Source of the DNA: Vicinamibacterales bacterium
GTDB lineage: Bacteria; Acidobacteriota; Vicinamibacteria; Vicinamibacterales; 2-12-FULL-66-21
Direction of reading: 5' to 3'
Length of the DNA stretch: 64,000 nt
Assembly: GCA_036258175.1 (NCBI GenBank)
Contig: DATAEE010000027.1
Coordinates: forward strand, 2,779-66,778
Shown: in pieces, positions 1 through 64,000 of the stretch
Layout of the letters: every line of letters begins with the position of its first letter
Numbering within the stretch: the stretch's first letter is position 1
Notes under the pieces: model-generated
Seen by the model: the letters and a program-made list of their open reading frames with translations, nothing else
Database searches by the model: none
What the model was told of the DNA's origin: nothing
Made by a program: the position numbers and the translations under genes

Positions 1-495
1 CTCCATGATCACGACAGTCTTACCGACGCCGGCGCCGCCGAACGCGCCGACCTTCCCGCCCTTCAAAAAGGGACAGATCAGATCGATGACCTTGATGCCT
101 GTGGAGAGCACTTCTGGCGACGTCGACTGATCGACGAGCGGTGGCGGCGGCCGATGGATCGGATAGTACTTGTCCGCTTTTACGGGCCCGCGGTCGTCCA
201 CCGGGTTGCCGGTCACGTCGAACACACGACCCATCACCCCTTCGCCGACCGGCATGGAGATCGGTCCGCCGCTGTCGGTGACCTCGACGCCACGTTTGAT
301 GCCTTCGGTGCCCGACATCGAGATCGTTCGTACCCAGCTGTCGCCGAGGTGCTGCTGCACTTCGAGCGTCAGCCTGGTCGGCTGATTGTCGACCGTGTAT
401 TCAACCGTCAGCGCGTTGTAGATGGCCGGCAGCGACGCCGGAAACTCGACGTCGACCACCGGCCCGACGACCTGAACGACTTTACCGGTATTCAT
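1..495 (-). CDS. atpD: F1 ATP synthase subunit beta, N-terminal part (gene runs off left edge)
   Basis: Own reverse-strand translation from ATG at 495: [18 protein letters not shown]...[21 protein letters not shown] (Walker A). Follows atpG in canonical order. Absent from ORF track because it is open at the window edge. Confidence 0.9.
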
Positions 496-508
496 GAGCA
501 TTCTCACC

Positions 509-567
509 GCAGCCCTGAAGGGCTGCGCTACGCGTTCGTTCGTTGCAGCCCTAAAGGGCTGCGCTAC
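509..567. repeat. Two tandem REP-like hairpin units (GCAGCCCTGAAGGGCTGCGCTAC / GCAGCCCTAAAGGGCTGCGCTAC) in the atpG-atpD spacer
   Basis: Units at 509-531 and 545-567. Each has a 7-bp stem GCAGCCC/GGGCTGC with a 4-nt loop. A third GCGCTAC tail overlaps the atpG stop. Confidence 0.7.
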
Positions 568-576
568 AGGGCCGCG

Positions 577-1443
577 CTACGACGCCTGGCCGCCGGCGAT
601 TTCCAGCAGTTCCTTGGTGATGTTGCCCTGCCGGAGCTTGTTGTATTCGAGCGACAGCTCCTTGATCAGGTCGTCCGCGCTGTCGGTCGCGCTCTTCATC
701 GACACCATGCGGGCACTTTGCTCGCTCGCTTTCGCGTTCAAGAGCATGACGTACAGGTAGATGTTCAGGTAGTGCCCGAGCAGATACGCGAGCAAGGCTT
801 CGGGGCTTGGCTCGAACACGATCTCGCCCGTGTCGGCCATCAGCGCTTCCTCCGATTCCGCTCCAGGAACTGTGAGTCCTCTGATCTCGCCGACCGGCAG
901 ATACTCGACCGAGACCGGCTCCTGCGTGAGCGTGTTGACGAACCGGGTCGTCACGATCAGGACCTGGTCTACCTCTTTCTTCAGAAAGAGGTCGCGTGCG
1001 AAGCCGGCAATCGCTCTGGCTTCGGGAAACGTCGGCGAATCGCCGTACGCGAACTCGGCGGCGAGTTGCCGCTTCGTGCGTGCGACGAATTGTGCCGCCT
1101 TCCGCCCGGCGGTGATGAAGATCGTGGACTCGACTGGAAACTGCGACGCGACTCGGAAGACGTTCGTGTTGAGCGCGCCGCACAGCCCCTTGTCCGCTGC
1201 GATCAGAATAACTGCGCGACGGCGAACGGTGCGCACCTCCAGGAGCGGATGGGCGAAGAGGCGCGCGCGCGACGTCGCGCTCCGCTGGATGCGATACAGG
1301 AGCTGCGCAAACGGCTGCGATGCGGTCGCGGCCTGCTGTGCCTTGCGCATCTTCGACGCCGCGACCATCTGCATGGCCCGGGTGATCTGCGCGGTGCCCG
1401 AGATCGATTTGATGCGCCTGCGGAGTTCGCGTGGGCTCGCCAT
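577..1443 (-). CDS. atpG: F1 ATP synthase subunit gamma
   Basis: 288 aa, MASPRELRRRIKSISGTAQITRAMQMVAASKMRKAQ... and C-terminal LIKELSLEYNKLRQGNITKELLEI, typical gamma signatures. Sits between atpA and atpD. Confidence 0.93.
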   Translation of the reverse strand: MASPRELRRRIKSISGTAQITRAMQMVAASKMRKAQQAATASQPFAQLLYRIQRSATSRARLFAHPLLEVRTVRRRAVILIAADKGLCGALNTNVFRVASQFPVESTIFITAGRKAAQFVARTKRQLAAEFAYGDSPTFPEARAIAGFARDLFLKKEVDQVLIVTTRFVNTLTQEPVSVEYLPVGEIRGLTVPGAESEEALMADTGEIVFEPSPEALLAYLLGHYLNIYLYVMLLNAKASEQSARMVSMKSATDSADDLIKELSLEYNKLRQGNITKELLEIAGGQAS

Positions 1444-1445
1444 TC

Positions 1446-2978
1446 CTATTTCCAGGTTTGCTTGAACTGGTCGGCAGCCGCTTTCAGCGCCCCGGTCAGT
1501 TCCGGGCTCAAGCTCTTTTCCGCACCGATCTTCTTGAGCAGCTCACCCTTCCGCGTGGTCAGGAAGTCGGTCCAGCCCGCCTGGAACTCCTTGATCCGCT
1601 CGACCGGCACGTCGTCCACGTACCCGTTCTGAACCGCCCAGATGACGGCGACCTGCACTTCGACCGGGATCGGACTGTACTGAGGCTGCTTGAAGAGCTC
1701 GACAATCCGCTTCCCGCGATCGATCTTGGCTTGCGTCGCCGTATCCAGTTCCGATCCGAACTGCGCGAATGCCGCCAGCTCCCTGAACTGCGCGAGGTCG
1801 CCCTTCAGCTGCCCGGCGACCTGCTTCATCGCTTTGAGCTGCGCGGCGGAGCCCACGCGCGACACGGAGATGCCGACGGAAATCGCCGGCCGGATGCCCT
1901 GATAGAAAAGATCGGTTTCCAGGAAGATTTGACCGTCCGTGATCGAGATGACGTTGGTCGGAATGTACGCCGACACGTCTCCTGACTGGGTTTCGATGAT
2001 CGGCAGCGCCGTGAGCGACCCGTTGCCGTACTTTTCCCCGACCCGCGCGGCACGCTCGAGCAGGCGGCTGTGAAGATAGAACACGTCCCCCGGATACGCT
2101 TCCCGGCCGGACGGCCGTTTCAGCACGAGCGAGACCTGACGGTAGGCGACTGCGTGCTTCGAGAGGTCGTCGTAGACGATCAGCGCGTCCATGCCGTTGT
2201 CCATGAACCATTCCCCCATCGCGGCGCCGGCAAACGGCGCGAGGTACTGGCTCGTGGCCGAATCGGCGGCGGGCGAGGCGAGGATGATGCTGTACGGCAT
2301 CGCCCCCTCCTTCTCCAACGTCCCGATAATCCTGGCGATGGTGGACTGCTTCTGGCCGATCGCCACGTAGATGCTGTAGAGAGGCCGGTAGCTGGTGTCG
2401 CCAGCCGCCTCGGCCGCCTTGTTCAAGCGCGCCTGGCTGATCATCGTATCGATGCAGATCGTCGTCTTGCCGGTTGACCGGTCGCCGATGATCAACTCGC
2501 GCTGGCCGCGGCCGATCGGGATCATCGCGTCGATTGGCATGATCCCGGTCTGGACTGGCTGACCGATGGAGCGGCGCTTGATGATCCCGGGTGCCACCTT
2601 CTCTACCGGATACGCGGCTGTCCTGGGGATCGGACCCTTGCCGTCGAGCGGCTCACCGAGCGTGTTGACGACGCGGCCGAGGAGCCCCTTGCCGACCGGA
2701 ACCTGGAGCAGCTTGCCGGTCGCGCGGACCTCGGCCCCCTCTTCGAGCCGCGTGTAGTCGCCGAGAATGATGACGCCGACTTCGGTCTCGTCGAGATTGA
2801 GCGCGAGGCCGGTGATCCCCTGGCCGAAGTCGAGCATCTCGTTCAGCATCACGTCGCCGAGGCCCTCGACCTTCGCGACGCCGTCGCCGATCTCGCGGAT
2901 GATGCCGATCGTCTGCTTGGCGGTTGCCGCCTTGGCGCCGGCGATGTGCGCTTCTATTTCCTGAACGAGGTCAGCCAT
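1446..2978 (-). CDS. atpA: F1 ATP synthase subunit alpha
   Basis: 510 aa with GDRSTGKTT Walker A and conserved alpha-subunit sequence throughout. Confidence 0.95.
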
Positions 2979-2987
2979 GTTGGTCCT

Positions 2988-3380
2988 TTACAAGCTGGAT
3001 TCGAGCGCCGCCAGCCTGGCCCGCACGCTTCCGTCGTAGACGTCGCTGGCGATCTTGATTCGCATCCCGCCGATCAGTTCCGGCTTTTCGCTGAAGGCCG
3101 TGGCCAGCGCGCCTCCGTAACGGCGCGTCAAGCTCTCCTGGACGTCCCGGCGCACATCGTCGGTCAGCGGCGTCGCGCTCTCGACGATCGCCGTGTGCCG
3201 ATCGCGCTCCAGTCTCACCAGGCGCTGAAAGTCCGAAAGCACAGCGAGCGTCCCGCGGCGCTTCGACTCGGCGATCCGGCGCGCGATCTGCCGGACGCGC
3301 GCGTCATCGAGACGTCCGTCGGCCATGGAGAGACGAAACAGTTGCCGGGCGGCCCGTTTCGACTTTCTCGTCGTCTTCAT
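2988..3380 (-). CDS. atpH: F1 ATP synthase subunit delta (OSCP), unusually short at 130 aa
   Basis: C-terminus IGGMRIKIASDVYDGSVRARLAALESSL matches the delta/OSCP end. Operon position between atpF and atpA. Confidence 0.75.
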   Translation of the reverse strand: MKTTRKSKRAARQLFRLSMADGRLDDARVRQIARRIAESKRRGTLAVLSDFQRLVRLERDRHTAIVESATPLTDDVRRDVQESLTRRYGGALATAFSEKPELIGGMRIKIASDVYDGSVRARLAALESSL

Positions 3381-3387
3381 ATTCTCG

Positions 3388-3472
3388 TGGGGCTCCGCCC
3401 CACCCCCCGGCTCGGTCGCTTGCGGGGGCCCCTAAGCCCCGCGCCGCTCCCTCGCAGGCGCGCCGTGCGCGC
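3388..3472. repeat. Dispersed structured ~85-bp repeat, copy A; fills almost all of the 92-bp atpF-atpH spacer
   Basis: Its reverse complement matches 48302-48386 with 8 mismatches in 85 by my manual alignment. Contains short dyads GGCGCGC-acg-GCGCGCC and TGGGGC-nnn-GCCCCA. Confidence 0.8.
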
Positions 3473-4015
3473 CTATTGCAGTTGCCGTACGGTTTCCTCT
3501 GTGAGACGCCGGTGATCCTCCGCCGTCAGGATCTTGCCCGTGACCGTGGCCGCGGTTTGAACGACGAGCCGGCCAACCTCGCGCTTCACTTCCGCCAGCA
3601 CGCGGGCTCGGTCCCGCTCGGCGGCCTCGCGCGCCCGAGCGAGGATGTCTTCGGCGGCAGCGATCGCTTTCTGCGTCTCTTCCACCTGGACGCGAGCGGC
3701 CGCCGCGCGGGCCTCCTCGATCAACTGCTTTCCTTCGGCGCCCGCCTTCGTCAGCACTTCATGGCGCTCGAACTCAATCCGCGCCAGCTCCGCCTTGATC
3801 TTTTCCGCATTGGCCAGACCGCTGGCGATCTGCTCCCGCCGCGCGTCGAGCATGCGGAGAATCGGTTTGTAGGCGAACAGATACAGCACGACACAGACGA
3901 TGCCGAAGCTGATCATCTGGGCGCCCAGGTGAGGCCAGTCGACGCCGAAGGTGCGCGCGACCTGCTCGATCTGTCCGCCGCTCTCCGCCGCGGCCTGCAC
4001 CGCCAGGAAATGCAT
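3473..4015 (-). CDS. atpF: Fo ATP synthase subunit b
   Basis: 180 aa: N-terminal TM (ISFGIVCVVLYLFAYKPI) followed by a long charged helix. Operon position. Confidence 0.85.
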   Translation of the reverse strand: MHFLAVQAAAESGGQIEQVARTFGVDWPHLGAQMISFGIVCVVLYLFAYKPILRMLDARREQIASGLANAEKIKAELARIEFERHEVLTKAGAEGKQLIEEARAAAARVQVEETQKAIAAAEDILARAREAAERDRARVLAEVKREVGRLVVQTAATVTGKILTAEDHRRLTEETVRQLQ

Positions 4016-4019
4016 GGCG

Positions 4020-4208
4020 CTACTGAACGAGGAACAGGGCGTAGAACACGATCGCTTCCGCGAAGGCGATGGCCAGAATCGACTGGACCATGATCTTCGT
4101 GGACGCTCCGGGGTTTCGCCCGACCGCCGCCGACGCTCCCATGCCGATCAGCCCGACGCCAATCGCGGCGCCCAACGCTGCCAGCCCTACGTGCAAACTG
4201 CCAATCAT
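4020..4208 (-). CDS. atpE: Fo ATP synthase subunit c
   Basis: 62 aa hairpin proteolipid with GRNPG loop and carboxylate in AFAEAIVFYAL. Confidence 0.9.
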   Translation of the reverse strand: MIGSLHVGLAALGAAIGVGLIGMGASAAVGRNPGASTKIMVQSILAIAFAEAIVFYALFLVQ

Positions 4209-4232
4209 GTGTAGTGTCCTTTCTGCGTTCTT

Positions 4233-5084
4233 TCAGCCGTGCGCAGGCGCGTGACCGGTTTCTTCGTGATGACAAATCAGGAGCGTGAAGACGGCAGTCA
4301 ACAGCATGAACACCATCGCCTGGACCAGACCCACCAGGAGCTCCATGAAATAGAACGGAATCGGCAGCAGCCAGCCCAGGCCCGGCACGATCGTGGCCAT
4401 GGCCTCGAGCATGTTCTCACCGGCGAAGATGTTGCCGTACAGACGAAAGCTCAACGAGACCGGCCGAAACAGAATGGAAACAATCTCCAGCAAGCCGGCC
4501 GCAAAGAACACGACGATCATCAGAATCTTCAGGACGCCCTCGGTTTCCCCCTTCGGAGCGAAGAGCTCCTTGGCAACGCCGCGTGCCCCGACTTCCTGGA
4601 ACGCCCAGACGATCCAGCACGCGAAGAAAATCAGCGCCATCGCCAGCGTGAGATTGAGATCGGCATTGGCGCCGCGAAACAGCGGCTGATCGATCCTGAA
4701 ACCGTGCTCTGTCTGATGCCCCCACCCGATCGTCCCGACGCCGGGCACGAGGCCGATCCAGTTGCAGGCAAGGATGAAGATGAAGATGGTCGCGAAAAAC
4801 CAGAACGTCCGGTCGACGAGGTGGCGGCCGATGATGCTCTCCAGAAGGCCGTAGAGGCTTTCCACGAGCCACTCGAAAAAGTTCTGCACCCCGCTCGGCA
4901 CCTGGGTCATCTTCCGCGTCGCCATTTGCGCGAAGACGATGAGGCCGACCGCCACGATCCATGTGACGACCATCGAGTTCGTGATGGGAAACCCGAAGAC
5001 GCGCCCGATCTCGACCGCCTTCTGCGGCAGGCCGTGCTCCACGGGTTCGGCGAGAGCAAAGCAGACGACGGCGGGGATGGTCAT
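4233..5084 (-). CDS. atpB: Fo ATP synthase subunit a
   Basis: 283 aa polytopic protein with LSFRLYGNIFAGE (essential Arg motif). First gene of the operon; no atpI seen. Confidence 0.9.
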   Translation of the reverse strand: MTIPAVVCFALAEPVEHGLPQKAVEIGRVFGFPITNSMVVTWIVAVGLIVFAQMATRKMTQVPSGVQNFFEWLVESLYGLLESIIGRHLVDRTFWFFATIFIFILACNWIGLVPGVGTIGWGHQTEHGFRIDQPLFRGANADLNLTLAMALIFFACWIVWAFQEVGARGVAKELFAPKGETEGVLKILMIVVFFAAGLLEIVSILFRPVSLSFRLYGNIFAGENMLEAMATIVPGLGWLLPIPFYFMELLVGLVQAMVFMLLTAVFTLLICHHEETGHAPAHG

Positions 5085-5108
5085 TTGCGGTGTGTGTGTC
5101 CCCGGGAC

Positions 5109-5124
5109 AGCACGGGGCGTGCCA
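5109..5124 (-). promoter_or_regulatory. Candidate sigma-54 (-24/-12) promoter in front of atpB
   Basis: Minus strand reads TGGCACGCCCCGTGCT. GG and GC are 12 nt apart as in TGGCACG-N4-TTGCW. The GC lies 26 nt upstream of the atpB ATG (5084). Confidence 0.4.
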
Positions 5125-5218
5125 CAAGTCGATCGGGCTCTGCGGTTCGCGAAAGTCTGATTTCAAAAGCGCTTGACCCGCGAGCGGCGGCGCGCGACGC
5201 TACTAGCCCTCGGGAGCC

Positions 5219-5253
5219 CTCCGGTATGCCGGACGTTCTCCGCGATGCCGGAG
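5219..5253. promoter_or_regulatory. Tandem dyad sites (putative EBP upstream activating sequence, cluster S1)
   Basis: CTCCGGTATGCCGGAC (5219-5234) and CTCCGCGATGCCGGAG (5238-5253), 19 bp centre to centre. The same motif recurs at 7902, 19090, 24491 and 28628. Confidence 0.55.
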
Positions 5254-5293
5254 CCGACGGGACACTCTGGACGCAGATGCCGTGTAACACCGG

Positions 5294-5309
5294 TGGTACG
5301 CCTGCTGCA
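5294..5309 (+). promoter_or_regulatory. Candidate sigma-54 promoter for the 5354-7872 operon
   Basis: TGGTACGCCTGCTGCA with correct GG/GC spacing. 45 nt upstream of ATG 5354 and 69 bp from the centre of dyad 5219-5234. Confidence 0.5.
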
Positions 5310-5353
5310 AGATGCCGTGTCCACGTGAGCCATCCCGCGAGAGAGAGGATGCG

Positions 5354-5926
5354 ATGATGCTCGGAGAAAGAGCGACGACCGGTTTGATTTCGTTGGCGAT
5401 GCTGTCGGTGGTGGTGTCTTCCGCCTACGCCCAGACGGGTTCCGAGACGTTCACCGCCACGGCGGCGGTCAAGACGGCCGGTTCGGCTGCGGCAAGCGCA
5501 CCGGTGACGATTACGGTTACTCGCAAGATGCCACAGAGCGAAGCCGACAAGCTGCTCGCCGCCTTCAAGTCCGGCGGCGCCGCAGAGTTGCGGAAGGCGC
5601 TCGTTGGCGTTCCGCCCACGGGTTCCGTCCAACTCGGTGCCGGAAAACCGACGCAAACCCGGATGACGATCGAGCGAACCACCGACAAGGGCCGGCTCCT
5701 GACGATCGTGACCGACACCCCCATCCTCTTTCTGGGCGCCGGCGTCACGGGCGCCAAGCCCAAAGAGGGCTACGACTTCGCCATCATCGACCTCGAAGTG
5801 GACGCCAAGGGGGCCGGTTCGGGAACACTCGCGCCCGCAGCCAAGGTCACGGTGAAAGAGGGCGTGTTCGTGGTGGAGGACTATGCGTCCGAGCTCGTCA
5901 AGCTGACCGGCGTCGCGAGGAAGTGA
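5354..5926 (+). CDS. Secreted hypothetical protein (~190 aa)
   Basis: Start chosen at MMLGERATTGLISLAMLSVVVSSAYAQ (signal peptide) after the GAGAGAGGA RBS. No family recognised. Confidence 0.65.
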   Translation: MMLGERATTGLISLAMLSVVVSSAYAQTGSETFTATAAVKTAGSAAASAPVTITVTRKMPQSEADKLLAAFKSGGAAELRKALVGVPPTGSVQLGAGKPTQTRMTIERTTDKGRLLTIVTDTPILFLGAGVTGAKPKEGYDFAIIDLEVDAKGAGSGTLAPAAKVTVKEGVFVVEDYASELVKLTGVARK

Positions 5927-7872
5927 GTTCCGGGGAAGTGAGCCCATTGGCGCGTGAGACCATCGACACGACGCGAACGTCTCAGCTGGCCGTCGAGGCC
6001 TCGCCGAGCGGCGTCCTGCTCGTGACTTCGGACGGAACGATCGTCCTGGTCAATCGCGAGCTGGAGCGACAGTTCGGCTACGTGCGGGACGAACTGGTCG
6101 GCCAGTCCGTCAACCTGCTGTTGCCGGAGGATGACGCTCTCGCGCGTGTCATTGAAACCGAGTCCGTCGTCGAGGGGCGTGAGATTCACGGACGCCGCAA
6201 AGACGGCTCCCTCATCCCGGTCGAAATCGAGCTCACGCCGCTGCATGAGGCAGGCCGTGTGCTCGTGCTGGCGTCGGTCGTCGACATCACCGAGCGACAG
6301 CAGGTCGAAGACATCCATCGGAAGGCGCTCGAGAATCAGCTCGCGTTCGAGCGGCTCGTTGCGGAGCTCTCCGCACGATTCATCGACATTCACCCGGAGC
6401 AGATCGAATCGTCGATTCAGGATGGCCTGCGCCGGATCGTCGAATCGTTTGACCTCGACCGGGGCCTCTTTTACGCAATCGAACCGGACGGCGTGTTTTC
6501 TGACATCACGAGTTGGACGGGCCCGGATATCCCGAGCATCCCGCGGCGGGTGTCCGCGAAGGAACGCTTTCCGTTTACCCTCGAGCGGATCCTGTCGGGG
6601 GACGTCGTGTCGTTCTCGACGCTTGGCGAAATTCCAGACGAGCGAGACCGGGAATCGTTCCGAGCGCTCGGAACGAAATCGGCCGTCATCGTATCCATGT
6701 CAGTGGCAGGACGAGTGGCCGGGGCCGTCGGTTTCAGCACGGTGCGCGCCGAGCGGACGTGGGCGCCGCCGGTCGTGCACCGGTTCAAAGTCATCGCAAG
6801 CGTCTTCGCCCAGGTCATGTCGCGGCGCCAGAGTGAAGCCACCCTCCGAAACGCCCTGGCCGAAGTGGAGCGTCTGAAGGAAGACCTCCAGGTCGAGAAC
6901 GTGCACCTGCGGCGCGAAGTGCGCGAATGGTCAGGACCTGCGCCGATCGTCGGGCAGAGTGCGGCGATCCGGCAGGTGCTGGAGCAAATCGAGCAGGTGG
7001 CCGCGACAGATTCGACGGTCCTGCTGCTCGGCGAAACGGGAACCGGCAAAGAGCTGTTCGCGACGCAGATCCACGAACTCGGTCCGCGCCGCGACCGACC
7101 GATGGTGCGTACGAATTGCGCGGCGATTCCATCGACGCTCATCGAGAGCGAGTTGTTCGGCCGGGAAAAGGGAGCGTTTACCGGGGCGCTGGCCCGGCAG
7201 GTCGGCCGGTTCGAGCTCGCAAGCGGGTCGACGATTTTTCTTGACGAGATTGGAGACCTGCCGTCCGACGTGCAGGTGAAGCTGCTGCGTGTTCTGGAGG
7301 AGGGAACCATCGAGCGGCTCGGAAGCCCGCATCCGATCAAGGTCAACACTCGAATCATCGCGGCGACGCACCGGAACCTGGAGCGGCGCGTAGCTGAAGG
7401 GGCGTTCCGAAGCGACCTCTACTACCGGCTCAACGTCTTCCCCATTCGCGTGCCGCCGCTGCGGGAACGCGTGGACGATATTCAGATGCTGGCCTGGCGC
7501 TTCGTCGAGGAATTCTCGCGGACCTTTGGCAGACACGTGGAGGAGATCACGCCCGAAAGTCTGAGCGCGCTCAGGCACTATCCGTGGCCGGGCAACATCC
7601 GGGAACTGCGCAACGTCGTCGAGCGCGCGATGATCACGGCTTCGGGTCCTCGCCTGACCATCGCCCCGCCGCTCCTGTCGCCGGCCGCCGCGCGGCGAAG
7701 TCCCAAACTCGTGGACGTGGAGACCGAGCACATCCGCGGAGTACTGGAGAGTACCGGCTGGCGAATCCGCGGCCCCGGCGGCGCCGCGGACCGGCTCGGG
7801 CTCAAGCCCACGACGCTCGAAACGCGGATGGCAAAGCTCGGGCTCAAACGTCCGGGAACACAGCCCCACTAA
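5923..7872 (+). CDS. Sigma-54-dependent transcriptional activator, PAS-GAF-AAA+-HTH (EBP1)
   Basis: GETGTGKE Walker [25 protein letters not shown]-terminal [30 protein letters not shown]. The GTG start overlaps the upstream stop (GTGA). Confidence 0.9.
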   Translation: MSSGEVSPLARETIDTTRTSQLAVEASPSGVLLVTSDGTIVLVNRELERQFGYVRDELVGQSVNLLLPEDDALARVIETESVVEGREIHGRRKDGSLIPVEIELTPLHEAGRVLVLASVVDITERQQVEDIHRKALENQLAFERLVAELSARFIDIHPEQIESSIQDGLRRIVESFDLDRGLFYAIEPDGVFSDITSWTGPDIPSIPRRVSAKERFPFTLERILSGDVVSFSTLGEIPDERDRESFRALGTKSAVIVSMSVAGRVAGAVGFSTVRAERTWAPPVVHRFKVIASVFAQVMSRRQSEATLRNALAEVERLKEDLQVENVHLRREVREWSGPAPIVGQSAAIRQVLEQIEQVAATDSTVLLLGETGTGKELFATQIHELGPRRDRPMVRTNCAAIPSTLIESELFGREKGAFTGALARQVGRFELASGSTIFLDEIGDLPSDVQVKLLRVLEEGTIERLGSPHPIKVNTRIIAATHRNLERRVAEGAFRSDLYYRLNVFPIRVPPLRERVDDIQMLAWRFVEEFSRTFGRHVEEITPESLSALRHYPWPGNIRELRNVVERAMITASGPRLTIAPPLLSPAAARRSPKLVDVETEHIRGVLESTGWRIRGPGGAADRLGLKPTTLETRMAKLGLKRPGTQPH

Positions 7873-7901
7873 GCCCCATAGCGCAGTCGCGTTCTGCCAG
7901 C

Positions 7902-7936
7902 CTCCGGCATGCCGGGGAGCCTCTGCGATTCCGGGG
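7902..7936. promoter_or_regulatory. Tandem dyad sites (cluster S5) just after the EBP1 stop
   Basis: CTCCGGCATGCCGGGG (7902-7917) and CTCTGCGATTCCGGGG (7921-7936), 19-bp phasing. 26/35 identical to the 5219-5253 module. Confidence 0.5.
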
Positions 7937-8035
7937 GGGATGGTCGCATCGGCCCGCTCCGGTCGAGCCACGGAGAAGCAGCCAAGGTATTCATCCGGCT
8001 GCAGTAACGGGTCGCGGCGCTGATAGCTGACGGCG

Positions 8036-8051
8036 TGGAACGACTGCTGCT
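8036..8051 (+). promoter_or_regulatory. Candidate sigma-54 promoter for the 8052-15685 operon
   Basis: TGGAACGACTGCTGCT with correct GG/GC spacing; -12 region CTGCT as at 5294 and 28703. It abuts ATG 8052, so using it would imply the ATG 8064 start and an almost leaderless mRNA. Confidence 0.35.
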
Positions 8052-8390
8052 ATGCGGGATGGCATGGTGAGGCTGGCCGTGGCGCTGAGAGGGTCGGCGC
8101 GCCACGCTCAGGAGCTCGTCGAAACCTTCCGCTTCCTGATCGTGAGCACCCGGCTCGAACCAGGCTGTCTGGGTTGCTCCGCGTGGGCGGACCCGGACTC
8201 GACCGTTCACTACGTCGAGGAATGGACGACCGAACCCGAGATGCGGCGCCGCGTGCAGTCCGCGAACTTCACATCACTTCTGGCGGTGCTCGAAGCCGCA
8301 CGCGAGCCGCCGCGCATCCAGTTTCAGTTCGTTTCGACCACGCGCGGGCTCGACTACGTGGAGGAAGTCAGGCGCGACTCCGTGAGCTGA
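8052..8390 (+). CDS. ABM (antibiotic biosynthesis monooxygenase-like) domain protein
   Basis: Pattern ...LEPGCLGCSAWADPD..VHYVEEWTTEPEMRRRVQS..F fits the ABM fold. Alternative start ATG 8064 (MVRLAV). Confidence 0.55.
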   Translation: MRDGMVRLAVALRGSARHAQELVETFRFLIVSTRLEPGCLGCSAWADPDSTVHYVEEWTTEPEMRRRVQSANFTSLLAVLEAAREPPRIQFQFVSTTRGLDYVEEVRRDSVS

Positions 8391-8400
8391 CGGCGACCCG

Positions 8401-9174
8401 ATGAAGCTAAAACAGTACGAGAAAACGCTGCGGAAACTGCAGGTGCAGCTCTGCCACCTCCAGGAATGGGTCAAACAGAAAGGCCTGCGCGTCGTCGTCG
8501 TGTTCGAAGGACGGGACGGCGCCGGCAAGGGAGGCACGATCCGGGCCCTTACCGAACGGGTGAGCCCGCGTGTGTTCAGGGTCGTGGCCCTGCCGGCCCC
8601 GTCGGATCGCGAGAAGTCGCAGGTGTACATGCAGCGCTACCTGCAGCACTTCCCCGCCGCCGGCGAAATCGTCATCTTCGATCGGAGCTGGTACAACCGC
8701 GCCGGCGTCGAGTACGTCATGGGATTCTGCTCTGAGACCGAGCATCGGCGGTTTCTGGAGCTCTGTCCTCAGATCGAAAAGTTCATGGTGGACGGCGGCA
8801 TCATCCTGATCAAGCTGTGGCTGGAAGTGAGCAACAAGGAGCAGCAGCGGCGCTTCGAGGCGCGGATCAAGGATCCGGTGCGCCAGTGGAAGCTGAGCCC
8901 GATGGACTTACCGTCGCGAAAGCGCTGGTACGACTACTCCCGCGCGCGCGACATGATGTTGAAGAAGACCGATACGCGCTACGCTCCCTGGTACATCGTC
9001 CGGTCGGACGACAAGCGGGCGGCGCGTCTCAATACGATTTCCCATCTGCTGTCACGAATCCCGTACAAGAAGCTGCCTCGCGAGAAGATCAAGCTCCCGG
9101 GGCGGTCGTCCAAGCGCGCGTACGACGACGACGCGTCAATCAAACGCCGGCGTTTCGTCCGCGAGCGGTATTGA
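8401..9174 (+). CDS. ppk2: Polyphosphate kinase 2, single-domain
   Basis: VVVVFEGRDGAGKGGTI Walker A, FDRSWYNRAGVE, WKLSPMD, APWYIVRSDDK: canonical PPK2 motifs. Confidence 0.9.
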   Translation: MKLKQYEKTLRKLQVQLCHLQEWVKQKGLRVVVVFEGRDGAGKGGTIRALTERVSPRVFRVVALPAPSDREKSQVYMQRYLQHFPAAGEIVIFDRSWYNRAGVEYVMGFCSETEHRRFLELCPQIEKFMVDGGIILIKLWLEVSNKEQQRRFEARIKDPVRQWKLSPMDLPSRKRWYDYSRARDMMLKKTDTRYAPWYIVRSDDKRAARLNTISHLLSRIPYKKLPREKIKLPGRSSKRAYDDDASIKRRRFVRERY

Positions 9175-9179
9175 ATGCC

Positions 9180-10322
9180 ATGAAGACGCTCGTTATCGTT
9201 GCCGCCACAGTACTCGTCATCGCGCAATCCACGAAGGCGCCGAAGCCGGAGGAGCTCGACCGTCTGCTTGCGCCGGTCGCGCTGTATCCCGATGCGCTCC
9301 TGGCGCAGATGCTGCTCTGCACCTCGAACCCCGGCAAAGTGGGCACGCTCAACGAATGGCTCGCCAGCAACAGCACGCTGAAAGGCACCGAACTGCAGGA
9401 AGCCGCCACGAACGCTGGGTTCGAGCCGAGCTTCGCCGCCCTCGCCCTCTTTCCTCAGGTCGTGGAGTTCATGGCCGGCCAGCCCGATTGGACGGCGAAG
9501 CTTGGACAGGCCTTCGCCGCGGATCGCAAAGCGGTGTTCGCCAGCATCCAGCAGTTGAGAGCGCAAGCGAGCAAAGCCGGCAACCTGAAGGACACGCCAC
9601 AGCAGGACGTGGAGACCCGCACGACCTCGAGCGGAGAGCAGGTGATCGTGATCGAGCCGGCGAATCCGCAAATCGTGTACGTCCCGCAATACAACCCCCA
9701 GGTCGTCTACACGCAGCCGACCACATCCACCGTGGTCGTCCAGGACGACGATGACGACGATGCGGCGCTCGCGGGCGTGATTGGTTTTACGGCCGGCATT
9801 GCGATTGGCGCGGCCATCGACAACGACTACTACTACGGGCCCTACGGGTGGCATGGCGGCGGCTACATGTATAACGACGCCTGGGACGACTACTACGACG
9901 CGCGCGAAGACGCGCGCGAGGACTGGCAGGACCATCGCGAGGACCTGAACGAGGATCGGAGCGACCGACGCGAGGACCTTGCCGACGAGCGCGGTGAGCG
10001 GGCGGGTACGGCGCAGGAACAACGTACTGAACGCCAGCAGACCCGGCAGGAGAACCCGCAGACGCAGGCGCAGCGCGAGCAGCGCCGGACCGAAGCGCAG
10101 GGCAAGGCGGAGCAGGCCCGGAGCTCGGGCGCGAGCGCGAGCGGCGCGAGCACGAGTCAGGCATCCCGGGGGTACAGTGGCAGTCAGGCAGCCACGCAGC
10201 GCAGCTCCGGATCGGACGCGTTCTCCGGCTACTCGAGTGGAAAATCCACGCGCGCGTCCAGCTCGCGCGGCCAGAGCAGCAGGAGCGGCGGCTCGCGCGG
10301 TGGAGGAGGGAGGCGCCGATGA
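9180..10322 (+). CDS. DUF3300 family secreted protein with poly-Asp / Tyr-Gly-rich / RGG C-terminal extension
   Basis: LAPVALYPDALLAQML...LFPQVV motif typical of DUF3300. Start at MKTLVIVAATVLVIAQ (signal). Tail ...VQDDDDDD...YYYGPYGWHGGGY...SRGGGGRRR. Confidence 0.75.
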   Translation: MKTLVIVAATVLVIAQSTKAPKPEELDRLLAPVALYPDALLAQMLLCTSNPGKVGTLNEWLASNSTLKGTELQEAATNAGFEPSFAALALFPQVVEFMAGQPDWTAKLGQAFAADRKAVFASIQQLRAQASKAGNLKDTPQQDVETRTTSSGEQVIVIEPANPQIVYVPQYNPQVVYTQPTTSTVVVQDDDDDDAALAGVIGFTAGIAIGAAIDNDYYYGPYGWHGGGYMYNDAWDDYYDAREDAREDWQDHREDLNEDRSDRREDLADERGERAGTAQEQRTERQQTRQENPQTQAQREQRRTEAQGKAEQARSSGASASGASTSQASRGYSGSQAATQRSSGSDAFSGYSSGKSTRASSSRGQSSRSGGSRGGGGRRR

Positions 10323-11245
10323 CTCGCAAGACAGCGTCGGCTATCGCGTACGCGTTGACCGCCGCTCTTTCATGCGCAGCGTGCTCCTGGTCGACGCCGC
10401 AGCAGCGCACGTTTCGCGCGCCGGAAGATGCCGTGCGGGCGTTGACCGAGACGACGAAGGCAGGCAACGTCGACGAGCTCGTCGCCATCTTCGGCGCCGA
10501 CGGCAAGGAGCTCGTCGCGTCGTCCGATCCGGCAACCGCGCGCAAGAACCGCGAAGTATTCACGGCGGCGATGGCCGAGCGGTGGCGGCTCGAAGACCAG
10601 GGGTCCGGTGGCAAGGTGCTCGTCATCGGCAACGAGGACTGGCCGTTCCCGGTCCCGCTCGTGAAGGATGGCAACAACTGGCGCTTCGACACTGCGGCCG
10701 GAAAAGAAGAAGTGCTGACGCGCCGGATCGGCCGCAACGAGCTCGCCGTTATCCAGGTCTGCCGGACATACGGCAACGCTCAACGGATCTATGCGCACTC
10801 CGGACACGACGGCAAGCCCGCCGGCCTCTATGCGAAAACGTTCGCCAGCGACCAGGGTAAACAGAACGGCCTGTACTGGCCCGCGTCGCATGGCCAGAAG
10901 CGCAGTCCACTCGGCGACCTCGTCGCGCAGGCAGCCGCAGAAGGCCGATCGGTTGGCGGCGGGGCCGCCCAGCCCTCGCCGTTTTACGGCTACTACTTCA
11001 AGATCCTGACGGCACAAGGACCGGCGTCGCCCGGCGGCGCAAAGGATTACATCTCCAACGGTGAGTTGTCAGGCGGGTTCGCGCTGGTCGCGTGGCCCGC
11101 TCAGTACGATGTCACAGGAATCATGACGTTCATCGTCAATCACGATGGCGTCCTTCACGAGCAGGCTCTGGGACCAGACACCGACAAAGTGGCCAGGACG
11201 ATGACCGCTTACAATCCTGACGCGTCCTGGAGCCCTGTTCAGTAA
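10319..11245 (+). CDS. DUF2950 family protein
   Basis: WPFPVPLVKDGNNWRFD, GYYFKILTAQG, GGFALVAWPAQYDVTGIMTFIVNHDGV: DUF2950 hallmarks. Classical partner of DUF3300. 4-nt overlap with the upstream gene. Confidence 0.8.
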   Translation: MTRKTASAIAYALTAALSCAACSWSTPQQRTFRAPEDAVRALTETTKAGNVDELVAIFGADGKELVASSDPATARKNREVFTAAMAERWRLEDQGSGGKVLVIGNEDWPFPVPLVKDGNNWRFDTAAGKEEVLTRRIGRNELAVIQVCRTYGNAQRIYAHSGHDGKPAGLYAKTFASDQGKQNGLYWPASHGQKRSPLGDLVAQAAAEGRSVGGGAAQPSPFYGYYFKILTAQGPASPGGAKDYISNGELSGGFALVAWPAQYDVTGIMTFIVNHDGVLHEQALGPDTDKVARTMTAYNPDASWSPVQ

Positions 11246-11273
11246 CAGCAGAGCTACAACACGGCGGTGACCG

Positions 11274-14063
11274 ATGGCGAGTACCGACCAGCAGTCTGGC
11301 GCGGAGTCCCAGCGCCTTGCCGACGCGCGTGACGGCCGCGCGCTCTGGCGAAAATGGGGGCCCTACCTCAGCGAGCGGCAATGGGGAACCGTTCGCGAGG
11401 ATTACAGCGAGTCGGGCGACGCGTGGAATCACTTCAGCCACGATCAGGCCCGTGCACGCGCCTATCGGTGGGGGGAGGACGGCCTCGCCGGGATATCGGA
11501 CAACAAACAGCTGCTCTGCTTCGCGCTGGCCCTCTGGAATGGCAAAGATCCCATCATCAAAGAACGTCTCTTCGGTCTGACGAACAGCGAGGGGAATCAC
11601 GGCGAGGACGTGAAGGAGTACTACTTCTATCTCGACTCGACGCCCACGCACTCGTACATGAAGTATCTGTACAAGTACCCTCAGTTGGCGTACCCGTACG
11701 ACCAGATCGTCCTGAAAAACCGCCAGCGGGATCGACACGCGCTCGAGTACGAGCTTCTCGACACCGGCGTGTTCGATCAGGACCGGTACTTCGACGTGTT
11801 CGTCGAGTACGCCAAGGCCGCACCTGAAGACATTTTGATCCAGATCACGGTCGCAAACCGCGGGCCCGAGCCGGCCACGCTTCACGTCCTGCCAACCATC
11901 TGGTTTCGCAACACGTGGTCGTGGGGCGGAGACGTTCCCAAGCCATCGCTGAAGCAGATCGATGCCGGCAGCATCGAGGCCTCCCATCCGGATCTGGGAG
12001 GAAGAGTCCTTGATGCGGACGGCGCGCCGGCCTGGCTCTTCACTGAAAACGAAACGAACGTCGAGCGGCTCGTCCACGTCCCCAACCGCACGCCCTATGT
12101 GAAGGATGCGATCAACAGCTACTTCGTGCAGGGCCGGCGGAATGCGGTGAACCCTGAAAAGACCGGGACGAAAGCTGCGGCCCAGTATCAGGTGACGGTC
12201 GGCGCGGGCGCCTCAGAAGTCGTGCGCCTGCGCTTTTCCGATGTGGGCCCGACTGGCGCGCCGAAGAGCGGGCGCGGCGACCGGTTTGGCGCAGCGTTCG
12301 ACGCGATCATGACCACCCGCCGGCGCGAGGCCGACGAGTTCTACGCGTCGGTCATCCCGTCGTCGCTCGGCGCCGATGCCGCCAACGTGATGCGACAGGC
12401 GCTGGCGGGGATGCTCTGGTCGAAGCAGTACTACAACTACGACGTCGACCGCTGGCTCTCCGAGAGGGGCTCGGATCCGTTCAAGGCCCGGCGGCGCGCG
12501 GCGCCCCGCAACGATCGCTGGCATCACATGCAGAACGCGGACGTGATCTCGATGCCGGACAAGTGGGAGTACCCGTGGTACGCGGCGTGGGACCTGGCCT
12601 TTCACATCCTCGCGCTCACGCTCGTCGACGAAGACTTCGGCAAGCAGCAGCTTGACCTCATGCTGCAGGAACGTTATCTCCATCCCAGCGGACAGATTCC
12701 CGCATACGAGTGGAACTTCGGCGACGTCAATCCGCCCGTGCACGCCTGGGCGACGATCTTCACCTACCGCCTGGAGCAGGGCCGGCACGGCCGGGGCGAT
12801 CTCGAATGGCTCGAGCGGTCGTTCCACAAGCTGTTGCTGAACTTCACCTGGTGGGTGAATCGGAAAGACCGCTCCGGCAACAACGTCTTCGACGGCGGCT
12901 TCCTTGGTCTCGACAACATCGGCGTCTTCGACCGGAGCGCGCCGCTGCCCACCGGCGGCAACCTGGAACAGGCGGACGGCACCGCGTGGATGGCGCTCTT
13001 CTGCCAGAACATGCTCGAGATCTCAGCGCAACTGGCGCTCGAAAAGCCCGCCTATGGCGACATGTGTCTCAAGTTCGTCGAACACTACCTCTGGATCGCC
13101 TCGTCGATGATCCACGCCGGCGACGATGTCGGGATGTGGGACGAGGAGGATGGGTTCTTCTACGACGTGCTGAGGCTGCCGGATGGTCGGGCGCAACGTC
13201 TGAAGGTGCGCTCGATGGTGGGGCTGCTCCCCTTCTGTGCCGTGACGGTGTTCGACGGAGAGCTCCTGAAAAAGTACCCGGAGCTCGCTCCCCGTTTCCG
13301 CCGGTTCCTCGACGCGCGCCCGGAGCTGACGGCGTTGATCCAGGATCCCGGAACGCGCGGAGAGCGGGACCGCCGGCTCGCCGCGATTCTGAACGAAGCG
13401 AACCTGCGTCGCGTGCTGGCGAGGATGCTCGACGAGAACGAGTTCCTCAGCCCATACGGCATCCGTTCGATCTCCCGCTATCACGAAAAACATCCGTACG
13501 TCTTCCGCCTCGGGGACCAGGAGTACCGGGTTTCCTACCTGCCGGCGGAATCGGACACCGGGATGTTCGGCGGTAACTCCAATTGGCGCGGTCCGATCTG
13601 GATGCCGGTCAACGGGCTGATTGTCCGCGCGCTGCTTCAGTACTACGCTTACTACGGAGACAGCTTCACCGTGGAGTGTCCAACCGGCTCCGGACGCCGC
13701 ATGACGCTCTACGAGGTCGCGGAGGAGATCTCCCGGCGTCTCGGCAACATCTTCCTGCGAGACAAGGACGGACGCCGGGCGGTCTACGGCGCAACCCGGA
13801 AGTTCCAGGAAGATCCGCACTGGCGCGATCTGATCCTGTTCTACGAGTACTTCCACGGTGACAACGGCGCCGGACTTGGGGCCAGCCACCAGACCGGCTG
13901 GACGGGCATCGTCGCGCGCACGATGCAGTTGTTTGCCACGACGACGGCCGAGCAGGTTGTCGAACTGGGCAAGGCCGCAACTGCAACGGACCATCGAAAG
14001 GATTCCAGGCGGCCGGGCGTGAACGCGCCGGACCGAGTCGAGGCGCCGCCGGTCGCCAGGTGA
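11274..14063 (+). CDS. GH63-like / MGH1-like glycoside hydrolase (glucosidase family), 929 aa
   Basis: N-terminus WRKWGPYLSERQWGTVREDYS...RAYRWGEDGLAG and the (alpha/alpha)6-type C-terminal half (WEYPWYAAWDLAFH, NWRGPIWMPVN) recall the bacterial GH63-like family. Family call made from memory. Confidence 0.65.
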   Translation: MASTDQQSGAESQRLADARDGRALWRKWGPYLSERQWGTVREDYSESGDAWNHFSHDQARARAYRWGEDGLAGISDNKQLLCFALALWNGKDPIIKERLFGLTNSEGNHGEDVKEYYFYLDSTPTHSYMKYLYKYPQLAYPYDQIVLKNRQRDRHALEYELLDTGVFDQDRYFDVFVEYAKAAPEDILIQITVANRGPEPATLHVLPTIWFRNTWSWGGDVPKPSLKQIDAGSIEASHPDLGGRVLDADGAPAWLFTENETNVERLVHVPNRTPYVKDAINSYFVQGRRNAVNPEKTGTKAAAQYQVTVGAGASEVVRLRFSDVGPTGAPKSGRGDRFGAAFDAIMTTRRREADEFYASVIPSSLGADAANVMRQALAGMLWSKQYYNYDVDRWLSERGSDPFKARRRAAPRNDRWHHMQNADVISMPDKWEYPWYAAWDLAFHILALTLVDEDFGKQQLDLMLQERYLHPSGQIPAYEWNFGDVNPPVHAWATIFTYRLEQGRHGRGDLEWLERSFHKLLLNFTWWVNRKDRSGNNVFDGGFLGLDNIGVFDRSAPLPTGGNLEQADGTAWMALFCQNMLEISAQLALEKPAYGDMCLKFVEHYLWIASSMIHAGDDVGMWDEEDGFFYDVLRLPDGRAQRLKVRSMVGLLPFCAVTVFDGELLKKYPELAPRFRRFLDARPELTALIQDPGTRGERDRRLAAILNEANLRRVLARMLDENEFLSPYGIRSISRYHEKHPYVFRLGDQEYRVSYLPAESDTGMFGGNSNWRGPIWMPVNGLIVRALLQYYAYYGDSFTVECPTGSGRRMTLYEVAEEISRRLGNIFLRDKDGRRAVYGATRKFQEDPHWRDLILFYEYFHGDNGAGLGASHQTGWTGIVARTMQLFATTTAEQVVELGKAATATDHRKDSRRPGVNAPDRVEAPPVAR

Positions 14064-15685
14064 GTCGCGTGAGGGTTCTCGGCGCCTGCGTCTTCGCGCT
14101 CGTCCTCAGCGCTCCCCTTGCGCCTGGACAAACGCTGCCCGGTGCGGCGTCGTCACCGCCGGCTGCTCCTGCACAAGCTCCGAGCGATCCTCTCAATCGA
14201 GACACGCCGCGAGGAACCGTTCAAGGATTCCTGAGCGCCGCGCGGCAGGGTCAGAGCGATCTCGCGAGCCAATATCTGAATACGTCCCTGACAGGCCAGG
14301 CCGCGGCCGACCTCGCCCAGCAGCTGTTCGTCGTGCTCGACGCGCGCCTGCAAACCAGCATTAGACGACTGAGCGATGCGCCCGAGGGTTCCCGCGCCAA
14401 TCCGCTGCGGCCCAATCAGGAGGTCGTCGGCGTGATCGAGAGCGGCGGCGGAAACGAGGAAATCGTGGTCGTCCGGATCGAGCGTGGCTCGAGCGGCCCG
14501 ATCTGGCTGTTCTCCGAGCGGACGCTGAGTCTGGTTCCCACGCTGTATGAGGAGATCACCCTTCGATGGACTGAGCGTATTCTGCCGCGGTTTCTCACGG
14601 CTAGACGAATCGGAGGCGTACGGCTCTTCGAGTGGCTCACCGTTCTCCTGGGCCTGCCGCTCTTCTACGTCGTGACGGCACTCCTGAACCGGGTCCTAAC
14701 GCCGCTGATTCGCGGATCGTGGCGCCGGATTTTCCGCCAGTCCGACCTGTTCGCCGGCAACGTCCTTCCCGCGCCGGTTCGCCTCCTGCTCCTGGCGTTC
14801 GCGATTCGCTGGGTCCTGGCTACGCTGCCGCTGTCGCTTCTCGTGCGCCAGGTCTGGTCCAACGCCGCGAGCCTGATCAACGTCGCCGCCGTCGTGTGGC
14901 TGCTGGTACTCCTGAACGGCGAAATCGAGCAGTTCATTCGCCGCCGCTTCCCCCGGGCGAACGTCTCGGCCGGCGCGTCCCTGCTTCGCCTGTTGCGCAG
15001 GGTGTTCGACCTGCTCGTGATCTTCGTGGGCATGATGGCTGTGCTTCGCCGGTTCGGTGTGGACCCGACGCCGGCCCTCGCCGGGCTGGGGGTCGGAGGC
15101 ATCGCGGTCGCCCTCGCGGCGCAGAAAACGCTGGAAAATCTCGTCGCGGGCGCGTCGCTGCTCTTCGACCAGGCGGTGCGCGTCGGGGACTTCATGAAGA
15201 TGGGGGACATCGCCGGCACCATCGACCACATCGGCCTGCGATCGACCCGCATCCGCACGCTCGATCGAACGATCGTGATCGTCCCCAACAGCCAGATCGC
15301 CAACGCCAGCCTCGAAACGATCTCCGCGCGCGACAAATTCTGGTTCCACCCTGTCGTGGGCCTCCGGTACGAAACGACCCCCGAGCAGCTTCGCGCCGTC
15401 GTCGATGGCATCCGCGGGCTGCTCGAGAAACATCGGTCCATCGATCGTGAATCGGTACGCGTGCGGTTCTTCCGGCTTGGAGCGTTCTCTCTGGACGTCG
15501 ATGTCTTCGCGTATCTCTACGCCCGCGACTGGAACCACTTCCTCGAGATTCAGGAGCAGCTTCTTTTCGGCGTGACCGAGATCGTCAGCCGAGCGGGGAC
15601 AGAGATCGCGTTCCCGTCGCAGACGATGTACGTCGCCAACGCGCCGGCCGCCGCGCCAACCGCCGACTCTGTTCCTGGTCGGTAG
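14060..15685 (+). CDS. Mechanosensitive ion channel (MscS family) with N-terminal signal and periplasmic region
   Basis: VRVGDFMKMGDIAGTIDHIGLRSTRIRTLDRTIVIVPNSQIAN is the MscS beta-domain signature. The GTG start overlaps the upstream stop. Confidence 0.85.
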   Translation: MSRVRVLGACVFALVLSAPLAPGQTLPGAASSPPAAPAQAPSDPLNRDTPRGTVQGFLSAARQGQSDLASQYLNTSLTGQAAADLAQQLFVVLDARLQTSIRRLSDAPEGSRANPLRPNQEVVGVIESGGGNEEIVVVRIERGSSGPIWLFSERTLSLVPTLYEEITLRWTERILPRFLTARRIGGVRLFEWLTVLLGLPLFYVVTALLNRVLTPLIRGSWRRIFRQSDLFAGNVLPAPVRLLLLAFAIRWVLATLPLSLLVRQVWSNAASLINVAAVVWLLVLLNGEIEQFIRRRFPRANVSAGASLLRLLRRVFDLLVIFVGMMAVLRRFGVDPTPALAGLGVGGIAVALAAQKTLENLVAGASLLFDQAVRVGDFMKMGDIAGTIDHIGLRSTRIRTLDRTIVIVPNSQIANASLETISARDKFWFHPVVGLRYETTPEQLRAVVDGIRGLLEKHRSIDRESVRVRFFRLGAFSLDVDVFAYLYARDWNHFLEIQEQLLFGVTEIVSRAGTEIAFPSQTMYVANAPAAAPTADSVPGR

Positions 15686-15709
15686 ACACGCTCGAACAGA
15701 ATGGTGAAA

Positions 15710-15735
15710 GCTTTCCTTCCCGATGGAAAGGAAGC
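15710..15735. terminator. Imperfect hairpin between convergent genes (bidirectional terminator candidate)
   Basis: GCTTTCCTTCC-cgat-GGAAAGGAAGC: 11-bp stem with one mismatch and one wobble. Confidence 0.45.
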
Positions 15736-15738
15736 GTC

Positions 15739-17157
15739 TCAGGGGCTCTGTGGTGCCAGCGGGTGGGGCCCAAAATTGCCGCCAAGCGCGAGATGGAGGT
15801 TGACGCGCTGCACGCGCTGTTCTGCCTGGACCCTGACGAGCGCTGATTGCGATGCGTTCAGCGCCAGCTGACGCTGCGTCACGAAGCGCAGATCGGTGCT
15901 GCCGACCTTGAACTGGTTCTGCACCACCTCGAGCGCCCGCCGGTTGTCGGCGAGCGTCTCAGTGAGAATCGTCTCGCGCTCGCGCGCGGCAATCTCCGCG
16001 GACAGGGCGTTCTCGACCTCGCCGAAGGCCCGAAGGCCGACCGCCGCATACGCGGCGACGGCTTGCTTCTGCTCGGCGGTCCGGATCTCGACCTGCGTCT
16101 TGAGCGCGCCACCTCTGAACACCGGCATGAGAAGGTTCGCGCCGAGGTTCCAGACAGGATTGTCACGGTCCTGAAGGACGAACAGATCGCTCGAGACGGT
16201 GCTGACGCCGGTCGTCAGGGCGATAGCGGGCAGCCGCGCCGCTTTTGCCTCGTGCACGCGGTTGAACGCCGCGGCAATGCGCCGTTCGGCCGCAATCACG
16301 TCCGGCCGGCGTTCGAGCAGCTCGGAGGGAAGGCCCGACGGGACGGCGTCGGGCTGGCCCGGCAACTGCGGAGCGACCGCCGCCGCGGCCGCGGGATAAC
16401 GGCCGAGAAGAATCTCCAGCGCGCGAATCGCCTGCTCGCGCGACAGCTCGATCTGCCGCAACACATCACGATTGGTTCCCTGTGCCGCCCGGGCGATGTA
16501 GACGTCTTCGTCGTTCCCCACGCCGATGCGCACCCGATCCTGTGCGAGGCGCACGAGCTCGTCCCCCTGACGAAGCGTCTCGCGTGCCACGTTCGCTTGC
16601 AGCCCCGCCTCGGTGGCCAGGAACCAGCTCTTCGCGACGAGCGCCGCGAGCGATTGACGGGCGAATTCGTAGTCGGCCTGGGCCGAACGGGCATCGGCGG
16701 CGGCCGCCGCGCGGCCGTACCGCACCCGGCCCCAGAGATCGAGCTCCCAGGACACCGTGAACGCCGCGCCCTGCAGGCCTGAGTTGTCGCCGGACATCTT
16801 GCCGCCGCCTCGCGCGAGAATATCCGCCGACGGATACAGCCTCGCTCCCGCGAGCCTGGCAAAGAGAACCGCCTGCTCGACGCGGGCCGCAGCCACGCGG
16901 AGGTCCGCATTGTTCGTCAGCGCTTCGACGACCGCTTCGGTCAGCTGATCGTCGCGGAACCCGGCGAGCCAGTTGTCGGGGACCAGCCCGGTTGCGGCGC
17001 CGGAGGCGGTCCACAAGTCGGGCATCTTGACCGTCGGCAGCGCTTCCTTCTGGATCTCCGCGGCATCGGGCGGCTTCTTCAGGATGCACGCCGACGTCGT
17101 CAGCACCAGCAGGACCGCGAGAGGAACCCCGAGACGACGAGCGGACCGGATGTCCAT
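15739..17157 (-). CDS. Efflux outer-membrane factor lipoprotein (NodT/OprM family)
   Basis: 472 aa, lipobox LTTSAC, two TolC-like repeats (ARAAQGTNRDVLRQIELSREQA...). Confidence 0.85.
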   Translation of the reverse strand: MDIRSARRLGVPLAVLLVLTTSACILKKPPDAAEIQKEALPTVKMPDLWTASGAATGLVPDNWLAGFRDDQLTEAVVEALTNNADLRVAAARVEQAVLFARLAGARLYPSADILARGGGKMSGDNSGLQGAAFTVSWELDLWGRVRYGRAAAAADARSAQADYEFARQSLAALVAKSWFLATEAGLQANVARETLRQGDELVRLAQDRVRIGVGNDEDVYIARAAQGTNRDVLRQIELSREQAIRALEILLGRYPAAAAAVAPQLPGQPDAVPSGLPSELLERRPDVIAAERRIAAAFNRVHEAKAARLPAIALTTGVSTVSSDLFVLQDRDNPVWNLGANLLMPVFRGGALKTQVEIRTAEQKQAVAAYAAVGLRAFGEVENALSAEIAARERETILTETLADNRRALEVVQNQFKVGSTDLRFVTQRQLALNASQSALVRVQAEQRVQRVNLHLALGGNFGPHPLAPQSP

Positions 17158-18431
17158 CAGTGACCCAGGCTGATGCTGTGCTTGATGATGATGTAGTCGA
17201 GATACGACGCCACGCGCAGAAGGACCTTCCGGATGATGTGGAGTATCGCGAGATGCTCCGTGTAGAGCGCGGCCGACCCGCGGGCGCCGGCGGCTCGAAA
17301 CAGCGGACGGTCTTCCTCGCCGACGACGAGCTTCACCGGGAAGCGTCCCGGCGGCGGCACGAAGTTCGTTTTCGGCAGGTCGCCCGAGGCCTGCGCCTGC
17401 CCCTGGCCCTGGGCCCAGATGATGGAGTCGACGTGAGCCTTGATGACGTGGCCGGGGTAGGTATCCAACGTGATCTCGGCCTCGTTGCCCGCCTCGACCT
17501 GATGCAGCTCGTTCTGGCCGAACATCGCGAAGATCTGGTACTCGTCGTCCACGAAGGTCATCACCTCGTTGAACGGCATGCCGGCCACGAAGAACCCCGG
17601 GCGAAGCATCACGTTCACCATCGTCCCGTTGCCAGGCGCGACGACCGTCGTCTGCGACAGCTCCCAGCGCGCGGTCTCGAGCTGCGCTCGGGTGGTATTG
17701 ACCTGCGCCTGTGACACCTCCACCTGGGCCCGCGCGGTCGCGACCTGCGCCTTGACTTCCGCGACGGCCGCAAGATCTCCGTTGTGGCGGCCGGAGAGCT
17801 TCTCTCTGACCTGCTGCTCCGCCGCACGGGCCGCGGCGAGCCTGCCGGTAAGCTCGTCGACGTCGGTCTGTGCGCGCTCCAGATCGAAGCGGCTGCCTGC
17901 GCCGGTCGCGACCAGCTCCGTGTTCTGTTTCACACGCGTCCGCGCCAGCGCGAGCGAGGCGTTGACCGAGCCGACCTCGCTGGTGGCCTGATTCAGCTGC
18001 TCACCGAGCTGCCGTTCGGACGAGTGAGCATCGGCCAGCTTCGCCTGCGTTTCGGCAAGCCGCTGCCTGTCGGCCCCGACCTTCGCCTCCTCCGACGCCA
18101 GCAGCGCCTCGAGCGACTGGACCTCGTTGCGATACGGGGTCGGGTCGATTTTGAAAAGCACGTCTCCCTTTTTCACGGGCCGGTTGTTCTCGACCGGGAC
18201 CTCGATCACCCGTCCTCTCACCTGCGAGACGATGGGCACGACGTACTTCACGACGACAACGTCGCTCGTCGTCGGCGCAAAGATGTTCAGCATGAGAAGC
18301 ATTACCACGATGGCGACCACGGGGAAGATCGCGACGCCGACCTTCCAGGGCGTGGTCCAGGGGAGCAGCTTCAGCTTGATGAAGACCAGCCAGACGAAAA
18401 ATGCATAGACCCCAAGCAGCAGTATTTCCAT
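17157..18431 (-). CDS. HlyD-family periplasmic adaptor (EmrA/YiaV-like)
   Basis: 424 aa: N-terminal TM, long coiled coil, lipoyl/beta-barrel segments (VKKGDVLFKIDPTPY). Confidence 0.85.
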   Translation of the reverse strand: MEILLLGVYAFFVWLVFIKLKLLPWTTPWKVGVAIFPVVAIVVMLLMLNIFAPTTSDVVVVKYVVPIVSQVRGRVIEVPVENNRPVKKGDVLFKIDPTPYRNEVQSLEALLASEEAKVGADRQRLAETQAKLADAHSSERQLGEQLNQATSEVGSVNASLALARTRVKQNTELVATGAGSRFDLERAQTDVDELTGRLAAARAAEQQVREKLSGRHNGDLAAVAEVKAQVATARAQVEVSQAQVNTTRAQLETARWELSQTTVVAPGNGTMVNVMLRPGFFVAGMPFNEVMTFVDDEYQIFAMFGQNELHQVEAGNEAEITLDTYPGHVIKAHVDSIIWAQGQGQAQASGDLPKTNFVPPPGRFPVKLVVGEEDRPLFRAAGARGSAALYTEHLAILHIIRKVLLRVASYLDYIIIKHSISLGH

Positions 18432-18992
18432 TTAACGCGCCTCGGTGTCGGCGAACTTCGCCTCCAGCGCCTCGAGATCGGCGCGGAGAACCTTGAGTTC
18501 CGACGCGGGGACCCGTCCTTCCAGCCGCGCCAGCCTCTCGACCAGGGCGGCTTCTTTCTCGTCACCCGGGTACGCCTCCCCGCCATGGACGTCCCTGTCG
18601 GTCCCGTAGGCCATCTTGTGTAAAACGGGCTTCGTATAGGCCCAGACCCAGGCGAGCGGCCAGAGCAGCCCGCCGAACACCAGCGACAGGAGGCACAACG
18701 TCCGGATTGCTTCGAACTGCGGGTGGTGCCGCTTGTGGGCAATCTGCTCGGGCAGAATGTGGACCAGCCAGAACAGCACAATGAGCACAACCGGGACGAC
18801 GAAGAGGACGACCAGGGCGAGCACCGTGGCGAGCGTGTCCTCTACCGCCGGCGGGAGGAACGAGGCGTGCGCCTCACGGGGCACGGCCACGAGCAGGAGA
18901 GCGATTGACAGGCCGGTGATCACTCGGGTGATCGTGCGCATGATTGGCCCCGCAACTAGACGGCTGACTGGCTCGTGCACAGCACTCGCCAT
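18432..18992 (-). CDS. DUF3302 (YiaW-like) inner-membrane protein
   Basis: ILPEQIAHKRHHPQFEAIRTLCLLSLVFGGLLWPLAWVWAY is the DUF3302 core. The true start may be ATG 18941 (MRTITRV...). Confidence 0.75.
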   Translation of the reverse strand: MASAVHEPVSRLVAGPIMRTITRVITGLSIALLLVAVPREAHASFLPPAVEDTLATVLALVVLFVVPVVLIVLFWLVHILPEQIAHKRHHPQFEAIRTLCLLSLVFGGLLWPLAWVWAYTKPVLHKMAYGTDRDVHGGEAYPGDEKEAALVERLARLEGRVPASELKVLRADLEALEAKFADTEAR

Positions 18993-18996
18993 GCCA
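18981..18996 (-). promoter_or_regulatory. Candidate sigma-54 promoter for the DUF3302-HlyD-OMF operon
   Basis: Minus strand reads TGGCATGGCGAGTGCT with correct GG/GC spacing. Overlaps the first ATG (18992). -12 box GTGCT is identical to the atpB candidate. Confidence 0.4.
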
Positions 18997-19070
18997 TAAC
19001 CACCACCGCCCGGGGAGACCGGAAACCGTCGACTTCACCGACGTCGAGCCGTTCCCCGACGTAACCGGGC

Positions 19071-19106
19071 CTCCGACATTGCGGGCGTTCTCCGGTATAC
19101 CGGAGA
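19071..19106. promoter_or_regulatory. Dyad cluster S2: perfect 18-bp palindrome plus a weak phased partner
   Basis: TCTCCGGTATACCGGAGA (19089-19106). Weak partner CTCCGACATTGCGGGC (19071-19086) 19 bp away. Lies between the DUF3302 operon and EBP2. Confidence 0.55.
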
Positions 19107-19140
19107 GCTCCACCGTGGGGTAACCCTTGACGCCTTCGAT

Positions 19141-21057
19141 TTGCCTTCGGCTAGACTGGGCTCAGTGCGAATCGCGCAGGATGAAAGCCTGATTCGTCTC
19201 GCGGCGGAGGCCCTGCCTCACGGTGTCGTCGTCGTGGCGTCCGACGGCACTATCGCCCTCGTCAGTCGGGAGCTCGAACGGCAATTCGGCTATTCCCGCG
19301 AAGAGTTGATCGGACGGCCGCTCGAGATACTCCTGTCGGAGGCTTGGCGGACCGCTCACGGGGAGCCCCGCGAAGGCCTCGGGCGCCGCCGCGACGGCTC
19401 CGAGTTCCCCGTCGAGATCCGGCTGAGCCCATTACAGGTCGAGGGCGGCACGCTGCTACTGGCCTCGGTAGTCGACATTTCGTCGCGCAAACAGCGCGAC
19501 GCGGCCAACCGCGCGGCGCTCGAAGAGCAGTTCGAGTTCGAACGGCTGGTCGCCTATCTAACTGTCCAGTTCATCGATCTACCGGTTGATCGCGTCAATG
19601 ACACGATTCGCACGGCGCTCGGCCTGATCGCCGAGGCGCTCGATCTGGACCGGTGCACGTTCTACGAGATCGCCGCGGACGGCACGCTGACCGTTCCCGT
19701 GAGCTGGGAGCGAGAGGGGATCCCCGCTGTACCCTCCCCGATGCTGGCAAAGGAACGCTTGCCGTGGGCATTCGAGCAGGTGTTTTCGGGCATTCCCGTC
19801 ACGTTTTCTCATGTCGACGAGATCCCGAGTGGCGAAGACCGCGCGAGCTACGCCGTTCTGGGCGTCAAATCCACGGTGACGGTGCCACTCTCAGTCGAGG
19901 GTCAAGTCGTTGGCGGCGTGGCGTTCAACATGATGCGCAGCGAGCGCAGATGGTCCCCCGAAACGGTTCATCGCCTCTGCGTGATCGGCGCCGCGTTCGG
20001 CAACGTGCTGACACGCCGCCGCAGCGACGAGGCGTTGGCCTCGGCACTCGCGGAGGTGAAGCACCTGAGCGCCCGGCTGCAGGCGGAAAACGTCTACCTG
20101 CGGCGTGAAGTCAATGACCGGCTCGGCGCCAACATCGTCGTCGGACAAAGTGAAGCTATCGGTCGAGTACTGGATCAGGTCAAGCACGTGGCGGCGACCG
20201 ACTCCACGGTGTTATTGCTCGGCGAAACCGGCACCGGCAAGGAGGTCTTCGCGACGCAGATTCACGAGCTGAGCGCCCGGCACAACCACGTCATGGTCCG
20301 CGTCAACTGCTCTGCGATTCCTGCGACGCTTATCGAGAGCGAATTGTTCGGCCGGGAGAAAGGTGCCTTTACCGGCGCCCTCGCGCGGCAAATCGGGCGC
20401 TTCGAGCTGGCGAATCACTCGACCATCTTCCTCGACGAGATCGGCGAGTTGCCGCCGGAGGTTCAGGTCAAGCTGCTCCGCGTGATCGAGGAGCGGCACA
20501 TCGAGCGCCTCGGAAGCCCGAACGCCATCCATGTGGATGTGCGGATCATCGCCGCGACGCACCGGGATCTCGAGCGGGAGATCGCCGAAGCGGCGTTTCG
20601 TGAGGACCTCTTCTACCGGCTGAATGTGTTCCCGGTCCGGGTCCCTCCCCTGCGGGACCGCGTCGAGGACATTCCGCTGCTGGTCTGGCGCTTCGTCGAC
20701 GAGTTCTCGAAGGCGTTCGGAAAGAGAATCGACGTCATCTCGCGCGAAAACATGACGGCTTTGCAGCAATATGCGTGGCCGGGCAACATACGCGAGCTGC
20801 GCAATGCCGTCGAGCGCGCGATGATCGTCGCGACCGGTCCACGCCTGACCATCGCGCCGCCGACCCAGACCGCCGCCACGGCAAGGCGCAGTACGCGGCT
20901 CGCCGATGTCGAAAAAGAGCATATCCGCAGCGTGCTGGACGGCACGGGGTGGCGCATTCGGGGCCCGGGCGGAGCGGCGGATCGCCTTGGCCTCAGGCCG
21001 ACGACGCTCGAAACGCGTCTGGCCAAGCTGGGACTGAGACGTCCCAAGCAGTTATAG
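19141..21057 (+). CDS. Sigma-54-dependent transcriptional activator, PAS-GAF-AAA+-HTH (EBP2)
   Basis: Paralog of 5923 and 24558: [44 protein letters not shown]. Start uncertain (TTG 19141 or GTG 19165). Confidence 0.9.
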
Positions 21058-21945
21058 AAAGTGGGTGCGGCGCGGCCAGAAAGCTCGCGCCGGAGACTCC
21101 TGCCGCCGGAATAGTGCGACCGCCACCAGCATCAACGGGATTTCCGTCAGCGCGTAGGTCGTCGCAAAGCGGGCGAACTCAACCCGGCCGAGCAGCGTCA
21201 CCGCAATCGCGATCGCGACGCCTATGTTCCGGGTGCCAAATTCGGCTGCGAGCGTGAACCGATCACGTCTGTCTGGCGTGAGCGGTACAGCAGTCAGCCA
21301 GCCGGCGGCCATCGAGGCCAGCACGAATGCCGCCGCCAGTGGGACCGTCGTCGTCAGGCCAGCCGCGAATAAGCCAGGGTCGGCCGCGATCACGAGCAGG
21401 AACACGATGCCGATGCCGATGAAAGACGCTCGTCGGAGCGCGGGTCCATACCGCTCCGCACTGCCTGGCACCCGGCGTCGCATCCACATACCGAGTGCCA
21501 CCGGCAGACCAAGCAACAGCACGACCTGGGCAATCAGCACCGGAACCGGCGCCGACAACGGGAAGGGGCGGGCAAGTGCCAACGCAATGCCGGCGCCCAC
21601 TAGCGGAATCGTCAGGAAGCCCGCCATGCAGGACAGGCCGGTCAGCGTGACCGACAGCGCGGTCGATGCCCTCGCCAGGTAGCTCCACGTCGTCGAAATA
21701 CCGCCGATCGGACACGCCGCGATGAGCAGCACGCTCGCGGTGATTTCCGGGCCGGATCCGAATAACCACGTGAGGGCGACCGCGAGCGGCGGAAGGAGTA
21801 CGAGCGGCGCGACGAGACCGGTGAGAACGACGGCAGGCTGGCGGCGAACGCGAGCGAAGTCGTTGGGCGTCAGGTCCAACCCGACGGCGGCGAGCAGGAT
21901 GAACGCCGTCGCCGGGGCCGCGATGCTGACGAGCGCGAAGACCAT
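21052..21945 (-). CDS. Bile acid:sodium symporter (BASS/SBF-like) family transporter
   Basis: 297 aa polytopic: [33 protein letters not shown]. Confidence 0.75.
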
Positions 21946-24312
21946 TTACCGGCGTACGGTCAGCTGAACGCCGATCTGCCGGGTATCGCCCGGACGCCCG
22001 CCAATCGCGGGTGGCGGCGAGCTGAACGTGCCGGTGATGTAGTCCTCGTTCGTCAGGTTCCGGGCGTACGCGCCGATCGAGAGCCCGCGGCCGCGAGTCT
22101 CGAGCTCGGCGCTCAGTTCAAGAAGGCCGTACGGACGCTGGCGCTGGATGGCGTCGTTGAACGGCGTAAAAAAGACTGTGCTCTGCCAGCGGGAATCGCC
22201 GCGAAGCGACAAAAGGCCGGCGCGACGCACGTCGGTCGTCCATTCGAGCCAGATACGCCCGGACCATTCAGGCGCGTTCGTCAGCCGATGGCCGGCGACG
22301 TCGGTGGTGACGCCACCTGCACCAACCGCCAAGTATTGGTCGTAGGTGGCATCGAGCCACGCGACGTGCCCTCCGCCGTGGAGCGACGGACCAAGCTGCA
22401 TTTCCGCTTCCAGTTCGAGACCACTGATCGTCGCGGCGGCCGCATTGGAAATATCGATGACCCCGGGTCGAAAGGTACTCATGACTTGGAGATCCGTATA
22501 GTCGGTGTGAAAAACGGCGACGCTCGTCCTCGCCCGTCCGTTGGCGAGGCTCGCTTTCACTCCGCCTTCATAGCTCCAGGCCCACTCGGGCGCGTACCCG
22601 CGCCCGGCCTCCGGTGACGCGAGGTTGAAGCCGCCGCTCTTGAACCCGCGCGTGGCGGATACATAGGCGAACGTGGACCGTCCCACTTGCACGTCGAGTC
22701 CAACTTTCGGCGTCCACGCGGTATGCGAGATGTCATCTGTGTACGTATACGTCGCGCCCGCCACGGGGAACGGCGGATGGTCGAAGGTGTACAGTCCGCC
22801 CGCGTTGTCGATCGTCTTCCGCTCGCGCGTGTAGCGGAGGCCGCCGGTCAGCGACACGCGCGATGTGAGATCCAGCGTGGCCTGGCTGAAACCTGCCAAT
22901 GAGTTGGCGGCGACCTCCGGCAGGAGGCGGTTCTCCAGCCGCTGCGCGCCGAGCGCGACGAACGTCGGCTGGCGATCGAACTCGTCCAGCACGAACACTC
23001 CAGCGATCCACGACAGCCGTCCCCGCTGCTGCGAGATCGTGAGCTCCTCTGACAGCTGATGCTGCATCTCGCGAGGGTGAGAGATCGCCAGATTCAGCTC
23101 GGTAATGTCTGCGTCCACGATGAAGTCGTAATCCAGCTTCCGGAATGCAGTCAGGCTGGTCAGGACCGTGTCGGGCGCCAGATGCATCGTGAACCGGGCC
23201 GCGCCGCCGTACTGAAGGTTCCGGCCCTCTGCAAGCGTCGACGTGCGCACTTCGTGAAGATCGGCGGGGTTGTCGATCTGGAACCCCGGCTTCACCGCGA
23301 GCACCTTGGCATAGACGAGCGGCGCCGGGTCGCGGTGGGTCAGATCGGCCGACAGAAGCAGGTTGGTCTGCCGGTTGAAGACGACGTGCAGCTTGGCGCG
23401 GGCGGCGGTGACGTCCTCGGCGCCAAGAGGATGGTCCGGATGATTCAAGTCGCGGACGAAGCCTTCGCGTACTCCACGTAAGAACGACACGCTGCCCAGA
23501 AGCCTGTCCCGAACGATCGGACCGCTCACCCGCGCCTCGGCCCGGACCAGGTCGGAGCTCCCGACATCCAGTCGGGCGGAAGCCTCCATCTCGTTCGTTG
23601 GCGGCTTCGTGACGACGTTCAGTGCGCCACCCACGGCGTTACGTCCATAGAGCGTGCCCTGCGGGCCTCGAAGCACTTCGACCCGATCGAGGTCCATGAA
23701 GTCGGCGAGCACCATCGCCGGGCGCGCGAGGTAGACGCCATCGACATACACGGCCGAACTCGGATCGGATCCCGCAAACACCGCATTCGTTCCGATCCCG
23801 CGAATCGTGAGCTGCGCGAAACCGGTGTTCTGCGAAAACGTGACCGACGGCGCCCGACCAGCAAGCTGCTCGACGGTTTGAAGCTGCACGCGTCGCAGGT
23901 CGGATGCTGGCAGCACGCTCACCGCCATCGGCGTCGTCAGTGCGTCGCGCTCTCCGGTCTTGCCCGCCGTCACGATCGCCTGCTCGAGAAACTGGATCGA
24001 TAGCGTTATCGGAAGACTGACCGTCGCATCGGCGCCGAGTCGAAACGTCCGGCGCGCCGGCAGAAACCCCGTCAGGGACGCGGTGAGCTCGTACTCACCG
24101 TCTGGGAGACCCGCGAAGCGATAGTCGCCGGTGGGGCCGGTCTCGGTGATGGCGCCGACCGGTCCGCGGAGACTCACGGTCACACCCACGAGCACGGCAC
24201 CCGTGGAGTCCGTAACCCGACCGCTGACTTGTGCCGCAGGTTGACCGGCCGCGGCCGATAGATTGGCAAAAAGGAGACACGCGAGCCAACCGCCGGCCGG
24301 CTGGAGAGGCAT
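21946..24312 (-). CDS. TonB-dependent receptor with N-terminal carboxypeptidase-regulatory-like domain
   Basis: Start set at MPLQPAGGWLACLLFANLSAAAG (signal). SGRVTDSTGAVLVGVTVSL...GDYRFAGLPDGEYEL, plug (VEVLRGPQGTLYGRNAVGGALNV) and barrel ending in aromatic-rich strands. Confidence 0.85.
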   Translation of the reverse strand: MPLQPAGGWLACLLFANLSAAAGQPAAQVSGRVTDSTGAVLVGVTVSLRGPVGAITETGPTGDYRFAGLPDGEYELTASLTGFLPARRTFRLGADATVSLPITLSIQFLEQAIVTAGKTGERDALTTPMAVSVLPASDLRRVQLQTVEQLAGRAPSVTFSQNTGFAQLTIRGIGTNAVFAGSDPSSAVYVDGVYLARPAMVLADFMDLDRVEVLRGPQGTLYGRNAVGGALNVVTKPPTNEMEASARLDVGSSDLVRAEARVSGPIVRDRLLGSVSFLRGVREGFVRDLNHPDHPLGAEDVTAARAKLHVVFNRQTNLLLSADLTHRDPAPLVYAKVLAVKPGFQIDNPADLHEVRTSTLAEGRNLQYGGAARFTMHLAPDTVLTSLTAFRKLDYDFIVDADITELNLAISHPREMQHQLSEELTISQQRGRLSWIAGVFVLDEFDRQPTFVALGAQRLENRLLPEVAANSLAGFSQATLDLTSRVSLTGGLRYTRERKTIDNAGGLYTFDHPPFPVAGATYTYTDDISHTAWTPKVGLDVQVGRSTFAYVSATRGFKSGGFNLASPEAGRGYAPEWAWSYEGGVKASLANGRARTSVAVFHTDYTDLQVMSTFRPGVIDISNAAAATISGLELEAEMQLGPSLHGGGHVAWLDATYDQYLAVGAGGVTTDVAGHRLTNAPEWSGRIWLEWTTDVRRAGLLSLRGDSRWQSTVFFTPFNDAIQRQRPYGLLELSAELETRGRGLSIGAYARNLTNEDYITGTFSSPPPAIGGRPGDTRQIGVQLTVRR

Positions 24313-24470
24313 GGTGGGGCGGCTGAGTGTACCGGCCAGTGTGCGAGCCCAGTATTGGACCTTAGGCCTATACCGCTCGCCATCCGATGGGAGTACAAAT
24401 GTCTGTCGAACGCAACACGTAAGCTCATGGTGCGGTTGGGCTAAGGCTCCATCCGCCAATTCTCGCAGGC

Positions 24471-24523
24471 ATCCGGTAATTCACATGACGGTCCGGAATG
24501 CCGGAGCTGAAAAATTTCCGGAG
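24471..24523. promoter_or_regulatory. Dyad cluster S3 between the TonB receptor and EBP3
   Basis: Full site GTCCGGAATGCCGGAG (24491-24506), flanked by half sites TCCGGTAAT (24472) and TTCCGGAG (24516-24523) at about 17-20 bp phasing. Confidence 0.5.
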
Positions 24524-24557
24524 TTTTCGTTGAGGGGCTTGCAGGCTGCGATATAGA

Positions 24558-26537
24558 GTGAAGCCAAACCAGACAATCACTATGGCCGAACGAGCGAGGC
24601 CCCTCTCCGAGACCGGGCCCAGGTGGCCCGTCACGGACGATCAGGGTCTGTTTCGTCTCGCAGCGGAGTCGCTGCCGAGCGGCATCGTTGTCGTCGCGCC
24701 GGACGGAACCATCGTGCTCGTCAGTCACCAGCTCGAATTGCAGTTCGGATATTTCCGCGAAGAACTGATCGGGCAATCTGTCGACATTCTCGTGCCCGAA
24801 GAATCTCGCGCAGGGACCGGTGAGCCGCAGTCAGCACGCGGCCGCAACCTGCACGGGCGGCGCAAAGATGGGAGCGTCTTCCCGGCTGAGATCGGGCGGA
24901 CCCGGCTCGAAACCGACGAGGGCGTTTTCGTTCTCTGGTCTGTCGTCGACCTCAGTGCCCGGCTCGACGTCGAAAATGCTTCCAGGCAGGGGATCGAACG
25001 GGAGCTCGAGTTCGAGCGGCTCATCGCGGAGCTGTCCTACAAGTTCATCAACCTGCCGCCCGATGAAGTCGTCGAGGCCATTCGCGACGCGCTGCGACGC
25101 ATCGGCGAGGCACTCGAGATCGAACGGTGCTCGTTCTTTCGGGTTCAGCCGGACGGCGAGCTGCTCGCACCGATCAGCTGGGCGCGGGCCGGCATCGCGC
25201 AGCCACCCGTCGTGACGGCGGCCAGGGAGCACTTTCCCTGGGCCGTCGACAATATCCAGAGCGGCCGCATGTTCTGCTTTTCCACGACCGCGGAAGTGCC
25301 GAGCGACGTGGACCGCGCGGGGTACGAGGGATACGGCATTCGCTCATCCGTGACGGTCCCGATCCGCGTGGCCGGCCGCGTCGTGGGCGCGCTCGGGTTC
25401 AACATGGTTGAGCGGGAACGCGTATGGTCGCCGGAGACCCTTCATCGCCTCACGGTGTTGGCCACCATCTTCGGAAACGTCCTCGCGCGCCTGGAAGGGG
25501 ACACAGAGTTGCGTCAAGCGATCTCCGACGTCGAATGTCTTCGCGAGCGCCTGGATGCGGAAAACAGGTACCTCCGCCGCGAGGTTCAGGAGCGGCTTGG
25601 GACCGGGGCCATCATCGGTCAGAGCGCGGCGGTCCGCCGTGTGCTCGAACAGATCCGCCAGGTGGCGAGCACCGACTCGACCGTGCTGCTGCTCGGCGAG
25701 ACCGGCACGGGAAAGGAGCTTTTTGCGACGCAGATCCACGAGCTCAGCGGACGGCGCGATCGGGCGATGGTGCGCGTGAATTGCGCGGCGATTCCCGCGA
25801 CGCTCATGGAAAGTGAATTGTTCGGTCGCGAGAAGGGGGCGTACACCGGCGCGCTCGCCCGGCAGATCGGCCGCTTCGAGCTCGCCAACCATTCGACGAT
25901 CTTCCTCGACGAGATCGGCGACCTTCCGCCGGACGTCCAGGTCAAACTGCTGCGCGTGCTGGAGGAGCGGCAGATCGAGCGCCTTGGCAGCCCCAGGAGC
26001 ATCAACGTGGACGTGCGGATCATCGCGGCCACGCATCGGGATCTCGACAAGCGAATCCTCGATGAAGCGTTCCGGGAGGACCTCTACTATCGGCTCAACG
26101 TCTTCCCGATCCGCGTGCCGCCGCTTCGTGAGCGCGTTGAGGACATCCCGCTGCTCGTCTGGCGATTCGTCGAGGAGTTCTCCAAGTCGTTTGGCAAGCG
26201 GATCGACGCGATCCCGAACGAGAACATGGCGGCGCTGCAGCGGTACGCGTGGCCAGGGAATATCCGCGAGCTTCGCAACGTCGTCGAACGCGCGATGATC
26301 GTCGCGATCGGCACCCGGCTGACGATTCCACTTACAGCGTCGGAGACGCGTCCGGCAACAAAACCGCGCACCACCACGCTGGCGGATCTCGAGAAGGCGC
26401 ACATCCGCCTCGTGCTGGAAAACACCGGCTGGCGCATCCGGGGTGCGGGCGGCGCCGCCGAGCAGCTGGGTCTCAAGCCGACGACGCTCGAAACGCGAAT
26501 GGCGAAGCTGGGCCTGGCGCGCCTCCGGCCAAACTAA
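24558..26537 (+). CDS. Sigma-54-dependent transcriptional activator, PAS-GAF-AAA+-HTH (EBP3), GAYTGA variant
   Basis: GETGTGKE; loop reads GAYTGA (25836-25853); GWRIRGAGGAAEQLGLKPTTLETRMAKLGL. Possible start at ATG 24582. Confidence 0.9.
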   Translation: MKPNQTITMAERARPLSETGPRWPVTDDQGLFRLAAESLPSGIVVVAPDGTIVLVSHQLELQFGYFREELIGQSVDILVPEESRAGTGEPQSARGRNLHGRRKDGSVFPAEIGRTRLETDEGVFVLWSVVDLSARLDVENASRQGIERELEFERLIAELSYKFINLPPDEVVEAIRDALRRIGEALEIERCSFFRVQPDGELLAPISWARAGIAQPPVVTAAREHFPWAVDNIQSGRMFCFSTTAEVPSDVDRAGYEGYGIRSSVTVPIRVAGRVVGALGFNMVERERVWSPETLHRLTVLATIFGNVLARLEGDTELRQAISDVECLRERLDAENRYLRREVQERLGTGAIIGQSAAVRRVLEQIRQVASTDSTVLLLGETGTGKELFATQIHELSGRRDRAMVRVNCAAIPATLMESELFGREKGAYTGALARQIGRFELANHSTIFLDEIGDLPPDVQVKLLRVLEERQIERLGSPRSINVDVRIIAATHRDLDKRILDEAFREDLYYRLNVFPIRVPPLRERVEDIPLLVWRFVEEFSKSFGKRIDAIPNENMAALQRYAWPGNIRELRNVVERAMIVAIGTRLTIPLTASETRPATKPRTTTLADLEKAHIRLVLENTGWRIRGAGGAAEQLGLKPTTLETRMAKLGLARLRPN

Positions 26538-26554
26538 ACGAACGCTGCTTGGGA

Positions 26555-26584
26555 GGTAGGGGCGGTTCGCGAACCGCCCCTACC
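26555..26584. terminator. Perfect 30-nt palindrome between convergent genes
   Basis: GGTAGGGGCGGTTCG/CGAACCGCCCCTACC, between the stops at 26537 and 26591. Confidence 0.6.
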
Positions 26585-26590
26585 CGACTC

Positions 26591-27394
26591 CTACGGCCGC
26601 ACCTTGATCGCTGACGTGAGCTGAAACTGCAGCCGCGTTTCGGCCGGGATCTTCAAGTGCTCTTCGCCGCTGGCGGCAACGGCTGCCCCGCCGGCGGCGC
26701 CGACGGCCGCGCCGATGGCGGCACCCGAGCCACCTCCCGCGATGCCACCCACGATGGCGCCGAGACCGGCGCCTCCACCGACCTTGCGCGCGGTCTTTTT
26801 ACCTTCCCCTTTGCCCTTGGTCTCGACGTAGGCGGTGGCGACCTGATAGACCGTTCCGCCAAACGCGACGGAGTTCATCTTCAGCGAAATCTTGTCGCTG
26901 CCCTTCATCGTCCCCGACTGCTCGACGGCGGCGGCCTGCAGGACGGCAGACGCGCCGCGCGGGATCACGGTCGCGCCGCCGATGATCACCGGATCGTCAA
27001 CGATCGCCTTGAACGACTGGCCGGCCTGGGACGCGTCCACATCGATGCCCTGGGTCAGCCGGACGTTCAGCGTCGTGCCGGCCGGCACGGTCACCGGGGG
27101 CTTCTGCGGTGGCGCGGCCGGCTTCGGCGCAGGCGCCGGCTTCTCCGCGGCCGCGGGCTTCGCCGCCGGTTGTGCCGGCTTCCGCGCCGAGAACTCGAGG
27201 GCGACGGCGTCCTCGAGCCGAACCTCGGACACTTGTCCGTCGTCGAGGAGGACGCGGACGGCCTTGCTGTCGCCGCCGATGAACATTCCTTCGATGACCT
27301 TGCCGGATCGCAGCCGGACGCGGTCGGCCGACAGCGACGCGCCGGTCGCCAGCACGAGCATCGCGGCAATCCACCACGCACTTCGCCTATTCAT
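26591..27394 (-). CDS. Secreted protein with Pro/Ala linker and C-terminal glycine-zipper
   Basis: Start at MNRRSAWWIAAMLVLATGASLSA. Contains AKPAAAEKPAPAPKPAAPPQKPP and GGGAGLGAIVGGIAGGGSGAAIGAAVGAAGGAAV. Confidence 0.65.
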   Translation of the reverse strand: MNRRSAWWIAAMLVLATGASLSADRVRLRSGKVIEGMFIGGDSKAVRVLLDDGQVSEVRLEDAVALEFSARKPAQPAAKPAAAEKPAPAPKPAAPPQKPPVTVPAGTTLNVRLTQGIDVDASQAGQSFKAIVDDPVIIGGATVIPRGASAVLQAAAVEQSGTMKGSDKISLKMNSVAFGGTVYQVATAYVETKGKGEGKKTARKVGGGAGLGAIVGGIAGGGSGAAIGAAVGAAGGAAVAASGEEHLKIPAETRLQFQLTSAIKVRP

Positions 27395-27914
27395 CGTTGT
27401 CTCTCTCTTTCGTGACCGGGGCGACGGGGAGCGAGGCCGCAATCTTCAGATCGATGATGAGCTGGAGCTGGTGTTCCACCTGCAGAAAGCGCAGCGCCGT
27501 TCGCGGCGAAAGCGCCGTTTTGACGCGCTCGAAACACTTCGCCCTGACCGCCTGCCGCTTGGCCTCGAGATCGAGCGCCTTGCTCGCGAGCTTGTCGGCC
27601 ATCTCATCAGTCAGCTTGTCGTAGTTGCGCGCGTACTCCTCTATCAGCGCGACCCGCTCGTCACCGAGTTTCGACATTTCGAGATCGTACTCGCGATAGA
27701 TTGGCCAGAAGGCCTTGTCTTCCTCGTCGGTGAAGCCCATGACCTCCGTGAGGATCGCGACCTTCTGCGCCTGCACGTCGCTGCGAAGCAGTTCGGCGTA
27801 CGCGCTGAGATTGAGCGATTCGCTGTCCTGCGGCTTCGGCTGTGCAGTCTGCGCATCCGTGGCCAGGCCACTCATCGCGAGCAGGCAGAGCGCGACGATC
27901 GATACTCGAGTCAC
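27387..27914 (-). CDS. Secreted all-helical hypothetical protein
   Basis: GTG start after an AAGGAGG RBS. Signal MTRVSIVALCLLAMSGLATDAQ. 8-nt overlap with the downstream gene. Confidence 0.65.
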   Translation of the reverse strand: MTRVSIVALCLLAMSGLATDAQTAQPKPQDSESLNLSAYAELLRSDVQAQKVAILTEVMGFTDEEDKAFWPIYREYDLEMSKLGDERVALIEEYARNYDKLTDEMADKLASKALDLEAKRQAVRAKCFERVKTALSPRTALRFLQVEHQLQLIIDLKIAASLPVAPVTKERDNDE

Positions 27915-27950
27915 GTTGGTGACCTCCTTGAAGCGAGCCTTACGATCGAC

Positions 27951-28499
27951 CTACGTCTGCTGCTTCGGCGGGTAGTTCTTGAAGATCTTCTTCATCGCAT
28001 CATTGATGCTCTTGTCGCGCTTCTCGGGACTGGCCTGCGTCTTGACCTCCTTCGTGGCCATCCCGCGCCACGCCAGCTTCGACTGCTTCGCGTCGGCGAT
28101 GTCGATGACAAGCGTCCCGATCAGGATGTCCCGCACCTGCGTCGTTGACGTACCCATGCCACCGCCCCACCCCCAGCCATACGGGCCGTAGCCGCCGCCG
28201 TAGCCGCTGCTGTATGTCGAGATGTCCTTCTGCTTGTCGAACGCGATGTGATAGACGACGAACACGTCGGGGTCCGATTCGGCCTTCGTGAGTCCCTTCG
28301 CGGCGAGCTGCGCGTCGATGGCCGCCACGATGCGGTCGTCGACCAGCGGCTGCCCGACCTTTGTGCCTTCCTTGTGCGCGTACGTCTTGAAGCCGGCGAA
28401 GTTCGCGGACTTGTCGTAGTCGTAGCTGACCTTCTGCGCGAAGACGAGCGTCGGTGAGAGGAGAGCGGCAATAGCCAGGGTCACGAGTTTCCTCTGCAT
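27951..28499 (-). CDS. DUF4136 domain lipoprotein-like protein
   Basis: Start at MQRKLVTLAIAALLSPTLVFAQ. Contains VDDRIVAAIDAQLAAKGL..PDVFVVYH...TLVIDIADAKQSKLAWRG...INDAMKKIFKNYP. Paralog at 62281. Confidence 0.7.
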   Translation of the reverse strand: MQRKLVTLAIAALLSPTLVFAQKVSYDYDKSANFAGFKTYAHKEGTKVGQPLVDDRIVAAIDAQLAAKGLTKAESDPDVFVVYHIAFDKQKDISTYSSGYGGGYGPYGWGWGGGMGTSTTQVRDILIGTLVIDIADAKQSKLAWRGMATKEVKTQASPEKRDKSINDAMKKIFKNYPPKQQT

Positions 28500-28548
28500 G
28501 CGTCTTTCCTTTCGTTCGAATGTTGCTTCGACAGGCGCCGGTGGGGGC

Positions 28549-28564
28549 TGCAATTGTCAAGCCG
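28549..28564 (-). promoter_or_regulatory. Candidate sigma-54 promoter for the DUF4136 operon (or a sigma-70 -35 box)
   Basis: Minus strand reads CGGCTTGACAATTGCA: perfect TTGCA -12, GGC at -24, correct spacing. About 50 nt upstream of ATG 28499. Also contains TTGACA. Confidence 0.35.
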
Positions 28565-28627
28565 CGCGGGGCCACCCGTTACGATGGTTCGGAATAGCGG
28601 TTCGCGCAATGGGACCTAGGGTGTAGG

Positions 28628-28683
28628 CCCCGGCATTTCGGAGGAACTCCGTTCGGGCGGAGGAATACCGTTGAAATCCGGAG
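28628..28683. promoter_or_regulatory. Dyad cluster S4: three phased sites between divergent operons
   Basis: CCCCGGCATTTCGGAG (28628), CTCCGTTCGGGCGGAG (28647), CCGTTGAAATCCGGAG (28668). Spacing 19 and 21 bp. Confidence 0.5.
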
Positions 28684-28702
28684 CAAACGGCCGCGGCGCC
28701 CC

Positions 28703-28718
28703 CGGCACGGTGACTGCT
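28703..28718 (+). promoter_or_regulatory. Candidate sigma-54 promoter for the 28782-32554 genes
   Basis: CGGCACGGTGACTGCT: GGCACG-N4-CTGCT with correct spacing. 64 nt upstream of ATG 28782 and 69 bp from the centre of dyad 28628-28643. Confidence 0.5.
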
Positions 28719-28781
28719 CTTGCAGCAGGGCGGAGGTATAGTGTCCCTTACGCCCAAGTGCCGCCGGAAAGGAATTAGACG

Positions 28782-31184
28782 ATGACCCAGGGGAAACCGG
28801 GACGGCCAGTCGTGGCCATGCTCGCCGCACTCAGTTTGCTCGTCCAATCGCCAGCGCCGCTCGTCGCCGATCAGACGGCCGCAAAGCCGGCTTCGCAAGC
28901 ACCGCCGACTTCCGCCCAGCCAGCGACCCCGGCCGCAGCACAGCCGTCCGCGAAAACCGCCGCCGCCGCGCCGGCGCCCGTCGACGGTGGTTGGCCGCGT
29001 GTCTATAACGTTCCGAGCGGCGGCAGCCTGTTGATGTATCAGCCGCAGATCGCCAGTTGGGACAAGCAAGCCCACGTTGTGGCGTTCAGCGCCGTGTCCT
29101 ATCGCACGAAGACGGCGGAGAAGCCGCTCGTCGGCACGATCAAACTCGAAGCGGATACGAAGACCGCGATTGAGGAGCGGCTCGTCAGACTCCAGAACAT
29201 GAAGATCGCGGAAGCGAACTTTCAAAACCTGCCGAAGGAACAGGTACGCGAGATCGTCGCCGAAATCGACAAGGCGGTTCCCGACGACGACCGCGTGATC
29301 GCGCTGGATCGAGTCCTCGCAAACGTGGACAAGAGCGCGATCATTCCGAAGAACGTCGAAGGCATCAAGGCCGATCCGCCGACGATCTTTTTCAGCAAGA
29401 CGCCTGCAGTGATCGTGAATCTCGACGGCGAGCCCGTCTGGAGCCCGATCAAAGAAAACGATCTGAAATTCGCCGTGAATACGAACTGGGATCTGTTTCA
29501 ACACGGCCCGACCGCCACGTTGTATCTTCGGAACGACGACTCATGGTTGAAGGCCCGGGACCTGAAGGGGCCCTGGTCCCCTGCCGGAACGCTCCCCGAC
29601 AGCTTCAAGAAGCTGCCGGCTGAAGAAAACTGGAAGGAAGTCAAAGCGAGTCTGCCCGGCAGATCGATCAGCGCGTCGGCCGTACCAAAGGTCTTCGTCA
29701 GTAATCAGCCGGCCGAGCTCATTCTGCTCAGCGGCGAACCGAACTACCTCCTCGTGCAGGGCACCGATCTCCTGTGGGTGAGCAACACGGACAGCGACGT
29801 GTTCCGCATGGGGAAGGCCGGAAAGGTCTATTACCTCGTGGCCGGCCGCTGGTTTTCGGCGCCGGACTTCACGGGACCATGGACGTTCGCGACGCCGTCG
29901 CTTCCGGCCGACTTCAAGAAGATTCCGCTCGAGCACGACCGGTCGCGCGTGCTGGCATCGGTGCCGGGCACCGATCAAGCCGCGGAAGCCGTCCTGATCG
30001 CCCAGGTGCCGCAGACCGCGCGCGTCAACAAGAAAGAACTGAAGGCTCCCGAGGTCGCGTTCCAGGGCGACCCGCAGTTCACACCGATCGAAAAGACCAC
30101 CGTGCAGCGGGCAGTGAACACCGACAAGGACGTCTTCAAGGTCGGCGATCTGTACTACATGTGCTACCAGGGCGTGTGGTTCGAGAGCAAGGCCTCCTCC
30201 GGTCCATGGTCAGTGGCGGAGTCGGTACCTGAAGCGATCTACCAGATCCCAGTCAGCTCACCGGCACATCACGTGACGTATGTCACCGTCGAAGACGACG
30301 ATGACGACGACTGGGTCGTGTATGCGGCCGCGGCCGGCTATACAGGCATGATGGTCGCGTGGGGCTGCACGGTCTGGGGTTCGGGTTATTACTATCCGCC
30401 CTACATCGGCTGGGGCGGCTACTATCCTTATTACTACCCGCATTTCCCGACTTACGGTTACTCCGCCTGGTACAACCCCTGGACCGGTGCATACGGACGC
30501 AGCGCAAGAGTCTACGGTCCGTACGGCGGCGCGGGAGTAGGAGCGCGGTACAACCCGCGCACCGGAACGTACTCCCGGGGCGCGGCGGCATGGGGACCGT
30601 ACGGCGCGCGCGGCGTCGCCCAGGCATATAACCCCCGCACGGGCGCGTACGCACAAACGCGTCAGGGTTCGAACGTGTACGGCAGCTGGGGCTCGACCTC
30701 CGTGCAGCGCGGCGACGACTGGGCGAAGACCAATCGCTACACGAACAACAGAACCGGCAACACCACGCGGACCGTTCGAACGGACGACGGTGGAGCCGTC
30801 ACCCGGCGCGGCTCCGACGGCGGCTTCGTCGGCGCCGGCAGCGAGGGCAACATCTACGCGGGAAAGGACGGGAACGCATACCGGCGACAGGACGGAACCT
30901 GGCAGAAATACGATAACGGCGGATGGCAGAACACAGACAAGCAGCCCAGCGGTGAGCGGCCGCAGCCAACCACCGGCCAGGAACGAACAGGCGCTTCGAA
31001 CCGCAGCAGCAGCATCGATCAGAGCACGCGGGATCAACTCGATCGCGACGCCGCCGCGCGCCGCGAGGGGGCGACCCGTACGCAGAACTACGGCAACTAT
31101 CGGAGCGGTTCCGGCTCGCCCAGCACCTATCGCGGCGGCGGCTCTCGCGGCGGCGGACGCGGCGGCGGAGGACGGCGACGGTAG
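28782..31184 (+). CDS. Large secreted repeat protein (800 aa) with poly-Asp / Tyr-Gly-rich / RGG tail
   Basis: Signal plus Pro/Ala-rich linker. Three W..x..GPW..A...P.....IP repeats. VEDDDDDD, YYYPPYIGWGGYYPYYYP, three YNP(R/W)TG repeats, ends GGGSRGGGRGGGGRRR. Confidence 0.75.
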   Translation: MTQGKPGRPVVAMLAALSLLVQSPAPLVADQTAAKPASQAPPTSAQPATPAAAQPSAKTAAAAPAPVDGGWPRVYNVPSGGSLLMYQPQIASWDKQAHVVAFSAVSYRTKTAEKPLVGTIKLEADTKTAIEERLVRLQNMKIAEANFQNLPKEQVREIVAEIDKAVPDDDRVIALDRVLANVDKSAIIPKNVEGIKADPPTIFFSKTPAVIVNLDGEPVWSPIKENDLKFAVNTNWDLFQHGPTATLYLRNDDSWLKARDLKGPWSPAGTLPDSFKKLPAEENWKEVKASLPGRSISASAVPKVFVSNQPAELILLSGEPNYLLVQGTDLLWVSNTDSDVFRMGKAGKVYYLVAGRWFSAPDFTGPWTFATPSLPADFKKIPLEHDRSRVLASVPGTDQAAEAVLIAQVPQTARVNKKELKAPEVAFQGDPQFTPIEKTTVQRAVNTDKDVFKVGDLYYMCYQGVWFESKASSGPWSVAESVPEAIYQIPVSSPAHHVTYVTVEDDDDDDWVVYAAAAGYTGMMVAWGCTVWGSGYYYPPYIGWGGYYPYYYPHFPTYGYSAWYNPWTGAYGRSARVYGPYGGAGVGARYNPRTGTYSRGAAAWGPYGARGVAQAYNPRTGAYAQTRQGSNVYGSWGSTSVQRGDDWAKTNRYTNNRTGNTTRTVRTDDGGAVTRRGSDGGFVGAGSEGNIYAGKDGNAYRRQDGTWQKYDNGGWQNTDKQPSGERPQPTTGQERTGASNRSSSIDQSTRDQLDRDAAARREGATRTQNYGNYRSGSGSPSTYRGGGSRGGGRGGGGRRR

Positions 31185-31253
31185 CCCGGTGCAGATTGCT
31201 AAATGTGGAACTCCCTGAGTGGACTGAAAGAGATTGCGGTAAAGTAGCGCGCC

Positions 31254-31880
31254 ATGCGCAAGTACGTCAGCGAGTTCATCGGGACGTTTTTCCTGCTTTT
31301 GACGATCGGGTGCACCGGCATCGCGGCAGGACCGGGTGTGATCGCCCCGCTCGCCATCGGTTCGGTATTGATGGTCATGATCTACGCGGGCGGCCACGTG
31401 TCGGGGGCGCACTACAACCCGGCGGTCACCCTCGGCGTCTTCCTGCGGGGGCGATGCCCGGCCGGAGATGTCGCGCCGTACATGGGCGCCCAGATCGCGG
31501 GCGCCATCGCCGCCGCGGCGGTCGTGATGTTCCTCAAGGGGAACGAGCCCGTCGCGCCGTTCGACGCTCCCGTCGCGCCCGCCCTGGTGGCGGAATTCCT
31601 GTTCACGTTTGCGCTCGTCTACGTGATCCTGAACGTCGCGACGGCGAAGGCGACCTCCGGCAACTCGTACTTTGGCCTCGCGATCGGCTTCACGGTCCTC
31701 GCCGGAGCATTCGCCGTAGGAAACGTGTCCGGCGGAGCCTTCAACCCTGCGGTCGCGATCGGAGCCTCGATCCTGCGCCTTCTGCCCTGGTCGAACATCT
31801 GGATCTATCTCGTCGCCGACCTGCTCGGAGGGGCGGCGGCAGCGTTCGTGTTCACGTCGGTGAACCCGAACGACCGATAG
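31254..31880 (+). CDS. MIP-family channel (aquaporin-like)
   Basis: Two NPA boxes (HYNPAVTLG, AFNPAVAIG), six TM segments, 208 aa. Confidence 0.9.
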   Translation: MRKYVSEFIGTFFLLLTIGCTGIAAGPGVIAPLAIGSVLMVMIYAGGHVSGAHYNPAVTLGVFLRGRCPAGDVAPYMGAQIAGAIAAAAVVMFLKGNEPVAPFDAPVAPALVAEFLFTFALVYVILNVATAKATSGNSYFGLAIGFTVLAGAFAVGNVSGGAFNPAVAIGASILRLLPWSNIWIYLVADLLGGAAAAFVFTSVNPNDR

Positions 31881-31915
31881 CCGGATTGTGTAGACCGTCC
31901 ACCCGAAGATAATGT

Positions 31916-32554
31916 GTGTCCATGACTCGACTTGCCTTGTCCGCTCTTCTCGCGTTCGGCCTGACGGCTTCGGAGGCCTCCGCCCAGTGGATCAAGAACA
32001 TGGCAAAGCGTTCCGGAGCAGGCGGATCGGTCGGAGGGATTTTCACGACTGACGACGACGTCAACGTCGGCCCCGCCTTTGGATTCAACTTCGGCCTCGC
32101 GCCCAAGCCAGGGCTCGGACCGACGCTGGGCTTCGGATGGTACCAAGGCGACCTGACGCTGTCCGACGTCTCCGGCGACACGGAGATCGGGCGCCTCCGG
32201 GTTCGTCCCATCATGGCGGGCATCGGGTACACGTGGGTGACGGGCCGAGTGGCCACCGGCGTGTCGCTGAACGCCGGCGTCAGCATCAACTCGATCCGGC
32301 TGAATGATCAGTACCGCAACTTCTTCGGACCCGGCACCGAGGTCACAGTCGACGCGAGCAACAGCTTCTGTGTCCGGCCTCAGATAAAGGTCGAATACGC
32401 GGTAGGGCGGAAAGTCGGCATCTTCTCGAGCGCCGGCTTCTTCTTCACCGAGTTCGACAACGTTATCGATACACCGGTCGGCCGCTTCGAGAACACGTGG
32501 GACGCGAGCAGCTTCAACGTGTTCGTGGGCGTGATGGTCTACCCGTTCAAGTGA
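31916..32554 (+). CDS. Small outer-membrane beta-barrel protein
   Basis: Signal LALSALLAFGLTASEASAQ, alternating-hydrophobic strands, C-terminal VGVMVYPFK. Confidence 0.65.
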   Translation: MSMTRLALSALLAFGLTASEASAQWIKNMAKRSGAGGSVGGIFTTDDDVNVGPAFGFNFGLAPKPGLGPTLGFGWYQGDLTLSDVSGDTEIGRLRVRPIMAGIGYTWVTGRVATGVSLNAGVSINSIRLNDQYRNFFGPGTEVTVDASNSFCVRPQIKVEYAVGRKVGIFSSAGFFFTEFDNVIDTPVGRFENTWDASSFNVFVGVMVYPFK

Positions 32555-33134
32555 GTCCGGCGCGCCGCAGCGCGTCGGCGTAGCTCTCCGGGGTGTTGCA
32601 CGTCCTGAAGCTTTCAAGATCGGGATCGACCTCCCGCAGCTCATCGGGCTGGACGCGCCGCACACGAACGTGGTCGAGCAGGTCTCGCGCGCGCAGCGCA
32701 CGCTTCGCGACGAGCGCCTCGATGACGGGCGCAATCGAGCGCGCATAGACCGCGGTCGTCATCATCGGATAGGCGTCGATCACCGGCACCGCGGCGTCGT
32801 ACCCCGCGCTCAGATCCAGGAGCCGCCCGATCAGCGCCGGACGGAGGAACGGCAGGTCGCACGCCGTCAGAAACGCCCTGTCGGCCCTCACATGACGCAG
32901 GCCGACCATCAGGCCGGCGAGCGGTCCGAGGCCTTCCGCCGGATCGCGCACGGCTTCGAAGCCCGCAGGAAGCGTTTGTCCCTCCCGCGCTACCAGCACC
33001 ACGTCGTCAGCCGCCTCGCGAACGATTCGCACGACCCGACCGAGAAGCGTTTCACTGCCGAACAGAAGCGACGCTTTGTCGCGTCCCATTCGCGTCGAGC
33101 GTCCGCCGCAGAGCACGATGGCCGAGTGAGTCAC
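32547..33134 (-). CDS. mobA: Molybdenum cofactor guanylyltransferase
   Basis: AIVLCGGRSTRMGRDKA...GPLAGL...ACDLPFL motifs. Confidence 0.85.
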   Translation of the reverse strand: MTHSAIVLCGGRSTRMGRDKASLLFGSETLLGRVVRIVREAADDVVLVAREGQTLPAGFEAVRDPAEGLGPLAGLMVGLRHVRADRAFLTACDLPFLRPALIGRLLDLSAGYDAAVPVIDAYPMMTTAVYARSIAPVIEALVAKRALRARDLLDHVRVRRVQPDELREVDPDLESFRTCNTPESYADALRRAGLT

Positions 33135-33151
33135 GACTATAATTCTGCGCC

Positions 33152-33631
33152 TTGATCATCATTCTCATGGGGGTTTCCGGATCGGGCAAGACGACGGTCG
33201 GGAAACTCCTCGCGAGCGAGCTGGGATGGGAATTCCTTGAAGCGGACGACTTTCATCCGCCCGCAAACATCGAGAAAATGCAGCGAGGCATACCGCTCGA
33301 CGACACGGATCGCGATCCGTGGCTTGATGCAATCGCGAAGGCGCTCGAAGCGCGGGTGCGGTCCGGCACGAACGCGGTGCTCGCCTGCTCGGCGCTCAAG
33401 CAGGCGCATCGCAAGCGTCTCCGCGTGAGTCCCGACGTTCGCTTCGTTTACCTGAAAGGATCGTTCGAAGAGATCGAGGAGCGGCTTCGCGATCGACGCG
33501 GACACTTCTTCTCACCGGATCTGCTCGAGAGCCAGTTCGAGGCGCTCGAAGAGCCACGCGACGCGCTCGTCGTGAACGTCTCGGACCCACCCGAGACGAT
33601 CGTCCGTCAGATCATGCGTACGCTGGAATAG
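33152..33631 (+). CDS. gntK: Gluconokinase
   Basis: [13 protein letters not shown]...[27 protein letters not shown]...ACSALK. TTG 33152 or ATG 33167 start. Confidence 0.85.
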
Positions 33632-35015
33632 TCGTCCTGTGAGGGGTGTTCCACCCGCCGACTTCCTTAGCCAGCGCCTCCGCTTCGGGCGGACCCCAAG
33701 TGCCGGGATCGTACTCGTGCAAGCGACCGCCGTCGCGGATGACAGGATCGACGATGGCCCATGCCGCTTCGACGACGTCCTGCCGCGCGAAGAGCGTGGC
33801 GTCGCCGGCGATTGCGTCGCCGAGCAGGCGCTCGTAGGCTTCCATCCGTCCTTCGCTCCCCTGCTCCGGCAATCGCACGACCGACAGCTCGACCGGCTCG
33901 CCTGTCATTCCCTCGCCGGGAGTCTTCGCCCGCGCCCCTACCGCGATCTCGACCTCGGGGCTCACACGGAAGCGCACGTAGTTTCCGAGCGGCGGCGTCG
34001 GCTCTTTGAACACGACGAGCGGCGGGTTTCGCAGCTCGACGATCACTTCTGTCGCGGTAATCGCGAGGCGTTTGCCCGCCCGAACGTAGAACGGCACCCC
34101 TTCCCAGCGCCACGAATCGACATGCAGCCGCAGCGCCGCGTAAGCAGGTACCGATGAGTCTTTCGCGACGTTCGGTTCGCTTCGGTAGCCGCGGTACTGA
34201 CCGATGATGATCTGGTCGGGCCTGAGCGGCCGTACCGTGCGCAGCACCTTGACCTGCTCGTCGTGGATTGCCTCGGCGTTCATCCCGGCCGGCGCTTCCA
34301 TCGCGAGATAGGTCACGATCTGCAGGAGGTGATTCTGGATGACGTCCCGGATGACACCCATCTCTTCGTACAGCTTGCCGCGACCTTCCACCCCGAACCG
34401 CTCGGCCATCGTAATCTGCACGTTCTCGACGTAGTGTCTGTTCCAGATCGGCTCGAGGAACGCGTTCGAGAAGCGGAAGTACAGAATGTTCTGCACCGCT
34501 TCCTTGCCCAGGTAGTGATCGATGCGGAAGATCGCTTCCTCCGGAAAGACCTCGTGCAGCGTCTCGTTGAGCGCACGTGCGGACGCGAAATCCCGCCCGA
34601 ACGGTTTCTCCACGATGACTCGCGCGCCGTGTGTGCATCCAGCCTCCTTGAGCTGGCGCACCACGACCGGGAACATGCTCGGCGGGATCGCGAGGTAGTG
34701 CGCCGGTCGCGCCGCGTTGCCGAGCTCCTGCCGCAGCCGCTGGAAGGTCTTCGGATCGTTGTAGTCGCCGTCGACGTAGTGGAGGCAATCGGCGAGCTTC
34801 GGGAAGGCGTCTCGATCAACGCCGCCGCCGTGCTCGGCGACGCTCGCCTTCGCCCGCTCGATCAGGTCGTCTCGCGTCCAGCCGGATCGGCCGACGCCGA
34901 CGATCTCGAAATCGAGACGCCCACGGCGCGCCATCGCCTGGAACGCGGGAAAGATCTTCTTGTAGGCCAGGTCGCCCGAGGCACCGAAGAAGACGAGGGC
35001 GTCAGATCTATTCAT
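33612..35015 (-). CDS. zwf: Glucose-6-phosphate dehydrogenase
   Basis: [25 protein letters not shown], 467 aa. Confidence 0.93.
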
Positions 35016-35037
35016 ACAGTCTCGTCCGTCAGCCGGA

Positions 35038-36048
35038 TCAACGTTTCTCCGTGTGGCCCCCGAACCCGAAGCGCATCGCTGACAGCACCTGGTTCGCGAA
35101 CAGGTCGTGGCCGCGGGACGCGAAGCGCTCGAAGAGCGCCGCGGTCAGCACGTGCGCCGGCACGCCCTCATCGTTCGCGGCCTGCACCGTCCACCGGCCT
35201 TCGCCCGAGTCGGCAACCGTGCCGCCGAACTTCTCCAGCGTGGGATCGGCGGCCAGCGCCTGCGCCGTCAGGTCGAGGAGCCATGAACTGATGACGCTTC
35301 CCCGCCGCCAGACCTCCGTCACGTCCGCCAGATCGAAATCGTACTGGTAGTGTTCCGGGTGCCTCAGCGGCGCGGTCTCCGCGTCTTTCTCGTGGGTCGC
35401 CTTGCCGATGTCCGCGCGTTTCAGAATGTTCAGGCCTTCCGCGAACGCCGCCATCAGGCCGTACTCGATCCCGTTATGGATCATCTTCACGAAGTGCCCG
35501 GCGCCCGAGGGGCCGCAGTGGAGATACCCGTGCTCGGCCGTGCTCTGCCGTTCCTCGCGCCCGGGTGTGCGCGCGATGTGACCCGGGCCCGGAGCGAGCG
35601 TCCTGAAGATCGGGTCTAGCCGTGCTACCACTTCCTTCTCGCCGCCAATCATCAGGCAATAGCCGCGCTCGAGTCCCCAGACGCCACCGCTCGTGCCCAT
35701 GTCAACGTAGTGCATGCTGCGCGCCTTCAGCCGCTGCGCGCGGGCGATGTCGTCCTGATAGTGGGAGTTTCCGCCGTCGATGAAGGTATCGCCGCCGGCA
35801 GCGAGAGGCACCAGCTCATCGAGCGTGCCATCCACGATCGCGGCCGGCACCATGAGACAGATCGCCCGCGGTGGTGTGAGCTTGGCGACGAAGTCGGCGA
35901 GCGTCGATCCGCCCACCGCCCCTTCCTTGACGAGCGCATCGACCGCCGCCGCCGACCGGTCATAGACCACGCACGCATGGCCCCCGCGCATCAGGCGGCG
36001 GACCATGTTTCCACCCATTCGGCCGAGGCCGATCATGCCGAGCTGCAT
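35038..36048 (-). CDS. gnd: 6-phosphogluconate dehydrogenase, decarboxylating (short GntZ/YqeC-like form)
   Basis: [15 protein letters not shown] Rossmann N-terminus; [14 protein letters not shown]. The ORF track extends to TTG 36057. Confidence 0.85.
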
Positions 36049-36078
36049 TCGTGACAAGCCCCCAAAAGGGGAACTATG

Positions 36079-36676
36079 TCACAGCCGTCGATCGCCGGAA
36101 AGGGACGCGGGCGCGACGCCGATCTGCTCCAGCACGCGCGCGACGATGCGATCGCACCGCGAGGCGTGGAATTGAAACGCTTCGGAGGTGGCGGCGCCGG
36201 CGCGCGCGTACAGCTCATCGCGGAGCAGCCCGCGCGCGCGGTGCAGGCGGGTCTTGACGGTATCCTCGTTGATCTCCAGGCACTCGGCTGTGTCCGTCCA
36301 CCGCCGCCTCGAGCATCCGTCCGACCTCGCTCGCGAACGCCTGGTGCTCGGGATCCGGTAGCCGCGACGGAGGCTCAACCATCTTCGTGTCGATCGGCTG
36401 GTTTTCATCCGCCGGCCGGCGGCGGCGCGCACGCGCGAGCGCTTCGTGGACGGCGATCTTCGTCAGCCACGTCGCGAACCGCGCACGTTCCGCGAACTGA
36501 TCCAGGTGAAAGAACGCGTTCACGTATGCCTGCTGGATCGCATCCTCGATCTCGTTCGAGTTGCCCATGATCGAGCGCACGACCCGATAGAGCCGCTGGT
36601 TGTACCGGCGCATCAGCACTTCGAACCGCGCCGTATCACCTGCACGGACGAGTCGGAGCAGCTCTTCATCAGACAT
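36079..36676 (-). pseudogene. ECF sigma-70 family factor disrupted by an internal out-of-frame deletion
   Basis: Region 2 (YNQRLYRVVRSIMGN..DAIQQAYVNAF...FATWLTKIAVHEA) is in the frame of ORF 36215-36727. Region 4.2 (TAECLEINEDTVKTRLHRARGLLR) is in the frame of ORF 36079-36432. About 20 codons of region 4.1 are missing at about 36293-36299. Confidence 0.7.
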
Positions 36677-36716
36677 ACAGATAAAGAGTAGGCGAGAGGC
36701 AAAAAGGTTCCCAGGC

Positions 36717-36743
36717 CGCAGATTCACGCAGATGAACGCAGAT
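36717..36743. repeat. Three CGCAGAT direct repeats with exact 10-bp period
   Basis: CGCAGATtcaCGCAGATgaaCGCAGAT, in the spacer between the divergent sigma and cytochrome genes. Confidence 0.6.
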
Positions 36744-36796
36744 CTCGCTTGTCACCTCGGTACTCCGGCGCACTCTATAGAAAAAGGAGGGGGTTC

Positions 36797-38125
36797 ATGC
36801 GCTGTTCCGTGATGCTCGTGCTGGCAGCCGCCGCATGCGGCTGGGCCTTGTCGCTCGCTAGTGCCGCGACCTCGCGCGATGACGACCATCGGTCAAGGAC
36901 ACACGACGATCAGCTGTTCGTCCAATCGGCGCGCATGCTGCGCGACGGACGAAAGACGTTCCGGTTCGACACGTTCGGCGACGAAGCATTCTGGGGCGGC
37001 ACGATCAGGCTGCACGAGGCGATCGCCGGCGCGAAGCTCGGCGGCGTGGGGCCTGGCGTCAGCCCGAAGGCCGCGCTGGGCATCGGCCTCAAAGTCGATC
37101 TCGAAAAGCTGCCGCGCGAACTCGTGCGCAGCCTCCCTCGCGGAGATGTCAACCTCGACGACCCTGCCACGCCGCTCGCCCTGCTCCGGCTCAATGCCGT
37201 CGTCGGCGTAACTGGGTTTTTCGACGGAGGGCGGCTCACCTCGATCGGCATTCAGTGCGCGCTCTGCCACTCGACGGTCGACAACGCCTTCGCGTCCGGC
37301 ATCGGCCGCCGGCTCGACGGTTGGGCGAATCGCGATCTAACGTAGGGGGTCTCGTCGCGCTCGCTCCCCAGTTGCAGCCGGTGGCCGACGTTCTGGGCGT
37401 GGATGTGGCGACGGTGAGGAAAGTGCTCGCCGCCTGGGAGCCCGGAAAATTCGACGCCGAGCTGCTCCTCGACGGCAAGGGATTCAGGCCCGATGGAAAG
37501 ACCGCCGCCACGCTGATCCCTCCGGCCTTCGGCCTGGCCGGCGTGAATCTGCACACCTGGACCGGCTGGGGCGGCGTGAGCCACTGGAATGCCTTCGTCG
37601 CCAACATCGAAATGCACGGGTCGGGCATCTTCTACGACCCGCGGCTGGACGACGCGTCGCAGTTCCCGCTCGCCGCACGAAACGGCTTCGGGAACATCCG
37701 CAACTCTCCGGATCGCATCACGCCACAGCTCGGCGCATTGCAGTTCTACTAGCTCGGCGTTGCAGGCACCCCCGGCGCCGTCGCACCTGTTCGACTCGGA
37801 ACTGGCGAGGCGAGGCAAGGATCTGTTCAACGGCCGGGCGCAGTGCTCAACCTGCCACGTGCCGCCGCTCTTCACCGAGCCCGGGTGGAACATGCACACG
37901 GCTGAAGAGATCGGCATCGATCGGTTCCAGGCGGATCGCGCGCCGGATTGGCGCTACCGGACGTCCCCGTTGAAGGGCCTCTGGACGTACATGAAGGGCG
38001 GCTTCTATCACGACGGCCGGTTCGCGACGCTTCGCGCCGTCGTCGACCACTACGACAGCCTGCTCGCGCTCGGCCTTTCGGATCAGCAGAAGCGCGAGCT
38101 GATCGAGTACTTGAAGTCGCTGTGA
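36797..38125 (+). pseudogene. Di-haem cytochrome c family protein interrupted by two compensating frameshifts
   Basis: Signal MRCSVMLVLAAAACGWALSLASA after an AAGGAGG RBS; CALCHS and CSTCHV haem motifs. The reading frame switches near 37336-37345 (stop TAG 37343) and returns near 37747-37752 (stop TAG 37750). Pieces are ORFs 36749-37345, 37255-37752 and 37589-38125. Confidence 0.7.
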
Positions 38126-38129
38126 CGGC

Positions 38130-38498
38130 CTAACGTCGCCCATCGAGAGCGAGGCGCACGTCGCAGAGCAGCACGTCTTCGCTGATCGGCTTCCGGAGAA
38201 AGGCGAGCGCGCCTTTCTCCAGCGCCCGATCTCGCATCTGGTCCGTGCCGTAGGCGCTCATGAAGATGATCGGAATGCGCGGGTTGAGCACCGCCAGCTC
38301 GCGCTGCAGGTCGAGCCCGCTCATCCCTGGCAACCGTACATCGAGGATGAGGCAGCCGGTCTCGTGATCGCCCTGCCGAAGGTACTCCTCCGCCGAACCG
38401 AACGTATCCGCCTCGAGTCCCGCCGACTGCAATAACCGCCGGAGCGCCCGTCGAATCGACTCGTCGTCATCCACGATCGTGACGAGTACTTCGCCCAT
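38130..38498 (-). CDS. Single-domain response regulator (CheY-like)
   Basis: MGEVLVTIVDDDESIRR...CLILDVRLPGMSGLDL...IIFMSAYG...FLRKP. GGAGAAGGA RBS. Confidence 0.85.
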   Translation of the reverse strand: MGEVLVTIVDDDESIRRALRRLLQSAGLEADTFGSAEEYLRQGDHETGCLILDVRLPGMSGLDLQRELAVLNPRIPIIFMSAYGTDQMRDRALEKGALAFLRKPISEDVLLCDVRLALDGRR

Positions 38499-38590
38499 TC
38501 CTTCTCCCGTCTCCGAGCCCACAGATGACGAGCGCCGGCGCCGCCGATGCCGCGACTTTAGCAGTCGGCAGGGCGGACGGGAATTGGACC

Positions 38591-39229
38591 TTAGTCTGAT
38601 CTGGCCTGTAGGATGCGCGACGGCGGAGGCAGGTGGTCCGCCATCCGTACGAGTTCCGCCAGCGAGCCGGCGTGCATCTTCTGCATCACCTGCGCCCGGT
38701 GGACTTTGACGGTTTTCTCCGAAATCCCGAGCTCGGCGGCGACCTGCTTGTTCAGGAGTCCTGTCACGACCAGGCGCATGACCTGCCGCTCCCGGGGGGT
38801 CAGGTCGTCGTACCGTCGGCGCAGCCCCGTCGCCTCCAATCGCTTGCGGAGCGCCTCGCGGTCGCGGTCGAGCGCCTTGCGAATCGCCTCGAGGAGCTCC
38901 TGCTCCCGGACCGGTTTGGTCAGGAATTCGGATGCGCCGGCTTTCATGGCGCGAACGGTCACGGGGATGTCCCCGTGACCCGTGAGGAAAATGATCGGCA
39001 GCGGCCGCTCGAACCCGGCCAGCTCCCGCTGCAGTTCGAGGCCGCTCGTGCCCGGCAGCCGCAAATCGAGGATGAGGCACTGCGGGCCGTCGACGCGAGA
39101 CGCGCGGAGAAAGTCGTCCGCCGTCCCGAACGTCTGACAGGCAAACCCCACCGATCCCAGCAACCGCTTCAGCGCGGTTCTGACGGACGCGTCATCGTCG
39201 ACGACGTAGACCGTCTGTTCATCAGGCAC
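38591..39229 (-). CDS. FixJ/NarL-type response regulator (REC + LuxR HTH)
   Basis: VYVVDDDASVR..LILDLRLPGTSGLEL..IFLTGHGD..TKP; LTPRERQVMRLVVTGLLNKQVAAELGISEKTVKVHR. GTG start overlaps the kinase stop by 8 nt. Confidence 0.88.
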   Translation of the reverse strand: MPDEQTVYVVDDDASVRTALKRLLGSVGFACQTFGTADDFLRASRVDGPQCLILDLRLPGTSGLELQRELAGFERPLPIIFLTGHGDIPVTVRAMKAGASEFLTKPVREQELLEAIRKALDRDREALRKRLEATGLRRRYDDLTPRERQVMRLVVTGLLNKQVAAELGISEKTVKVHRAQVMQKMHAGSLAELVRMADHLPPPSRILQARSD

Positions 39230-41636
39230 TCGGCACCCCCTCAGCCGGAAGGACGATATGGAACGTTGCGCCGCCGGTCGGATTGGGGACGGCCCAGAGC
39301 CGTCCGCCATGGGCCAGAACGATCGAGCGGGTGATGGCGAGACCCATGCCCATCCCCTCGGGTTTCGTCGTGAAAAACGGGTCGAAGATGCGCTCCGCCT
39401 CGCGCGGGTCGAGGCCGGTACCCGTATCGGACACGGCGACGAGCACGTCGCTCATCTCGCGCCAGGTCCGCAGGTGCAAGTGGCGCTCCCGGTCGACGTC
39501 GCGCATCGCATCCAGGCCGTTTACGATCAAGTTGAAGATAACCTGCTGAAGCTGGATGCGATCTCCCATCACGCCCGGGAGGTTGCCGGCGAGATCGGTC
39601 GAGCACCGAACGTGCTGTCGATCGGCGCGGCTCTGGGTGAGCGCGACCACTTCGCGAATGATCTGGTTGAGATCGATGGCCGTGTGCTCGACAGGGGTGT
39701 GCCGGAACAACTCGCGGGTCCGGCGAATGACTTCGCTCGCGCGATTACTGTCGGCGACGACATCCGTCAATGCGTCGCGGACGTCCCCGAGCTCGGCACC
39801 GCGTCCTTCGATCCAATGCATGCAGGCGTTCGCGTTCGCGACGATGGCGCACAGCGGCTGATCGATTTCGTGGGCGATCGACGCCGCGAGCTCGCCCAGT
39901 GCGGACATGCGGCTCATGCGCGCCAGCTCCATCTGCGCCCGGTGAAGCGCCTCTTCCGCCTCTTTGCGTTCCGTGATGTCGGTGGCGGTGCCGCTGGCGC
40001 GAACTGGCCGGGCGTCCACGCGCTGCACGATCGCACCTCTGGCCACAAACCACCTGGTGCTGCCGTCCTTGTGGAACACGCGGCACTCGAGCTCGACGGA
40101 CGGCACGCGGCCGTCCACGTGAGCTTTCATCCGCCTGCGGGCCTGCTCGAGATCAGACGGATGAAACAGGCGCACCCATTCGACCGCAAATCGGCCAGGC
40201 CCCCGCGGGTCGAGGCCAAGGTCGGTGTAGATCGACGCATCAACATAGACCTGATTCGTCTGCAGATCCCAGTCCCACACGCCGACGCGTGCCGCCGACG
40301 TCGCGAGCGCGTAGCGGCGTTCGCTGTCCCGAAGCCGCTCCTCGGCGCGTGTCCGCTCCGTGACGTCCTGCACGATCGAAAGCCGCTTGTCGCCATCGCA
40401 GCGCACAACGCGCGCCTGGTACGTGCGCTCCTCACCCTGAATGGGAAGCACATACTGCACGACCGATGGGTTGTGCTCGCTCGCAGTCGCGAACGCGGTG
40501 GCAAACTCCGCGGCGAGCGGCGGCGGAAGGACATCTTCGATCCGCTTGCCGAGGAAGTGGTCCGGCGACACGAGCAGCTTGCCCGGGTCCTGGGCGTGGT
40601 AGTCCAGGTACACACCGTCGGCTGTCTGCAGGAACATGAGATCCGGAATCGCATTGAGAATGGCGCTGTTGCGCGCTTGACTCTCCCGTAGCGCGGAATC
40701 CCATCGCGTCCGCGCCTCGCTCAACGCAGCGAGCAGCAGCAGCGGAATCGACGCAACGATCAGAAACACCTGGAGGGAGATGACGCTCGACACGGGCGTC
40801 GCGTTGACGAACGGCCCAACGCCGTCGCGCGCATTGGGAATCCACTGGAGCGCGACGACCGTCAGCGCTGCGGACAACCCGAACGGACCGAAGCGGACTG
40901 CGGCCCACAACAGCAGCGGGAGCGGCAGATACAGCAGCGCGGGAAGGCCGATGCTTCCCGCGGGGATCCAGCTGAAGGCGATCGCGTGTACGAGGAGCAA
41001 CCCTGCCAGCAGACCGCAGAACTCGAGCGCCCGCCCTGGACGTCGCCGCAGCTCGGCGATCGCCGCAGGCGCCAGGAAAATCACCGGTGCGAGCATTAAC
41101 GTCGTGGTCACGTTCGACAGGACGCGCGCGCGATAGGCCGACCAGAAGTTGGGCGCCCACCCGAGATTCATGTACAGGAACGCAGGCGCGAAGGAGGCCG
41201 CGATCGGCGCCGCAACGGCCGCAGCCACGAAGACGGCGGCGCCGCGCAGATCGGTTAAGTGCGGTTTCGAGCCCGCACAGAGCCGCATGATCCAGGCGGC
41301 CAGCAGCGCCTGAGAGGCGTTGCCCACGAAGCTGACCGCTTGCGCGCCGAGCACGAGGCCATTCTGCGTGTGGGCCGCCATGTGGCCGGTGAGGGCGGCC
41401 GCGAGCGCCGGGATCCAGAAGCTCGTTGGCAGCAGCAGCAAAACGGCCAGAAGAATCGCGTTCGGCGGCCAGAGGAAACCGATGCCGCTCTGAGGGAGCC
41501 GGAGCGCAAAGCCTGCGTGCGTAGCGAGATAGATGGAGACCGCGACGGAAAGGATCGTCCCGAGGACGCGCAGACGCACTCGGACCGAAGCCGCGTCCGC
41601 GGATCCGTAGGGGGCCCGGATTGCGACATCGCTCAC
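39222..41636 (-). CDS. Sensor histidine kinase: MASE1-like membrane domain, two PAS, HisKA, HATPase
   Basis: N-terminal about 300 aa polytopic (GFLWPPNAILLAVLLL). PAS segments. H-box LAASIAHEIDQPL. G-boxes DTGTGL, GMGMGLAI. Confidence 0.88.
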   Translation of the reverse strand: MSDVAIRAPYGSADAASVRVRLRVLGTILSVAVSIYLATHAGFALRLPQSGIGFLWPPNAILLAVLLLLPTSFWIPALAAALTGHMAAHTQNGLVLGAQAVSFVGNASQALLAAWIMRLCAGSKPHLTDLRGAAVFVAAAVAAPIAASFAPAFLYMNLGWAPNFWSAYRARVLSNVTTTLMLAPVIFLAPAAIAELRRRPGRALEFCGLLAGLLLVHAIAFSWIPAGSIGLPALLYLPLPLLLWAAVRFGPFGLSAALTVVALQWIPNARDGVGPFVNATPVSSVISLQVFLIVASIPLLLLAALSEARTRWDSALRESQARNSAILNAIPDLMFLQTADGVYLDYHAQDPGKLLVSPDHFLGKRIEDVLPPPLAAEFATAFATASEHNPSVVQYVLPIQGEERTYQARVVRCDGDKRLSIVQDVTERTRAEERLRDSERRYALATSAARVGVWDWDLQTNQVYVDASIYTDLGLDPRGPGRFAVEWVRLFHPSDLEQARRRMKAHVDGRVPSVELECRVFHKDGSTRWFVARGAIVQRVDARPVRASGTATDITERKEAEEALHRAQMELARMSRMSALGELAASIAHEIDQPLCAIVANANACMHWIEGRGAELGDVRDALTDVVADSNRASEVIRRTRELFRHTPVEHTAIDLNQIIREVVALTQSRADRQHVRCSTDLAGNLPGVMGDRIQLQQVIFNLIVNGLDAMRDVDRERHLHLRTWREMSDVLVAVSDTGTGLDPREAERIFDPFFTTKPEGMGMGLAITRSIVLAHGGRLWAVPNPTGGATFHIVLPAEGVPSA

Positions 41637-41805
41637 GCCCGTTTTGCTCCAACGAGCCTGCCGCCTCCGCCGCTCGCAGGCCGGACGGGTGCAGAGCCTC
41701 TCACCGTGACTTCAGAACGTCAGTCCATTCTATATCGCGCGGTCAGCCTCGCGGATTCGTCAAGTACCCGGTTGTGCCGGGCGGTGTTTGCGGTAGCATC
41801 AGCGC

Positions 41806-42195
41806 GTGACCACACACTATGACGATCGCCGCCAAGTTTTGGATCGCCGCCGCGCCGCGCGGGGCGGACGGCGGGATGGCGACCGGCCAGGGGCCGCTCC
41901 CCTGGTTCTCGTGGCCGACGACGATGCGGGTAGTGCCGCGCGGTCGGAAGCTATCCTTTGCCGGCTCCGATTCGCGGTGGCGCCGGCGGCGAGCGTCGAG
42001 GAAGCCGTTCGAGTGATGCGCGCGCTACGGCCCGAAGTTGTCGTCGCCCGGCTTCGAGACAACGAACGGTTGAAGTACGAAATGCGTAAGGATCCCATCA
42101 CGGCCGATATACCGGTTGTCGAAATAAACGACGGTGCGGCCGAACCTGAACACTTTGTCGAGGAAGTGCGGGCTGCTCTAAGGCCGCCGCCCTAA
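41806..42195 (+). CDS. Receiver-like domain protein with Arg-rich N-terminus, apparently lacking the phospho-acceptor Asp
   Basis: LVLVADDDAGS acidic pocket is present, but the expected D position reads PEVVVARL. N-terminus DRRQVLDRRRAARGGRRDGDR. Confidence 0.5.
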   Translation: MTTHYDDRRQVLDRRRAARGGRRDGDRPGAAPLVLVADDDAGSAARSEAILCRLRFAVAPAASVEEAVRVMRALRPEVVVARLRDNERLKYEMRKDPITADIPVVEINDGAAEPEHFVEEVRAALRPPP

Positions 42196-42265
42196 CTTTG
42201 CGATAACAAAGGGGTTCGTGCTACTCTGACCGGGTAGCGCCGGCTCCCCGGCCGAAACAGCTGCA

Positions 42266-43336
42266 GTGAGCAGACCCAACCCGCTCGAGGTGAACCTCGG
42301 GCTCGTGCCGCGCGCGCGTGTCGATATCGTCGATCCGCGGCCCTCGCTTTCGGCCGCCGACCGCGTGGCCCTCAAGCCCTTTTCCCGGTGTCTTTACTGG
42401 TCCAGCCACACCACTGCGGGGTTCCTCGAACGGGCCCTCGCCGCGCGGCTGATGCGACGGAAAGCCACTGTCGGGTATCTCGACGCGTTCCGCGCCCTGT
42501 TCCCCGAAGACGGCGGCTACGAGCACGATCGCCTGGACCAGCGCACTGAGCTGGCGCCCGAGCAGCGTCTCATCGAACCGAGGAACGCCGACTCGCACCT
42601 CGCCTTCATCGCCGCCGGGCTGCGCACCTGCGTCAGCTTCCCGAATCGGGCCAACGAGCCGGTGCGCTTCGTCGACCTCGACGGTATGCACGCCGGCCAA
42701 CCGCGTCAGCGCCTGACCCGGATCATCGGTTATCAGCGGGAAGAGGAGATCGAGCGCATCCGGATTGAGGTGCCGGTCTCGGCGCATCCGGTCGACTCGA
42801 TCAACCTGAAGGATCCCAGGCTGGGCATCTACGAGCAGCTGAACGCTCTCATCGAGCGGCACGACCTGACGAAAGGGCGTCTCAGGATGGCGCTCGATCA
42901 CGGGGAGCGCCACGCGGGGTTGACGGTCAACGAGTACGAAACGCTGCTCATGCGCTACGACCTCGCCGAGGTGCTGCGGAACCCGCTGCGGTTCGCCGCG
43001 CAGCAGGCGCGGAACGCGCTGAAGGACCCGCGCTCGGTGCCCGTCAAGACGCTCGGCTACGCGAAATACGATCTCGTCCGCGTGGTCAACCAGGTGGTCG
43101 ACGCGCTCGGCCTGCGCGAGTCGGTCGTCGAGCGCTTGGTCTCGCGCGCGCTAGCCGCGCCGGCGGCGCGGTTCCTGCGCATGAAGCGCCGGGTGGACCT
43201 GCTCGTCTCGGACACCAACGGTGACGGCCACGCCAGGCTCATCGAGGGGACCTATCAGAGCCCGATCCTCGTCCAGTGGCACCGCGCGCCGCATCAGGCC
43301 CGCTTCCTGGACGTCACGCTCACACGCCTGCTGTGA
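42266..43336 (+). CDS. Expanded YjbQ/UPF0047-like protein (356 aa)
   Basis: SSHTTAGFLE, GGYEHD, NADSHLAFIAAGL in the N-terminal half. A second HAGLTVNEYE and the terminal GTYQSPILVQWH motif in the C-terminal half. Confidence 0.55.
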   Translation: MSRPNPLEVNLGLVPRARVDIVDPRPSLSAADRVALKPFSRCLYWSSHTTAGFLERALAARLMRRKATVGYLDAFRALFPEDGGYEHDRLDQRTELAPEQRLIEPRNADSHLAFIAAGLRTCVSFPNRANEPVRFVDLDGMHAGQPRQRLTRIIGYQREEEIERIRIEVPVSAHPVDSINLKDPRLGIYEQLNALIERHDLTKGRLRMALDHGERHAGLTVNEYETLLMRYDLAEVLRNPLRFAAQQARNALKDPRSVPVKTLGYAKYDLVRVVNQVVDALGLRESVVERLVSRALAAPAARFLRMKRRVDLLVSDTNGDGHARLIEGTYQSPILVQWHRAPHQARFLDVTLTRLL

Positions 43337-43617
43337 CCGACGAGGAACGCGACGAAATTCTCCGGCTGCTCGCGAGCTATGACGACATGACGCGCGCGAT
43401 CATGACGCTCGTCAAGCTCGTACACGCCGCGCCCGACATCGAGCTGGACACGAAGCACGCGAGCCTGGTCGCGGAGGTCGCCGCGCTGGCGCCCGTGTGG
43501 CGTAGCCACGCCGCGACCGCGCGCGCGAAGCTTCTGCTGGAGCGACGCCAGAGAGCCGCAGATCCGCCGTCGGACGCCTACCACGGCGTCGAGCGGCGGC
43601 GATCTTGGGAAGAATGA
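43333..43617 (+). CDS. Small helical hypothetical protein (94 aa)
   Basis: GTG overlaps the upstream stop (GTGA). VTDEERDEILRLLASYDDMTRAIMTLVKL... Confidence 0.45.
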   Translation: MTDEERDEILRLLASYDDMTRAIMTLVKLVHAAPDIELDTKHASLVAEVAALAPVWRSHAATARAKLLLERRQRAADPPSDAYHGVERRRSWEE

Positions 43618-43618
43618 C

Positions 43619-43646
43619 GTAGGCCCGACCTGAAGGTCGGGCCTAC
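43619..43646. terminator. REP-like hairpin / bidirectional terminator
   Basis: GTAGGCCCGACC-tgaa-GGTCGGGCCTAC: 12-bp perfect stem. Overlaps the stop of the minus-strand gene. Confidence 0.6.
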
Positions 43647-44134
43647 GGTGTCGTCTTGCGGGTTTCGAAATCCACGGGATTCAACGGCACGTCCCAGTGC
43701 GCGTCGAGAATCTCGAACCGCCGCGCCTCTTCCTTCCTGAACTTCGCCTGGTCGGGATACAGCTTCTTGACGATCTCTTCCTCGGACGGCCCCGGCGCCG
43801 GTTCGCGCGCGACGAGCTCCACGGCGAACGTCCAGTCGGCGCGTCCATCGCCGTGATAGCGCGGCGCGTAGGTGCGGACGGCCGAATAGGCCCCGCCCTG
43901 CATCCGCGCCTTCAGCACGGGATAGTGATTGCGCTGAAAGAGATCGAGAAACTCGTCCTGGTGACCCCACTTCACTTTGTAGAAGTACCAGGTTGTGACT
44001 TCGCGGGCCTGAGAACCCTGGGTTCCAGAGGTTCCAGAGGTTCCAGGGGTTCCAGGGGTTCCAGGGGTTCTTGGGTTCCCTGATGTTCCAATCGTTCCGG
44101 CGAAGAGCATGGCTGCGAGCGCGAAGTAGCGCAT
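43643..44134 (-). CDS. Secreted hypothetical protein with a Gly-Thr-Pro/Ser repeat linker
   Basis: Start at MRYFALAAMLFAG (signal), then GNPRTPGTPGTPGTSGTSGTQGS, then a compact alpha/beta-looking domain (TTWYFYKVKWGHQDEF...). Confidence 0.65.
   Translation of the reverse strand: MRYFALAAMLFAGTIGTSGNPRTPGTPGTPGTSGTSGTQGSQAREVTTWYFYKVKWGHQDEFLDLFQRNHYPVLKARMQGGAYSAVRTYAPRYHGDGRADWTFAVELVAREPAPGPSEEEIVKKLYPDQAKFRKEEARRFEILDAHWDVPLNPVDFETRKTTP
44021..44074. repeat. Six tandem 9-bp units (GGTTCCAGR) inside a CDS
   Basis: ggttccaga x2, ggttccagg x3, ggttcttgg. In frame; encodes the GTP/GTS repeats on the minus strand. Confidence 0.85.
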
Positions 44135-44290
44135 GGTGGCGGCTCCGTGACACGGCATACTCTCACACCTTGCCCTCGCACAGTTTCAAGCCGGCTTCGA
44201 CGAGCGGGGCGAGACCGCGAGGCCTCCGCGGCAATGGGGGCCACGTGCGCTCGCGTCCTTCATCCTCAATCTGTTTCAGTTCTGCCGCGG

Positions 44291-44362
44291 TCAGCCCGCG
44301 CGCCTCGAGGCGCAGCCGGCCAGCAACCCGAGGAACGCCGCCAGGGCTGCACGGTTTGCCAT
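44291..44362 (-). other. 23-codon ORF with a lipobox, 5 nt after the ADOP stop; may be the head of a frameshifted small lipoprotein
   Basis: MANRAALAAFLGLLAGCASRRAG*. A different frame continues ...LTAAELKQIEDEGRERTWPPLP...CEGKV to 44163. Confidence 0.3.
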
Positions 44363-44367
44363 GCGAG

Positions 44368-47001
44368 CTACTCGTGCCGCAGCGCGGTGACCGGGTCGAG
44401 CCGCGTCGCGCGTCGCGCCGGCCACAAGCAAGCCGCAAGCGCGACTGCAACCAGTAGCACCGCAATCGAGGCGAGGGTTGCTGGATCGGTGGTGCTCGTC
44501 TGCATCAGGAAGCTTTGCAGCAGTCTCCCGATGACGAGCGCGCCGCCAAAGCCGGCCACCAGCCCTGCTCCAAGTGGAAGAAGCGCCTGTCGGACGAACA
44601 GCCGTACGACGTCGCCTCTCTGTGCGCCGAGCGCCATGCGGACGCCGATCTCCTGCGTGCGCTGCCTCACCGAGTACGCGGTCATTGCGTAGAGTCCGAC
44701 GGCCGACACGGCGAGCGCGACAGCGGCAAAGACGGCGAACATCAAGCCAAAGACGCGATGCGCCCAGCGCGACTGCCCCTCCAGCACGCGCAGAGAAATG
44801 ATGCCGGACACCGCCAGCTCGGGATCCAGCGCCTGGACTTCCTGCCGGACGAGTGCGGCAAGGCCCTCTGGCGCTGGGCCGCGCACAAGCAGCGTCGCGA
44901 AGGGTCGAAGGTCCGCACGCATCGGGACGTAGGCGACCGGATCGAGCTCCTGCAGATCGACCGGCTGCTGCTGACGGATCGACGGCGACACGCCGACGAT
45001 GGTCAGCCACGGAGGTTGGGCACCCGCGGCGACAGGGTCTGACAGTCGGATGCGCCGGCCGAGCGGCTCCTCGTTCGGGAAGTGCAGTCCGGCGAGGCGT
45101 TCATTCACGATGACGGTCTCCTGCCCGGGCGTACCGTCAAGCGCGGTGAACGCCCGCCCTCGCAGCAGCGGCACACCCAACGCCTCGAAGTACTCAGGAC
45201 CGATCGCAACGAAGGACACGTTCGGCGTGGTCCCGTCTTTCGGCGGAGGACGTCCGTCAACGGTCAGCGTACGGCGGCGGGCTCCCGCGAACGGCACATT
45301 ACTTGTGAGCGAGGCAGATGCGATCGGCCCTATTCCCTGCAGCCGCTCCATCAGACGGTCGTAGAAGACCGTCCACTGCTCTCGCGGGTATCTCTGAACC
45401 GGCAGCGTCACACCCATCGCCACAACGTGCGAGCCGTCCACGACCTCGTCTGCCCGATGGAGCGCGAGAAAGCTCCGCATCATGAGGCCAGCACCCGCCA
45501 GCAGCACGAGCGTGAACGCGAGCTCTATGCCAATAAGCCCGCGCATCCAGCGCCGGGATCGGGCGCTCCCGAACGCGGTCCGGCCGGATTCCTTCAGGAC
45601 GTCGTACACGCCGCTCCTGGACAGGTGGAGCGCCGGCACGAGCCCGAAGATCAACCCGCTGCCCAGACACGCGGCCGCCATGAAACCAATCACTCGTGTA
45701 TCCATCGTCCACTGGATGTTGTATGGAAAGTTGATTCCGTGAACGTGACTCACGAAGGCGCGCAGACCGACGAACGCGAGCACGAAGCCCAGAATGCCGG
45801 CGACGATGAGCAGCAGCGCGCTCTCGACGAGCAGCTGCCGGACGATCCGCCACCTGGTCGCGCCGAGCGACGCCCGCATCGCCATCTCCCGCTGCCGGAA
45901 TGCCGCCCGCGCGAGCAACAGGTTCGCGATATTCGCGCACGCGATCAACAGCACGAACCCGACGGCGCCGAGGAGCGCCGCGAAAATCCTTCGTCCGGCG
46001 CTGCTGTCGACAAATGGCGTGACCGTCGCGCCCAGCTCCTTGTTCGTGTCTGGAAACGCAGCGGCGAGACGCTTCGCTACTGCTGTCAACTCCGTCTGCG
46101 CCTCGGGTAGCTCCTTCCGGATAGCGAGACGTGCGAAGACGCTCAGCGTCCTGGCGTCGCGCTTCTGTCTCGCCAGGCCGGGCATGTGCGCGAGGGGCTG
46201 CCAGATATCGGATACGACGGGGAATCTGAACCCCTCCGGCATGACGCCGACGACCACCGCCGGCACACCGTTGACGCGAATCGTCCGGCCGACGACGGCG
46301 GGGTCGTTGCTGTAGCGTCCATTCCAGACGCGATAGCCGAGAATGACGACCGGCGGAGCCTCCGGACGATCGTCCTCGGGACGAAAATCCCGGCCGAGCA
46401 TCGGGCGATCGCCGACCAGCCGGAAGGCGTTCCACGACAGATACGAGCCAGAGAAGCGATCGGGCGCGGCAGTCTCGTCGGCGACGATCAGCTGCGTGTC
46501 GCTATAGGCGGCGACGCCGTCGAACACCGTTGTCGACGCGCGCCAGTCCTCGAAATCCGCGAACGACACGGGCAGCGACCGCCCGGCCGCGTTGCGGCTG
46601 TTCAGACGCACGACGCGATCCGGCTCGTCGACGGGCAGCCCTCGCGACAACGCGTTCACGACGGTGAACACGGTGCCATTGACCCCAATCCCGAGCGCCA
46701 GCGTCGTGACCGCTACGAGCGTAAACGCGCGGTCCTTCAACAACAGACGCGCGGCGAAGCGCAGATCCTGGCCGACGTCCTGGAGCCAGGACGGGATCCA
46801 CACGTCGCGCGCCCGCTCGCGCGCCAGCAGGACATTGCCGAGCGCGCGGCGTGACTGGAGCGCAGCCTCGGCCGGCGTCAGGCCGCGGCGCTCCAGCTCT
46901 TCTTCCTTCAGCTCGCGATGATGCTCGATCTCTTCAGCGAGGTCGGCCTCGAGTCGCCGCCGGCGAACGACATACCACGCGCGGCGAAGGAACTCGCGCA
47001 T
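44368..47001 (-). CDS. ADOP-family duplicated FtsX/MacB-type permease (877 aa)
   Basis: N-terminal MREFLRRAWYVVRRRRLEADLAEEIEHHRE...; two MacB_PCD + FtsX modules; no ATPase gene nearby; PadR immediately upstream. Confidence 0.88.
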   Translation of the reverse strand: MREFLRRAWYVVRRRRLEADLAEEIEHHRELKEEELERRGLTPAEAALQSRRALGNVLLARERARDVWIPSWLQDVGQDLRFAARLLLKDRAFTLVAVTTLALGIGVNGTVFTVVNALSRGLPVDEPDRVVRLNSRNAAGRSLPVSFADFEDWRASTTVFDGVAAYSDTQLIVADETAAPDRFSGSYLSWNAFRLVGDRPMLGRDFRPEDDRPEAPPVVILGYRVWNGRYSNDPAVVGRTIRVNGVPAVVVGVMPEGFRFPVVSDIWQPLAHMPGLARQKRDARTLSVFARLAIRKELPEAQTELTAVAKRLAAAFPDTNKELGATVTPFVDSSAGRRIFAALLGAVGFVLLIACANIANLLLARAAFRQREMAMRASLGATRWRIVRQLLVESALLLIVAGILGFVLAFVGLRAFVSHVHGINFPYNIQWTMDTRVIGFMAAACLGSGLIFGLVPALHLSRSGVYDVLKESGRTAFGSARSRRWMRGLIGIELAFTLVLLAGAGLMMRSFLALHRADEVVDGSHVVAMGVTLPVQRYPREQWTVFYDRLMERLQGIGPIASASLTSNVPFAGARRRTLTVDGRPPPKDGTTPNVSFVAIGPEYFEALGVPLLRGRAFTALDGTPGQETVIVNERLAGLHFPNEEPLGRRIRLSDPVAAGAQPPWLTIVGVSPSIRQQQPVDLQELDPVAYVPMRADLRPFATLLVRGPAPEGLAALVRQEVQALDPELAVSGIISLRVLEGQSRWAHRVFGLMFAVFAAVALAVSAVGLYAMTAYSVRQRTQEIGVRMALGAQRGDVVRLFVRQALLPLGAGLVAGFGGALVIGRLLQSFLMQTSTTDPATLASIAVLLVAVALAACLWPARRATRLDPVTALRHE

Positions 47002-47005
47002 CGCC

Positions 47006-47341
47006 TCAGGCCGTATCCAGAACTTTGTGGATGGCGAGGATGAGCCGATCGAACTCCTTTCGTTCGACCGCGAGCTGCTTGCGGCCGGCGGCGGTGACCG
47101 TGTAGTAGCGCGCGCGTCGATTGTTTTCCGACGCGCCCCACTCAGCCTTGACCCAGCCTTTCAGGAGCAGCCGCTGCAGCGCAGGATAGAGGGAGCTCTC
47201 ACCTACCTGCAGCACGTCTTCGGACACGACCTGGATGTGCTGCGCGATGCCGTATCCGTGCTTCGAGCCGGGTCCGAGCGCCTTGAGGATCAGCAACTCG
47301 AGCGTGCCGGGCAACAGATCGGCCGCCTCGGTCCTTCCCAT
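47006..47341 (-). CDS. PadR family transcriptional regulator
   Basis: LELLILKALGPGSKHGYGIAQHI...GESSLYPALQRLLLKGWV...RRARYYTVTAAGRKQL. Confidence 0.9.
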   Translation of the reverse strand: MGRTEAADLLPGTLELLILKALGPGSKHGYGIAQHIQVVSEDVLQVGESSLYPALQRLLLKGWVKAEWGASENNRRARYYTVTAAGRKQLAVERKEFDRLILAIHKVLDTA

Positions 47342-47546
47342 CGTCTGCCGATGGGAGGATGGATCAACGCGGCGGTCGTGTCAAGCGATCAGCTTTTTCA
47401 GAACTCTTCAGCCGTCGCTCACGACCTGGCCACGCACTCTCCGTACCGGTCGGGTTGAGGATCGGGACGATGACCCCGATCGGTCGCAAATAAACAATCG
47501 ATCTCACGTCGGTCAGGGATTGAACCGATAAGAAAATATTGCAGAG

Positions 47547-48160
47547 GTGCACATGCGTGTAGCGACAGCGACCCTGGTTGGTTTCCTGCTCGCATCCGGA
47601 TCGGCGGCGGGGCAGGACGTCACGGGTGGCGTCAAGGGAGGCGTGAACTTCGCGAGTCTCGTGTTCGACAGCGACGTCGCCGACCTCAACCTGGACAGCC
47701 GGGTTGGCCTTGTCGCGGGCGGATTCGTGACGTGGCCGGTCAGTCCCCGGTTCGACATTCAGCCCGAAGCGCTCGTCCGCGTGAAGGGCGCCTCGTTCAG
47801 CGAATTTGGCGCCGACGCCGACATCGAGATCACCTACCTCGAGATCCCGATCCTGTTTCGCTATGGGTCGCCGATCTCTTCGGGGACATCGCTCAACTGT
47901 TCGGCGGGCCATCGCTCGCCTTCAAACTGAACGCCGAGGCAACCGGCGAGTTCCTGGACGTATCCGAAGACCAGGATATCGACGACGACGTGGAGAGCTT
48001 CGACTTCGGTCTCGTTCTCGGCGCCGGCATCGACGCGAGCCGCCTGACGTTCGACGGCCGCTACACGTGGGGACTGACCAGCATCGCCAACACGCCGGTC
48101 GAGGACGACGTCCAGGTCAAGAACCGGACGTTTTCACTGATGATCGGCTTCCGCATCTGA
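47547..48160 (+). pseudogene. Outer-membrane beta-barrel (OmpA-like barrel/porin family) gene with a frameshift
   Basis: The signal plus first strands are in ORF 47547-47930; the remainder (LFGGPSLAFKLNAEA...TFSLMIGFRI) is in ORF 47732-48160. The frames meet at the GGG run 47865-47867. Confidence 0.65.
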
Positions 48161-48260
48161 AGCCACGGATTACGCGGATCTAAAACAAGTCACGAATTAC
48201 GCGGATTCTCGACCTACTGTCGCCGGAGTATCATCCTCCCTTCTAGACCCCCGGCCGGGC

Positions 48261-48386
48261 CGACCGAGAGCCGGGGTATGGGGCAGAGCCCCGGTCCCGG
48301 GGCGCGCACGGCGCGCCCGCGAGGGAGCGGAGCGGGGCGTAGGGGTCCCCGCGAGCGACCGAGCCGGGGAATGGGGCAGAGCCCCA
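48261..48386. repeat. Dispersed structured repeat: partial copy (48261-48292) plus full copy B (48301-48386)
   Basis: Copy B matches the reverse complement of 3388-3473 at about 91% identity. The partial copy repeats the CGACCGAG..CCGGGG.ATGGGGCAGAGCCCC end. Confidence 0.8.
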
Positions 48387-48411
48387 TCTAAAAAAGAAAG
48401 GGAGGGTCGCC

Positions 48412-49455
48412 ATGCGGACACGGACGCTCGCGATGCTGTTCGTCTGTTTCAGCCTGGCATGTGGCGGCGGGTCGTCAAGTCCGCGACCGGCGCAGCAGGG
48501 TCCGCCCGCGCGCGTCAAGATCGGCCTTCTGATGGACGACGTCGCGCAGGAACGGTGGCAGCGCGACCGGGACATCTTCATTGCGCGCGCAAAGGAGCTG
48601 CGAGCCGAAACGGTCGTCCGCGCGGCGGACAACGATCAGGCCAAGCAGCTCCAGCAGGCCGAAGAGCTGCTGAAAGAGGGGGTGAAGGTCCTGGTGGTCG
48701 TTCCGCACGATGCCGAGAAAGCAGCGGCGATCGTCGAGATCGCCAAGAAACAGAACGTGCCCGTGATCAGCTACGACCGTTTAATCCGCAATGCGGACGT
48801 CGATCTCTACGTCTCCTTCGACAACGTCAAGGTCGGCGAGATGCAGGCGCGATACCTGCTGGACCGCGCGCCGAGAGGCAACTATCTCCTCATCGGCGGC
48901 GCGCCGACCGACAACAACGCCAAGCTGCTCCGCGAGGGGCAGATGAAGGTGCTGGAGCCCGCGATCAAGCGCGGCGACGTCAAGATCGTAGGCGACTACT
49001 GGGCCGACAACTGGGAAGCGGCGCCGGCCGAGCAACACACGGAGGCGACGCTCAAGAAGGTCCGCAACAACCTCGCCGCCGTCGTCGCGTCGAATGACGT
49101 CACGGCGGGTGGCGTCGTCCGCGCCCTCCAAAAACACAACCTCGCCGGCAAGGTGCTCGTGTCCGGCCAGGATGCGGAGCTTCCCGCCGTTCAACGACTG
49201 GTGGCTGGAACGCAGGCGATGACCGTGTACAAGCGCATTACGCCGCTCGCACGGACGGCAGCACGTTCCGCCGTCGACCTCGCCGACGGCGACAAGGTGG
49301 ACGGCACATCGACCGTCAACAACGGCCGCAAGGACGTCCCAGCGCTCTTGCTCGACGGCATGCCCGTCGACAAGGAAAACGTCGAACAGACGGTCGTCGC
49401 CGACGGGTTTCACAAGAAGGAAGAGGTATTCGGGGCAGGGACACCTAAACCCTAG
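48412..49455 (+). CDS. Periplasmic sugar-binding lipoprotein (XylF/RbsB-like ABC substrate-binding protein), orphan
   Basis: Lipobox FSLACGG. KIGLLMDD..ERWQRDRD, VISYDRLI, GGAPTDNNA, VVASNDVTAGG, VSGQDAE. No permease or ATPase adjacent. Confidence 0.8.
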   Translation: MRTRTLAMLFVCFSLACGGGSSSPRPAQQGPPARVKIGLLMDDVAQERWQRDRDIFIARAKELRAETVVRAADNDQAKQLQQAEELLKEGVKVLVVVPHDAEKAAAIVEIAKKQNVPVISYDRLIRNADVDLYVSFDNVKVGEMQARYLLDRAPRGNYLLIGGAPTDNNAKLLREGQMKVLEPAIKRGDVKIVGDYWADNWEAAPAEQHTEATLKKVRNNLAAVVASNDVTAGGVVRALQKHNLAGKVLVSGQDAELPAVQRLVAGTQAMTVYKRITPLARTAARSAVDLADGDKVDGTSTVNNGRKDVPALLLDGMPVDKENVEQTVVADGFHKKEEVFGAGTPKP

Positions 49456-49514
49456 CCCACTGTTGATTGTTGAATGCTGATTGCCCAATTCATTCAGCAG
49501 TCAGCACGCCGCAT

Positions 49515-50201
49515 TCAGCATTGAGGTAGTTTCTCGACCAGCTCGTTCAGCGAGCCAATGCGCTCGCACGGATATTCCGTATAAAGGTTGAACGGGTCGA
49601 GGAGCATCGCTCGAATACCGGCCGCCCGGGCGCCGACGATGTCGACGTGGTAGATGTCGCCGACGTGGAGCGTGCTCTCGCGGCGGGCGCCGAGCCGTTC
49701 GAGCGTGTGCTCGAAGATGCGCGGGTCCGGCTTCTCGACACCTATCTCCGCTGAATCGATCACGCAGTCGACGCACTGCGCCAGGCCGAGCCGTTCGAAC
49801 TTCGCGCAGAGTGTGCCGTTGGCGTTGGACACGACGGCAATCTGAAGCCCCATCCGCCGCACGCGTTCGAGGGCTGGCACGACGTCGGCTGGAATGGTTT
49901 CCCACAGATTGTGCTGGGAATGGTACGCGCGCAGCTCGTCCAGCGCGGCATCGCGCTGAGCGCTGGGTGGGATGCCCGCCGCTTCGAAGACGAGGTCGAA
50001 ATACCGGCGGCCGCGCTTTTCGTCCGGGGCGGAACCAATGAGTGTCGGCTCATCGATCTGTTTGCGGATGCGCGGCTCACGCGCCGCGAGCGCCTCGGGC
50101 GTGGCCAGCAGGCCGTGTCCGGCCAGCACGGCGCTGACGCGACCCCAGTTCGGGAACACGATCACGCCGCCGGCGTCGAGAAACAGCGTCTTGATGTGCA
50201 T
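49515..50201 (-). CDS. HAD-superfamily hydrolase
   Basis: Start at MHIKTLFLDAGGVIV (DxG motif I variant). VVSNANG, KPDPRIF, VGDIYHVDIVGA. ATGA overlap with the upstream gene. Confidence 0.8.
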   Translation of the reverse strand: MHIKTLFLDAGGVIVFPNWGRVSAVLAGHGLLATPEALAAREPRIRKQIDEPTLIGSAPDEKRGRRYFDLVFEAAGIPPSAQRDAALDELRAYHSQHNLWETIPADVVPALERVRRMGLQIAVVSNANGTLCAKFERLGLAQCVDCVIDSAEIGVEKPDPRIFEHTLERLGARRESTLHVGDIYHVDIVGARAAGIRAMLLDPFNLYTEYPCERIGSLNELVEKLPQC

Positions 50202-51541
50202 CAGCGCCCCTGGCTCCTGATGACCGTGCCGCCCTTCATGACGAACGTCACGCGGTTCAGCACTCCGATGTCCGTCAGCGGGTCGCCGTCCACGGCGATG
50301 ACGTCGGCGAACCGGCCCGGCTCCAGCGACCCCACACGATCGCCCCACCCCAGCAGCTCGGCAGCGTTGACTGTCGCGGCACGAATCACGTCAGCAGGAC
50401 GGATGCCAGTTCGCGCCAGCGCATCCAGCATGACCTTGGCGGCCTCGCCTCGCGTTTTGCCCCGATAGCGCATCCACATGTCCGATCCGGCGGCGATCTT
50501 CACGCCGGCTTTCGCCGCCCGTTGAACGAGCTTCGCGTGGTTCGCGGTAAACGCCGCGATCTGCTTCTCGATGCCCGCCTTCTCGGCGTCGGTCCACGCG
50601 CGCGGCGCCACGTAGACGTCACGAAGCGCCTCAGCAGTCCAGGCGATTGGCACGAGCGTGATGCCTTTCTCTTGCATGCTCGTCAGCATGGCATCGGTCG
50701 CCTCGTCGCCGTGTTCGATGGAATCCACTCCCCCATCGATCGCCGCCTGGATGCCGGCGGCGCTCGTCGCGTGCGCCGCGACCCGGATTCGCGCGCGGTG
50801 GGCGGCGGTGACAATCGCCGCGATTTCCTCCTGGTCCAGCACCCGAGGACCATCGTCCGCGACGATCTTGATCACGTCCACGCCCGCCCCGAGCAGGCTG
50901 CCGACCGCTCGCCGCGCTTCGTCAGCGCCGCTTATCGGGATGAACTCCTCGTCGAGGATCGCGCTCTGATCATGGAGGCGAAGCGCGACCGCCTGGCCGC
51001 CGGGCGGCGTGACCTTGCGCCCCGAAGCGAGCACGCGCGGCCCCGGAACCCATCCCGCATCGATCGCGTCCTTCAGCGCGACGTCGCCATCGACGCCGGA
51101 GTGGCCGACGTTTCGCACAGTCGTGAAGCCGGCCTCCAGCATTTCGCGGGCATTCGCCGCGCCGATGAGGGCGCGTCGGGCCGGACCGAGCTGCGTGATC
51201 GAGATGATGATGTTCGCGCCGGCCCCGAACTGCTCGTCCATCCGCGCGAGCAGATGCGCGTGGCAATCGATGAGCCCCGGCATGACAATCGCCGTCCCAA
51301 GGTCGATCGTCGTCGCTCCGGCCGGCGCCTCGGATGTTATGTCGGCTGCGGGACCGGCCTGTGCGATCCGGCCATCCGCGACGAGCAGCGCATGGTTGGT
51401 CCGGTAGGTGCCCGTTTTGACGTCCAGCATGCGGGCTGCCTTGATTACCGTTGCGGTCGCCCCGGCTGGAGCCGGTGTCTGGCCGCCAGTAGCGGTGAGT
51501 GTCGTCGCGAAAACCCCGATGAGCGAAGTGAGACGGCTCAT
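50201..51541 (-). CDS. Secreted amidohydrolase family protein
   Basis: Start at MSRLTSLIGVFATTLTATGG. PGLIDCHAHL metal motif; AAHATS; IEHGD; GSDM; GRFADVIAVDGDPL. Confidence 0.8.
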   Translation of the reverse strand: MSRLTSLIGVFATTLTATGGQTPAPAGATATVIKAARMLDVKTGTYRTNHALLVADGRIAQAGPAADITSEAPAGATTIDLGTAIVMPGLIDCHAHLLARMDEQFGAGANIIISITQLGPARRALIGAANAREMLEAGFTTVRNVGHSGVDGDVALKDAIDAGWVPGPRVLASGRKVTPPGGQAVALRLHDQSAILDEEFIPISGADEARRAVGSLLGAGVDVIKIVADDGPRVLDQEEIAAIVTAAHRARIRVAAHATSAAGIQAAIDGGVDSIEHGDEATDAMLTSMQEKGITLVPIAWTAEALRDVYVAPRAWTDAEKAGIEKQIAAFTANHAKLVQRAAKAGVKIAAGSDMWMRYRGKTRGEAAKVMLDALARTGIRPADVIRAATVNAAELLGWGDRVGSLEPGRFADVIAVDGDPLTDIGVLNRVTFVMKGGTVIRSQGR

Positions 51542-51592
51542 GACGAGAATCATATTCGGTCGGATTGCGATCCGGTTTACCATCGGACGCGA

Positions 51593-52252
51593 ATGGACCT
51601 CGTCCTCCTCGGTGCGCCCGGGTCGGGCAAAGGCACCCAGGCTGACCACCTCCAGCGCGAGATCGGGCTGACTCACATCGCCTCGGGCGATTTGTTCCGT
51701 CACCATCTGCAGCAGAAGACCGACCTCGGGATTCAGGCCGGCGAGTTCATGACGCGCGGCGCGCTCGTGCCAGATCCGATCACGATTGCGATGCTGCGCG
51801 ACCGGATCACTCAGCCGGATACAACGAAGGGCGTTCTCCTCGACGGATTCCCACGGACGATGGAGCAGGCGATCGCACTCAACGAGATGATGTCCGGCCT
51901 CGGGCGGGACATCGACGCCGTGCTGTATGTCGAGGTGCCGGACGAGGAGCTGGTGGAGCGCTTGTCGGGACGGCTTATCTGCCGCGAGTGCCAGGTTCCG
52001 TTTCACCGGACGGCGAATCCGTTCCGGACTTGCCCGCAAGGCCGGTGCACCGGCGAGCATCTCTATCAACGCGCGGACGACACCCCCGACACCGTGCGCG
52101 CCCGTCTCGTCACGTATCACAAGCAGACCGCGCCCGTCATCGATTACTACCGGTTGATCAATCTGCTGATCACCGTGCCCGGCACCGGCGCGGTCGACGA
52201 GGTCAAACGCGCGACGCTCGACGCCGTCAGGCGCCTTGCCAAGGAGAGCTGA
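51593..52252 (+). CDS. adk: Adenylate kinase (Cys-containing lid)
   Basis: MDLVLLGAPGSGKGTQA, LLDGFPRT, lid RLICRECQVPFH...CPQGRC. Confidence 0.93.
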   Translation: MDLVLLGAPGSGKGTQADHLQREIGLTHIASGDLFRHHLQQKTDLGIQAGEFMTRGALVPDPITIAMLRDRITQPDTTKGVLLDGFPRTMEQAIALNEMMSGLGRDIDAVLYVEVPDEELVERLSGRLICRECQVPFHRTANPFRTCPQGRCTGEHLYQRADDTPDTVRARLVTYHKQTAPVIDYYRLINLLITVPGTGAVDEVKRATLDAVRRLAKES

Positions 52253-53793
52253 TGTTCGAAGCTGCCGAACTCGGTCAGGAGATCCCGAAAGACAAATACA
52301 AGGCGAGTGTTCCCACGCTCCGCACCGAACTGCTCGAGGTGCAGCGACAGCTGACGGCCGCCCGCTTCCCCGTCATCGTCATCTTCGGCGGCGTGGACGG
52401 CGCCGGGAAGGGCGAGACCGTCAACCTGTTGAACGAGTGGATGGATCCGCGATGGATCGTCACGCGTGCGTACGGTGAGCCGTCCGATGAGGAGAGCGAG
52501 CGCCCTGAATACTGGCGCTACTGGCGGGACCTCCCGCGCAAGGGCCGCATCGGTCTATTCCTGAGCTCCTGGTACTCACGGCCGCTGCTGGATCGGGTGT
52601 ATCGGCGTATCGGCCGCGCCGCGTTCGACAAGGAGCTCGACCGGATCGCGGCCTTCGAACGAACGTTGACCGACGACGGGGCGCTGATCCTCAAGTTCTG
52701 GATGCATCTCGGCAAGCGCGCGCAGAAGAAACTCCTGCGGAAGCTGGAGAGAGATCCCCTCACCAGCTGGCGTGTAACGAAGTTGCAGTGGCAGCACTGG
52801 CGCATGTACGGCAAGTTTGTGGCCGCGGCGGAGCGCGCATTGCAGCGAACGAGCACGGTCGACGCGCCGTGGACGATCGTGGAAGGGGCCGACGAAGCCT
52901 ATCGAAGCCTTACGGTCGCGACGACGATACGGAATGCGGTTCGACAGGCGCTCGAGCAGAAGCGCGGGGAGGCGCCAACGCTGAAGCTCGTCGGTGGATC
53001 GGGAAAATCCATCCGCGCCAGAGAGACGGCTTCACGACCCCAGGCGGCGACTGCGGCGCGACTCTCGGGGACCGCGCCTGGACCCACGATCCTCAGCAAT
53101 CTCGATATGTCGCAGACGATCCCCAAGAAGAAGTTCGCGACCGAGCTCGAGAAGTATCAGGGGCGGCTGAATCGCCTGCAGCGGAAGGCCCTCGCGAAGG
53201 GTGTCTCGACAATCATGGTGTTCGAGGGCTGGGACGCTGCCGGGAAGGGCGGGGCGATCCGGCGCGTCACCGGCGCCCTGGACGCGCGATCGTACCAGGT
53301 CATCCCGATTGCGGCCCCTACCGACGAGGAGCGGGCGCAGCATTATCTCTGGCGGTTCTGGCGCCATCTCTCGCGCGCGGGGCGGCTCACCATCTTCGAT
53401 CGCAGCTGGTACGGCCGCGTGCTCGTGGAGCGGGTCGAAGGCTTCGCGGCGGAGCAGGAATGGAAGCGCGCCTACTCCGAGATCGGCGAGTTCGAAGAAG
53501 ACCTAGTCGAGTACGGGATCGTCCTGGTCAAGTACTGGGTGCACATCACGCAGGACGAGCAGCTCCGCCGCTTCAAGGAGCGCGAGAAAGCGGACTACAA
53601 GCAGTGGAAGCTGACCGACGAGGACTGGCGCAACCGCGCGAAGTGGGCGGACTACGAGCGCGCGGTCAACGAGATGGTGGAGCGGACCAGTACCCGGCTC
53701 GCGCCGTGGACGCTGGTTGAAGGCAACGACAAGTACTTCGCGAGACTGAAGGTCTTAAAGACGGCCTGCGACGCGCTCGAGGCTGCGGTGTAG
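52252..53793 (+). CDS. Two-domain PPK2 (polyphosphate:AMP phosphotransferase type)
   Basis: Two PPK2 modules: IFGGVDGAGKGETV... and VFEGWDAAGKGGAI..FDRSWYGRVLVE..WKLTDEDW. The ATG shares one base with the adk stop (TGATG). Confidence 0.85.
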   Translation: MFEAAELGQEIPKDKYKASVPTLRTELLEVQRQLTAARFPVIVIFGGVDGAGKGETVNLLNEWMDPRWIVTRAYGEPSDEESERPEYWRYWRDLPRKGRIGLFLSSWYSRPLLDRVYRRIGRAAFDKELDRIAAFERTLTDDGALILKFWMHLGKRAQKKLLRKLERDPLTSWRVTKLQWQHWRMYGKFVAAAERALQRTSTVDAPWTIVEGADEAYRSLTVATTIRNAVRQALEQKRGEAPTLKLVGGSGKSIRARETASRPQAATAARLSGTAPGPTILSNLDMSQTIPKKKFATELEKYQGRLNRLQRKALAKGVSTIMVFEGWDAAGKGGAIRRVTGALDARSYQVIPIAAPTDEERAQHYLWRFWRHLSRAGRLTIFDRSWYGRVLVERVEGFAAEQEWKRAYSEIGEFEEDLVEYGIVLVKYWVHITQDEQLRRFKEREKADYKQWKLTDEDWRNRAKWADYERAVNEMVERTSTRLAPWTLVEGNDKYFARLKVLKTACDALEAAV

Positions 53794-53804
53794 TCACGCA
53801 GGCG

Positions 53805-54383
53805 CTAGCGCCGTTCGCCGAGCGCTCGATCAATTTGCGGCACGAGCTCATCGTACATTTGGAGCAGCTGGGGCTCCCACAGCACGATGTCGCCGTAGTA
53901 GGAGGTCAAGCCCTCAAAGTTCTCTTCCATGGGGCGCAGGTAGATCGCCTGCATGATGCCTCCCGTCATTCCCAGATACGTCCGCTGCAGGCCGTAGGCG
54001 CGAGACAGTCCAAGAGCGAGGTCCGGGTCGATGTGTGCGAGCGCCTGCGTGGCCAGCGCAAGGTCCCACGCGGTCTGCTCGAAGAACACCGGCTGCAGTC
54101 CCCGGATCTGGATGTTCTCCGCTGTGCGCTTCTTCGGATCCGCTGCGAAGTAGGCTCTCAACTCCTTCAGCAGCCCGGCGTGATAGTCCTTCACGCCCTC
54201 GACAGCCTTGCGGTTCCTGAGAATCTCCGATCGGAAGCCGCGCAGCGATGCCTCCGCCAGTTCACGGTCGCGGGCACGCTCGCGCCACTGCTCGGCCATC
54301 AGCGCAAGGAACACCCCGAGGCTGATGAGAACCACCTCGAGGACGATCTTCAGCAGCCAACCGGACCTGGACGCCTTGTCCAT
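53805..54383 (-). CDS. Single-pass membrane hypothetical protein
   Basis: N-terminal TM LLKIVLEVVLISLGVFLALMA followed by a helical soluble domain. Last gene of the minus-strand cluster. Confidence 0.6.
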   Translation of the reverse strand: MDKASRSGWLLKIVLEVVLISLGVFLALMAEQWRERARDRELAEASLRGFRSEILRNRKAVEGVKDYHAGLLKELRAYFAADPKKRTAENIQIRGLQPVFFEQTAWDLALATQALAHIDPDLALGLSRAYGLQRTYLGMTGGIMQAIYLRPMEENFEGLTSYYGDIVLWEPQLLQMYDELVPQIDRALGERR

Positions 54384-54414
54384 GCGGGACGGATTCTATC
54401 CCGCAGCCGTCGGA

Positions 54415-56283
54415 TTAGGGCAACCGGAACGCCGCCATTTCCTCGCCGTTACGAACCAGGAGGACGTTGCCGACGAGCACGGGATGGTTCCAGGTCTTGC
54501 CCTCGATGGCCTTGAACCGCGCAACCTCGGTGAACTGATCGGGAGTGGCCTTCACGAGCGCGAGCTCGCCTTCTTCCGACACCACCAGCAGCAGATCCTG
54601 TTCGGCAAGCAGAATCATCTGCCCGTTGCCGTAGCGTCCGCCCTTCCACTTGCGCGCGCCGTCCTGAAGATCGATGCACGAGAGGATGCTGCCATCGAAA
54701 CCGAACGCGAGTCCCTTGTGGACCACGAAGTCGTTGAAGTACGGCTTCAACCCGCGCGAGTTCCAGCGCTCCTGGAGCGTCCATCCGTCAGATCCGTGGG
54801 CGACCGCAACGCGGCGTATCCCGCCGCTACCCATTCCGTCGCCGTGAGCTAGAAGCACGTCGCCGTCCGCAGTTCGAGCCGGCTGCACGATGCTGACGCT
54901 CGGCTCCCCTGAATGCTCCCAGAGGACCTTGCCGTCGGCCGGCGCGACGCTCGTCGTGCGACGTCCGCGCAGCAGCAACACCTGGTCGACGCCGTCAATC
55001 GTCATCAGATGCGGCGAGCTGTAACCGGCACCCTCGGGTGGACCTATCCACCGCTGCTTGCCCGTGAGAGCGTCGTAAGCGATCAGGCGGCCGGAAACAG
55101 CGACGATGACCGTGTGGCCGACCACCAGCGGCGAGCCGGCAAAACCCCACATCGGGATTTCCTCGTCCGTGTCGGCCGCCGCATTTCGCGACCAGATCCG
55201 GGCGCCGCTGCTGGCGTCCAGCGCGTTGACGACACCTGTCGCACCCATCGTGTAGACGCGGCCGCCGCTGAGAGTGGGCGTCGCGCGCGGGCCGGCGCCG
55301 GCGTTGGACTCCCAGAACCGTATCGGGTCGCGGTGTCTCCACACCGGCTTGCCCGAGGCCGCGTTGTAGGCGGCGACGATTTCATCCGGACCGCGCTGCT
55401 CCTGTGTGTAAATCAAGTCGCCGGAGACCGCGAAGGACGACCAACCCGGACCGATCGGCCGTCGCCACATCTCGACCGGCGGCGATTGAGACCAGTCGGT
55501 CTTGATTCTCACACCGGGGATGACACTGTTGCGTCCGGGACCTCGGAAGCCCGGCCAGGTGGCTCGGGTCACAACGGCTGCCGGCGCAGGCGGTTCGATC
55601 TTCGCTGGCGCTGCGACGGCCGGCGCAACTGGCGCCGGCTTGGCGGAATCTTTCGTATCGACAGGCGGCTCGGCGGTTTTCTCCGCCGGAGTGTCGACCG
55701 GTGGCGGAGCCGGCGGTGGCGCCTTGGGTTCCTCGTCCGCCTGAGCGAGCAGTCGTTCTTCGGGAGTCGCCGTCCATCGCCAGTGGAAATCTGAACCGAC
55801 GCCCCTGATGCCGTCGGTGCGCAACAGCGTGAATGCCGCACACGTGATCACGGTGGCGGCCGCCATCGAAACGCGTCGCGGTGCGACGGTCAGGCGGCGG
55901 GTACTCACGGCCCACACGACCAACGCGAGGGTCAGCACCGGGAAGGCGTAGACCGGGAGCATCCTTCCCATCATGCCGCCCGCAATGGACGGGTGAACGA
56001 CACGCTCTGTCACGGCAAGCGCAACGGTCGCCAGGACGATGGCGCCTATGCGCTCGACCCAGGGCGCGCGGCTGAAGAACAGCCACCACAGAACGATCGC
56101 CAGCGCGCCAAGCATTCCTCCCATCACCCCCAGCATCGCGATCGACAAACCGAAGATCGTGGCCTCGCCCGCGACGATGGGGAGGACAAACCGTGCGATC
56201 GCGACGAAGATCCCGAGGACTGCTCCGGGCCACAGGCGAAGAGGCTTGCGGGGCTTTGGGTTGTCGGTCTGTATGTTGGACAT
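54415..56283 (-). CDS. Membrane-anchored PQQ-like beta-propeller repeat protein (paralog B)
   Basis: About 5 N-terminal TMs, a Pro/Ala linker, then WPGFRGPGRNS... propeller repeats. The C-terminal ~85 aa are about 85-90% identical to 57327-59102. Confidence 0.75.
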   Translation of the reverse strand: MSNIQTDNPKPRKPLRLWPGAVLGIFVAIARFVLPIVAGEATIFGLSIAMLGVMGGMLGALAIVLWWLFFSRAPWVERIGAIVLATVALAVTERVVHPSIAGGMMGRMLPVYAFPVLTLALVVWAVSTRRLTVAPRRVSMAAATVITCAAFTLLRTDGIRGVGSDFHWRWTATPEERLLAQADEEPKAPPPAPPPVDTPAEKTAEPPVDTKDSAKPAPVAPAVAAPAKIEPPAPAAVVTRATWPGFRGPGRNSVIPGVRIKTDWSQSPPVEMWRRPIGPGWSSFAVSGDLIYTQEQRGPDEIVAAYNAASGKPVWRHRDPIRFWESNAGAGPRATPTLSGGRVYTMGATGVVNALDASSGARIWSRNAAADTDEEIPMWGFAGSPLVVGHTVIVAVSGRLIAYDALTGKQRWIGPPEGAGYSSPHLMTIDGVDQVLLLRGRRTTSVAPADGKVLWEHSGEPSVSIVQPARTADGDVLLAHGDGMGSGGIRRVAVAHGSDGWTLQERWNSRGLKPYFNDFVVHKGLAFGFDGSILSCIDLQDGARKWKGGRYGNGQMILLAEQDLLLVVSEEGELALVKATPDQFTEVARFKAIEGKTWNHPVLVGNVLLVRNGEEMAAFRLP

Positions 56284-56301
56284 AACCTTATGGAAGCACT
56301 G

Positions 56302-57330
56302 TCAGGCAGCGCCGATGCTGCGCAGGATGACCTCGTCCGCCGTCGGTTGCGCCTTGATATAACCGAGCTCGCTCGCGTCGGATCCACTCAATGACGATCC
56401 ACTCAATGCCGCCATCGTCGCCTGCGCCATCAAAGATACGCGCAGTTTCATCGTGCTGGTCGCTTTCTTCAATGGCTCGACGTCGGAGCCCAATGAAAAC
56501 TCGTCGAGCAGGCGGAGCGCGTACTCGCGCAGCTGAGACACTTCGTTGAGGCTCACCACCTGTTCGGCCGTTCGGCGAAGTCCCCAGACCTCATGCAGCC
56601 GGTGGAGCCGAGCGAGATACACCTCGGCAAGAAACAGATGAAACCAGCATCGTTGATAGTCCGACGTGCAGTGCAGCGCGTCATCGTTCGAGACGATGAC
56701 ATAGCGGCCGCGAGGTACCCGGTGACCCACGAAGGTCACCGCCGACGTGTCAGACAGCCGCATCGTTCCAGTGAATCTCCATGGCCCGATTCGGACCGAA
56801 TCGGCCCGCAGGTCGGCGGCACACAGGACGGTATCGCTGCTGTCCGCGAGCGGCGCCTTGAAGAGGACGAGATCGGCGACTGTCGCGAGCGACATGTATT
56901 CAAAGGTTCCATCCAGCCGAACGCCGTCCGCGTTGTGACGTGCCACGACCGAATGGTCGGCCTGGCGTGTGCGTTCGCTCCCTGCATTGGCCAGGATCAG
57001 CGAGCGGTTCCTGATCGTTCGCAGGAGAATCGCGCGCTGAAATCTCGCGACGCTCATCAGTGGCAGCGGAACGCACTGCAGCGCACAAAGCGGATAGAGG
57101 TGCATCGCCACGGCGATGCCCAGCGGCAGGCAATTCGCACCGAGAAGCCTGGCCGTTGTGGCCGCCGATTTGAAGACGATCGAAGGACGTCCTGACGGCG
57201 CCGGATACATCTGCAGTTGCGGGCAGAGTCGTTCGAACCCGTGTCGGTACGCTTCGCGCGCGGCACTTTGATCATCCGCACGGTTGACGCCCTCGACGAG
57301 CTCCGCGATAAGGTCGATCATCGGCGTCAC
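56302..57330 (-). CDS. Hypothetical cytoplasmic protein, possibly a divergent acyl-CoA dehydrogenase-like fold
   Basis: Middle segment ...NADGVRLDGTFEYMSLATVADLVLFKAP...CAADLRADSVRIGPWRFTGTMRLSDTSAVTFVGHRVP resembles the ACAD beta-barrel domain. No cofactor motif recognised. GTGA overlap with the upstream gene. Confidence 0.35.
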   Translation of the reverse strand: MTPMIDLIAELVEGVNRADDQSAAREAYRHGFERLCPQLQMYPAPSGRPSIVFKSAATTARLLGANCLPLGIAVAMHLYPLCALQCVPLPLMSVARFQRAILLRTIRNRSLILANAGSERTRQADHSVVARHNADGVRLDGTFEYMSLATVADLVLFKAPLADSSDTVLCAADLRADSVRIGPWRFTGTMRLSDTSAVTFVGHRVPRGRYVIVSNDDALHCTSDYQRCWFHLFLAEVYLARLHRLHEVWGLRRTAEQVVSLNEVSQLREYALRLLDEFSLGSDVEPLKKATSTMKLRVSLMAQATMAALSGSSLSGSDASELGYIKAQPTADEVILRSIGAA

Positions 57331-59102
57331 TGGCTTGCGCGCGTCAGCCGGAACGCGGCCATCTCCTCGCCGTTGCGGACCAGCAGGACATTGCCCACCA
57401 GCACAGGATGGTTCCAGGTCTTGCCGTGGATCGCTGGAACGCGCGCCAGCTCGGTAAATTGATCCGGTGTTGCCTTGACGAGCGCGAGCTCACCCTCGTC
57501 CGACAACACGAGCAGGAGGTCCTGCTCCGGTAGCAGGATGAGCTGTCCGTTGCCGTAGCGTCCGCCCTTCCACTTGCGTGCGCCGTCCTGAAGATCGATG
57601 CATGCGAGGATGCGGCCATCGAAGCCGAAGGCATGTCCCTCGTGCACGACAAAATCATTGAAATACGGCTTCAGCCCGGTGGAGGTCCAGCGCTCTTCGA
57701 CCGTCCATCCTGCCGCTCCGTGCTCGACCGCGAGGCGGCGTGTGCCGCTGTCCGAGCTTGCGGAGATCAGAAGGCCACCGTCCGGCGTCATGGCCGGCTG
57801 CACGATCGGGAGTCCTCTCCAGCGATGCTCCCAGAGCAGCTTGCCGTCGGCTGGTGAGAAGCTGCGCGCGCCCTCGCCACCCATCAGCACCACCTGCGCG
57901 ATCCCGTCGATCGTCGCCAGCTGCGGCGAGCTGTAGCTCCCGGCGCCGGTGGGGCCGAGCCATCGCGGCTTACCGGTCGCGAGGTCATAGCCAATGAGCC
58001 TGCCGTACACCGCGGCGATGAGGACGTCGCCAACGACCAGCGGCGAGCTCGAGAAACCCCAGTACGGAACCTCGACCTCGGTGTCGGCTGCCGCGTTCCG
58101 CGACCAGAGGACGGCGCCGTCACGATCGTCGAGCGCGTTCGCTATTCCCGTCGCGCCAAACGTGTAGACGCGACCGTCGCTGAGGGTTGGCGTGCCGCGC
58201 GGGCCGGCGCCTGCATTCGCTTCGAAGAACCGGACCGGATCGCGGTGGACCCACACGGGCGCGCCGGTGCTCGCTCTGTAACACGCGACGACCTCGTCGT
58301 CGCCCCGCTGCTCCTGGGTGTAAATCAAATCGCCGCGAACGGCGAACGATGACCACCCCGGTCCGATCGAACGGCGCCACATCTCGACCGGCGGCGAGGC
58401 GGACCAATCGGTCGCGATGCGGATGCCGCGCGTCAGTCCATCGCGGTCCGGCCCACGAAAGCCAGGCCATTCGACCCTGGCCGGCACTGCTGCGGGCGGC
58501 GACGTGAGAACGGCGGGCGCCGTTCGCACAACATCGACAGGCTGCTCCTTTGGAGGCGCCGCAGTTGGCATAGCGGGCGGAGGCGCGGGCGTCTCGCTCG
58601 TTACGGCCTGCGTGAGGAGCCGCTCCTCGGAGCTCTTCGCCCATCGCCAGCGGAACATCGCGTAGTGATCGCCGCTGATACCGTCCATCCGGACGAGCGT
58701 CCAGACTCCGCAAGCAAACAAAATGATGGCGGCCATCCCTGCGCGCCGGGTGCCCTCAGACAGCCGGCGTGTCACTGCCGTGCCGGCGACCAATGCAACA
58801 GACATCGCCGGCACGACGTAAGCGACGAGCCAGAACGGCCCCATCGACTCATGCCTGAGCATCCACGCTGCCCCGACGCCCGCGACCATGAGGAGAAGGG
58901 TTCCCAGGCGCTCCGACCAGCGCACCCGGCTGAAGAACGTCCACCACACGAGGATGAGCGCGGCGATGCCGAGCATCCACTGCATTCCGAGTGCAAAGCC
59001 GGCGAATCCGGGAACGACGGCTTTCACGCCGAATCGGGCGATGCACAACAGCACCACCGCGATCAGGCCCGGCCACAGCCGAATGGGCTTACGGGAAGTC
59101 AT
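57327..59102 (-). CDS. Membrane-anchored PQQ-like beta-propeller repeat protein (paralog A)
   Basis: Same architecture as 54415-56283; WPGFRGPDRDG..., ends NHPVLVGNVLLVRNGEEMAAFRL. Confidence 0.75.
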   Translation of the reverse strand: MTSRKPIRLWPGLIAVVLLCIARFGVKAVVPGFAGFALGMQWMLGIAALILVWWTFFSRVRWSERLGTLLLMVAGVGAAWMLRHESMGPFWLVAYVVPAMSVALVAGTAVTRRLSEGTRRAGMAAIILFACGVWTLVRMDGISGDHYAMFRWRWAKSSEERLLTQAVTSETPAPPPAMPTAAPPKEQPVDVVRTAPAVLTSPPAAVPARVEWPGFRGPDRDGLTRGIRIATDWSASPPVEMWRRSIGPGWSSFAVRGDLIYTQEQRGDDEVVACYRASTGAPVWVHRDPVRFFEANAGAGPRGTPTLSDGRVYTFGATGIANALDDRDGAVLWSRNAAADTEVEVPYWGFSSSPLVVGDVLIAAVYGRLIGYDLATGKPRWLGPTGAGSYSSPQLATIDGIAQVVLMGGEGARSFSPADGKLLWEHRWRGLPIVQPAMTPDGGLLISASSDSGTRRLAVEHGAAGWTVEERWTSTGLKPYFNDFVVHEGHAFGFDGRILACIDLQDGARKWKGGRYGNGQLILLPEQDLLLVLSDEGELALVKATPDQFTELARVPAIHGKTWNHPVLVGNVLLVRNGEEMAAFRLTRASQ

Positions 59103-59110
59103 TGGATGGG

Positions 59111-61747
59111 CTACTCCGACCGCAGCGCCTGGAGCACGTCGACGCGCGACGCGCGGGCGGCGGGCATCAGCGAAGCGATGACGGCTGCGCCGACGAGCAC
59201 AGTGGCTGCAGCGACGATCGGCAACGGACCGGGAAGGCGCACGTTCTCCACGTAGCTGGTCACGATTCCGCCGAACGCATAGCCTCCGGCCGCGCCCGCC
59301 AGGATCCCGCCTGCGACCATCACCAGTCCTTCCGACAGGACGCGCATCAACAGCGCGCGCGGCGACGAGCCGACGGCCAGCCGCACGCCGAACTCGCGGG
59401 TGCGAGCGCTAACCGAGAACGCCAGCACGCCTCCGACGCCGACGACGGCGATCAACAACGCGACGCCGGCGAAACCCGTCAAGACGAAGGCGTTCAGCCG
59501 CTCCGGCGCGAGCACTTCCGCGCGCACGTCCTCGAGCGTCGCGGCGCGCTCGACCGGCTGCTCAGCTGACATGCTGCGGATTACACGAGTGATGGGTGGC
59601 ACCAGCGCGTACGGATCGTCAGACGCGTGCACGAACAACCGGCCCGCGAAGCGCATCTGATAGACCGGGTGATAGATCGTGAGCGCCGGCCCCGGCACCA
59701 CGTTCTCGTCGTCCACATCCGCCACGACGCCGACGATGCGCCTCGGCTGCGGTTTTCCGAAGAGGGATTCGGTCCACCACAGTTTCCGGTTGACCGCCTC
59801 CCCGTTGGGGAACACCCGCTTCGCGACGCTCTCGCTGATGATCGCGACGGGCTCATCTCCGGCGCGATCCTCATCCGTGAAATCGCGCCCGGCGACGAAG
59901 GGCACGCCGAGTACCGCGAAGAAGCGCGGCGCCACGATACGGAGGCGCGCGTGCGGATTCTCCTCGCCGTCCGCGGGCGTGTAGCCCTCAGCGGTGAACT
60001 GGAGCCGCGGAAAGGTCCCGGCGTCGCGCCACGGAACGAAGCTCCCGAGCGAGACGCCTTCGACGCCTGGCAGCTCGTCGATCCGTCGTGTCATCTCGCG
60101 ATGGAAGTCCATCTCCTTTGCGTCCGACGCGGCAAGGGCCGCCATCGGAACATCGAACGCAAGCACTTGCCGCATGTCGTAGCCCGTGTTCGTCGTCTGC
60201 AGCGCGACCAGCGCTGCGAGCAGCGTGCCCGCCGCCGCAAGGAGCACGAACGAAAACGCGATCTGGACCGTCGCGAAGGCCCGCAGACGGCGATTGGTCC
60301 CAGGCGTTATCCGTACGCCGCCGCTCGTCCCTCGACTTTGCTCAGGGCGTCCCGAGCGATAGTCGAGGGACGGCAGCCGCGGGATGTAGGCCAGCAGCAC
60401 GGCGGCAGCCATCGCCAGCCCTGCGCCCACCGCGAGCAGGCTCGAATCGACCGTAACCTCGAGCGCGCGCACGGAGAAGCGCGCTGCAAACTGCGCGACC
60501 ACGCTGACGAGCGGGCGCGCAATCAGGACGCCAAGAACCGCGCCGGCCCCGCACAGCACGAGGCTCTCGGCGAGCAGCGTGCGCCGCAGAGCGCCGCGGC
60601 TCCCGCCAAGCGCGGCGCGTACCGCAAGCTCCCCTTCGCGGCGCACGGAGCGCGCCAGAATCAGGTTCGCCACGTTCGAGCAGGCGATGATGAAAACCAC
60701 CCCCGCGGCCGCGAGCAGCACGAGCAGGATGGTCCGCGCCGGCGCCGCAATCTGCTCGCGCAGACGTGTAACGCTCACGCGGCCGTCGGCCCGAGCCGAG
60801 TACGCCTCCGGGTGCTCGCGCATCATCGCGGCGTGTGCCGCGGCGACGTCGGCGTGCGCATCTTCGACCGACGCCCCGGGCGCGAGCCGGCCAAACAGCT
60901 CCGTCATCCGGTGGGTGCGGTCGGTCACCATCGTCGCGCCGAGATGATGAGGGCTGGTCACGACGTTCGCGATGATCTCGGTGTCGGCGGGATATGGCAC
61001 CGATGGCTCGAGCACGCCGACGACCGTCGCCGAGATCCGTCCCAGCCGGATGGTCTTTCCGACGATCGACGGGTCGCTCTTCAGCGACGTCGTCCAGAAC
61101 CTGTGGGTCAGGACGACTACGGCGGCCGCCTTGGGTCCGTCATCCGACGCATTAAGCAGACGCCCGAGCACCGGCCGGAGGCCCATCACGTCGAAGTACG
61201 AGCCCCCGACGACGCCCGCCTGGACGATGCGTGGCTCGCCAAACCCGATCAGGTTGAAATCGATCGTCGAGAAATCTCCCCAGGAGGCGATCGTGGTGAC
61301 GCGTGACTTCAGGTCCTGAATCTCGGGCACCGAGAAGAGCGTGTTTGTTGTGCCGAGCCCGGGCGCGCTCTGCCGGATGTAGACCAGGCGGTCTTCGCCG
61401 CGATTGACGAGCGGCCGCAGCAGCACGCCGCGGACGACGCTAAAGATGGCGGCGTTGGCGCCGATACCGAGCGCAAGCGTCACGATGACGGTGGCCGACA
61501 TGCCTTTGGCGCGGCGGAGCGAGCGCATGGCGACCCGCATTTCCTGCCCGAGGGCAGCGGCTGCGTCGAACCAGCGGGTGTACCAGACGCGCCGCATCGA
61601 ATCGCGCACCGCGGGGATGTAGCCGAGCTCGTTCAGTGCGGCCAGCCGCGCAGCTTTTGGATCTTCGCCGCGCTCGACTCGTTCCTTGATGCTCAGAGCC
61701 AGGTGGCCGCGGATCTCGTCGTCGAGCTCGCGCTCGTCGGGGCGCAT
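59111..61747 (-). CDS. ADOP-family duplicated FtsX/MacB-type permease (878 aa)
   Basis: MRPDERELDDEIRGHLALSIKERVERGEDPKAAR...; two periplasmic-domain + FtsX modules; PadR 4 nt upstream. Confidence 0.88.
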   Translation of the reverse strand: MRPDERELDDEIRGHLALSIKERVERGEDPKAARLAALNELGYIPAVRDSMRRVWYTRWFDAAAALGQEMRVAMRSLRRAKGMSATVIVTLALGIGANAAIFSVVRGVLLRPLVNRGEDRLVYIRQSAPGLGTTNTLFSVPEIQDLKSRVTTIASWGDFSTIDFNLIGFGEPRIVQAGVVGGSYFDVMGLRPVLGRLLNASDDGPKAAAVVVLTHRFWTTSLKSDPSIVGKTIRLGRISATVVGVLEPSVPYPADTEIIANVVTSPHHLGATMVTDRTHRMTELFGRLAPGASVEDAHADVAAAHAAMMREHPEAYSARADGRVSVTRLREQIAAPARTILLVLLAAAGVVFIIACSNVANLILARSVRREGELAVRAALGGSRGALRRTLLAESLVLCGAGAVLGVLIARPLVSVVAQFAARFSVRALEVTVDSSLLAVGAGLAMAAAVLLAYIPRLPSLDYRSGRPEQSRGTSGGVRITPGTNRRLRAFATVQIAFSFVLLAAAGTLLAALVALQTTNTGYDMRQVLAFDVPMAALAASDAKEMDFHREMTRRIDELPGVEGVSLGSFVPWRDAGTFPRLQFTAEGYTPADGEENPHARLRIVAPRFFAVLGVPFVAGRDFTDEDRAGDEPVAIISESVAKRVFPNGEAVNRKLWWTESLFGKPQPRRIVGVVADVDDENVVPGPALTIYHPVYQMRFAGRLFVHASDDPYALVPPITRVIRSMSAEQPVERAATLEDVRAEVLAPERLNAFVLTGFAGVALLIAVVGVGGVLAFSVSARTREFGVRLAVGSSPRALLMRVLSEGLVMVAGGILAGAAGGYAFGGIVTSYVENVRLPGPLPIVAAATVLVGAAVIASLMPAARASRVDVLQALRSE

Positions 61748-61751
61748 TGCG

Positions 61752-62111
61752 CTACTCCTCCCCTGCCTGCGCCGGGTTCATGATCCGGCCGATGGCGCGA
61801 ACGAGCTGCGACCACCGGTCCGCTTCGCGAGACAACTGCGCTTTTCCTGTGGCGGTGAGCCGGTAGTACTTCGCACGCTGATTCGCTTCACTGACGGCCC
61901 ATTCGGACTTCAGCCAGCCCCGCTTTTCGAGGCGGTGCAAGGCCGGGTACAGCGAGCCGGTTTCGACCTTGAGGAGATCCTCCGACTGCGTGCGAATGGC
62001 CTGGCCGATGCCATGGCCGTGCTGCGGACCCCACTGGAGGGTACGGAGAACGAGCATGTCGAGCGTGCCCTGCAGCAGCTCCAGGCGCTGATCGTCGGGT
62101 GTTCTGGCCAT
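61752..62111 (-). CDS. PadR family transcriptional regulator
   Basis: Start at MARTPDDQRLELLQGTLDMLVLRTL..GPQHGHGIGQAI...GSLYPALHRLEKRGWL..RAKYYRLTATGKAQL. Confidence 0.9.
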   Translation of the reverse strand: MARTPDDQRLELLQGTLDMLVLRTLQWGPQHGHGIGQAIRTQSEDLLKVETGSLYPALHRLEKRGWLKSEWAVSEANQRAKYYRLTATGKAQLSREADRWSQLVRAIGRIMNPAQAGEE

Positions 62112-62115
62112 GGTT

Positions 62116-62150
62116 GTAGACAGTCTACGGCTTAGACGTAGACCGTCTAC
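62116..62150. promoter_or_regulatory. Two 13-bp palindromes GTAGAC-N-GTCTAC, 22 bp apart, just upstream of the PadR ATG (candidate operator)
   Basis: GTAGACAGTCTAC (62116-62128) and GTAGACCGTCTAC (62138-62150), with a TAGAC half-site between them. Confidence 0.5.
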
Positions 62151-62280
62151 AGCGTGTTCCTGCCACCCTGACATTTCCTTGACGTTCAGTTCCACGCCCG
62201 AACGGCGCTCCAACGCGGGCGTCCTAACTAATAAAGGACGCCGACGCGCCTACCCGTCGGGCTCCTCGGAGGTAACAGTC

Positions 62281-62865
62281 GTGCTGGGCAAACTTTCTCT
62301 CTCATCCTTACTTGTTGTGGCGTTTCCGCTCGTCGCGCTGGCGGACGTGCGCGCCGACCTCGACCGCCACAAGGACTTCGGGCAGTACCGAACGTTTAAT
62401 GTCGAGGTCGGTGCTCTGGTTCGGCCCGACGGTTCGGTCGATGAAACGAACACGCTCGCCGAGAATCGTATCCGCAACGCCGTGACGAGCGAGCTCCTCG
62501 CGCGTGGCCTCGAGCCGACCGACGAAAGCCCGAGCCTGATCGTCCACGTCTCCGGACGCGACTCGGAACGCGTCTCGCTGATCAGCACCGCACCGGTTTA
62601 TCCGCGCTATTATTGGCGGCGGCGCTTTGCCTACTGGGGTGGTCCGTATCGCTACGGTTACTGGGGAGCGCCGTACTACGGTGACGTCTGGACGCGCCGC
62701 TATCTCGAGGGCGCTCTAACGGTTGATGTCATCGATCATCGGACCGGCGACCTCGTTTACCGCGCACGGGTCACTGACGAAGTCGGGAAGGACCTGGACA
62801 AGCAGGTTGCGAAGTCAATCGACAAGGCGTTCAAGAAGTTCCCAGTGAAGGAACTCGAGCGGTAA
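62281..62865 (+). CDS. DUF4136 domain protein (second paralog)
   Basis: GTG after a GGAGG RBS. Signal LSLSSLLVVAFPLVALA. ..IRNAVTSELLARGL..PSLIVHV...GALTVDVIDHRTGDLVYR...KSIDKAFKKFP. Confidence 0.7.
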   Translation: MLGKLSLSSLLVVAFPLVALADVRADLDRHKDFGQYRTFNVEVGALVRPDGSVDETNTLAENRIRNAVTSELLARGLEPTDESPSLIVHVSGRDSERVSLISTAPVYPRYYWRRRFAYWGGPYRYGYWGAPYYGDVWTRRYLEGALTVDVIDHRTGDLVYRARVTDEVGKDLDKQVAKSIDKAFKKFPVKELER

Positions 62866-62873
62866 CAGGCGTT

Positions 62874-62909
62874 GGAGCTCACCTGGGCTGTCATTCCCAG
62901 GTGAGCTCC
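62874..62909 (+). terminator. Strong hairpin terminator
   Basis: GGAGCTCACCTGGG-ctgtcatt-CCCAGGTGAGCTCC: 14-bp perfect stem, 9 nt after the stop. Confidence 0.65.
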
Positions 62910-63003
62910 GAGTTGCAGCATCCCAGAATGTGGCACGACGCTTTAGCGTCGTCGGACCACGTGGCACGACCCTTAGGGTCTTCCGTCGTCCGTTAGGGTA
63001 AGC

Positions 63004-63201
63004 TTGCGACCGGTGCTCGACCGACGTCACTTTCTCGGCTCCGCTGCTGCCACCGCGGCTTTCTTTGCCATGCCAGACCCACACAACGGTGCGCGCGTGT
63101 ATCGCACCGCCGGTGCGGGTCGCGGGCCAAAGACCACCAAGTACCAGTTCGCGGATTACCCGCACGAGCTCGGCGTCGAAGAGCGCTGCAGCTGCGCTTG
63201 A
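63004..63201 (+). CDS. Small ORF (65 aa) with a twin-arginine-type signal; possibly a gene remnant
   Basis: ...LDRRHFLGSAAATAAFFAMP..., then only about 40 further residues. Confidence 0.3.
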   Translation: MRPVLDRRHFLGSAAATAAFFAMPDPHNGARVYRTAGAGRGPKTTKYQFADYPHELGVEERCSCA

Positions 63202-63231
63202 CACGCGTCCCACTCGAAGGGGGTCGTCGCC

Positions 63232-64000
63232 ATGAGACCAAGATCCAGCAGGACCAAGACCACAGCTGTATCGACTGATGGTCGGCCGCTGGCTGCTGCT
63301 CCGCCGTTTCGGCCCTTCTCGTCGCTGGTCCGCATCGATGTCGACGCCCGGTCGCATGCAGGGCTCGTGCGCACGAACAACGAGGATCAGTTCTTCGTAA
63401 CCAAGGCGACACGCTCGCTGGAGACGATGTTGACCAGCCTCCCCGCCGGCGACGTGCCCGAGCGCGCGGACGAAGTCAATTACCTGATGGTCGTCGCCGA
63501 TGGGATGGGCGGCCACGCCGCCGGCGAGATTGCGAGCCGGCTGGCCATCAGCACCATGGTGACCCTGGCCCTGCAGGTGCCAGACTGGATCTTCACGGTG
63601 GACGAAGAAAACGCGCCCGAGATGAAGAGGCGCGCCCGTAGAGTCGTGCAGCAGGTTGGTTCGATACTGATCGAACGCGGTCGTCAGGACGCCGCGTTGC
63701 GCGGAATGGGATCGACGCTGACCGGCGCGCGAAGCTGCGGCCGCGATCTGCTGATCGTCCACGTCGGTGACTCGCGCGCGTATCTGTTCCGGGCGGGCCG
63801 CCTGCATCGCCTCACCAAGGACCACACGTATGCGCAAATGCTGGCCGACACGGGCCGGCTCCCGCCCGGCGACGTCACAGCCTCGCGCCTGCGTCACATC
63901 CTCACTAACGCGCTCGGCGGTTCCGCCGCGACCGTCGATGTCGACGTCGATCTGCTGCGCCTCAACGACGGCGATCGGCTGCTGCTCTGCAGCGATGGAC
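63232..64000 (+). CDS. PP2C-family Ser/Thr protein phosphatase (3' end outside window)
   Basis: Own translation from ATG 63232 after GAAGGGGG: ...RSHAGLVRTNNEDQF...VVADGMGGHAAGEIAS...GSTLTGA...VHVGDSRAYL...LTKDHT...LLLCSDG. Not in the ORF track because it is open-ended. Confidence 0.85.
   Translation, partial: MRPRSSRTKTTAVSTDGRPLAAAPPFRPFSSLVRIDVDARSHAGLVRTNNEDQFFVTKATRSLETMLTSLPAGDVPERADEVNYLMVVADGMGGHAAGEIASRLAISTMVTLALQVPDWIFTVDEENAPEMKRRARRVVQQVGSILIERGRQDAALRGMGSTLTGARSCGRDLLIVHVGDSRAYLFRAGRLHRLTKDHTYAQMLADTGRLPPGDVTASRLRHILTNALGGSAATVDVDVDLLRLNDGDRLLLCSDG

Follow-up and report, generated by a model that had tools for sequence, protein, structure and literature searches.

A putative autoregulated PadR operon with interchangeable cargo in Vicinamibacteria-type Acidobacteriota

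We analyzed a 64,000-nucleotide stretch of DNA (the window) from a contig of a Vicinamibacterales metagenome-assembled genome (MAG). A cluster of six open reading frames, all on the minus strand, lies within it:

61752-62111, minus strand, PadR regulator, ATG start, 119 aa
59111-61747, minus strand, ADOP permease, 878 aa
57327-59102, minus strand, TM-propeller A, 591 aa
56302-57330, minus strand, unk, GTG start, 342 aa
54415-56283, minus strand, TM-propeller B, 622 aa
53805-54383, minus strand, sixth gene, single-pass membrane protein, 192 aa

The reading frames and their junctions (+4, +8, -4 with a GTGA overlap, +18 and +31 nt) were as given in a preliminary description of this DNA. NCBI and JGI annotate an alternative unk start at ATG 57321 (339 aa), so that the gap between propeller A and unk would be +5 nt instead of a 4-nt overlap. 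The intergenic spaces are too short to hold a terminator, and terminator-like matches were not enriched in the cluster (8 versus 5.3 +/- 2.6 expected), all eight falling within coding sequence. A scan with the operator and promoter-frame patterns described below found no match inside the cluster. These results support the view that the cluster behaves as an operon, as far as sequence can tell. Neither the cluster nor the adjoining genes include an ATPase, an adaptor or an outer-membrane channel.

Profile searches confirmed the domain calls made earlier for PadR, ADOP and the propellers. PadR matched PF03551 (3e-20) and TIGR03433 padR_acidobact (3e-44) and is predicted to be an autoregulated winged-helix repressor. 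ADOP matched TIGR03434 (2e-202; 674 bits against a cutoff of 622) and is a duplicated permease in which MacB_PCD and FtsX each occur twice. Its residues 3-52 (about 61592-61741) matched NCBIfam NF038403 perm_prefix_1 (9e-09) and form an N-terminal, cytoplasmic, three-helix prefix. ADOP shares its FtsX-type TM bundle and MacB periplasmic core domain with the MacB, or type VII, ABC transporters (MacAB-TolC, LolCDE, FtsEX, BceAB), among which BceAB-type transporters double as regulator-linked sensors. Unlike these, ADOP has no fused or adjoining ABC ATPase, adaptor or TolC gene, is internally duplicated, and is partnered by PadR rather than by a two-component system. ADOP might be an active transporter powered by an ATPase encoded elsewhere.

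The ADOP-type N-terminal prefix has been proposed as a HAAS signalling domain, and PadR with ADOP as a HAAS-PadR signalling dyad (Ravi et al., mSystems 2024, PMC11237479), so the description of the system as uncharacterised does not wholly apply. [quoted passage not shown] As in that dyad, the membrane protein (prefix-MacB_PCD+FtsX x2) is encoded 4 nt downstream of a stand-alone PadR gene. However, the dyad studied here heads a five- to six-gene operon with a defined tandem operator and recurring cargo, whereas the paper describes no operator, regulon or cargo. The HAAS assignment was not reproduced by sequence, as a profile of ADOP N-termini matched nothing in PDB or Pfam. A second PadR-ADOP pair in the window (ADOP 44368-47001; PadR region from 47341) shares 48% and 31% identity with the operon pair, PadR being compared through the L005 copy only. 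As previously noted, this pair lacks cargo, with no propeller, unk, DUF2306, DUF4386 or DinB relative nearby.

Propellers A and B matched PQQ_2 (3e-22 and 7e-24, respectively) and share one architecture, in which five TM helices are joined by a Pro-rich linker to a periplasmic eight-bladed, BamB-like propeller. The helices and linker had been recognized before; the linker is disordered, and an N-in topology is supported. The AF2 model of propeller A places helices at residues 10-139, a disordered stretch at 135-231 and the propeller at 239-585. Its best Foldseek matches were BamB (E 2e-19, TM 0.73), with the same blade number and size, and this fold ranking makes the propellers BamB-like rather than PQQ-enzyme-like, contrary to their original label. 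They differ from BamB in their anchor, which consists of five inner-membrane helices with a Pro-rich linker of 70-90 residues in place of a lipobox, and in scoring 48 bits on TIGR03300 (cutoff 285), although databases still label them 'BamB'. A and B are 57% identical overall and, in line with the earlier observation of high C-terminal identity, 82-90% identical over the last ~100 aa. The recent duplication read from this was not borne out: at third codon positions, identity in the C-terminal stretch (0.53-0.74) does not exceed that of the remaining propeller. The C-terminus is equally conserved family-wide, and A-type and B-type copies hold the same positions in other genomes, with B-type orthologues downstream of unk in L017, L022, L023 and L026. 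Judged from these comparisons, A and B are old paralogues, not recent duplicates.

The product of unk had no direct sequence match in Pfam or PDB. Nevertheless, phmmer searches from unk reached ACAD-domain proteins, and the A2 profile matched PDB ACAD type-2, DszC, KijD3 and PigA sequences (5e-23 and weaker), while a family-only profile matched no PDB sequence. The AF2 model (pLDDT 94) gave top PDB fold matches in Foldseek exclusively within the ACAD superfamily. The ACAD-like character suggested for this gene was thus upheld, and on the predicted structure we are confident that unk encodes a cytoplasmic ACAD-fold protein. It shares the three-domain alpha/beta-barrel/alpha fold of the superfamily (type-2 or group D flavin monooxygenases and carrier-protein dehydrogenases: DszC, KijD3, DnmZ, PigA, TcsD, 5z8t) but is only about 15% identical to these proteins, is 40-50 residues shorter, and carries no significant Pfam ACAD domain. 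We take its GTFEYMS to be a GxxxFxS-type strand motif, which our alignment places where ACADs contact flavin N5. The unk family is new and strongly conserved, and has no Pfam model.

The sixth gene encodes a protein with one TM helix (residues 10-28) and no match in Pfam, NCBIfam or PADLOC. Its family has 750 homologues, which elsewhere lie in unrelated contexts, and the gene was absent from the 32 related genome loci; the only contigs that carry it are from the species of the window itself. Although first counted as an operon member, it is by this comparison a passenger specific to the lineage, placed last in the operon.

Upstream of PadR lies a candidate regulatory region with the following elements:

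62116-62160, minus strand, promoter/operator, ending 4 nt before the PadR ATG
62156-62160, minus strand, GGAAC, one end of a promoter-like frame
62138-62150, minus strand, palindrome 1, GTAGACGGTCTAC, perfect copy
62132-62138, minus strand, CGTCTAA, other end of the promoter-like frame
62116-62128, minus strand, palindrome 2, GTAGACTGTCTAC, perfect copy

The operator is thus a tandem palindrome, GTAGACnGTCTAC twice, inside a GGAAC-N17-CGTCTAA frame, which, set against ECF consensus motifs, may be an ECF-sigma promoter. The palindrome has 12 specified bases; its only exact matches in the window are the two operator copies, a count reached by no shuffle, and the frame occurs once. Scanning metagenomes for the tandem operator yielded at least 120 loci, and an orthologous PadR (76-91% identity) lies immediately downstream in 79 of the 120 listed. 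Many contigs from soil metagenomes carry a PadR-ADOP operon behind this operator. GGAAC is conserved across most of the distinct promoters (58 of 67), and the spacer is GTCTAA or GTATCA; both flank and spacer lay outside the search pattern.

The operator, in tandem or as a single copy with at most one mismatch, precedes PadR in L005/6, L009-11, L013, L017, L023, L024 and L026. In loci without PadR or ADOP, it also directly precedes unk (L014, L019, L027, L029, L035, L043), TM-propellers (L018, L108), genes for DUF2306 and DUF4386 (8e-44) membrane proteins, and DinB_2 and rhodanese genes. It heads a second, paralogous ADOP as well (L009/10). It was not found at stand-alone TM-propellers (L044-L046, other Acidobacteriota) or at Steroidobacteraceae unk genes, indicating that the cargo also works outside the PadR regulon.

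Neighbourhood comparison showed that the linkage is not unique to this genome, as PadR-ADOP-TMP-unk-TMP (TMP, TM-propeller) recurs in at least eight others. Operon-bearing organisms were all uncultured MAGs. The genes behind PadR-ADOP differ by genome yet are drawn from one small set, as in PadR-ADOP-DUF2306x2-TMP-unk-TMP (L024), PadR-ADOP-TMP-DUF2306 (L080), PadR-ADOP-DUF4386 (L118), PadR-ADOP-DUF2306 (L150) and a terminal TMP-DinB_2 (L017/L023). In other Acidobacteriota, unk is found in operons of the GntR-ABC-permease type, some of which also carry propellers or DUF4386 genes. These YtrA-like operons, found in Thermoanaerobaculia and some Vicinamibacteria, combine this cargo (unk, propellers, DUF4386) with an autoregulatory palindrome of their own, GGTGTTAT-N8-ATAACACC. 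They use another class of regulator and transporter than the operon described here, and are a feature of relatives, not of the window. The YtrA-type operon ytrGABCDEF of B. subtilis is induced by cell-wall antibiotics.

We consider, with moderate confidence, that these genes form a single autoregulated operon belonging to a PadR regulon of Vicinamibacteria-type Acidobacteriota. We favor a regulon over one fixed machine because the same operator marks cargo genes elsewhere in soil Acidobacteriota. PadR would bind the palindromes and repress the operon, while ADOP would act mainly as a membrane sensor whose two periplasmic MacB-type domains detect an envelope or xenobiotic signal. The cytoplasmic, HAAS-type helical prefix would relay this signal to PadR, which would then come off the DNA. 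Given the likeness of the conserved frame to an ECF-sigma promoter, expression may depend on an envelope-stress sigma factor as well as on the release of PadR. By guilt by association, the cargo proteins would be effectors: the propellers, inner-membrane-anchored with long linkers, may serve as periplasmic binding scaffolds, and the ACAD-fold protein is probably a flavin enzyme acting on an acyl- or carrier-bound substrate.

A xenobiotic or antimicrobial detoxification regulon is an unlikely alternative, differing mainly in signal and sensor. PadR would directly sense a toxic hydrophobic compound, like classical PadR/LmrR-type repressors, and ADOP would expel it; the flavoenzyme, DinB-type thiol transferase, DUF2306 and rhodanese proteins would modify the compound, and the propellers would bind it in the periplasm. 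The MacB-type fold serves efflux elsewhere. The nearest relatives of unk include xenobiotic-acting flavin monooxygenases (DszC/TdsC, MsuC), the regulon includes DinB_2/MST-like, rhodanese and DUF2306 genes, and one DUF2306 member is required for an epoxidation step (PMC12895699). However, efflux partners are missing from the cluster and its neighbours, and a minimal, 119-aa PadR paired with a prefix-bearing membrane protein is the pattern proposed for indirect sensing.

It is quite improbable that the six products form one envelope machine, with ADOP as an ATPase-less MacB-type core, the propellers as periplasmic arms and the ACAD-like protein as a cytoplasmic subunit. The genes are very tightly packed, with a possible GTGA overlap, the inner membrane is common to all membrane parts, and the TMP-unk-TMP order is kept behind the orthologous ADOP in L009-11, L017, L022, L023, L024 and L026. 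Yet each part occurs without the others, so the machine originally envisaged around the permease was not sustained. Orthologous PadR-ADOP lacks downstream propellers and unk in 6 of 10 informative contigs (L049, L073, L086, L118, L128, L155) and has one propeller but no unk in L080 and L102. Conversely, unk and a TMP occur without ADOP (L018, L019, L020, L027, L029) or with a GntR-ABC module in its place (L008, L030), and unk or propellers can stand alone behind their own copy of the PadR operator. Solitary unk genes were found in L001, L014, L035, ten Steroidobacteraceae loci, one other Gammaproteobacteria MAG and one Luteimonas genome, those in Steroidobacteraceae having no PadR, ADOP, propeller or GntR-ABC partners. 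Moreover, the TM-propeller family (at least 8000 matches) far exceeds that of unk, and its genes are often monocistronic.

A redox module, in which the propellers are membrane PQQ-type dehydrogenases, like membrane glucose dehydrogenase, coupled to a cytoplasmic flavoprotein, is very improbable: the 5-TM N-terminus and weak PQQ-family matches (PF01011 4e-09; TIGR03074 8e-04) fit it, but the scores fall far under cutoffs (26 versus 480 bits; 17 versus 833), the propeller spans just about 350 aa, and PQQ alcohol dehydrogenases, at TM about 0.4, are fold matches five orders of magnitude weaker than BamB. Chance juxtaposition has a negligible probability: several ADOP paralogues do lie within a few kb in the window contig and related contigs, but the cargo-linked ADOP is the orthologous one in at least eight genomes (70-89% identity versus about 30% for paralogues), and exact copies of the palindrome reappear at unlinked loci, upstream of members of the same gene families.

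Returning to the PadR regulon, the cargo is best read as conserved but interchangeable, consisting of two propellers and an ACAD-fold protein plus a lineage-specific passenger. Its proteins would be co-regulated partners of ADOP, not obligate subunits. The probable role of ADOP is as sensor/permease for a stress regulon with modular cargo rather than as the core of an obligate complex.

Six consecutive minus-strand genes make up the cluster, and our ORF listing bore out both their order and the junctions of +4, +8, -4, +18 and +31 nt given in the preliminary description.

Genes of the cluster
61752-62111, minus strand: gene 1, PadR (TIGR03433, 3e-44)
59111-61747, minus strand: gene 2, ADOP permease (TIGR03434)
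57327-59102, minus strand: gene 3, propeller A (PQQ_2)
56302-57330, minus strand: gene 4, unk (without Pfam family)
54415-56283, minus strand: gene 5, propeller B (PQQ_2)
53805-54383, minus strand: sixth gene (without Pfam family)

The public annotation of a protein identical to unk (P0001, from a Vicinamibacterales MAG) begins instead with the ATG at 57321, so that a gap of +5 takes the place of the GTGA overlap. Longest-ORF gene calls mis-stranded some high-GC genes and served only to pick Pfam candidates. The cluster is flanked by a divergent DUF4136 gene upstream and a convergent PPK2 gene downstream. A check for internal signals that might split it found no sigma-70-like promoter match inside the cluster and no enrichment of terminator-like matches (8 vs. 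5.3 ± 2.6), all of which fell within coding sequence. At the operon end, a plus-strand two-domain PPK2 polyphosphate kinase plus adenylate kinase pair (50201-53793) converges on the cluster, leaving 11 nt before the sixth-gene stop; a minus-strand amidohydrolase gene adjoins this pair, and the same neighbours are present in the related loci L005-L007.

Neighbourhoods around unk, compared across 32 loci from genomes and several contigs from metagenomes, showed five recurring arrangements (L numbers denote related loci; TMP, a BamB-like propeller protein with five transmembrane helices).

Arrangements around unk
Type A: PadR-ADOP (orthologous, 70-89% identity)-TMP-unk-TMP, in the window, L009-11, L017, L022, L023 and L026
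Type A variants: TMP-TMP-unk-TMP in L013; ADOP-unk-TMP in L021; two DUF2306 genes inserted in L024
Type B: GntR-ABC ATPase-permease-TMP-TMP-unk, in L008 and L030
Type C: GntR-ABC-permease-unk, with or without flanking DUF4386 genes, in L003/L015, L012, L016, L025 and L028
Type D: unk with one TMP only, in L018-L020, L027 and L029
Type E: unk alone, or in another syntenic block in Steroidobacteraceae and Luteimonas

The ADOP-TMP-unk-TMP order is therefore not unique to this genome, as it recurs in the other type A loci. In a neighbour-joining tree of unk the arrangements were interleaved, with type A forming a basal grade; the ADOP linkage is thus conserved but not obligatory. The cargo placed behind orthologous ADOPs, the counterparts of the cluster ADOP as distinct from its paralogues, also varied: nothing related, one TMP, TMP-DUF2306, DUF4386 or DUF2306.

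The regulatory region was examined at the head of the operon. Two perfect palindromes, GTAGACGGTCTAC and GTAGACTGTCTAC, lie 22 nt apart directly upstream of the PadR ATG, and the start codon follows palindrome 2 by 4 nt without a Shine-Dalgarno sequence. The palindrome GTAGACnGTCTAC is set in the frame GGAAC-N5-GTAGACnGTCTAC-GTCTAA, and GGAAC-N17-CGTCTAA occurs once in the window (62132-62160, minus strand), where it frames the PadR palindromes. This frame resembles the -35/-10 pair of ECF-sigma consensus promoters; on that reading, the putative repressor sites would occupy the spacer and overlap the transcription start. Among related promoters in L047-L166, 58 of 67 distinct sequences had GGAAC at a distance of 5 nt ahead of palindrome 1, and palindrome 1 ran straight into GTCTAA or GTATCA (frame end CGTCTAA or CGTATCA); these positions lay outside the palindrome search pattern.

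Every type A locus with its upstream region on the contig has the palindrome ahead of PadR, often as a tandem and with no more than one mismatch; the L021 and L022 contigs end before that region and fall outside this count. The same palindrome stands directly before unk in L014, L019, L027, L029, L035 and L043, before a TMP in L018, and before a second ADOP in L009/10. A scan of metagenomes for the tandem element returned at least 120 loci. In at least 79 of these, an orthologous PadR (76-91% identity) began about 5 nt downstream of the element and was followed by ADOP. The remaining tandem-element loci listed head DUF2306 membrane proteins (10 loci), a DUF4386 protein, a TM-propeller, DinB_2, a secreted rhodanese or an ADOP paralogue, which makes DUF2306 the commonest operator-headed gene after PadR among the matches listed. 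DUF2306 operator or operon loci were L054, L059, L067, L072, L093, L115, L116, L129, L132, L096 and L050; DUF2306 genes also lie inside PadR-ADOP operons in L024 (6544-7992), L080 (6277-6942) and L150 (8804-8920). For one fungal member of the DUF2306 family, a recent paper reports a link to an epoxidation step (PMC12895699).

The GntR-type loci carry a TTGACA-like box and the palindrome GGTGTTAT-N8-ATAACACC upstream of GntR, not the PadR element. This palindrome is kept in the GntR (YtrA-like)-ABC-permease operons of L003/L015, L008, L012, L016, L025 and L028, and the cargo of operons of this kind likewise consists of unk, propeller and DUF4386 genes.

Elsewhere in the window, an OMP beta-barrel gene (31916-32554) follows a one-mismatch palindrome (31890-31902, plus strand) by 14 nt; as an operator we rejected this palindrome, which is single, degenerate and without the GGAAC/GTCTAA frame, as probably a chance match. 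The window also encodes an 804-aa MASE1-PAS-PAS-HisKA-HATPase sensor kinase (39222-41636, minus strand) and an 800-aa secreted protein (28782-31184, plus strand) whose C-terminal third is Gly/Tyr/Arg-rich, of low complexity, and ends in GGGGRRR.

The second gene product matched TIGR03434 along its full length (residues 67-878) at 674.4 bits, above the curated cutoff of 622.3, and is internally duplicated, with two MacB_PCD (PF12704) and two FtsX (PF02687) domains. Its N-terminus matched the NCBIfam permease prefix domain 1 (perm_prefix_1; residues 3-52, 9e-09). The TIGR03433 PadR, 4 nt upstream, is a stand-alone PadR winged helix-turn-helix protein beside a prefix-bearing membrane protein, an arrangement kept in the metagenome loci (at least 79) with orthologous PadR. 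The ADOP cluster differs from MacB-type (type VII) ABC transporters in lacking both a cognate ATPase and an adaptor or outer-membrane channel partner: no ABC_tran domain was found in the six products or the flanking DUF4136 and PPK2 proteins, so that no cognate ABC ATPase is fused or in the operon, and no HlyD or OEP domain (adaptor or outer-membrane channel) was found in these six proteins or in those encoded directly beside them. The ADOP prefix itself matched nothing in Pfam or the PDB, either as a single sequence or as an 18-sequence N-terminal profile. Because the ADOP architecture is listed in the literature as bearing HAAS, an N-terminal domain of three helices that resembles DUF1700, DUF1129 and DUF1048 and has a GxP kink (PMC11237479), the PadR-ADOP pair is already predicted to be a signalling unit. 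Literature searches returned essentially nothing on the duplicated orphan permease, on PadR with FtsX in Acidobacteria, or on DUF4386. To our knowledge, no ADOP permease has an established role.

We then considered the cargo. The unk product had more than 769 homologues. Across Vicinamibacteria and Thermoanaerobaculia identity is typically 70%; in Steroidobacteraceae it is about 60%. Searched directly, it matched nothing in Pfam or among PDB sequences, and a weak match to PigA (E 0.002) was the only hint from the domain searches. Exhaustive phmmer searches reached proteins of 370-400 aa and 25-35% identity (E 1e-22 to 1e-10) that carry Acyl-CoA_dh_M, _1 and _2 domains (PF02770/PF08028/PF00441). 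A profile including distant representatives (A2) matched ACAD type 2, DszC, KijD3, DnmZ and PigA in the PDB (5e-23 to 1e-14), whereas one built solely from close relatives within the family matched no PDB sequence. Homology to the ACAD superfamily is detectable in sequence via intermediates only, and the family is divergent within that superfamily. The AlphaFold2 model (pLDDT 94, pTM 0.93) showed an N-terminal helical domain, a middle beta-barrel and a C-terminal helical bundle in the order seen in ACADs. Foldseek gave 312 matches at E≤1e-3, and the best 50 of the 312 all belonged to the ACAD superfamily (E ~1e-10, TM up to 0.72). The phmmer intermediates, A2 profile, model and Foldseek matches together show that the earlier guess of an ACAD-like protein was right. 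Ser147, in the motif GTFEYMS, is nearly invariant.

Several observations concern unk outside the cluster. A 537-aa transposase-like ORF follows unk in L001 (11608-13221), suggesting mobility of the gene. Between Acidobacteriota and the gammaproteobacterial Steroidobacteraceae, unk is ~60% identical. The most distant relative (45% identity), in the Luteimonas locus L042 (963-4775), has metallo-beta-lactamase-fold, cytidylyltransferase-like and ATP-grasp genes downstream, a group that looks like a small biosynthetic cluster. In Steroidobacteraceae, unk lies near genes for an M20 peptidase, an NAD-binding protein and an AhpC/TSA protein, among which we saw no common theme.

Hydropathy and the AlphaFold2 model gave both propellers five N-terminal transmembrane helices with N-in topology; in the model, these lead into a Pro-rich linker, disordered and 70-90 residues long, and then into an eight-bladed propeller. 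The top 30 Foldseek matches were almost all BamB (E 2e-19 to 5e-16, target-normalised TM ~0.65-0.75; first match E 2e-19, TM ~0.73), with which the eight-bladed fold is shared. However, both fell below the BamB equivalog cutoffs (TIGR03300, 48.6 vs. 285.2 bits; PRK11138, 36-49 vs. 423 bits), and the lipoprotein signal peptide for the outer-membrane lipid anchor of BamB is replaced by the five-helix membrane domain. They are also far under the cutoffs for PQQ-dependent dehydrogenases (TIGR03075, 21-26 vs. 480 bits; TIGR03074, 17 vs. 833), whose PQQ-ADH structures matched at TM ~0.4 only, far behind BamB. The five-helix domain matched DUF4386, DUF2306 and other Pfam families at nothing better than E 0.08. 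The family counts at least 8000 matches, is 65-70% identical even in Bryobacteraceae and is often monocistronic. JGI names it "outer membrane protein assembly factor BamB", which is probably a systematic mis-annotation given the failed equivalog cutoff and the inner-membrane anchor.

Propellers A and B are 57% identical, with highly similar C-termini, and had been described as recently duplicated. Synonymous-site identity was not in excess at the C-termini, which rules out recent duplication or gene conversion there, and A-type and B-type orthologues occupy the same positions in other genomes. The duplication is therefore old, and the C-terminus is the most constrained region.

The sixth gene encodes a 192-aa single-pass protein of a conserved family (750 homologues), found in unrelated contexts beyond the window's own lineage. 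In the slot after propeller B, L017/L023 have DinB_2 instead, and L026 has a gene of SnoaL-like type. The sixth gene is a passenger. PADLOC defence models gave no match to the queries, the sixth-gene product among them.

The best-supported reading is that the cluster is a predicted autoregulated PadR operon, in which ADOP would act as membrane sensor/permease and the remaining genes would be effectors belonging to a regulon of modular make-up. The preliminary description had united all six products in a single envelope machine; that proposal is weakened because the parts occur independently of each other, although for the TMP-unk-TMP core it may still hold. For the effectors of the PadR operon we infer a role in an envelope-stress or xenobiotic response. 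A bolder reading, less likely than not, is that the locus belongs to an envelope-stress regulon that is widespread in soil Acidobacteriota and new to the literature, with a HAAS-ADOP sensor and a PadR repressor acting on ECF-type promoters. Its effectors would be BamB-like propellers that are anchored in the inner membrane and span the periplasm, enzymes of a new ACAD-fold family and DUF2306/DUF4386 membrane proteins; the propellers and the ACAD-fold protein would work as a functional pair, coupling binding in the periplasm to acyl or lipid modification in the cytoplasm. The HAAS-PadR dyad is already known. New here are the operator, the regulon and the cargo.

In Acidobacteria, a dominant soil phylum, the ADOP permeases rank with the largest families of paralogues. 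The locus offers a defined operator/promoter motif and a list of regulon genes to which searches with that motif can add, and its cargo includes two very abundant unstudied families, the 5-TM BamB-like propellers and the ACAD-fold family, which lacks a Pfam model and retains 70% identity across classes. The locus also gives HAAS-PadR signalling, proposed as an alternative to two-component systems, its first concrete set of targets.
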